Origin: [Pasteurella] aerogenes
GTDB lineage: Bacteria > Pseudomonadota > Gammaproteobacteria > Enterobacterales > Pasteurellaceae
Length of the DNA stretch: 24,000 nucleotides
NCBI GenBank assembly: GCA_900637275.1
Contig: LR134362.1
Location: forward strand, 769,884-793,883
Direction of reading: 5' to 3'
Shown: positions 1 through 24,000 of the stretch, in pieces
Numbering within the stretch: the first letter of the stretch is position 1
Layout: every line of letters begins with the position of its first letter
Notes under the pieces: model-generated
Database searches by the model: none
What the model was told of the DNA's origin: nothing
Seen by the model: only the letters and a program-made list of their open reading frames with translations
Position numbers and translations under genes: made by a program

Positions 1-1
1 A

Positions 2-3000
2 TTATTACAACGTATCGTTAATGAATTTTGGCGCACGCATTTTTATCATCAATCCGTTGCTGCAACTCGTTATATTTTCGCCCAATGTCGTACGCCGGCG
101 CAATTATTGGATAAAATTGCCTCGCAACTTTCCGGCGCCGCGTTAAAACCGCGTATTGATGCACCGCACTTATTAGACGGTGATATATCTTCTTTTTTAA
201 GCGCAATTAGCCCGTTGTTGTCAACATTAAACGAATTTAAACAAACTTGGTTAAGTGTCGCTCCTGATTTACATGCGCAGATGAAAGAAAAGAAAACTGT
301 TCGTGTGGATTGGTTAGATTCCCGTTTTGCCGAGTTACACTTTTGGGCAAGCGATCCGAATGTGGTTTCAGTACCGGAAAAACTCCATTATTTCACCACG
401 GAGGCAATCAACAAAAGTAAAAATCCCGTGGAACATCCAATATTTGCCAAAGTAGATCAGCTGATTGCTGAAATTGGCACGCAAATTGATACTTTAGAAG
501 CCGTTTTTTTATATCATTGCATTAACGCCATTCGGCAACGTTGGTTTGAATATAAATTAAATCATCGCCAAAAAGGTTTTAACGATTTATTACGGTTGGT
601 GCATGATGCCTTGCGTGGCGAGCAAGGAGAGCGTTTAGCGGAATTAATTCGGCAGCAATTTCCTTTTGCCATGATTGACGAATTTCAGGATACGGACGCG
701 CTACAATATCAAATTTTTGCCACGGTTTATCTCTCACCGCAAGCGAAAGATAGCGGATTTATTATGATCGGCGATCCGAAACAATCCATTTATAAATTTC
801 GCGGTGCCGATATTTTTACTTATCTTAAAGCGGCAAAACAGGCGAAACAACGTTACACGTTAACGGAAAATTGGCGTTCTGGTCAGCCGCTGATTGATTG
901 TGTTAATCGTTTTTTTGATTTTCAGCAACCGCCACCATTTTTATATCAAGATATTCAATTTTTACCGGTGCAGGCGGGGAGTGAGAAAGCCGATTTTGTG
1001 TTGGATGGAAAAATTGAACCGCCCATGCGTTGTTATGTGGGAGAGGCGAAAAATTTTGCCGACTGTTGTGCTAATTCCATTCAGCATTGGCTAAAAAGTG
1101 CGCTGGAAAATCAAGCCAACATCGCAGATGCACCGTTACAAGCCAAAAATATCGCAGTTTTGGTGCGCAATGCGTCACAAGCGGAAATGATTAAGCAAGC
1201 CTTATTAACGCGGGGTATTGCTTCAGTGTATTTATCCGATAAAAGCAATGTGTTTGACAGCCCTGTGGCAATGGATATGCTACAAATTTTGTATGCCTGT
1301 TTTAATCCGTTAAACGAAAGAACCTTGCTACGCGCTATTTCTTGTAGTCTTTTTGCCTTAAGCAGCGAGCAGCTGTACCAAATTCGACAAAATGAAAACC
1401 AATGGGAAATGTGGGTTGAAACTTTTCTTGCTTACCAAAAATTATGGCAGCAACAAGGTGTGTTGGTTATGTTACATTATTTGTTGCAAGAACAACAAAT
1501 TAGCGAAAAATTATTGGCACTGCCGCAAGGGGAACGTAAATTAACGGATTTTTTGCATTTGGCGGAATTATTGCAACAAGCCACCCGTTTAAATGATACG
1601 GAAGCGGCGTTATTACATTGGTTCGAAAAGCAAATTCAAGGCAAAGCACGTTTAACGGAAAATATCCGTTTGGAAAGCGAACGGGAATTGGTCAAAATCG
1701 TGACCATCCATAAATCTAAAGGCTTGGCTTATGATGTGGTGTGGTTACCATTTATTGCCAACGCGTTGATTAATCACAGTGATCCGATTGAAAGCTATTA
1801 TGATAGTGATGCAGATGAAATGTTTTGGGATATGAATGGCACACATGCTGGTGAACGTCTGCAAGAAAAAATGGCGGAAGAATTGCGCTTATTGTACGTT
1901 GCTTTAACTCGAGCGAAATATCAGGTAGTGATGGCGTTGCCGGAACAATTTAAAGATAATTGGAGCGCGTTGTTATATTGCCTTACGCAAGGTCAAATCG
2001 GCGATCAGCCGAAAATTAAAGCTAAATTTGACAAAAGTGCGGTCAATTTAATTGAAGATTTAAAATCTCTGTCAACCAATTTAGCTATTGAGGTACAACC
2101 GATGACTGCTTTAGAAGTCTTGCCGCCTTTATCTGATACTGTACCGGAAGAACTATTGAGTAGCGCGTCATTTCACGGGCATATCCAACGGGATTGGCAA
2201 GTCAGTAGCTTTAGTAAATTATTGGAACAACATCAACGTTTGTTGGCAGAACAAAATGCTGAACGGAGTGGCGAAAGAGCGGTGGAAATGTCGCCAATTT
2301 TCGACGTGGCAAAAGATTATGATCAGCAATTTGCGATTTCAGATGAAATACTTAAAGAAACCGCCGCCGAATTAATATGTGAGGAAGCGGAAATTGTATC
2401 TTATCCTTTGGGTTTTTCTCCCTTCGATTTTCCTCATGGTCCTCATATCGGTAGCGCATTGCACCGTTATTTTGAGAAAAATGAGTTTGCGCAATTTACT
2501 GATGCGGATAAGTTGCACGATTTTTGCCATGGATTAATGTTAAGCGAAGATTGGGTAGCGCCTTTGCAGCAATGGTTTAATGCTATTTTACATACGCCAT
2601 TAATTACCAATGAAAACCTAAGTTTGGAGCAAATTTCGCGTAAAAATGCGTTGCGTGAGTTGCAGTTTTATTTACAAGTCAACCAAAAATTTAGTGCGGA
2701 AAAATTTAACTTGTTACTTGAAAAATATCATCATTTAAAATCTAACCCATTAATTTCTTATGAATTTAATGGAATGTTACGCGGTTTTATCGATTTAGTT
2801 TTTCGTCATCAAGGTAAATATTATATTATGGATTATAAATCCAATTTTTTAGGCAGCCTCGCTGCCGATTATGCTCCATCGGCATTAGCGCAAACGATGT
2901 TAAACAGTCATTATGATTGGCAATATTTGTTGTATTGCGTGGCATTACATCGTTATCTGAAATCGCGCGATCCGGATTATCAATATGAACGCCATTTTGG

Positions 3001-3127
3001 CGGCGTGATTTATGCTTTTTTACGCGGCATGAATGGACAAACTGTTCCGCCAGGGCAAAACGGGCAGGGGATATTTTTTGATAAACCTGACGTACGACTC
3101 ATTGAAGGATTGGAGGAGCTGTTTTAA
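2..3127 (+). CDS. recB: Exodeoxyribonuclease V beta subunit RecB, 5'-truncated by the window edge
   Basis: The frame is open from base 2 with no stop before the listed M at 107, so the N-terminus lies upstream of the window. UvrD-type helicase motifs are present: MIDEFQDTD, GDPKQSIYKFRGADI, TIHKSKGL, LLYVALTRA. The C-terminal RecB-nuclease motif GFIDLVF...YYIMDYKSN is also present. The stop overlaps the recD start (TAATG). Confidence 0.93.
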   Translation, partial: LLQRIVNEFWRTHFYHQSVAATRYIFAQCRTPAQLLDKIASQLSGAALKPRIDAPHLLDGDISSFLSAISPLLSTLNEFKQTWLSVAPDLHAQMKEKKTVRVDWLDSRFAELHFWASDPNVVSVPEKLHYFTTEAINKSKNPVEHPIFAKVDQLIAEIGTQIDTLEAVFLYHCINAIRQRWFEYKLNHRQKGFNDLLRLVHDALRGEQGERLAELIRQQFPFAMIDEFQDTDALQYQIFATVYLSPQAKDSGFIMIGDPKQSIYKFRGADIFTYLKAAKQAKQRYTLTENWRSGQPLIDCVNRFFDFQQPPPFLYQDIQFLPVQAGSEKADFVLDGKIEPPMRCYVGEAKNFADCCANSIQHWLKSALENQANIADAPLQAKNIAVLVRNASQAEMIKQALLTRGIASVYLSDKSNVFDSPVAMDMLQILYACFNPLNERTLLRAISCSLFALSSEQLYQIRQNENQWEMWVETFLAYQKLWQQQGVLVMLHYLLQEQQISEKLLALPQGERKLTDFLHLAELLQQATRLNDTEAALLHWFEKQIQGKARLTENIRLESERELVKIVTIHKSKGLAYDVVWLPFIANALINHSDPIESYYDSDADEMFWDMNGTHAGERLQEKMAEELRLLYVALTRAKYQVVMALPEQFKDNWSALLYCLTQGQIGDQPKIKAKFDKSAVNLIEDLKSLSTNLAIEVQPMTALEVLPPLSDTVPEELLSSASFHGHIQRDWQVSSFSKLLEQHQRLLAEQNAERSGERAVEMSPIFDVAKDYDQQFAISDEILKETAAELICEEAEIVSYPLGFSPFDFPHGPHIGSALHRYFEKNEFAQFTDADKLHDFCHGLMLSEDWVAPLQQWFNAILHTPLITNENLSLEQISRKNALRELQFYLQVNQKFSAEKFNLLLEKYHHLKSNPLISYEFNGMLRGFIDLVFRHQGKYYIMDYKSNFLGSLAADYAPSALAQTMLNSHYDWQYLLYCVALHRYLKSRDPDYQYERHFGGVIYAFLRGMNGQTVPPGQNGQGIFFDKPDVRLIEGLEELF
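163..171 (-). repeat. Hin-type USS core
   Basis: ACCGCACTT, the reverse complement of AAGTGCGGT. Confidence 0.9.
2035..2043 (+). repeat. Hin-type USS core
   Basis: AAGTGCGGT. Confidence 0.9.
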
Positions 3128-5109
3128 TGCTGGCATTACTGCAACAATTACAAGAAAAAAAATTGATTAATGTAGGGGATTATTATTTCGCCAAATTTAT
3201 CGCCAATAAATCGCAGGCGCAAGTTTATCCGTTAGAAAAACAAAATTTAGCGATTTTTTTAGCCGCACTTTGTAGCTACCATTATCAGCAAGGACATACC
3301 TGTATCGATTTATCTGAGTCGGTTCTGTCTGATGCCTTTTATTTGCCGAAAAACGAGGCGCATTATTTAACAGAAATTCAACAAAAAATCAAAGGTTTAC
3401 CAGTCTCGCAATGGCAATCCTTGCTTGCCGATCATGTTGCTTTTACCGACGATCCAGCAAAAAAAAACGCACCTTTTGTATTCCAATATAACGCCTTGTA
3501 TTTTTATCGCGCGTGGCAAGATGAGCAGCGGATTATACAATATTTGCACTATGCAACGACTGATTCCGTTTCCGCTTTAGCATTTCCCATTGAGCAAGTT
3601 GCCCAGATTATGCAGCGTTATTTTCCCCATCAAGATGCCGATAATCGCCCTAAAATTGCAGTGGCAACCGCCATTCGTCAGCCATTTTGTTTGATCACCG
3701 GCGGACCGGGAACCGGAAAAACAACCGCGGTGACCCGTTTATTGTTAGCGTTGCAGGATTTGCATCAAGGCAAGCTGCGCATTAAATTAGCCGCACCGAC
3801 AGGGAAAGCGGCGGCGCGTTTAAAAGAAAGTATGCAAAAAACCTTGGCGTTTTTACAGGATAAAGAAAAAATTCAATTAGATAAATCTATTTTAGATACC
3901 ATTCCAACGGAGGCAGAAACCCTTCATCGTTTACTTGGTGTGTCTTATTTTGAGGAAAACACTAAATACCATGCGCAAAATCCGCTGCCTTTGGATTTAT
4001 TGGTTGTTGATGAAGCCTCAATGATTGATTTAACCCTGATGGCAAAATTATTGGCAGCGCTAAAACCGAGTACCAAATTGATTTTATTAGGGGATAAAGA
4101 TCAATTGGCATCGGTGGAAGCGGGCGCGATTTTGGCAGAATTGGGGCAGTTTTCCGAACGCGGGTATCGCCCAAAACAAGCGGATTATTTGCGTCAGGTT
4201 GTCGGAGGGAATATTGCTGAATGTATGGATGGTAGGGCAATTGGTGACAGTTTATGTCATTTACTGGTAAGTCGGCGTTTTGGTGATAAACCGTACATTG
4301 CGCAATTGGCGAACTTGATCAACCATCAGCAAAGTAAAGCCGCTTGGCAATTATTAACACAGGCGACTGAAAATGAAATTCATTTGGTCGATTTTGACGG
4401 TTTAAGCGACCGATCATCAGAACTTTCTACCAAGGAAAATATAGCAGTTTGTGTGAATGCGGTAGTTGAAAGTGCGGTGCATTTTTATCACAATTATTTG
4501 CAGATACTTCAAGAAGTAGTTGCGCAACATTTGCCGATTTCCGAGCATTTACCACGTATTTTTGCCGCCTTCAATTCTGTGCGATTTTTAACCGCACTTC
4601 GTGTCGGTGAATTGGGCAGCGAATATTTAAATCAAGCGATTGCCGAGCGTTTGCGTCAAGTAGGATTGGTTAATTTTCAACACAGCCGCGACAGTTACTT
4701 GGGTAAACCTGTAATGATTATGCAAAATGACAGCAATACTCGCTTATCAAACGGGGACATTGGGCTTTATATTATGGAACGTGAGGGCGATAAAATTCGC
4801 GGTAAATACTGGTTTGAAAATGGAAAAAGCGAATTAGCCAGTCGCATTCCAAGCCATGAACCGGCATTCGTGATGACGGTACATAAATCTCAAGGATCGG
4901 AATTTGATCATACCTTTTTGGTTTTACCGACGGAACCAAATCCAGTATTAAGTAAGGAATTAGTTTATACCGGTGTCACGCGGGCGAAAAGCCAATTGAC
5001 GATTTTTGCTAACCGGTTAAGTTGGGAAAGCGCAGTGAATAAACAAACCACGCGCCAAAGTCGGCTAGGGCAGGGATTAGTTTTGGCTGAATTGGCGGAA
5101 AAAGAGTGA
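3127..5109 (+). CDS. recD: Exodeoxyribonuclease V alpha subunit RecD
   Basis: 660 aa with Walker A GGPGTGKTT, Walker B LLVVDEASMID, and SF1 motifs TVHKSQGSEF and YTGVTRAK. The start is translationally coupled to the recB stop. Confidence 0.93.
   Translation: MLALLQQLQEKKLINVGDYYFAKFIANKSQAQVYPLEKQNLAIFLAALCSYHYQQGHTCIDLSESVLSDAFYLPKNEAHYLTEIQQKIKGLPVSQWQSLLADHVAFTDDPAKKNAPFVFQYNALYFYRAWQDEQRIIQYLHYATTDSVSALAFPIEQVAQIMQRYFPHQDADNRPKIAVATAIRQPFCLITGGPGTGKTTAVTRLLLALQDLHQGKLRIKLAAPTGKAAARLKESMQKTLAFLQDKEKIQLDKSILDTIPTEAETLHRLLGVSYFEENTKYHAQNPLPLDLLVVDEASMIDLTLMAKLLAALKPSTKLILLGDKDQLASVEAGAILAELGQFSERGYRPKQADYLRQVVGGNIAECMDGRAIGDSLCHLLVSRRFGDKPYIAQLANLINHQQSKAAWQLLTQATENEIHLVDFDGLSDRSSELSTKENIAVCVNAVVESAVHFYHNYLQILQEVVAQHLPISEHLPRIFAAFNSVRFLTALRVGELGSEYLNQAIAERLRQVGLVNFQHSRDSYLGKPVMIMQNDSNTRLSNGDIGLYIMEREGDKIRGKYWFENGKSELASRIPSHEPAFVMTVHKSQGSEFDHTFLVLPTEPNPVLSKELVYTGVTRAKSQLTIFANRLSWESAVNKQTTRQSRLGQGLVLAELAEKE
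4470..4478 (+). repeat. Hin-type USS core
   Basis: AAGTGCGGT. Confidence 0.9.
4591..4599 (-). repeat. Hin-type USS core
   Basis: ACCGCACTT. Confidence 0.9.
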
Positions 5110-5187
5110 ACCCAAGGTCTAACAATAAAAGCGCGGTGATTTTTTAATGCGTTTTTTCCTATTGATGGCGAAATTATCATATTTTTG

Positions 5188-5196
5188 ACCGCACTT
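5188..5196 (-). repeat. Hin-type USS core
   Basis: ACCGCACTT, in the recD-rplM spacer. A one-mismatch copy, AAGCGCGGT, lies about 50 nt upstream. Confidence 0.9.
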
Positions 5197-5287
5197 TGGT
5201 TGTTTTTGGCTCGCTGCTGGGCTGATATATCAATTATTGCAACATCTTTCTCATTGGAAAGCCGATAAAATTAATTGTGAATAAAAA

Positions 5288-5316
5288 TTGGCTTTTGGAT
5301 AAAACTCTTGTATAAT
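5288..5316 (+). promoter_or_regulatory. Candidate sigma70 promoter of the rplM-rpsI operon
   Basis: TTGGCT (5288-5293), a 17-nt spacer, then a perfect TATAAT (5311-5316). This leaves a leader of about 135 nt before the rplM ATG, which has no obvious Shine-Dalgarno sequence. Confidence 0.55.
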
Positions 5317-5457
5317 CTTGCGACCCTGTAAATGTGTTGGATTCCCACCACGCATTATTTTGTCGAGATCGCACTCGAAGGGGTGAAGATTAAGATAACT
5401 GGTTGTGTCTGAATTTTAGGCACTGGGTATTAATATTATTTTATTGGTAATTAATTA

Positions 5458-5886
5458 ATGAAAACTTTTGTAGCAAAACCAGAAACGGTTAAACGCGACT
5501 GGTATGTAGTAGATGCGACAGGTAAAACTTTAGGTCGTTTAGCTACTGAATTAGCACGCCGCTTACGTGGTAAACATAAAGCTGAATATACTCCGCACGT
5601 TGACACTGGTGATTACATCATCGTTATTAACGCGGATAAAGTTGCTGTAACTGGCAAAAAAGAAAGCGATAAAATTTACTACTGGCACACAGGCTATGTA
5701 GGTGGTATCAAACAAGCGACTTTCGCAGAAATGATCCAACGTCGTCCAGAAGCTGTGATTGAGATTGCGGTTAAAGGTATGTTGCCAAAAGGCCCATTAG
5801 GTCGTGCAATGTTCCGTAAATTGAAAGTGTATGCCGGTTCAACTCATGAACACGCAGCACAACAACCACAAGTTTTAGATATTTAA
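5458..5886 (+). CDS. rplM: 50S ribosomal protein L13
   Basis: 142 aa beginning [41 protein letters not shown], the typical L13 sequence and length. Confidence 0.97.
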
Positions 5887-5902
5887 TCACGGGGTTAGGA
5901 AA

Positions 5903-6295
5903 ATGGCAGAGAATCAAAACTACGGCACAGGTCGCCGCAAAAGCTCTTCAGCTCGTGTATTTATCAAACCGGGCAGTGGTAAAATCACTATCAACCAACG
6001 TGAATTAGACGTGTATTTCGGTCGCGAAACTTCTCGCATGATCGTGCGTCAACCGTTAGAATTGGTTGGATTAACTGATAAATTAGACCTATACGTTACT
6101 GTAAAAGGTGGCGGTATTTCAGGTCAAGCGGGTGCAATCCGTCACGGTATCACTCGTGCATTGATGGAATACGATGAAACTCTACGTCCTGCATTGCGTG
6201 CAGCGGGCTTTGTTACCCGTGATGCTCGTCGTGTTGAACGTAAAAAAGTGGGTTTACACAAAGCACGTCGTCGTCCACAATACTCCAAACGTTAG
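5903..6295 (+). CDS. rpsI: 30S ribosomal protein S9
   Basis: 130 aa ending in the universally conserved ...[12 protein letters not shown] lies upstream of the ATG. The G of the TAG stop codon (6293-6295) is also the first base of the intron GTGCG. Confidence 0.97.
6271..6287 (+). repeat. 17-nt direct repeat, copy 1 (rpsI 3' end)
   Basis: TCGTCCACAATACTCCA, identical to 7496-7512. Confidence 0.95.
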
Positions 6296-7309
6296 TGCGA
6301 CAAGTTGTCGTACTTATGGCAATAATTCCTTGTATATCAAGGAGTTATTGCTGGAAATGGGTGGTATTTTATCACCTATTTCCAACTTTTCAAGTACTCC
6401 TTTGGGAGTACTTGGGAAGTCAGACAAGAAAAGGGGCGTTGCCCAAGATCTTGTTCTAAGTTGGGAAAATAATCTCCAACTTTATGCGGTAATAAGGTAT
6501 GGTCTTCACTCTGATGTACTTAGTTTCCTTCGTCAGAAGCTAAGAAGAGTAAGAAAGCAAGACCCGTTATCGAAAGACATAACTACCGTTAGTCGCCTAT
6601 ATATAGAGTGACTTGGGTCAAATCCAAAACGTTATGTTGTTCATAAAGAATGATTAAAAGAACCTACTATAAATAAAGTCCCCAAGATTGCCTCAGCACT
6701 CAGAAAAGGCATCAGAACTAAGACGTGGAATATCTTAGGGAGGGAGTGCTCACTTTACATACATTTTCACATTCGCAATCTACGATAATTTGTAGAATGC
6801 TCCTCAATAGTGAATAAAAACACTAAGGATAAACCTTGTTTATTCGTTTTTATGAGCTAGGGATAATTATACCTTAAATTCTCGTTGAAATCACCTTTAA
6901 CACTCACATTAGCTAGGGTTAGCTACCTTCGTCTATTGGATAGGTTATAGGCTATTTACGGAAAATTTGGATATAAACAAAGCTACTTAGTAGCAGAAGT
7001 GAATTTACTTTGTAAAGCTCGGACTTATTTATGCAGTATAGGAAACTAACTTAGTAAGTAGGCGTAAGCTATTATCATCATTGTTGCAATAGGATTATTA
7101 GAAGATATAAGCAGTACAAATAATCTTATGAGGCAACCTGTTATATGGCTAACAGTAGCCTAGGAAAAGTGCATCACTGGCAACGGTGTTGTGTGGAGCA
7201 TTCTGACAATGTACTCCCCGAGAGGGTCAATCGTTATCGTGAGATACGATTGAGATAGGATGAACAACACATCCTAGAGAGGCTAGGCTGGATAGAAAGA
7301 TAAACGTAA
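6295..7309 (+). ncRNA. ORF-free, hairpin-dense 5' unit of the intron, either an extra structured RNA module or a partial intron copy
   Basis: There is no credible ORF. Perfect or near-perfect hairpins lie at 6319-6351 (14 bp), 6353-6383 (11 bp), 6391-6414 (10 bp) and 7230-7250 (GUGA loop). Two U-G/G-U pairs (6326/6344 and 6359/6377) are valid only in plus-strand RNA. Confidence 0.5.
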
Positions 7310-7320
7310 GTGAACAGTTG
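7302..7320 (+). repeat. Degenerate second copy of the exon/intron junction
   Basis: AAACGTAA|GTGAACAGTTG aligns with the real junction AAACGTTA|GTGCGACAAGTTG (6287-6307). Of 21 aligned columns, 17 are identical, 2 are mismatches and 2 are 1-nt gaps. Confidence 0.6.
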
Positions 7321-7495
7321 ATAAACCTCGTTAGAAGAAAGAGCCTACGGTTGTTATTGGCTTAGACCAAAATGGTATGCAGTCGGATATTCTTTTTGAC
7401 GTTGAGAATACGCCATCAAAGTACTGCCGGGGAACAGACTGTATCTTCACTATCCTTGTGATGATAATGGAACTTGGTAAGCCTGTATTTCTGCC

Positions 7496-7512
7496 TCGTC
7501 CACAATACTCCA
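7496..7512 (+). repeat. 17-nt direct repeat, copy 2 (inside the intron)
   Basis: TCGTCCACAATACTCCA is an exact copy of 6271-6287. Its last 5 nt form the left arm of a 9-bp hairpin (7508-7516 with 7531-7539). Confidence 0.95.
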
Positions 7513-8071
7513 TACTGAAACATACTTATAAGTATGGAGAAGAAGAGGAGTAAGAAGGAAAGGCAAGTAAAGCGTAAGCGATACTATTGGGAATGCAGGT
7601 AAGGGAGGTTGGAAAAAGCGAATGCTATGCTGTAATGGCATAGATAGGGTGTGAAATATAACCTAACTCGAAAGGGTGCAGACTTCCAACTGGTCTTTCA
7701 TCGTAAGATGAATAGCAATTCCTTTGAGGGTTATTAGTGTTAGTTTGCCCCATAAAGGCAATTTTAAAAGTTTTCTCGCCTTTTATGGGGAGGGAACAAA
7801 CTAATAACGAATGTAAACAAATTAAAGAAAGCAGGCGTTGAGCCTGTCGGTAGGGCAACTTACTCTACTGTCAATGGTTTGGGAATAACCACTACAATAA
7901 CGGAAATTTCCTACCACTCAACGCCCGTACTCTTTAACCCAATTGGTTACAAGAGGGGTTAAAACTATCGGTATACGGTAGTTCCTCTGTAACATTGCGA
8001 TTGTTTACAAATTGAGGAATTTACCCAACTACCGAGACCTTTTAACTTACCTTGTAATATCAGAGGTAGGT

Positions 8072-9796
8072 ATGAAAGAGCGTAAGCATTATACTGAAAA
8101 GTTAGCTTGCAATCCAGCGACCTCGCACATTTCTAAATGGCATTATGTCAATTGGCATAAAGCGGAAACGTATGTGAAAGGAATGCAAATTCGGATTGCG
8201 AAGGCAACACAGGAAGGCAATTGGCGTAAGGTTAAAAACTTACAACGAATGCTGACCCACTCACATTACGCCAAATTAGTGGCAGTAAAGAGAGTGACTG
8301 AAAATCAAGGTAAGCGAACAAGTGGTGTCGATAAAGTGCTTTGGGATACTCCAGAGACAAAGTGGCGAGCCGCACTATCATTGACGGAAAAAGGATATAA
8401 ACCAAGTCCACTTAGACGAGTGTATATTCCCAAATCGAATGGAAAGAAACGTCCGTTAGGTATTCCAACAATGCGAGATAGAGCAATGCAAGCCCTTTAT
8501 TTATTGGCATTACAACCTGTGGCAGAAACAACCGCAGATAAGGGTTCATATGGGTTTAGACTAAACCGCTCAACGGTTGATGCTATCTCTCATATACACC
8601 AAATTTATTCGCATAAAGGCAAGAAAACCAATCAACCTGTTGAATGGGTGCTTGATGCAGATATCGCAGGTTGTTTTGACCACATAAACCACGATTGGCT
8701 GTTAAAGCATATTCCGATGAATAAACGGATATTGCGAAAATGGCTAAAATCAGGTGTAGTGGAATTTGGACGGTTGAAACGGACAGAGGAAGGTACACCA
8801 CAAGGTGGGATTATCTCGCCAACGCTTGCAAATATGGCATTAGATGGGTTAGAAAAACTGCTTGAAACTCATTTTGGGGAAAAAGGCAGTCGGACAATTC
8901 GAGAAAATAAGACTTACTTAGTACGATATGCGGATGACTTTATCATATCAGGTAAAACGAAAGAATTGCTTGAAAATCAAGTTATCCCACTTATCCAGAA
9001 CTTTCTGAATGAACGAGGTCTATCCTTATCAGCAGAAAAGACAAAAGTGGTACATATTGAGGAAGGTTTTGATTTTCTAGGTTGGAATGTGAGACGTTTT
9101 CGAGGAAAGATACTGAACAGACCAAGTCAAAAGAATGTGAAAGCATTCTATAGCAAGGTCAGGACGGTGATTTCTAAAATGAAAATGGCGAAACAAGAAG
9201 ACCTAATAAGGGTACTCAATCCGATGTTACGAGGTTGGGCAAATTATCATCGAAGCCAAGTGGCAAGCAAGGCATTTGGACGAATGGACGCTATTGTTTG
9301 GAAAGCCTTATGGAAATGGTGTAGACGAAGACATTCCAATAAAGGTATAACGTGGATTAGAAATAAATATTTCTATGATACGGATAAACGTCGTTGGATA
9401 TTTGGCTCAGTTTATACCACACCGAAAGGGGAAACGAAACCAATGGAATTATTCTATTGCGGCTATGTTAAAATCAAACGACACGTCAAAATCAAGTCTG
9501 AATATAATCCGTTTTTACCTGAATGGGAGTTATACGGAGAAAAACTGAGCCAAGAACGTCTGTATGATGAACAGTCGCACAGACGACAATGGCAGGCACT
9601 GTATAAAGACCAACGTGGAAAATGTGCATTATGTGGGTTACCAATCACCAAAGAGACAGGCTGGCACGACCATCATATTGTGTATAGAATGTCTGGAGGC
9701 AGTGATGCGTTAAGCAATCGTTGTTTGGTTCACCCGAATTGCCATATGAAAATTCATGCCTTGAATTTGAATGTTGTGAAACCGACTATTTCATAG
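8072..9796 (+). CDS. Group II intron-encoded protein (reverse transcriptase, maturase X domain, HNH endonuclease domain)
   Basis: RT motifs DADIAGCFDHINH, TPQGGIISPTLANMALDGLE and RYADDFIISG. X/maturase motif LRGWANYHR. C-terminal HNH CALCG...HDHHIVYRMSGG...HPNCHMKIH. The ATG at 8072 with GAGGTAGG upstream is preferred over the in-frame TTG at 8012. Confidence 0.92.
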   Translation: MKERKHYTEKLACNPATSHISKWHYVNWHKAETYVKGMQIRIAKATQEGNWRKVKNLQRMLTHSHYAKLVAVKRVTENQGKRTSGVDKVLWDTPETKWRAALSLTEKGYKPSPLRRVYIPKSNGKKRPLGIPTMRDRAMQALYLLALQPVAETTADKGSYGFRLNRSTVDAISHIHQIYSHKGKKTNQPVEWVLDADIAGCFDHINHDWLLKHIPMNKRILRKWLKSGVVEFGRLKRTEEGTPQGGIISPTLANMALDGLEKLLETHFGEKGSRTIRENKTYLVRYADDFIISGKTKELLENQVIPLIQNFLNERGLSLSAEKTKVVHIEEGFDFLGWNVRRFRGKILNRPSQKNVKAFYSKVRTVISKMKMAKQEDLIRVLNPMLRGWANYHRSQVASKAFGRMDAIVWKALWKWCRRRHSNKGITWIRNKYFYDTDKRRWIFGSVYTTPKGETKPMELFYCGYVKIKRHVKIKSEYNPFLPEWELYGEKLSQERLYDEQSHRRQWQALYKDQRGKCALCGLPITKETGWHDHHIVYRMSGGSDALSNRCLVHPNCHMKIHALNLNVVKPTIS

Positions 9797-9811
9797 TTAA
9801 TAGAAAGGCTT

Positions 9812-9845
9812 GAGCTGTATGCAGAGAAATTTGCTTGTACAGTTC
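9812..9845 (+). ncRNA. Group II intron domain V
   Basis: GAGCTGTATGCAGAGAAATTTGCTTGTACAGTTC is 34 nt, has the AGC catalytic triad at positions 2-4, a two-part helix with a 2-nt bulge, and a GAAA tetraloop. Confidence 0.9.
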
Positions 9846-9848
9846 TTA

Positions 9849-9886
9849 GGGGGCGAAGAGATAGAAATATCTTTTTGCTACCCGAC
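9849..9886 (+). ncRNA. Group II intron domain VI with branch-point A and the 3' splice site
   Basis: GGGGGCGAAGAGATA-GAAA-TATCTTTTTGCTACCC forms a long helix with a GAAA loop. The bulged A at 9880 is followed by CCCGAC, so the intron ends in AC at 9886. Confidence 0.8.
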
Positions 9887-9910
9887 ATTTTTTATTTTCG
9901 TTTATTACAG

Positions 9911-9941
9911 ATTGCAAGCCTTTTGGCTTGCAATTTTTTTT
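9911..9941 (+). terminator. Rho-independent terminator of the rplM-rpsI operon, now downstream of the intron
   Basis: ATTGCAAGCC-TTTT-GGCTTGCAAT forms a 10-bp stem followed by a T8 run. Confidence 0.85.
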
Positions 9942-9969
9942 GTCAAAACAGACTTTTTTAGTATAACCT

Positions 9970-10000
9970 TTGGAAATTCACGTACGCTTTGTGGTAGAAT
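9970..10000 (+). promoter_or_regulatory. Candidate sspA promoter (extended -10)
   Basis: TGgTAGAAT at 9992-10000. There is a weak -35-like TTGGAA at 9970-9975. Confidence 0.4.
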
Positions 10001-10045
10001 ATCCCACTAACTTTTGATTTTATTTTTTAGTCGTCGGAGGAATAG

Positions 10046-10684
10046 ATGACAAGCGCTGCAAATAAACGTTCAATAATGACGCTTTTTTCGAATAAAACAG
10101 ATATTTATTGCCATCAAGTGCGCATTGTACTGGCGGAAAAAGGGGTCGCTTATGAAACGGAAGTTGTAGAACCGCAGGTAATTTCTGAAGATTTAATGGA
10201 GTTAAATCCTTATGGTACCATTCCGACTTTAGTCGATCGCGATTTAGTATTATTTAATTCACGTATTATTATGGAATATCTTGATGAACGTTTTCCTCAT
10301 CCGCCATTGATGCCAGTTTATCCTGTTGCCCGTGGAAAAAGTCGTTTGTTGATGTTGCGTATTGAGCAAGATTGGTATTCTTTATTGGAGCTGGCGGAAA
10401 AAGGAAACGATCAAGAAAAAGCGGATGCATTAAAACGCTTGAAAGAAGAATTACTGGCAATTGCACCGATTTTTAGCCAAACTGCTTATTTTATGAGCGA
10501 AGAATTTAGCTTAGTTGACTGTTATATTGCGCCTTTATTATGGCGTATGCAACAATTAGGTGTTGAGTTTAGTGGCGCTGGTAGCAAAGCGATTAAGGCT
10601 TATATGGATAGAGTATATCAACGCGATTCTTTTTTACAGTCTGTCGGAGAGTCTGCTCCGAAAAACTTAATGGATGATAAATAG
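10046..10684 (+). CDS. sspA: Stringent starvation protein A (GST-like)
   Basis: 212 aa beginning ...KRSIMTLFSNKTDIYCHQVRIVLAEKGVAYE and containing NSRIIMEYLDERFPHPPLMPVYPVARG, the typical SspA sequence. GGAGG lies upstream of the ATG. Confidence 0.93.
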   Translation: MTSAANKRSIMTLFSNKTDIYCHQVRIVLAEKGVAYETEVVEPQVISEDLMELNPYGTIPTLVDRDLVLFNSRIIMEYLDERFPHPPLMPVYPVARGKSRLLMLRIEQDWYSLLELAEKGNDQEKADALKRLKEELLAIAPIFSQTAYFMSEEFSLVDCYIAPLLWRMQQLGVEFSGAGSKAIKAYMDRVYQRDSFLQSVGESAPKNLMDDK

Positions 10685-10692
10685 GCTGGTTT

Positions 10693-11151
10693 ATGGAATA
10701 TAAAGCATCTCCTAAGCGCCCTTATTTATTGAGAGCTTATTACGATTGGTTGATCAATAATGAATTCACACCTTATTTAGTGGTTGATGCAACCTATCCG
10801 ATGGTGAAAGTGCCGGTAGAGTATGTGAAAGATGGACAAATTGTGTTAAATCTTTCGGCAAATGCTACGGGTAATTTGGCGTTAACTAATGATTTTATTC
10901 AATTTAATGCGCGTTTTCGTGGTGTAGCACAAGATATTTATATTCCGATGGGTGCTGCATTAGCAATTTATGCCCGTGAAAATGGGGATGGTGTGATGTT
11001 TGAGCCGGAGCCTTTTTATGATGAACAAGAAAGCGCTATTACCGCAGAACAACCGTTAAGTTTTGCTGAAGCGGTGGATAAACCAAAAACGGAATCTAAA
11101 ACCGAAAAAAACAATAAAAAATCAGCGTCGCATTTACGAATTGTGAAATAA
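10693..11151 (+). CDS. sspB: Stringent starvation protein B (ClpXP adaptor)
   Basis: 152 aa with N-terminus PKRPYLLRAYYDWLINNEFTPYLVVDA and an acidic linker. It lies immediately downstream of sspA. Confidence 0.9.
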   Translation: MEYKASPKRPYLLRAYYDWLINNEFTPYLVVDATYPMVKVPVEYVKDGQIVLNLSANATGNLALTNDFIQFNARFRGVAQDIYIPMGAALAIYARENGDGVMFEPEPFYDEQESAITAEQPLSFAEAVDKPKTESKTEKNNKKSASHLRIVK

Positions 11152-11176
11152 CCCGCTTAAAAATATGGAAAAAATG

Positions 11177-11185
11177 ACCGCACTT
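11177..11185 (-). repeat. Hin-type USS core (left arm of the terminator pair)
   Basis: ACCGCACTT. Confidence 0.9.
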
Positions 11186-11200
11186 TATCGAATTTTAAAA

Positions 11201-11209
11201 AAGTGCGGT
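11201..11209 (+). repeat. Hin-type USS core (right arm of the terminator pair)
   Basis: AAGTGCGGT. Confidence 0.9.
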
Positions 11210-11232
11210 CTTTTTTTGCGTTGTTTTTATAT

Positions 11233-11257
11233 AAAAATCCCCACATCAAAAGTGGGG
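11233..11257 (-). terminator. Rho-independent terminator of asnS
   Basis: The minus strand reads CCCCAC-TTTTGAT-GTGGGG followed by ATTTTTAT. Confidence 0.7.
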
Positions 11258-11269
11258 AAGTGTATTTAA

Positions 11270-12673
11270 TTAGAAGTTGGCATTACGTGGCGAGCGAGGG
11301 AACGGGATAACGTCACGGATATTTTGTACTCCGGTAACGTACACGATCAAACGCTCAAAACCAAGACCAAAGCCGGCGTGTGGAACGGTACCGTAACGAC
11401 GCAAATCGCGATACCACCAGTAATCTTCCGGATTTAATCCCATTTCAACCATGCGTTTATCTAATACATCAAGGCGTTCTTCACGTTGTGAACCACCGAT
11501 AATTTCACCAATTCCCGGCGCTAACACGTCCATTGCCGCAACGGTTTTGCCATCGTCATTTAAACGCATATAGAATGCTTTAATATCTTTTGGATAATTT
11601 TTCACCACTACTGGCGATTTAAAATATTCTTCCGCCAAATAGCGTTCATGTTCGGAAGATAAGTCGATTCCCCAAGAAACTGGGAATTCGAATTTTTTAC
11701 CCGATTTTAATAACACCTCAATCGCGTCGGTATAGTCGATTTGCGCAAAATCAGAATTAATAAAGTTTTCCAAACGGGTAATGACGGTACTATCTACGTG
11801 TTTTTCAAAGAATTTTAAATCATCTTGACGTTCATTCAACACAGCACGGAATACGTATTTCAACATATCTTCCGCCAATTTTGCATTATCTGCTAGGGTT
11901 GCAAATGCAATTTCTGGTTCAACCATCCAGAACTCCGCCAAGTGGCGAGTGGTATTGGAGTTTTCTGCGCGGAATGTCGGACCAAAGGTATAGATTTTAC
12001 TTAATGCACAAGCATAGGTTTCACCGTTAAGCTGACCGGAAACGGTTAAAAACGATTCTTTACCGAAAAAATCTTGTGAAAAATCCACCGCACCTTTGTC
12101 GGTACGCGGTAAATTTTCAAGATCTAAGGTGGACACTCGGAACATTTCGCCTGCGCCTTCCGTATCGGAGGCCGTAATTAACGGAGTGGCAACCCAGTAA
12201 AATCCTTGCTCATGGAAAAAGCGATGAATCGCTTGTGCTAGACAATGGCGAACGCGCGCAACTGCGCCGATAATATTTGTGCGCGGACGAAGGTGCGCTA
12301 CTTCGCGTAAATATTCAATACTGTGGCGTTTCGCTGCCATAGGATAAGTTTCTGGATCTTCTACCCAACCGGTAACTTCAATCGTTTCTGCTTGTAATTC
12401 AACTGCTTGACCTTCCGCCGGCGACTCAACAATAGTCCCAGTCACGATCACAGAACAACCGGTTGTTAAATGTAACACTTCATTTTCGTAATTTTGAATA
12501 TCATTGTTGACGATAGCTTGAATTGGATCAAAACAAGAACCGTCATAAACCGCTAAAAAGGAAAGTCCCGCTTTGGAATCGCGACGCGTACGCACCCAAC
12601 CGCGAACCGTTACTTTTTCACCGACTGAAGCTTTACCTTGTAAAACTTCAGCAACAGATGCAATTTTTGTCAT
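11270..12673 (-). CDS. asnS: Asparagine--tRNA ligase
   Basis: 467 aa from the ATG at 12673 ([14 protein letters not shown]...), with GAGG upstream. Class IIb motifs [19 protein letters not shown] and GFGLGFERL are present. The listed start at 12742 adds 23 atypical residues. Confidence 0.93.
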
Positions 12674-12762
12674 ATCAACCTCAATGCAATAAAATTGAAT
12701 AAAAAACTCGCCTAGTTTACCGCAACTTCGGCAAATTACCAAAATGAATTAAATTTTTTTAT

Positions 12763-12784
12763 TTTTGTGAAAATATTCACAGAA
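12763..12784. promoter_or_regulatory. CRP (cAMP receptor protein) binding site
   Basis: TGTGA-AAATAT-TCACA (12766-12781) is a perfect match to both half-sites of TGTGA-N6-TCACA. It lies about 60 nt upstream of a putative start site behind TATAAA (12821-12826). Confidence 0.6.
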
Positions 12785-12864
12785 TTGAAAATATCGCCTT
12801 GTTTTTTTTAAGGTTACTGGTATAAAGAAGGAAATATTTTAATAAATTCAAATAAACCATTAGG

Positions 12865-14097
12865 ATGATTATGGCAAAGGTAAGAAAGGAAGACAAATTA
12901 CCGCTAAAACTAAAACAATTAGGTAAAATTTATCAATTAATCGAACAGTTTGAAGAAATTTCACGTATTGATTTATCCAAATTATCTCGACTTGCACCGG
13001 CGACGATTACCGCGTTGACCAGACAGTTGATTGATGAAAAATTAATTATTGAAAGAGCGGTACAAAATACGGAATCACGTGGACGACCTGCAGTTGGTTT
13101 ATGCGTTTCTCCCTTTTATTGGCAGTCTGTGTGTGCCATTTTAATTGAAGACCATTTTGATATTTTGTTATGTGGTTTAGATGGTACGCCAATAGAGCAA
13201 GCAATTTATCCGTTGCACAGTGATGACTTTGATCATTTAGATCAATTTTTACTTGATTGTGTCCAGCATTTTATGTCGAATATTCAACCAAAACTCAATC
13301 ACCCGATGACTTTTTCTATTGCGGTGGCAGGAGAATTGGATAAATCGACGCAAAATTTAGTTCGCTTAGGTAAAAGAACACTGGATTTAAATTTACGTGC
13401 CTTATTTGAACCGCATTTTGATATTCCGATTTTGATTACTGAATATTTCCAAACTTGGCTGTATGCGGAAAATACCTTAGGTAGCGTGATTGGCTGTGAT
13501 AATGTGTTATTTTTACAATTAGATGATGTGATCAATTTGGGCGTTTTGGTGCAAGGCGAGCTGCTTTATCATAAAGAATACAAAAAAATTAATATTGATA
13601 AACTGATTGTGCCGAAAGATAACCTATTGCAAGAATTGATTAATATTCATTTGCCGGAATTGGAGCGTTATCAATTGACCAATCAAATTACACACGAGGC
13701 AATTTATCAATTAATTGATCAGCTTTATCCTAAAAATGTATTGGCGAATAAAAATGATAAAATTCAATTTTTATGCCAAAAAGCCAATGATGGTGATAAA
13801 AGTGCGGTCAATATTTTGCATTTTATTGCGGATACCTTGGCGTATGTGTTGATGAATTTGGTGAATATTTTCTCCTCCGAAAAAATTATGTTCAGTTCCA
13901 GTTTATTGTCTGCGAAAGAGATTTTCTTGCCGCGCTTGAATGCAACCTTAGCGAAAAATCTTGCCAACACACCGCATCAGGCAGAAGTAGTGGTGAGTCA
14001 ATATCAGTGGAATAGTCCGGTGGTATTAACATCTGCGATTAAACAAGGGATTTATGACGGTAGTTTGTTAACACATTTGATCAAATCCGAAACTTAA
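12865..14097 (+). CDS. ROK-family transcriptional regulator (Mlc/NagC-like)
   Basis: 410 aa, comparable to Mlc/NagC at about 406 aa. The N-terminal winged HTH ISRIDLSKLSRLAPATITALTRQLIDEKLI resembles Mlc VSRIDLSRLAQLAPASITKIVREM. Confidence 0.7.
   Translation: MIMAKVRKEDKLPLKLKQLGKIYQLIEQFEEISRIDLSKLSRLAPATITALTRQLIDEKLIIERAVQNTESRGRPAVGLCVSPFYWQSVCAILIEDHFDILLCGLDGTPIEQAIYPLHSDDFDHLDQFLLDCVQHFMSNIQPKLNHPMTFSIAVAGELDKSTQNLVRLGKRTLDLNLRALFEPHFDIPILITEYFQTWLYAENTLGSVIGCDNVLFLQLDDVINLGVLVQGELLYHKEYKKINIDKLIVPKDNLLQELINIHLPELERYQLTNQITHEAIYQLIDQLYPKNVLANKNDKIQFLCQKANDGDKSAVNILHFIADTLAYVLMNLVNIFSSEKIMFSSSLLSAKEIFLPRLNATLAKNLANTPHQAEVVVSQYQWNSPVVLTSAIKQGIYDGSLLTHLIKSET
13800..13808 (+). repeat. 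Hin-type USS core
   Basis: AAGTGCGGT. Confidence 0.9.
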
Positions 14098-14179
14098 TTT
14101 AACAAAACTTGTGTTAGCTCAATATTTCTGACAAAAAATTGGTTTAGAATTTTCTCCAGTTTATTAAAGGAGATAACCA

Positions 14180-14908
14180 ATGAGTAGCTTTTTTGTCACT
14201 GGAACGGATACCAATGTCGGTAAAACGATTTCGAGTCGAGCAATTATTCAAGCGTTACAAGCGAAAAATATCCGTATTGTCGGATATAAACCCATTGCGT
14301 GCGGACAGGATGATCCGATTTATGTTGATTTACAACAAACTCAAAAAGACGATTATGGTACGCAAGATAATCCGGATGTGTTGACTTTAATGCATTCCAC
14401 GAAAGAAAAAGTATCCTATCAAGACGTGAATAGTTATACTTTCGTACATACTATGCCGATGTTGACTACGGATTGCGAGATTATTGATATTGAAAAAATT
14501 GATCGCGATTTAAAACGCTTAACAGATCAATACCAGACTGTTGTAGTGGAAGGATCTTTCGGTTGGTTGACGCCGATGAATAAAACACATAGTTTTGCCA
14601 GTTGGGTCACGTCTCATCAAATGCCAGTAGTTTTGGTTGTTGGAATTAAAGAAGGTTGTATCAATCACGCGTTATTAAGTGCGGCGGCAATTAAACAATC
14701 TGGTTTACCACTACTTGGCTGGATCGCGAATCGGGTTAATCCGGGATTGGGACATTATGCGGAAATCATTCAATTGCTAAGAGATAAAATTGATGCGCCG
14801 CTGTTGGGGCAAATCCCTTATGTGCATAGACCGGAAGAACAGGAGTTAGGGCAATATATTACTAACATTGAGCGTTTAACCTATATGCAAACGGAATTAG
14901 TGAAATAA
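14180..14908 (+). CDS. bioD: ATP-dependent dethiobiotin synthetase (BioD family, stand-alone paralog)
   Basis: 242 aa with P-loop [13 protein letters not shown] and GYKPIACG, as in E. coli BioD (YFVTGTDTEVGKT, GYKPVASG). AGGAG lies upstream of the ATG. Confidence 0.8.
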
Positions 14909-14929
14909 TTCTTTTACAGAAACGAAATT

Positions 14930-14978
14930 AAATCGTATATAATTCACTCAAAATGAGGGATTTATATACGATTTTTTT
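14930..14978 (+). terminator. Rho-independent terminator after bioD
   Basis: AAATCGTATATAA (14930-14942) pairs with TTATATACGATTT (14962-14974) in a 13-bp AT-rich stem, followed by a T run. Confidence 0.6.
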
Positions 14979-15220
14979 ATTACAGCGTAAAATTTTATTT
15001 TACATAAGTAAATTTTTATTACTTAAAAAATATTTAGTATTCAATTGGTTATCAATTTTTAATTATATAATTTTAGCATTTTTTTTACGTAAAATAATGT
15101 AAATTCTATTTCATTCTTGATAAATTGTATTATACTTACGCCCATCGTTTAGAGAGTGAATTGAATCAATTACGCTCTTAATTTTAATTAATAAATTATT
15201 ATTTTACTCAGGAGTAAAAC

Positions 15221-15763
15221 ATGAAAAAATCAGTATTGGCTGTGTTAGTGTTAGGTGCAACTCTATCTTTAAGCGCTTGTTTCGATAAAGACAGCAAAAC
15301 TGCTGAACAAGTCGACAACGCGAAAGCAAGCATGACCGAAGCAAAAGATGCAGTAGCTAAAGCAGCAACCGACGTTAAAGATGCAACCGTACAAGCGGCT
15401 TCTGATGTGAAAGATAACGTCGCTGCAAAAGCAACAGAAATGAAAGATGCAGCAGTACAAAAAGTTGAAGACGTGAAATCAGCTGTAAATGAAAAAGTAA
15501 ATGCATTAACTGAAAAAGCTGCTGAAGTGAAAGATGCAGCAGCTGAAAAAGCTACTGAAGTGAAAGATGCAGCAGCTGAAAAAGCTACTGAAGTGAAAGA
15601 TGCAGCAGCTGAAAAAGCTACTGAAGTGAAAGACGCAGCAGCTGAAAAAGCTACTGAAGCAAAAGATGCAGCAGCTGAAAAAGCTACTGAAGCAAAAGAT
15701 GCAGCAATGGACAAAGTTAACCAAGCAGCAGATCAAGTAAAACAAGCTACAGAAACTAAATAA
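15221..15763 (+). CDS. Lipoprotein built from 11-residue amphipathic (LEA-like) repeats
   Basis: The signal peptide MKKSVLAVLVLGATLSLSAC carries the lipobox LSAC. The mature part is almost entirely degenerate 11-mers (xKDAAAEKATE). AGGAG lies upstream of the ATG. Confidence 0.85.
   Translation: MKKSVLAVLVLGATLSLSACFDKDSKTAEQVDNAKASMTEAKDAVAKAATDVKDATVQAASDVKDNVAAKATEMKDAAVQKVEDVKSAVNEKVNALTEKAAEVKDAAAEKATEVKDAAAEKATEVKDAAAEKATEVKDAAAEKATEAKDAAAEKATEAKDAAMDKVNQAADQVKQATETK
15512..15709 (+). repeat. Six tandem 33-bp in-frame repeats inside the lipoprotein gene
   Basis: The unit is GAAAAAGCTACTGAAGTGAAAGATGCAGCAGCT. Units 2 and 3 are identical and the others differ by 1-3 nt. Confidence 0.95.
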
Positions 15764-15782
15764 TCTGGAATTTGTTTTATGG

Positions 15783-15815
15783 AGCCGGAAAGTGAGTGCA
15801 TTTTCCGGCTTTGCT
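15783..15815 (+). terminator. Terminator after the lipoprotein gene
   Basis: AGCCGGAAA (15783-15791) pairs with TTTCCGGCT (15802-15810) in a 9-bp stem, followed by TTGCT. Confidence 0.6.
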
Positions 15816-15833
15816 ATTTATTGTCACAATTCA

Positions 15834-15862
15834 TTTTCATTTATTCTTATTTTTGGTAGAAT
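15834..15862 (+). promoter_or_regulatory. Candidate ssrA promoter (extended -10)
   Basis: TGgTAGAAT at 15854-15862, 12 nt before the mature 5' end. A weak -35-like TTTTCA sits 17 nt upstream. Confidence 0.4.
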
Positions 15863-15874
15863 AATAGGAATTTT

Positions 15875-16240
15875 GGGGCTGATTCTGGATTCGACGGGAT
15901 TAGCGAAGCCCAAGGTGCAGGTCGAGGTGCGGTAGGCCTCGTAAACAAACCGCAAAAAAATAGTCGCAAACGACGAACAATACGCTTTAGCAGCTTAATA
16001 ACCTGCTCATAGCCTTCGCTCCCTAGCTTCCGCTCGTAAGACGGGGATAAAGCGGAGTCAACTTAAACGAGATCGTGTGGACGCTTAGGCTTGGAGATCG
16101 AAACACTAAATTGAATCAAGCTAGCTTATTGGTTGCGTGTCTGTCCGCTGGCAGTAAGTGAAATTAAAGACGAGACTAAACCTGTAGTGCTGAAGGTAGA
16201 GTAATTTCGGACGGGGGTTCAACTCCCCCCAGCTCCACCA
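15875..16240 (+). ncRNA. ssrA: tmRNA (SsrA)
   Basis: Starts GGGGCTGATTCTGGATTCGACGGGATT and ends GGACGGGGGTTCAACTCCCCCCAGCTCCACCA. The tag ORF at 15966-15998 reads GCA AAC GAC GAA CAA TAC GCT TTA GCA GCT TAA, encoding ANDEQYALAA. Confidence 0.97.
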
Positions 16241-16257
16241 TTTTAACCTTTCACAAG

Positions 16258-16274
16258 GTGTCATAAAGGGTCAA
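16258..16274 (+). repeat. Direct repeat copy 1 between ssrA and int (candidate integrase arm site)
   Basis: GTGTCATAAAGGGTCAA compared with GTGTCATATAATGTCAA at 16331-16347, 13 of 17 identical. AAAGGGTCAA also pairs with TTGACCCTTT at 16295-16304. Confidence 0.4.
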
Positions 16275-16330
16275 ATTTATTGTAAATCAATGAGTTGACC
16301 CTTTTCTTTACTGCCACATACTGTCAAGAA

Positions 16331-16347
16331 GTGTCATATAATGTCAA
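16331..16347 (+). repeat. Direct repeat copy 2 (candidate integrase arm site; contains TATAAT)
   Basis: GTGTCATATAATGTCAA. The embedded TATAAT (16337-16342) is also the best -10 candidate for int. Confidence 0.4.
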
Positions 16348-16415
16348 TTTTTTTGTAGTAATTTTGGTAGTAAAAGATTAATATTTGAAAAATCTTACTA
16401 CATAAATCCTGAATT

Positions 16416-17696
16416 ATGCCTAAAACAGTTAAGCAGTTGACCGCAACTAAAATTAATACATCTAAACCAAAAGAGAAGATTTATTATCTCTCTGACGGTC
16501 AAGGCTTGCGTCTATCAATTAAGCCTAACGGGACTAAAACGTGGCTTTTCAATTATTTTAAACCGTACATTAGAAAGCGTACAGAAAAAACTATAGGTGT
16601 TTATCCTATTGTATCTCTTCAGGATGCAAGAGCTAAAGCGAATGAATATAGAGCATTGTTAGTCAAAGATATAGATCCACAAGAATATGAGCGAAATAAG
16701 CACATAGAAGAACGCAATGCAATAGTTAATACATTCGCTCATGTTGCGGATGAATGGCTTGTCTATCGATCCAAAATCGGAAAAGAACGAAATAATTACA
16801 CGGATAAAACCAGGATAGATACAGAAAGACGGGTAAAGTTTCTAAAAGATGTGATTGGTGATGTGCCTTTTGCTAAGTTAACACTACAGCACGGTTTAGT
16901 TGCGCTTGAAACATTGAGAGCAGAAGGAAAACTGAATGAGCTGAAAAAAAGATATTTAGTGCTAAAAGCGATTGGTGAGTATGGGGAAAGGTTTAATTTT
17001 TGGAAAAAAAATGAATGGCGGTATTTAAGTTTTGAGTTACCAATGCCTGATAAAAACAAGCATCACGCAGCAATCCATTACAAAGATTTACCGCACTTTT
17101 TGAAAGACTTGAGAAAAGCAAGGGTGGCACATACGTCACTATTGGCTATTCTGTGGGGGATGTTGAACGCATCGCGCGTGAGTGAAACGGTTGGTGCTAA
17201 GTTTGAAGATATTCGCGAACATCAGTTCTTACCCGATGAGCTGGTGTGGTTTGTTACCGTGTCAAAAGGTGGTAAAGGTGAACGTGACCACCTTGTGCCA
17301 TTATCGAAACAAGCGCGTAATTTGTTAAACCATATTAAGGCTCATACTAAGCGAGAATATCTATTCCCATCTGTAAAATCGGGCAATACACACTTAAACG
17401 AGCAGACACCAAACAATGTAATCAAAACAATGTGCGGTGGACGTTATAAGGGTGTAATGACTAATCATGGCTTGCGCACACTGTTTAGCTCTTATTGTAA
17501 TGACAATCGCCTAGAGCTTGGATTAGACAAGGAGATCATTGAAGTTTGCCTAAGTCACTTAAATAGTGATGATGTGCGCAATGCCTATAATAGAGCAGAA
17601 TATTTGCCTTATCGCTTAAAAACCTATCAGGCTTGGGCGAACTATGTTGCAGAATGTGCAGATGGGCTATTTGATGAATTACAAGAAGAAATATAG
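16416..17696 (+). CDS. int: Tyrosine recombinase/integrase (P4-like, with an N-terminal arm-binding domain)
   Basis: 426 aa. The N-terminus LTATKINTSKPKEKIYYLSDGQGLRLSIKPNGTKTWLFNY is the typical DUF4102-type arm-binding domain. Catalytic residues are recognisable in ...SRVSE..., HGLRTLFSS and HLNSDDVRNAYNRAEYL. Confidence 0.9.
   Translation: MPKTVKQLTATKINTSKPKEKIYYLSDGQGLRLSIKPNGTKTWLFNYFKPYIRKRTEKTIGVYPIVSLQDARAKANEYRALLVKDIDPQEYERNKHIEERNAIVNTFAHVADEWLVYRSKIGKERNNYTDKTRIDTERRVKFLKDVIGDVPFAKLTLQHGLVALETLRAEGKLNELKKRYLVLKAIGEYGERFNFWKKNEWRYLSFELPMPDKNKHHAAIHYKDLPHFLKDLRKARVAHTSLLAILWGMLNASRVSETVGAKFEDIREHQFLPDELVWFVTVSKGGKGERDHLVPLSKQARNLLNHIKAHTKREYLFPSVKSGNTHLNEQTPNNVIKTMCGGRYKGVMTNHGLRTLFSSYCNDNRLELGLDKEIIEVCLSHLNSDDVRNAYNRAEYLPYRLKTYQAWANYVAECADGLFDELQEEI
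17090..17098 (-). repeat. Hin-type USS core (inside int)
   Basis: ACCGCACTT. Confidence 0.9.
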
Positions 17697-17839
17697 GCTT
17701 TAACTTCACTTTCAGGAATTTTTCTAGATCTCCCGAATTTAAAGGATTTTAGCTTTTTACTGCGTATTAAGCGAAAGATTGTAGATTCTGAGGCTAGTCC
17801 ACAATCAACAAGTTCTTTTACAGAATAGTATTTTTCCAT
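17642..17839 (-). CDS. AlpA/excisionase-family HTH DNA-binding protein
   Basis: 65 aa. YYSVKELVDCGLASESTIFRLIRSKKLKSFKFGRSRKIPESEV matches the excisionase/AlpA HTH pattern. GGAG lies upstream of the ATG. The 3' end overlaps the int 3' end by 55 nt (convergent). Confidence 0.7.
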   Translation of the reverse strand: MEKYYSVKELVDCGLASESTIFRLIRSKKLKSFKFGRSRKIPESEVKAYISSCNSSNSPSAHSAT

Positions 17840-17852
17840 TTATTTCTCCAAT

Positions 17853-17876
17853 AAAAAAAACCTAGCTTTCGCTAGG
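17853..17876 (-). terminator. Rho-independent terminator immediately upstream of the xis/alpA-like gene
   Basis: The minus strand reads CCTAGC-GAAA-GCTAGG followed by T8, then the GGAG and ATG of the 65-aa gene. Confidence 0.75.
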
Positions 17877-17965
17877 CTTGTTCGTTGATCCATTCTCTTA
17901 GGTTTTTCCACGTTCGGTAGTCACAATCGTGACCTAAGTAACAAAATTCTCTATCATCTCTTACA

Positions 17966-18163
17966 TCATCTGTGTAACTCCAGCCCTGTGTCTAAGTCTC
18001 TGATGATAACGTTTTTTGTATTTTGGCTGAGATCTTGCCAATGTTGGCGTATGAAATCAGCACAATCACTGACTGCGTAGGTCATTCGTCCTATGCAGTA
18101 TCTGACGGACTGTATGGCGAGCGTTTGAAAAGTGCGGTGGTTTACGTTGATGGTTTTAGTCAT
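17966..18163 (-). CDS. Hypothetical phage protein
   Basis: A 65-aa ORF in the operon, overlapping the upstream gene by 8 nt. It contains an RYCIGRMTY motif seen in small phage proteins. Function is unknown. Confidence 0.5.
   Translation of the reverse strand: MTKTINVNHRTFQTLAIQSVRYCIGRMTYAVSDCADFIRQHWQDLSQNTKNVIIRDLDTGLELHR
18130..18138 (+). repeat. Hin-type USS core (prophage)
   Basis: AAGTGCGGT. Confidence 0.9.
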
Positions 18164-18371
18164 TGATTACTCTCACGGTTATTTCATATTTTGGTTTATC
18201 GTGTTCTAACAAAATAACAGGTTCATTACGTTCAATACAATGTTGAGCAACACAATATAATGCCATTAACGTTACATCTTGCTTTTCTTTCCAATAAAGC
18301 CCATTTTTTTCGAGATGACCTGCGTAGATTTGATTAGTCAATGGTGATACGCCTAATTTAATTTCTTTCAT
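18156..18371 (-). CDS. Hypothetical phage protein
   Basis: A 71-aa ORF. Its start overlaps the upstream stop (ATGA-type coupling at 18368-18371). Confidence 0.5.
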   Translation of the reverse strand: MKEIKLGVSPLTNQIYAGHLEKNGLYWKEKQDVTLMALYCVAQHCIERNEPVILLEHDKPKYEITVRVIND

Positions 18372-18565
18372 TTTGTCGCCTCTTTTTTAAAAGGTAAAAT
18401 AAAACTCAATCGTTGGTTTGATTTGCCATCTTCCAATACAAATTCCATATTGCCATCTTCTTTTTCTAGCCAACAAAGGAATTTAATATCTTCATAGCCT
18501 AAGGTTGTACAAATTCCCTGAAGATGAGAGAGAATTTTGGCAAATTTTTCTGCTTCTAATTGCAT
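18368..18565 (-). CDS. Hypothetical phage protein (shortened start)
   Basis: 65 aa from the ATG at 18565 (MQLEAEKF...), with GGGAGA upstream. The longer listed start at 18640 would lie inside the terminator hairpin at 18622-18651. Confidence 0.45.
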   Translation of the reverse strand: MQLEAEKFAKILSHLQGICTTLGYEDIKFLCWLEKEDGNMEFVLEDGKSNQRLSFILPFKKEATK

Positions 18566-18621
18566 AAATCTCCCGCCCATTGTTCGATTTGTTGGATAAG
18601 TTTGTTCATTTTGTTTTCTCC

Positions 18622-18651
18622 ATAAAAGAAAACCGCCCATAAAGAGCGGTT
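18622..18651 (-). terminator. Terminator-like hairpin after the Bro-N gene
   Basis: The minus strand reads AACCGC-TCTTTATGG-GCGGTT followed by TTCTTTT. Confidence 0.5.
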
Positions 18652-18659
18652 GGTTGTGG

Positions 18660-19295
18660 TTAAAATCTTGCTATTTGTTTTGGTTCTTCCAGTAGGCTCA
18701 GCATTCCTTTGACGAACATAATACGTTCGCTTTTGGCGTGAACATATTTTCGTGCTTTGGTAAGCGCGTTTTCGGTCGGACCATTTAAATTGTAAAGGTA
18801 ATGCCCGCCGATGGTTTTATCGATTTCTTTCGCAAGATACGGATGTTCTTTGCGTATCTTATTTCCCATTTCGTAAGCACCGTTGAGCGAGTGGAATAGA
18901 TTGACGATGATGTGTAGTGCTTCTTCGTCTGATTTGATTTCTTCAAGCGGTACGATTTGCGTAGAATTTTGCGAATATTGTCCTGTCTTGCGAATTTGCG
19001 GTAGCACTTCTTCAAAGACCCAGTTTTGAAAATCGATAGCTTGAGATTTGTTAGATCTAAAAATGATCCGATATAAATTCGGTTCGTTGATGAAAGTTAC
19101 TTCTTGTTTTCCGCCTTTGGTAAGGGTATACATTTTATGTAGACCCTTTTCATTAAATCTAAAGCGACTTGAATTTGCATTGCTTATATCAAGAGCTATA
19201 CACACATCTGTTAAACAAAAGTGCGGTTCATTGTTGATTACTTCAATGCGAACAGGATTAGATTTGAAATTGAAAGTAGAGATTTGATTTTGCAT
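18660..19295 (-). CDS. Bro-N domain protein (antirepressor-like)
   Basis: 211 aa. The N-terminus FNFKSNPVRIEVINNEPHFCLTDVCIALDI...FINEPNLYRIIFRSNKSQAIDFQNWVFEEVLPQIRKTGQY fits the Bro-N/Ant N-terminal domain. AGGAG sits 6 nt before the ATG. Confidence 0.75.
   Translation of the reverse strand: MQNQISTFNFKSNPVRIEVINNEPHFCLTDVCIALDISNANSSRFRFNEKGLHKMYTLTKGGKQEVTFINEPNLYRIIFRSNKSQAIDFQNWVFEEVLPQIRKTGQYSQNSTQIVPLEEIKSDEEALHIIVNLFHSLNGAYEMGNKIRKEHPYLAKEIDKTIGGHYLYNLNGPTENALTKARKYVHAKSERIMFVKGMLSLLEEPKQIARF
19219..19227 (+). repeat. Hin-type USS core (prophage)
   Basis: AAGTGCGGT. Confidence 0.9.
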
Positions 19296-19348
19296 TTTAT
19301 GCTCCTAGGATTTTAGTTATTGCCACTTAGTAGGTGGACAGGGTTCAA

Positions 19349-19494
19349 CTACCGATCCTAGTCGGCGGAGCTTATTTCCCTTTCGGGTATTGTATTTGGC
19401 TCTCTCACCCCGTCCATAACTTGGCAATACCTAAAATTTAGGCATAAAAAAACCGCTTTTATTGTCGGAGCGAGAAACCGACTAGGATTTGTAG
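19349..19494 (-). promoter_or_regulatory. Long-range inverted repeat in the leader of the Bro-N gene
   Basis: Plus-strand CTACCGATCCTAGTCGG (19349-19365) matches the reverse complement of CCGACTAGGATTTGTAG (19478-19494), giving 15 of 17 complementary positions, 11 of them contiguous. The same ATCCTAG heptamer recurs at the Shine-Dalgarno region (19305-19311). Confidence 0.5.
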
Positions 19495-19501
19495 TGCGGT
19501 T
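19446..19501 (-). terminator. Compound terminator after the DUF2513-like gene
   Basis: The minus strand reads AACCGC ... GTCGG-TTTCTCGCT-CCGAC ... GCGGTT followed by T7. Confidence 0.55.
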
Positions 19502-19530
19502 ATCTTAATCCGAAGGGGAGCGGTTGTCAA
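19502..19530 (-). promoter_or_regulatory. Candidate sigma70 promoter P2 for the Bro-N operon
   Basis: On the minus strand: TTGACA (19530-19525), a 17-nt spacer, then TAAGAT (19507-19502). It shares the motif ATTGACAACCGCyCC with P1. Confidence 0.55.
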
Positions 19531-19535
19531 TATCT

Positions 19536-19892
19536 CTATGGCAACATTGCACTAATTGTAGCGGTTGCCACTTGCTTAATAACATCAAAACTTAAATCAA
19601 GGCTTTTGCTTTGGACGGTGCTTTTGACTTTGTTCCATACGCTGTCGTTGCGGATTTTGTCTAAGAACTCGTGACCTTGCCAAGTGAGCGAAAGCGCAGC
19701 ATAGTTTTCTTCTTCCATCGTGGAAATATCAAGTGCTTCAATAATTCCGGCATTTTTAAGCAATTTGTAGTGATAAGCGACGGTTTTAAAATCATAACCT
19801 TGAATATCTGTACTCATTAACCAACTTGTACTATCTGCCTTTTCTTCAAGTTTGAGCAAAATTTTTCGGATTAAATCCCAGTTGCGTTTCAT
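19536..19892 (-). CDS. DUF2513-like winged-helix protein
   Basis: 118 aa. MKRNWDLIRKILLKLEE...YHYKLLKNAGIIEA...LTWQGHEFLDKIRNDSVWNK matches my recollection of the DUF2513 family pattern. Confidence 0.6.
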   Translation of the reverse strand: MKRNWDLIRKILLKLEEKADSTSWLMSTDIQGYDFKTVAYHYKLLKNAGIIEALDISTMEEENYAALSLTWQGHEFLDKIRNDSVWNKVKSTVQSKSLDLSFDVIKQVATATISAMLP

Positions 19893-19923
19893 TTAGGTTT
19901 CCTTTTTAGTCGGAGTATGGTTA

Positions 19924-19952
19924 AACTTAATTTGAATAGGGGCGGTTGTCAA
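19924..19952 (-). promoter_or_regulatory. Candidate sigma70 promoter P1 for the DUF2513-like gene
   Basis: On the minus strand: TTGACA (19952-19947), a 17-nt spacer, then TAAGTT (19929-19924). Confidence 0.5.
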
Positions 19953-19959
19953 TCATAAT
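19932..19959 (+). promoter_or_regulatory. Candidate promoter of the Abi-alpha-like gene, overlapping divergent P1
   Basis: TTGAAT (19932-19937), a 16-nt spacer, then CATAAT (19954-19959). Confidence 0.45.
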
Positions 19960-19976
19960 GAAATCCTCTTTATCTA

Positions 19977-20013
19977 GTGATAAGATTATTGCGATCAAAC
20001 TTTAATCTATCAC
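19977..20013. promoter_or_regulatory. Inverted repeat (candidate operator or leader hairpin) upstream of the Abi-alpha-like gene
   Basis: GTGATAAGATTA (19977-19988) and TAATCTATCAC (20003-20013) are reverse complements apart from a 1-nt indel. Confidence 0.4.
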
Positions 20014-20034
20014 ATTAACAAAGAGGACTTTACT

Positions 20035-20916
20035 ATGAGTGAATTTTATCCAATTATTAGTGGAGCTTTGAGCGGAATGGCTGCTGCAGGAGCATTAAAA
20101 GGACCAATTGAAAGCCTTACTCAAATTTGGACGCTAACTTTTGGTCGATTCCCTGACAATCTGTATCAGAAATACAAAATAAAACAAGCTGCTGATCTTG
20201 AGAAATATGCTAAAGAAGTCGCCCAGAATATCGAAAAAATTCCCGAAGAAAATATAAAAGAACCTAAAATGAGCGTTGTTGGTCCAGCACTTGAAGCCTC
20301 TAAATTTTATATGGAAGAAGATGAAATCAGAAGTATGTTCGCTAAGCTAATTGCTTCATCAATGGATAAAACTCAATCAGATAATATTCACCCATCTTTT
20401 GTTGAGATGATTAAAATGCTTAGTCCATTAGATGCACAGAATTTGTATTATCTTTTTCACAATAGGGATGAAACCATCTCTAAAATTATCATTAACTTAG
20501 AAAAAGGAGGTTATCAAGAAAAGTACACTCATATTTATTTAGGTAACCCAAAATGCCAAAGAAATGAGCTTATAGAGCCATCTATTGATAACCTAATTCG
20601 ATTGAAGTTAGTTGATGTATCTTATACGGAATACAAAACGGCTGAAAATGCATATACTGCACATTTGGAAAATCCACTATATATTGCACTTAAAGCTGAT
20701 GTTGCTGATAAAATTAACCGTATAAAATCTGATATTGATAAACTAAGCGATCCTCAGATTACTCAGGTTATGCATAACAATAAGATTTTATCTGATAATG
20801 AACGGTTAGCGTTAAAAGAGAGTTTAGAGAAAAATCTGTTCAAAGATGTTGAATTACAACAGGGTATTATTCAATTAACAGCACTCGGTCGAAATTTCTG
20901 TAAAGTCTGCTTATGA
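20035..20916 (+). CDS. Abi-alpha (DUF4393)-like protein, a candidate abortive-infection or defense moron
   Basis: 293 aa, oriented opposite to the surrounding prophage operon. The central segment EASKFYMEEDEIRSMFAKLIASSMDKTQSDNIHPSFVEMIKMLSPLDAQNL fits the Abi-alpha signature (...L..LLA...D......HP.F..I...L...EA..L). AGAGGA lies upstream of the ATG. Confidence 0.6.
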   Translation: MSEFYPIISGALSGMAAAGALKGPIESLTQIWTLTFGRFPDNLYQKYKIKQAADLEKYAKEVAQNIEKIPEENIKEPKMSVVGPALEASKFYMEEDEIRSMFAKLIASSMDKTQSDNIHPSFVEMIKMLSPLDAQNLYYLFHNRDETISKIIINLEKGGYQEKYTHIYLGNPKCQRNELIEPSIDNLIRLKLVDVSYTEYKTAENAYTAHLENPLYIALKADVADKINRIKSDIDKLSDPQITQVMHNNKILSDNERLALKESLEKNLFKDVELQQGIIQLTALGRNFCKVCL

Positions 20917-21087
20917 TTTTCTCTTATGAATAATTTCTTTTATATCATCAGCATATTTTTCCATTATCTGATTTTGCTCGAAAAAGAATTTATCAAACCA
21001 TTTTGTTACTTGTGTAATGGTAAACCAATGCACAAGTAATGAAACAATAAATGAAGTAAATGCTGAAGTGATGATGATTGTTTCCAT
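20911..21087 (-). CDS. Unlisted 58-aa single-pass membrane protein ORF
   Basis: METIIITSAFTSFIVSLLVHWFTITQVTKWFDKFFFEQNQIMEKYADDIKEIIHKRKS. AAGGA sits 7 nt before the ATG at 21087. The ORF falls below the 60-aa cutoff of the ORF track. Its stop overlaps the abi gene 3' end by 6 nt. Confidence 0.45.
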   Translation of the reverse strand: METIIITSAFTSFIVSLLVHWFTITQVTKWFDKFFFEQNQIMEKYADDIKEIIHKRKS

Positions 21088-21101
21088 TTTGTAATCCTTA
21101 T

Positions 21102-21123
21102 AAAAAAGCCCACGTTTGTGGGC
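21102..21123 (-). terminator. Rho-independent terminator after the 93-aa gene
   Basis: The minus strand reads GCCCAC-AAAC-GTGGGC followed by T6. Confidence 0.7.
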
Positions 21124-21131
21124 TGTGTTGG

Positions 21132-21413
21132 TTAATGGGTTCTCTCTAAAGAGAAATAACTTGCTTGAATACTTGCTGGAACAGAAGCATCTATCTCTTT
21201 ATATAAAGCTGTCGGAAATAACTTAGACATAAGTCTTATGGACTTTTGCTTGTTTTCTTTTCCGTTGAATTTGACTGAGAGAGTGGTATTTGAACCAAGC
21301 ATACTAACCACAATGGTTATAGTGTCTTTGAAAGCACCAAAGACAACTCTGTCATTAAAACCTAATTTAAAGCCATTTCTTTTTAAAACAGTAATGATTT
21401 CATCTCTTGTCAT
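21132..21413 (-). CDS. Hypothetical phage protein
   Basis: A 93-aa ORF. Its start overlaps the stop of the upstream gene (4-nt ATGA-type overlap at 21410-21413). Confidence 0.5.
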   Translation of the reverse strand: MTRDEIITVLKRNGFKLGFNDRVVFGAFKDTITIVVSMLGSNTTLSVKFNGKENKQKSIRLMSKLFPTALYKEIDASVPASIQASYFSLERTH

Positions 21414-21946
21414 AAGTTATCCTTTGGTAGCGGTGGGTGTGGTTGCCAGTGGGTAACATTACCGTGTCCACACATACCATATTCATTTGAATAAAAGATA
21501 TTTCCTTTAATCATAAATCCAATAAAGATGTGTGGATTGCTTCCACTATCATCTATACCATAGAGTAATATATCATCTGATAATTCTCCGTAATAATCGT
21601 GAGGATGCATATCAGGCAATCTGTCATCAACACTAATCCAGCTATTAACTTTTATAAGTTCTGGCGGTTCAATAACGTGGCTTTGCTCATCGTAATACCC
21701 CGATTCTAATTCATCATTTGTTAGAGGTCGTGTATCTGATTTTGCTCTACCTAAAATAACACCATAAACCGCATAAGGTAAATCATGTTCTACGTAATTT
21801 TCGAACTCGTCTAAATCACTTGCAAACTCATAAGCCTCATTAGCACAATCTAAACAACTTTTTCTTGCTTGTTCTTCCGTGTCATGAAGGTTTACTATGT
21901 GGATGTCGTTTGAAACATCTACAGAAAAATATTTTTCTTTAGTCAT
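21410..21946 (-). CDS. DUF551-domain phage protein
   Basis: 178 aa. The C-terminus WISVDDRLPD...HWQPHPPLPK fits the DUF551 pattern (WISV.D.LP ... W.PLP.PP). Confidence 0.6.
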   Translation of the reverse strand: MTKEKYFSVDVSNDIHIVNLHDTEEQARKSCLDCANEAYEFASDLDEFENYVEHDLPYAVYGVILGRAKSDTRPLTNDELESGYYDEQSHVIEPPELIKVNSWISVDDRLPDMHPHDYYGELSDDILLYGIDDSGSNPHIFIGFMIKGNIFYSNEYGMCGHGNVTHWQPHPPLPKDNL

Positions 21947-22397
21947 TGTTCACCACCTTATCAAATTCTCTTGTTGCCCAAGCGATAGCTTGAATACACC
22001 AACTAAAATTATCACTTAATACCGTAAAATCATTCATACTTACTTCATCGAAAACATCTCTAGCTTTATCTTCTAGTGAGCAAAGCCAGTGATCTACTTC
22101 GCGTTTTGATTCAAAATCAATGTTTTCTAATGATTTATAAAGCTCTTTCGCTAAATCAAAATCCGCATATTCGTGAATTGTTCTACGAATTTCTTGTTCT
22201 GCTACTTTTGAATCATATTGCTTAACTGGATATAAAGTATCTTGAGCAATCACTTTCTCGGTAATATAGCTATCACTCAACGCTTCCTCTTTCATAAAGA
22301 AATTATAAGGATTTAACAAGAGACCAAATACATAATGCCCCATATCGCTCATAATATTTCTCCAATTAAACGCCCTCAAAATTAAGGGTGTTTCCAT
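21939..22397 (-). CDS. Hypothetical phage protein
   Basis: 152 aa from the ATG at 22397, which overlaps the TGA of the exonuclease gene (TGATG). The TTG listed at 22400 is not needed. Confidence 0.5.
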   Translation of the reverse strand: METPLILRAFNWRNIMSDMGHYVFGLLLNPYNFFMKEEALSDSYITEKVIAQDTLYPVKQYDSKVAEQEIRRTIHEYADFDLAKELYKSLENIDFESKREVDHWLCSLEDKARDVFDEVSMNDFTVLSDNFSWCIQAIAWATREFDKVVNND

Positions 22398-23011
22398 CAA
22401 TTCACTTTAAACGCCTTCAGCGTTTCAATAAATTGTGGAATGTACTTATCAAAGGCTTTCATCAACACAATATCGGGTTTTTCGGTGTGTATAAAAAGCG
22501 TTTGTTTTTGATATTCGGGGCAATAACTGACAAAATCCCAACTGTCATAACCCGTAACCCATAAAGCGACTTGCACCTGTATGATGTATTCGCTGGGTAC
22601 AACGCCCTCAATGATATATTTGATGTGCGTTTTCATTTTGGGGCATTTGATTTCTAAGCCTTTTCGTAAGGTTGGGATAAGTCCATCTGGGCTTATCATC
22701 ATATCTTTGTCGGCATTGCGATATACACCGCCAACCTGAACAACATCATTGCCTGTGGCGAACTCGTACGCCATTCTTGCTTGTTCTTCCAGTTGATTAC
22801 CTCGCAACATATCAGTGGATTTGTAGCCTTCTGTTAAGCCCTCGATACTTTCTGCGACCAGTTCGGCAAGGTAGCTTGTCCACGCACTTGATTTTTTACC
22901 GCTTGGGGTGACGATATTTGACACCCCTGTTGCAGTAGGAATTCCTAATCGTGCGGTGAGCCATTCTTCTGTGCCTTGCTCACAGTTGAGTGTGATTAGG
23001 TTATCTATCAT
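22397..23011 (-). CDS. YqaJ-like (lambda Exo-type, PD-(D/E)XK) recombination exonuclease
   Basis: 204 aa. QGTEEWLTARLGIPTATGVSNI is the typical YqaJ N-terminus, and SPDGLIP...LEIKCP supplies the D...E.K catalytic motif. The start overlaps the stop of the annealing-protein gene by 4 nt. Confidence 0.8.
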   Translation of the reverse strand: MIDNLITLNCEQGTEEWLTARLGIPTATGVSNIVTPSGKKSSAWTSYLAELVAESIEGLTEGYKSTDMLRGNQLEEQARMAYEFATGNDVVQVGGVYRNADKDMMISPDGLIPTLRKGLEIKCPKMKTHIKYIIEGVVPSEYIIQVQVALWVTGYDSWDFVSYCPEYQKQTLFIHTEKPDIVLMKAFDKYIPQFIETLKAFKVN

Positions 23012-23844
23012 AGTGGTATGTTTTCCCCTAAGTTTTCGCTTTGCTGTGATTTATCAACGCGTTCATTCAAGATTTTGATTAACTGTTCAGCTTTGTCTTT
23101 AGGCAGCTGATCAAGGCTGTTTACACCATAATACGCAATGGCTTTGGCAACATCGGTTTGGGTAATTTGGATAAGTTGATCGAGTTGCTGGCGTTGTTCT
23201 GTGGTAAGTAGCACAACAGCCTCTGCCTCAATGACGGTTGGTTTTGGTTGTGTTTGAGTAATAGGTTCTTCAGTGATTTCATCGGCAGTGATTACACCTC
23301 CCAATTCATCAGGAAATGCTTTACGCAATGCCCCTGCTTCAGCACATTTAGCAAGCTGCCCTCTAGGGCGTTTTGTCCACACTGAATTAGCTTTTCCTTC
23401 CTTTGTCGTATTACAAGCTTCAGAAAAATATTCTGTGTGAGAAAAAGCACAACGAACACCATTAATAAAGCGATAAACAGTCACCTTGCACCACTCAGGT
23501 GCTTTCACTCCGGAATGATCAATGATTTCACCAAAAATGGGTTCATCTTGTCCTGCCATTTGTCCAGTACGAAATGCTGTAATTCGTTGTTCATAAATAC
23601 CCGGCATAATTACATCACGCCATTGTTTATTTCCTGTTTTTGCATCAGTTACGTTCATTTGCACAATATGACAAGGTTTCTTGAGAATATCCATTTTTCG
23701 AGCTTTACAGTAATCTATGGCAAGTAAAATACTCTCGTCTCTCGCACCTGGGAAAACACTGTTTTTTAATGTACTCCATACTGCGTAGTCTATGCCACGT
23801 TCAGAAAGTGCGGTTTGAATGTTGGCTGGTAAGTTTGTTGTCAT
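23008..23844 (-). CDS. Phage single-strand annealing protein (Bet/RecT superfamily)
   Basis: 278 aa. The N-terminal half resembles lambda Bet (ERGIDYAVWSTLKNSVFPG...ILLAIDYCKARKMDILKKPCHIV), and GQLAKCAEAGALRKAFPDELGG is present. It is paired with the YqaJ exonuclease. Confidence 0.8.
   Translation of the reverse strand: MTTNLPANIQTALSERGIDYAVWSTLKNSVFPGARDESILLAIDYCKARKMDILKKPCHIVQMNVTDAKTGNKQWRDVIMPGIYEQRITAFRTGQMAGQDEPIFGEIIDHSGVKAPEWCKVTVYRFINGVRCAFSHTEYFSEACNTTKEGKANSVWTKRPRGQLAKCAEAGALRKAFPDELGGVITADEITEEPITQTQPKPTVIEAEAVVLLTTEQRQQLDQLIQITQTDVAKAIAYYGVNSLDQLPKDKAEQLIKILNERVDKSQQSENLGENIPL
23806..23814 (+). repeat. Hin-type USS core (prophage)
   Basis: AAGTGCGGT. Confidence 0.9.
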
Positions 23845-23853
23845 AATTGATCC

Positions 23854-24000
23854 TTATTTTGCTTTATTAAGTGAAACACAATCCCCAAATCTCGCTTTAA
23901 GCTCACGAGCAATACTGACAGCGTGGGATTGAATGGTTTGATTGAGACGGATAGTAATCACAAAATCCTCTAACGTCTCTGTATTTTCCGTTTTTGCAAA
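23854..24000 (-). CDS. Hypothetical phage protein, C-terminal 48 codons only
   Basis: The minus-strand frame is open from the window edge to TAA at 23856-23854 and reads ...FAKTENTETLEDFVITIRLNQTIQSHAVSIARELKARFGDCVSLNKAK. It lies directly upstream of the annealing-protein gene. Confidence 0.4.
   Translation of the reverse strand, partial: FAKTENTETLEDFVITIRLNQTIQSHAVSIARELKARFGDCVSLNKAK

What the first reader, a model, noticed from the sequence alone, without database searches (positions are those of the whole stretch)
6295..7309. About 1 kb of ORF-free, hairpin-dense RNA between the intact 5' splice site and the canonical ribozyme body
The distance from GUGCG (6295) to the IEP ATG (8072) is 1,777 nt, well over twice what bacterial group II introns normally carry. 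The extra segment has no credible ORF on either strand. It contains a run of long, nearly perfect hairpins at 6319-6351 (14 bp), 6353-6383 (11 bp) and 6391-6414 (10 bp). It also has nested stems around 6430-6480 and a GUGA-capped stem at 7230-7250. The two non-Watson-Crick positions in the first two hairpins are U-G and G-U on the plus strand, which would be A-C mismatches on the minus strand. The structure therefore appears to be selected in the same sense as the rpsI/intron transcript. No second domain V-like sequence is visible, so this is not a complete nested intron. It could be a novel peripheral RNA domain, a relic of a second intron, or an independent structured ncRNA hitch-hiking in the r-protein operon 3' UTR.
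Basis: partly seen in the sequence, partly recalled or inferred. Interest (0 to 1): 0.7.

Follow-up and report, generated by a model that had tools for sequence, protein, structure and literature searches.

The report
Known extra domain of stop-codon intron
The extra ~750 bases are a real, conserved, folded RNA domain, but it is the already described "subdomain Ia" that marks a known lineage of bacterial group II introns inserted into stop or start codons of housekeeping genes, here the rpsI gene of [Pasteurella] aerogenes.

Summary
A 3,592-nt group II intron (6295-9886) sits between the 2nd and 3rd base of the rpsI stop codon (TA|A becomes TAG). Intron-free strains of the same species fix both boundaries. 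About 750 nt of ORF-free, hairpin-rich RNA (6311-7060) lie between the 5' end and the canonical ribozyme.

The hairpins are far more stable than shuffles and weaker on the minus strand. They covary strongly in 12-13 related introns: 72 of 163 pairs show changes on both sides, against 21-33 in slid controls.

The feature is not new. It matches the "5'-subterminal insertion / subdomain Ia" of the specialized IIB1 (CL1-RT) intron clade that targets start or stop codons (Michel et al. 2007; Gomes et al. 2025, PMC12584367). In the groEL introns, deleting Ia lowers retrohoming about 8-fold and shifts self-splicing toward hydrolysis.

New here are the rpsI/tuf/gapA subfamily in Pasteurellaceae and its unusually long Ia (750 to about 930 nt), for which I give a covariation-supported structure. 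I also found an unexpected copy of the rpsI 3' end inside domain II (7496-7515).

The parts
5903..6295 (+). rpsI (ribosomal protein S9) CDS. The stop codon TAG is 6293-6295, and its G (6295) is the first intron nucleotide. The spliced or empty allele reads TAA.
   Evidence: Pfam Ribosomal_S9 on the identical protein; empty-site loci L003/4/6/7/8/9
6295..9886 (+). Complete group II intron, 3,592 nt (IIB1-type ribozyme plus RT/maturase/HNH ORF), inserted between TA and A of the rpsI stop codon and upstream of the operon terminator.
6295..6310 (+). Canonical intron 5' end: GUGCG, then CAAG (6301-6304), the 5' strand of the basal helix of domain I. It pairs with CUUG at 7473-7476.
   Evidence: CAAG/CUUG (14 introns), CACG/CGUG (30), CGAG/CUCG (3) and CGCG/CGCG (2) covary across the clade. 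Sequence checked.
6311..7060 (+). Subdomain Ia, the 750-nt 5'-subterminal insertion. Closing helix UACUUA (6311-6316) / UAAGUA (7055-7060). A spine of long-range helices: 6456-6464/7046-7054, 6663-6681/7021-7042, 6753-6758/7012-7017.
   Evidence: 163 pairs, 91% paired, 72 pairs with changes on both sides; the closing helix has 3 compensatory pairs in L105. Searches show relatives with 51-87 nt where the window has 842.
6319..6455 (+).
   Evidence: z -8.1, -6.4, -6.3, -3.2, helices 3-7, with 6, 6, 10, 4 and 2 pairs changed on both sides
6475..6579 (+). The most conserved Ia module (AAGGUAUG.UCUUCAC ... GUAAGAAAGCAAGA.CC): a three-tier stem with a variable tip.
   Evidence: (helices 8-10). Covariance model R1 finds it once in the window and in none of 35 other loci searched with the model.
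6760..7010 (+). Distal, fast-evolving part of Ia. It is replaced or resized in the tuf intron and in the Gallibacterium and L105 introns.
   Evidence: helices 18-22, 73-89% paired
7061..7070 (+). First canonical domain I element after Ia: the GNRA hairpin GGC-GUAA-GCU, homologous to AUGGC-GUAA-GCCAU of the Ia-less relative L001.
7137..7282 (+). Canonical domain I segment, a full-length match to Rfam RF02012 group-II-D1D4-7.
   Evidence: 99.7 bits, E 4e-20
7397..7403 (+). EBS1 (UGACGUU). It pairs with IBS1 AACGUUA (6288-6294).
   Evidence: the same alignment column is complementary to exon -6..-1 in 45 of 53 introns. Checked.
7332..7340 (+). EBS2 loop by position. In the window it is poorly complementary to the exon.
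7496..7561 (+). A 66-nt insertion in the terminal loop of the first domain II hairpin. It begins with a 19/20 copy (7496-7515) of the rpsI 3' end (6271-6290).
7715..8071 (+). Domain IV segment upstream of the ORF, about 320 nt longer than in L001 and conserved among Pasteurellaceae introns.
8072..9796 (+). Intron-encoded protein, 574 aa: RVT_N, RVT_1, GIIM (maturase), HNH.
9810..9886 (+). Domains V-VI (Rfam RF00029). The intron ends at ...CUACCCGAC|A.
9909..9936 (+). Intrinsic terminator of the rplM-rpsI operon, downstream of the intron. No + strand terminator-like site lies inside the intron.

Best explanation
Positions 6311-7060 are subdomain Ia of a specialized subgroup IIB1 group II intron. 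[quoted passage not shown] The intron (6295-9886) is a retrotransposon that homes into the stop codon of rpsI in [Pasteurella] aerogenes.

Shown here:
- It is transcribed with rplM-rpsI, before the operon terminator.
- Ia folds as a rod.
- Ia is kept by purifying selection at the RNA level in every full-length relative in Pasteurellaceae, whichever host gene is targeted (rpsI, tuf, gapA).

Inferred from published work on the groEL members of the clade, not tested for this intron: Ia is not needed for catalysis or for target choice. It raises the yield of mobile lariat RNP. It favours branching over hydrolytic splicing, and/or it stabilises the RNA or docks a host factor. The effect on retrohoming shows when expression is low.
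For: Boundaries and mobility:
- Empty and filled alleles exist in one species.
- Two intron lineages use insertion registers one base apart (TA|A and TAA|). EBS1 differs to match each register.

Position in the ribozyme:
- The basal helix of domain I covaries across 49 introns.
- Ia has its own closing helix with 3 compensatory pairs.
- The next element aligns with an Ia-less relative.

Continuum in the clade: the distance from the 5' end to RF02012 is 51-87 nt in two Ia-less plasmid introns and 273-929 nt in 51 chromosomal relatives. Many of these visibly abut start or stop codons.

Structure under selection:
- 94.3% and 91.1% of cells are paired.
- 42 of 89 and 72 of 163 pairs have changes on both sides, against 11-21 and 21-33 in slid controls. 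0 of 500 shuffles reach the observed value.
- The Ia 5' half is 82-83% identical in tuf and gapA introns whose RT is only 70-73% identical.

Literature: PMC12584367 describes the same clade, the same insertion point, insertion between the 2nd and 3rd base of UAA giving UAG, and a 300-700 nt Ia with no similarity between subfamilies. It reports about 8-fold lower retrohoming for the Ia deletion mutant at low expression with unchanged specificity, and faster, mostly hydrolytic self-splicing of Avi.groEL without Ia.

The best E. coli chromosomal matches to the window's domain I are groEL stop-codon introns of that type.
Against: - No experiment or expression data exist for this intron, so function is carried over from relatives whose Ia shares no sequence with it.
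- In my neighbour-joining tree of RT proteins the E. coli groEL intron groups with two Ia-less plasmid introns, not with the window's group. The published monophyly of all Ia-bearing introns is therefore not reproduced. Ia could have been gained or lost more than once.
- The window copy has almost no EBS2-IBS2 complementarity, so its present activity is uncertain.
- The covariation counts come from 12-13 related sequences, and the structure was predicted on the same alignment.
Confidence: 0.85

Rival explanations
1. Ia is a neutral expansion segment. It would be sequence that grew at a permissive, solvent-exposed site of domain I and is merely tolerated, with no function of its own.
For: Length at this site varies continuously from 51 to 929 nt across relatives. 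Ia domains of different subfamilies share no detectable similarity (PMC12584367). The distal part is rapidly resized. Avi.groEL splices faster in vitro without Ia.
Against: Compensatory changes maintain more than 20 helices. The proximal half is more conserved in nucleotides (82-83%) than the RT is in amino acids (70-73%) across introns in three host genes. No full-length Pasteurellaceae copy lacks it. Published deletion lowers retrohoming about 8-fold.
Confidence: 0.1
2. The segment is a relic of a second group II intron nested in domain I, that is, a decayed twintron.
For: Its size fits an ORF-less intron. Nested and tandem copies do occur in this family (tandem junctions CCCGAC|GTGCGAC in L014, L015, L019). 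A short repeat, AAGARGAGTAAGAARG, is shared by Ia and domain II (D3).
Against: There is no domain V/VI or other group II match in 6295-7136 on either strand at E<=10. No GUGYG lies at its 5' edge. The architecture is a closed rod with a spine of long-range helices, not six domains. Every subfamily of the clade has an insertion at the same point.
Confidence: 0.03
3. The segment is an independent structured ncRNA or mobile element hitch-hiking in the rpsI 3' UTR, unrelated to the intron.
For: It is highly structured and ORF-free, and it lies directly after an r-protein gene.
Against: It lies inside the intron, between the 5' splice site and the 3' strand of the basal helix of domain I. It is absent from all six empty rpsI-sspA spacers. 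The Ia HMM and the covariance model find it only inside such introns. A metagenome scan with a conserved 20-mer gave only three unrelated chance hits. No promoter enrichment and no internal terminator were found.
Confidence: 0.02
4. The segment encodes a small protein (open frame 6312-6608, or the 145-codon ORF 6174-6611).
For: A 99-104 codon stop-free frame exists in the window.
Against: There is no Pfam match. The frame is interrupted in 11 of 12 homologs. Substitutions are compensatory in stems, and indels are not multiples of three.
Confidence: 0.01

Closest known systems
EcKTE56.groEL and Avi.groEL: specialized subgroup IIB1 introns with subdomain Ia (Michel et al. 2007 Biochimie 89:542; Ferat et al. 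2003; Gomes et al. 2025, PMC12584367)
   Same: IIB1-type ribozyme, with an RT that has RVT_N, maturase and HNH domains. Insertion between the 2nd and 3rd base of a UAA stop codon of a housekeeping gene, giving UAG. A large ORF-free domain inserted just after the 5' strand of the basal helix of domain I. Natural tandem copies. E. coli groEL introns (L110/L111: 3,230 nt, 437 nt from the 5' end to RF02012) are the best E. coli chromosomal matches to the window's domain I.
   Different: The host gene is rpsI rather than groEL. Ia is 750 nt here and up to about 930 nt in relatives, above the published 300-700 nt range. There is no sequence or covariance-model similarity between the Ia domains. The RT is only 53% identical. 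There are extra insertions in domains II and IV.
rpsI stop-codon intron of E. coli CP027328 (L098) and Orbaceae introns (L018, L019)
   Same: By RT these are the nearest relatives outside Pasteurellaceae (64-66% identity). L098 uses the same rpsI TAA| site.
   Different: The 5' end to RF02012 distance is only 415-444 nt. Their Ia is not alignable with the window's. They have no domain II exon copy.
EcI5-like and IncHI2-plasmid IIB1 introns without Ia (L002 Shigella/E. coli plasmids; L001 Leclercia and others). The name EcI5 for L002 rests on my memory of its 5' sequence, not on a test.
   Same: The domain I-III core aligns over window 7140-7703 at 69-78% identity. They share the 5' GUGCGAC motif and the domain V/VI models.
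   Different: Only 51-87 nt lie before RF02012, and the introns are about 2,350-2,395 nt long. They sit in plasmid intergenic DNA, not in stop codons. RT identity is 49-51%.
B.c.I4-type introns with a 3' extension (PMC2691827)
   Same: Another lineage-specific, structured peripheral extension of a bacterial group II ribozyme that influences splicing.
   Different: That extension is 53-56 nt and lies at the 3' end after domain VI. It is a different class and position.

Membership tests
Specialized subgroup IIB1 start/stop-codon intron clade (Michel 2007; Gomes 2025) | Group II ribozyme of the IIB1 type | tested here: met
   Full-length RF02012 (99.7 bits) and RF00029 (62.5 bits) matches. The domain I-III core aligns with E. 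coli groEL introns and plasmid IIB1 introns. EBS1 and the basal helix of domain I lie at the family's positions. The subgroup label itself is taken from the literature on those relatives.
Specialized subgroup IIB1 start/stop-codon intron clade (Michel 2007; Gomes 2025) | Encodes a CL1-lineage RT with a C-terminal endonuclease domain | tested here: inconclusive
   The domain architecture RVT_N + RVT_1 + GIIM + HNH is present. The RT is 53% identical to the E. coli groEL intron RT and 64% to the E. coli rpsI intron RT. No reference CL1 phylogeny was available to assign the lineage formally.
Specialized subgroup IIB1 start/stop-codon intron clade (Michel 2007; Gomes 2025) | Inserted within or immediately next to an initiation or termination codon of a housekeeping gene | tested here: met
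   The insertion lies between TA and A of the rpsI stop codon, fixed by six empty alleles. Relatives sit at TAA| of rpsI, at the tuf and gapA stop codons, and directly before ATG starts.
Specialized subgroup IIB1 start/stop-codon intron clade (Michel 2007; Gomes 2025) | [quoted passage not shown] | tested here: met
   750 nt lie between the basal-helix strand CAAG (6301-6304, pairing with 7473-7476; covaries) and the first canonical hairpin (7061-7070). The domain is closed by its own helix. The equivalent linker is about 22 nt in L001.
Specialized subgroup IIB1 start/stop-codon intron clade (Michel 2007; Gomes 2025) | Monophyly with the groEL introns, to the exclusion of Ia-less IIB1 introns such as EcI5 | tested here: inconclusive
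   In the NJ tree of 42 RTs the window groups with all other Ia-bearing chromosomal introns. The E. coli groEL intron, however, groups with the two Ia-less plasmid introns. There was no outgroup, no bootstrap and no ribozyme-based tree.
Twintron / nested group II intron | A second set of group II domains (at least a 5' GUGYG and domain V) inside the outer intron | tested here: not met
   The only domain V/VI match is 9810-9886. Nothing is found in 6295-7136 on either strand at E<=10.

The most novel reading that the evidence does not exclude
The Pasteurellaceae rpsI introns carry, besides Ia, an internal decoy of their own homing site. This is a copy of rpsI exon positions about -24 to -8 placed in the loop of the first domain II hairpin (7496-7515). 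The decoy would pair with the EBS2 loop and gate 5'-exon binding, for example to stop the excised lariat from re-attacking the abundant spliced rpsI mRNA, or to time splicing relative to translation termination. Ia would act as the docking platform for a host factor at stop codons. Nothing of this kind is described in the one paper on this clade that I could read.
Probability: 0.15. Interest if true: 0.65.

Novelty: new member of a known kind. Interest (0 to 1): 0.35.

Why it matters
The function of subdomain Ia, and how these introns find start and stop codons, are stated open questions (PMC12584367). This window does not answer them, but it adds three useful things.

- A subfamily in Pasteurellaceae targets rpsI, tuf and gapA and has the longest Ia seen here (750 to about 930 nt).
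- The sequences are diverse enough to give a covariation-supported secondary structure of an Ia domain. The structure separates a conserved proximal half from a dispensable-looking tip, which is a guide for deletion and pull-down experiments.
- There is natural population evidence of activity: empty, filled, shifted-register, tandem and decayed alleles.

For annotation, the result shows that a 1.8-kb 'non-coding gap' after an r-protein gene can be entirely intron. It also shows that Rfam models cover only about 220 nt of such an intron.

Tried and rejected
- Rfam at E<=10 over 6000-10100 gave only junk matches inside Ia (plastid psbA 3'UTR, E 4.1; MIR815, E 9.8).
- BLASTN of 6295-8071 against plasmids matched only from query position 841 onward, and nothing in Ia.
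- A metagenome scan with the invariant Ia 20-mer ACCTACTATAAAKAAAGYCC gave three loci with no similarity to the intron, so these are chance hits.
- I tested whether Ia base-pairs with the flanking exons using RNAduplex against shuffled Ia in 51 introns. Mean z was about 0 for both exons, so I rejected it. The apparent match of hairpin 6405-6419 to the exon is not conserved in relatives.
- An nhmmer profile of whole Ia and a covariance model of its most conserved module found no counterpart in the Ia of Orbaceae, E. coli, Pseudomonas, Burkholderiaceae or Xanthomonadales introns.
- I rejected RNAalifold's first helix (6295-6302/6306-6313). It never covaries, and nucleotides 6301-6304 belong to the covarying basal helix of domain I.
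- Coding potential is rejected.
- The exact-sequence look-up of the window's RT found nothing. The look-up of P0007 also found nothing.
- Michel et al. 2007 is not held in the library, so I could not check whether an rpsI intron was already listed there.
Full report
**What is there.** The window comes from [Pasteurella] aerogenes: exact matches to its RecD and SspB proteins are on record. The gene order is rplM (5458-5886), rpsI (5903-6295), a group II intron, then sspA-sspB. Rfam finds a full-length group-II-D1D4-7 match at 7137-7282 and domains V/VI at 9810-9886. The ORF 8072-9796 encodes an RT with RVT_N, RVT_1, maturase and HNH domains.

Looking up the exact S9 protein returned ten loci. 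Six have an empty 158-nt rpsI-sspA spacer reading ...AAACGTTAATTTTTTATTTT.... The window and L011 read ...AAACGTTA|GTGCG...CTACCCGAC|ATTTTTT. The intron is therefore exactly 6295-9886 (3,592 nt). It sits between the 2nd and 3rd base of the TAA stop codon, which becomes TAG, and it lies upstream of the operon terminator at 9909-9936.

**Checking the observation.** The ATG lies 1,777 nt from the 5' end. The hairpins at 6319-6351, 6352-6384 and 6386-6419 and the nested stem 6423-6455 fold at -18.4, -19.2, -21.2 and -12.9 kcal/mol, with z-scores of -8.1, -6.4, -6.3 and -3.2.

No second domain V-like element appears at E<=10. The only long open frame has no Pfam hit and is broken in 11 of 12 homologs.

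The box is too wide, however. From 7061 onward the sequence aligns with ordinary relatives, and the 'GUGA-capped stem' is part of the RF02012 consensus.

**Where the extra RNA sits.**
- A plasmid relative (L001) has GUGCGACAAGAAGUCGUGA, a 22-nt linker, and then the hairpin AUGGC-GUAA-GCCAU.
- The window has GUGCGACAAGUUGUCG, then 750 nt, then GGC-GUAA-GCU (7061-7070).
- Nucleotides 6301-6304 (CAAG) pair with 7473-7476 (CUUG), 1.17 kb downstream.
- This basal helix of domain I covaries across the family: CAAG/CUUG in 14 introns, CACG/CGUG in 30, CGAG/CUCG in 3 and CGCG/CGCG in 2.
- The insert is closed by its own helix, 6311-6316/7055-7060. In L105 three of its six pairs are changed compensatorily.

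The 1,140 nt in excess of L001 divide as follows: about 750 nt in this domain, 66 nt in a domain II loop (7496-7561), and about 320 nt in domain IV before the ORF.

**Relatives.**
- A genome scan with the RT gave 80 loci.
- In 51 of them, plus the same-species loci, the distance from GUGCGAC to the RF02012 start ranges widely. It is 273-275 nt in Xanthomonadales, 308-500 in Burkholderiaceae, 397-596 in Pseudomonas, 415-468 in Orbaceae and Perlucidibaca, 617 in a Ralstonia MAG, and 840-929 in Pasteurellaceae.
- The two plasmid introns have 51 and 87 nt.
- Intron lengths follow the same order: 2,350-2,395, then 2,650-3,070, then 3,560-3,645 nt.
- Many junctions visibly abut stop codons (TAA|, TAG|, TA|G) or precede ATG starts.
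- Further look-ups found the same kind of intron at the rpsI stop codon of an E. coli chromosome (L098), at the tuf stop codon in a metagenome (L101), and at the gapA stop codon of Actinobacillus seminis (L097).

**It is a known feature.** Gomes, Toffano-Nioche, Gautheret and Costa (Mob DNA 2025, PMC12584367), citing Michel et al. 2007, describe a family of subgroup IIB1 introns with these properties:
[quoted passage not shown] - The insertions share no similarity except among close relatives.
- The type members, Avi.groEL and EcKTE56.groEL, sit between the 2nd and 3rd base of UAA, turning it into UAG.
- Tandem copies form.

According to that paper the function of Ia is unknown. It reports that deleting Ia lowers EcKTE56.groEL retrohoming about 8-fold at low expression without changing specificity. 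It also reports that Avi.groEL lacking Ia self-splices faster, mostly by hydrolysis.

The window matches each of these structural traits. The best E. coli chromosomal matches to its domain I are groEL stop-codon introns (L110/L111: 3,230 nt, 437 nt before RF02012).

**Is the domain under selection?** Yes.
- Thirteen distinct sequences of the 5' half give 89 predicted pairs, 94.3% paired. Of these, 42 have changes on both sides, against 11-21 when partners are slid by 1-3 columns. None of 500 shuffles reaches the observed value.
- Twelve sequences of the whole domain give 163 pairs, 91.1% paired, with 72 changed on both sides against 21-33 in slid controls.
- The fold is a rod. Its spine consists of helices 6311-6316/7055-7060, 6456-6464/7046-7054, 6663-6681/7021-7042 and 6753-6758/7012-7017. 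Side branches hang from the spine, and the tip (about 6760-7010) is variable.
- The proximal half is 82-83% identical in the tuf and gapA introns, whose RTs are only 70-73% identical.
- Two decayed copies still keep it: L005 with an internal deletion, and L097, which lacks part of domain I.
- No full-length Pasteurellaceae copy lacks it.

One caveat applies. The sequences are related, and the structure was predicted on the same alignment.

**Evidence of mobility.**
- Within [P.] aerogenes and close relatives there are empty sites and TA|A insertions (window, L011).
- There are also TAA| insertions by a lineage whose Ia is only 78% identical (L010).
- EBS1, located at 7397-7403 because that column is complementary to exon -6..-1 in 45 of 53 introns, reads UGACGUU or UAGCGUU in TA|A introns. 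It reads UUAACGU in TAA| introns.
- Head-to-tail tandems occur in L014, L015 and L019.

**What Ia does not do.**
- It shows no tendency to be complementary to either flanking exon (mean z about 0 in 51 introns). This agrees with the published unchanged specificity.
- It has no counterpart in other subfamilies by profile HMM or covariance model.
- It is not found outside introns.

**Open points.**
- My NJ tree of RTs puts the E. coli groEL intron with the two Ia-less plasmid introns rather than with the window's group. I could not reproduce the monophyly of all Ia-bearing introns. Single versus multiple origin of Ia stays open.
- The window copy has essentially no EBS2-IBS2 complementarity, so its current activity is unproven.

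**An unexpected extra.** All ten distinct Pasteurellaceae rpsI introns carry a 42-72 nt insertion in the terminal loop of the first domain II hairpin. The loop is only 4-5 nt in the tuf, gapA, Orbaceae, plasmid and Pseudomonas relatives shown. In E. coli L098 the BLAST alignment leaves only about 38 nt where the window has about 98.
- The insertion begins with a copy of the rpsI 3' end. In the window 7496-7515 matches 6271-6290 at 19 of 20 positions.
- The copy keeps exon positions about -24 to -9 but not IBS1.
- In L105 both the host exon and the copy read AATTCTC instead of AATACTC.
- In three introns (L010, L012, L106) the EBS2 loop pairs better with the copy than with the real exon. The real exon gives a longer pairing run in none, and only in L014 is it marginally more stable (-3.0 against -2.6 kcal/mol).

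This suggests an internal 5'-exon mimic. The sample is small, and the window itself shows no pairing, so I report it only as a lead.

**Verdict.** It is also an already described hallmark of a known intron lineage. This is a new member, the rpsI subfamily in Pasteurellaceae, with an Ia longer than the published range.

Noticed in passing
window 7496-7561 (copy 7496-7515 of 6271-6290): A 66-nt insertion in the loop of the first domain II hairpin starts with a 19/20 copy of the rpsI 3' end. It is present in all ten distinct Pasteurellaceae rpsI introns and absent from the tuf, gapA, E. coli rpsI and Orbaceae relatives. In L105 the copy shares the host's AATTCTC variant. In L010, L012 and L106 the EBS2 loop pairs better with the copy than with the real exon.
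   Followed up: partly
window 6293-6295 and 7397-7403; L010, L012, L013-L016, L105, L106, L108, L098: There are two insertion registers one base apart in the rpsI stop codon: TA|A in the window, L011 and L017, and TAA| in the others. EBS1 sequences match each register (UGACGUU/UAGCGUU versus UUAACGU). This implies independent invasions of [P.] aerogenes by two intron lineages.
   Followed up: yes
L014 (5874|5875), L015 (5815|5816), L019 (5825|5826): Head-to-tail tandem intron copies with the junction CCCGAC|GTGCGAC, the arrangement reported experimentally for EcKTE56.groEL.
   Followed up: partly
L005 5394-6536; L097 1850-3000; L096: Decayed copies. L005 ([P.] aerogenes CP058953) keeps Ia plus the last about 490 nt but lacks the ribozyme core and most of the ORF. 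The A. seminis gapA intron lacks the equivalent of window 6737-7336. Pasteurella testudinis has a 5'-truncated tandem copy.
   Followed up: partly
L098 and L099 (E. coli CP027328.1): The same E. coli chromosome carries one intron copy at the rpsI stop codon and an identical copy inside an amino-acid permease gene, at a look-alike site cttACGTTAA|.
   Followed up: no
window 7715-8071: The domain IV segment upstream of the RT ORF is about 320 nt longer than in L001. It is conserved among Pasteurellaceae introns, including a long hairpin around 7737-7800 and the inverted repeat 7822-7842/7917-7937.
   Followed up: no
window 7332-7340: The EBS2 loop of the window copy (GAAGAAAG) has almost no complementarity to the rpsI exon, whereas related introns have UUGAG pairing with CUCAA. 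The window copy may depend on EBS1 alone or be impaired.
   Followed up: partly
window 15875-24000: tmRNA gene (15875-16240; 270 bits) followed directly by a prophage-like island. The island has an integrase (16416-17696), a Bro-N protein (18660-19295, minus strand), Abi_alpha (20035-20916), YqaJ and RecT recombinases (22397-23844, minus strand), and an sRNA-Xcc1 match at 19329-19414 on the minus strand.
   Followed up: partly
IEP tree: The E. coli groEL intron RT is closer to the Ia-less plasmid introns L001/L002 (62% identity) than to the window's RT (53%). Ia may have been lost or gained more than once.
   Followed up: partly

Follow-up and report, generated by a model that had tools for sequence, protein, structure and literature searches.

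A copy of the rpsI 3' end within domain II of a stop-codon group II intron tracks the host exon and hints at an additional guide for the target DNA

Results

A group II intron inserted in the stop codon of rpsI in [Pasteurella] aerogenes carries within its domain II a copy of the end of its own 5' exon, and this copy is a real, conserved and target-tracking feature for which we propose a mechanism. Coordinates refer to the window, the whole 24,000-nt stretch of DNA that was analyzed, and relatives of the intron were gathered from genomes, metagenomes and assemblies. That the copy tracks the host gene suggests a further guide, so far undescribed, by which the target DNA is found or opened. From comparison of the sequences, we consider it possible, at a probability of roughly 45%, that the copy acts as an accessory guide in target sense and pairs with the bottom DNA strand once this is displaced in retrohoming.

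The host intron

By its features, the window intron (6295..9886) is a stop-codon-targeting element of the known Avi.groEL type, group IIB1/CL1, with rpsI as its host gene, and it is present as a single copy in the genome. The original prediction had described it as a group II intron in the stop codon of rpsI, and this was borne out by the Rfam domains, the intron ends and the encoded protein. Rfam models matched domain I (RF02012 at 7137-7282) and domains V-VI (RF00029 at 9810-9886), and the intron has a GUGYG start, domains I-VI, a bulged A and an AY end. The intron-encoded protein, which matched TIGR04416 with 375 bits (cutoff 300) and had 6ME0 as its best structural match (E 8.7e-186), is an RT-maturase-HNH protein related to those of EcI5 and T.el4h, an assignment in which the Pfam domains of its relatives were included. 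The insertion interrupts the stop codon of a housekeeping gene (TA/G in rpsI), and approximately 780 nt intervene between the first helix and the conserved core of the intron. The rpsI stop-codon insertion, the intact RT-maturase-HNH protein and these extra 5' bases are all features of the start/stop-codon-specialized IIB1 clade (PMC12584367).

5903..6295, plus strand: rpsI (30S ribosomal protein S9); stop codon TAG completed by intron base 1, TAA after splicing
6295..9886, plus strand: group IIB1/CL1 intron, 3592 nt, splitting the rpsI stop codon behind its second base
6307..7085 (ends approximate), plus strand: large 5'-subterminal insertion, subdomain Ia, a hallmark of the start/stop-codon clade (PMC12584367)
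7263..7269, plus strand: alpha loop, complementary to alpha' at 7350-7355, assigned from complementarity in several relatives
7607..7690, plus strand: domain III, from sequence and fold
8072..9796, plus strand: intron-encoded protein, 574 aa, RT (YADD)-maturase-HNH, intact
9810..9886, plus strand: domains V and VI (RF00029 match)
9909..9936, plus strand: terminator-like hairpin in the 3' exon (pattern match only)

Several side observations were made on the insertion site and its surroundings. Self-folding is possible for the first 18 bases of the intron, which are followed by three long near-perfect hairpins that open subdomain Ia (6295-6420); self-complementary 5' intron ends similar to that of the window also occur in relatives. 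When the window was compared with L001, L003 and L111, insertion at the rpsI stop codon was seen in two registers, behind TA (as in the window, 6294/6295) or behind TAA, and in the TA-type register EBS1 is displaced by one base and EBS2 is cut to four pairs. Elsewhere, the window contains 33-nt tandem repeats in a 180-aa ORF (15338-15750), a tmRNA gene (15875-16240) and a match to sRNA-Xcc1 on the minus strand (19329-19414).

Exon-binding sites

The exon-binding sites EBS1, EBS2 and EBS2a were all located in domain I and are complementary to the 5' exon, as is characteristic of IIB1 introns.

6282..6286, plus strand: IBS2a (6282) and IBS2 (6283-6286), in a probable register (PMC8643678)
6289..6294, plus strand: IBS1, the complement of 7397-7402, covarying with the target in relatives
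7332..7337, plus strand: EBS2a (7332) and EBS2 (7334-7337), domain I; three of the four EBS2 bases pair with IBS2
7397..7402, plus strand: EBS1, domain I; 6/6 pairs, one of them G-U

The register of EBS2 and EBS2a fits most of several dozen other target sites, and it places EBS2a just 5' of EBS2, as published (PMC8643678). The location of these elements bears on the suggestion, made in the original prediction, that UGGAG in the arm downstream of the copy is an EBS2-like sequence held by the copy. This did not stand, since EBS2a and EBS2 are at 7332 and 7334-7337, UGGAG occurs in that arm in just one of 13 relatives, and the arm is variable. The segment 7531-7539 was likewise rejected as EBS2 because it lies in domain II without conservation and another segment fits the definition of EBS2. 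A search for a partner of the copy elsewhere within the introns revealed no conserved one, the best duplexes being mostly no better than those of shuffled sequences and having no common position; stronger duplexes were found in the domain IV region at three loci and were not common to other loci. The idea that the copy offsets a weak EBS2 was also set aside, as internal EBS2 mismatches occur in copy-less introns at the ETF-ubiquinone oxidoreductase (ETF-QO) gene and Gilliamella introns with copies have a perfect EBS2.

The exon copy and its fold

The exon segment and its copy are identical over 17 nt, exactly and in the same sense, and the exon segment ends 7 nt before the 5' splice site (6294/6295), as originally described.

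6271..6287, plus strand: copied exon segment (-24 to -8 from the splice site)
7496..7512, plus strand: exon copy (target mimic), 5' strand of the IIa extension
7481..7600, plus strand: domain II; basal stems with compensatory changes across 13 introns
7493-7564, plus strand: hairpin IIa with a 66-nt extension that is absent from relatives at other genes
7521..7536, plus strand: apical hairpin of the extension, standing where other relatives keep an IBS1-like part
7547..7559, plus strand: purine-rich, variable right arm, pairing with the copy in part (7506-7511 with 7547-7552, 7499-7501 with 7557-7559)

The earlier argument that a 17-mer match is not expected by chance in 24 kb held only in part: the window has a second, unrelated 17-nt repeat (21862/22774), but the position and the conservation of the copy are beyond chance. 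The expected number of such exon-end/intron matches was approximately 2e-6, and the longest intron match among 2000 draws of control 50-mers from elsewhere in the window was 14 nt. The segment is a same-sense exon mimic and not an EBS, as had been proposed, and it is partly paired by a downstream arm in every relative.

The copy had been assigned to domain I; that domain closes at 7471-7476 (pairing with 6301-6306), and the copy is within domain II, in the loop of hairpin IIa and at the start of the 66-nt extension. In relatives at other genes hairpin IIa is a short stem-loop. The predicted 9-bp hairpin is present in the sequence as a 9-nt complementarity between 7508-7516 and 7531-7539, but in the folded domain its pair probability is 0.001 and forcing the helix costs 4.8 kcal/mol. 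Preferred pairs are 7506-7511 with 7547-7552 and 7531-7536 with 7521-7526 (p>0.85). The right arm varies in both length and sequence, with a pairwise identity of 0.50 versus 0.82 for the copy, and its pairing amounts to -3 to -12 kcal/mol versus -20 to -29 kcal/mol for a perfect duplex. Copy bases that are predicted to be unpaired are also invariant.

The copy tracks the host exon

Over 16 positions in 19 introns the copy differed from its own exon at 21 of 304 comparisons, a value to be set against a mean of 57.8 and a minimum of 30 in 100,000 permutations, in which related introns are not independent. In these introns, 24–64% of fourfold-degenerate sites are changed relative to the window. 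We counted approximately seven to eight coupled changes of copy and exon by eye on the protein tree. A Tyr or a Phe codon is present in 10 and 9 introns, respectively, and the copy matches the exon in all of them. Similarly, a Ser change between TCN and AGC is matched by the copy in Gilliamella, Gln CAA versus CAG is matched twice (in enterobacteria and in P. testudinis), and an Arg third base (CGT/CGC) particular to P. testudinis is matched in its copy. The Ser third base is coupled repeatedly, and that of the window matches its own genus. The RNA segment covaries with its target in the same sense.

There were exceptions to this tracking. At the Pro third base the copy matches in none of the five introns whose exon differs from A, and one Gilliamella copy misses a Gln CAG change. 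Position -7 is always a non-matching pyrimidine in introns that are inserted after the full stop codon and keep the IBS1-like end. The wobble asymmetry of the mismatches, which are mostly C to U, fits pairing to a complement and is non-discriminating. EBS2 and the exon disagree in 11 cases, and the copy sides with the exon in eight of these, with EBS2 in one and with neither in two.

Distribution and ancestry

The copy is found at the same place in approximately 20 rpsI-site introns from Pasteurellaceae, Gilliamella, E. coli and Salmonella, that is, in three families, with intron proteins 63–92% identical. In a midpoint-rooted protein tree that included groEL-site introns and had no outgroup such as EcI5, the copy is most simply ancestral to a 41-member clade (support 100/100), and the path from the window to the E. 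coli copy is approximately 0.8 amino-acid changes per site. This tree is only a guide because some introns are mosaics; for example, L111 and L213 share domain II and not their EBSs. An alternative in the original prediction, that the repeat is a scar of a single recombination event, is excluded by an ancestry this deep together with the 24–64% of fourfold sites that have changed.

The prediction had also raised the question of whether homologs at different sites carry copies of their own 5' exons. The rpsI-site introns do so across hosts, but lineages retargeted to other genes have no copy. It is cleanly absent from both retargeted sister lineages, namely the gapA and tuf clade and an Orbaceae clade at enolase and a glycyl-radical gene. 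It is also missing from two lineages at rpsI or with rpsI-type EBSs (L112; L221 with L242), so that the same-site homologs without the 17-mer that would have counted against the prediction do in part exist, and the copy is dispensable. The L221-type intron, without a copy, has spread to a second site: in E. coli, L222 lies in an amino-acid permease gene, a non-rpsI site that matches both EBS1 and EBS2.

Besides rpsI, hosts of the stop-codon clade are gapA, tuf, enolase, groEL, a glycyl-radical enzyme and ETF-QO (loci L113-L128, L006, L007, L230-L234, L008, L074 and L132-L135 for the hosts other than groEL). The copy is not general to this clade, as among 126 distinct introns only the rpsI-site ones and one other scored >13. 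The other high scorer (L008, 18/20 nt) has its match on the alpha-loop hairpin, where relatives lack it, and we take it as a chance match that indicates the size such matches can reach. Loose pattern searches of Orbaceae, of the class and of viral contigs gave mostly chance matches and one new informative locus (L305). Overall, the comparisons show that the copy arose once, has long been retained, tracks the host exon, pairs loosely with a variable arm and is lost on retargeting.

More distant relatives, with 54–58% protein identity, were found in Burkholderiaceae and Pseudomonadaceae (L010-L069, L137-L205). A TAnnnT motif starting at -16 or -17, often TATAAT-like, is present at 32 of 34 distinct non-stop-codon sites versus 2 of 18 stop-codon sites. 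Judging from this motif, these introns appear to insert 10–11 nt downstream of a sigma-70 -10 box, near the transcription start, and the motif could instead be one recognized by the protein.

Discussion

A proposed bottom-strand guide

The copy is kept in target sense, including bases that no EBS reads and bases unpaired in the RNA, which favors its being an accessory guide to the bottom strand. We propose that an rpsI-targeting ancestor acquired approximately 24 nt of 5' exon sequence in its domain IIa loop and that the copy has since been held matched to the end of the host rpsI. In retrohoming, EBS1, EBS2 and EBS2a would occupy the top strand (-1 to about -14), and the copy would leave its weak hairpin and base-pair from about -24 to -8 with the displaced bottom strand, thereby stopping the duplex from re-closing or extending the bubble upstream. 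The RNP would read both strands by base pairing, with the guide being accessory and dispensable. To our knowledge, all known group II RNA-DNA contacts are with the top strand.

Against such a guide are the four losses of the copy, its incomplete tracking and the marginal energetics. The hybrid was calculated at -18.7 kcal/mol, whereas melting of the extra DNA would cost 12.3 and opening of the hairpin as much as 14, so supercoiling, transcription or protein would have to help the putative guide. In favor of the guide, the prevention of re-annealing of the DNA strands is a recognized problem for IIB1 RNPs (PMC8643678).

Other explanations for the copy

The copy might instead act as DNA, as a second docking or homing site for self-insertion (in the formation of twintrons or the invasion of occupied loci) or as an RNP decoy. 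We consider this unlikely, even with the evidence of L226 in its favor. In this P. testudinis locus (1499-8700, complete genome) the domain IIa copy has itself been invaded, and a further intron, 98.9% identical, sits precisely behind its IBS1-like end.

L226 self-twintron: outer intron from 1499; inner intron 2740-6324; outer intron resumes at 6325

The insertion indicates that the copy is usable for homing. The outer bases just past the junction differ from those of the inner intron, which disrupts the apical hairpin in which the IBS1-like part is otherwise buried. One Gilliamella copy, furthermore, tracks a change in IBS1. Against this, one twintron was seen in more than 20 loci, and tandem introns inserted at one stop codon independently of the copy are commoner (L003, L007, L129, L212 and L219; the L212 pair being different variants, one after TA and the other after TAA). 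In the sub-lineage of the window (window, L005, L111, L212 and L213) the IBS1-like part is gone, apparently replaced by a 7-nt tandem duplication, and the right arms are diverging, yet -24 to -8 is kept, which makes self-insertion more likely a side effect of the copy than its purpose. Elsewhere the IBS1-like part is buried in a hairpin with the fixed -7 mismatch, which looks like avoidance, and the copy tracks positions that EBS2 mis-pairs.

It is just as improbable, in our view, that the copy has no function and is refreshed from the exon by recurrent gene conversion or by template switching in retrohoming, surviving because its fold is harmless. This would account for synonymous tracking without selection on each base, for the imperfections of the tracking and for the four losses. 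However, conversion should also have reached the Pro third base and position -7, whose neighbors on either side match, and neither was copied; P. testudinis has two matching positions with a non-matching one between them. A very high frequency would also be needed for a homology of 17–25 nt (7% mismatch versus 24–64% at fourfold sites), and the retargeted lineages show clean deletion rather than decay.

A slightly more doubtful possibility is that the copy fills EBS2 and EBS2a (and EBS1 where the IBS1-like part stays) in the free lariat, limiting the binding or reopening of the abundant rpsI mRNA; this is the nearest form of the EBS2-sequestering idea of the first reading. Spliced introns can bind and reopen ligated-exon mRNA via EBS-IBS pairing, lowering host-gene expression (PMC6003770), and the copy holds the equivalents of IBS2a, IBS2 and often IBS1. 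Yet it follows the exon and not EBS2 where the two differ (8:1:2), its best-conserved part (-23 to -15) is outside any EBS, and copies are lacking from relatives in the tuf, gapA and groEL mRNAs, which are equally abundant.

Least probable of all is that the copy titrates a host factor reading the rpsI 3' end or serves a late step (holding of the bottom-strand flap, cDNA joining), as we know of no antisense RNA or RNA-binding protein recognizing that sequence, although a factor of this kind would fit the rpsI specificity and the tracking of the host sequence, and the late-step version relies on the same complementarity as the bottom-strand guide.

Significance and comparison with known systems

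How group II RNPs open double-stranded DNA and hold it open is an acknowledged open question (PMC8643678). The copy is a natural and easily deleted module, and the model of an RNP reading both strands is directly testable in E. coli, whose introns at the same rpsI site include members with (L224) and without (L221) it. Should it prove to be a guide, grafting it onto targetrons could raise their efficiency or specificity; even if it does not, a usable homing-site copy kept across three families needs explaining. In the literature searched, we found no description of such an exon copy or of rpsI as a host, and older papers may mention it. The intron class is known; the new part is the host-tracking exon copy.

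The nearest described introns are Avi.groEL and EcKTE56.groEL (PMC12584367, citing Michel et al. 2007), which share with the window intron an IIB1 ribozyme, an endonuclease-bearing CL1 protein, a large subdomain Ia and a stop codon split between its second and third bases (UAA to UAG). Tandem copies, reported for EcKTE56.groEL (PMC12584367), are likewise present among the relatives gathered here. The host gene differs, being groEL for those introns and rpsI here, and the two groEL-site introns compared here (L130, L236) have a short IIa and no exon copy. Domain II is nowhere mentioned in PMC12584367. EcI5 and Th.e.I3/T.el4h (6ME0, 6MEC; PMC8643678) have the closest solved protein and the same layout of EBS1, EBS2 and EBS2a as the window intron. 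The RNA-DNA pairings described for them all involve domain I and the top strand, and recognition upstream of -14 is attributed to protein.

L226 resembles group II twintrons and self-invading introns (PMC7049729, PMC4649490) in having an intron inside its own copy. Its site is a maintained host-exon copy in domain IIa rather than an incidental stretch of intron. Nested introns also occur in Methanosarcina. Finally, the proposed bottom-strand guide would work like part of the IS110 bridge RNA, an analogy of mechanism only, in which one target-sense segment pairs with the bottom strand on the left and another segment pairs with the top strand on the right (PMC11208160). The target-binding loop of that RNA was found by covariation (PMC11208160). 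The window intron is not a bridge system, which comprises a DEDD recombinase and a bispecific bridge RNA, as its encoded protein is a group II reverse transcriptase. In IS110 the recombinase is unrelated and both guides are essential and lie in one loop, whereas the putative guide described here would be an optional addition to a retroelement.
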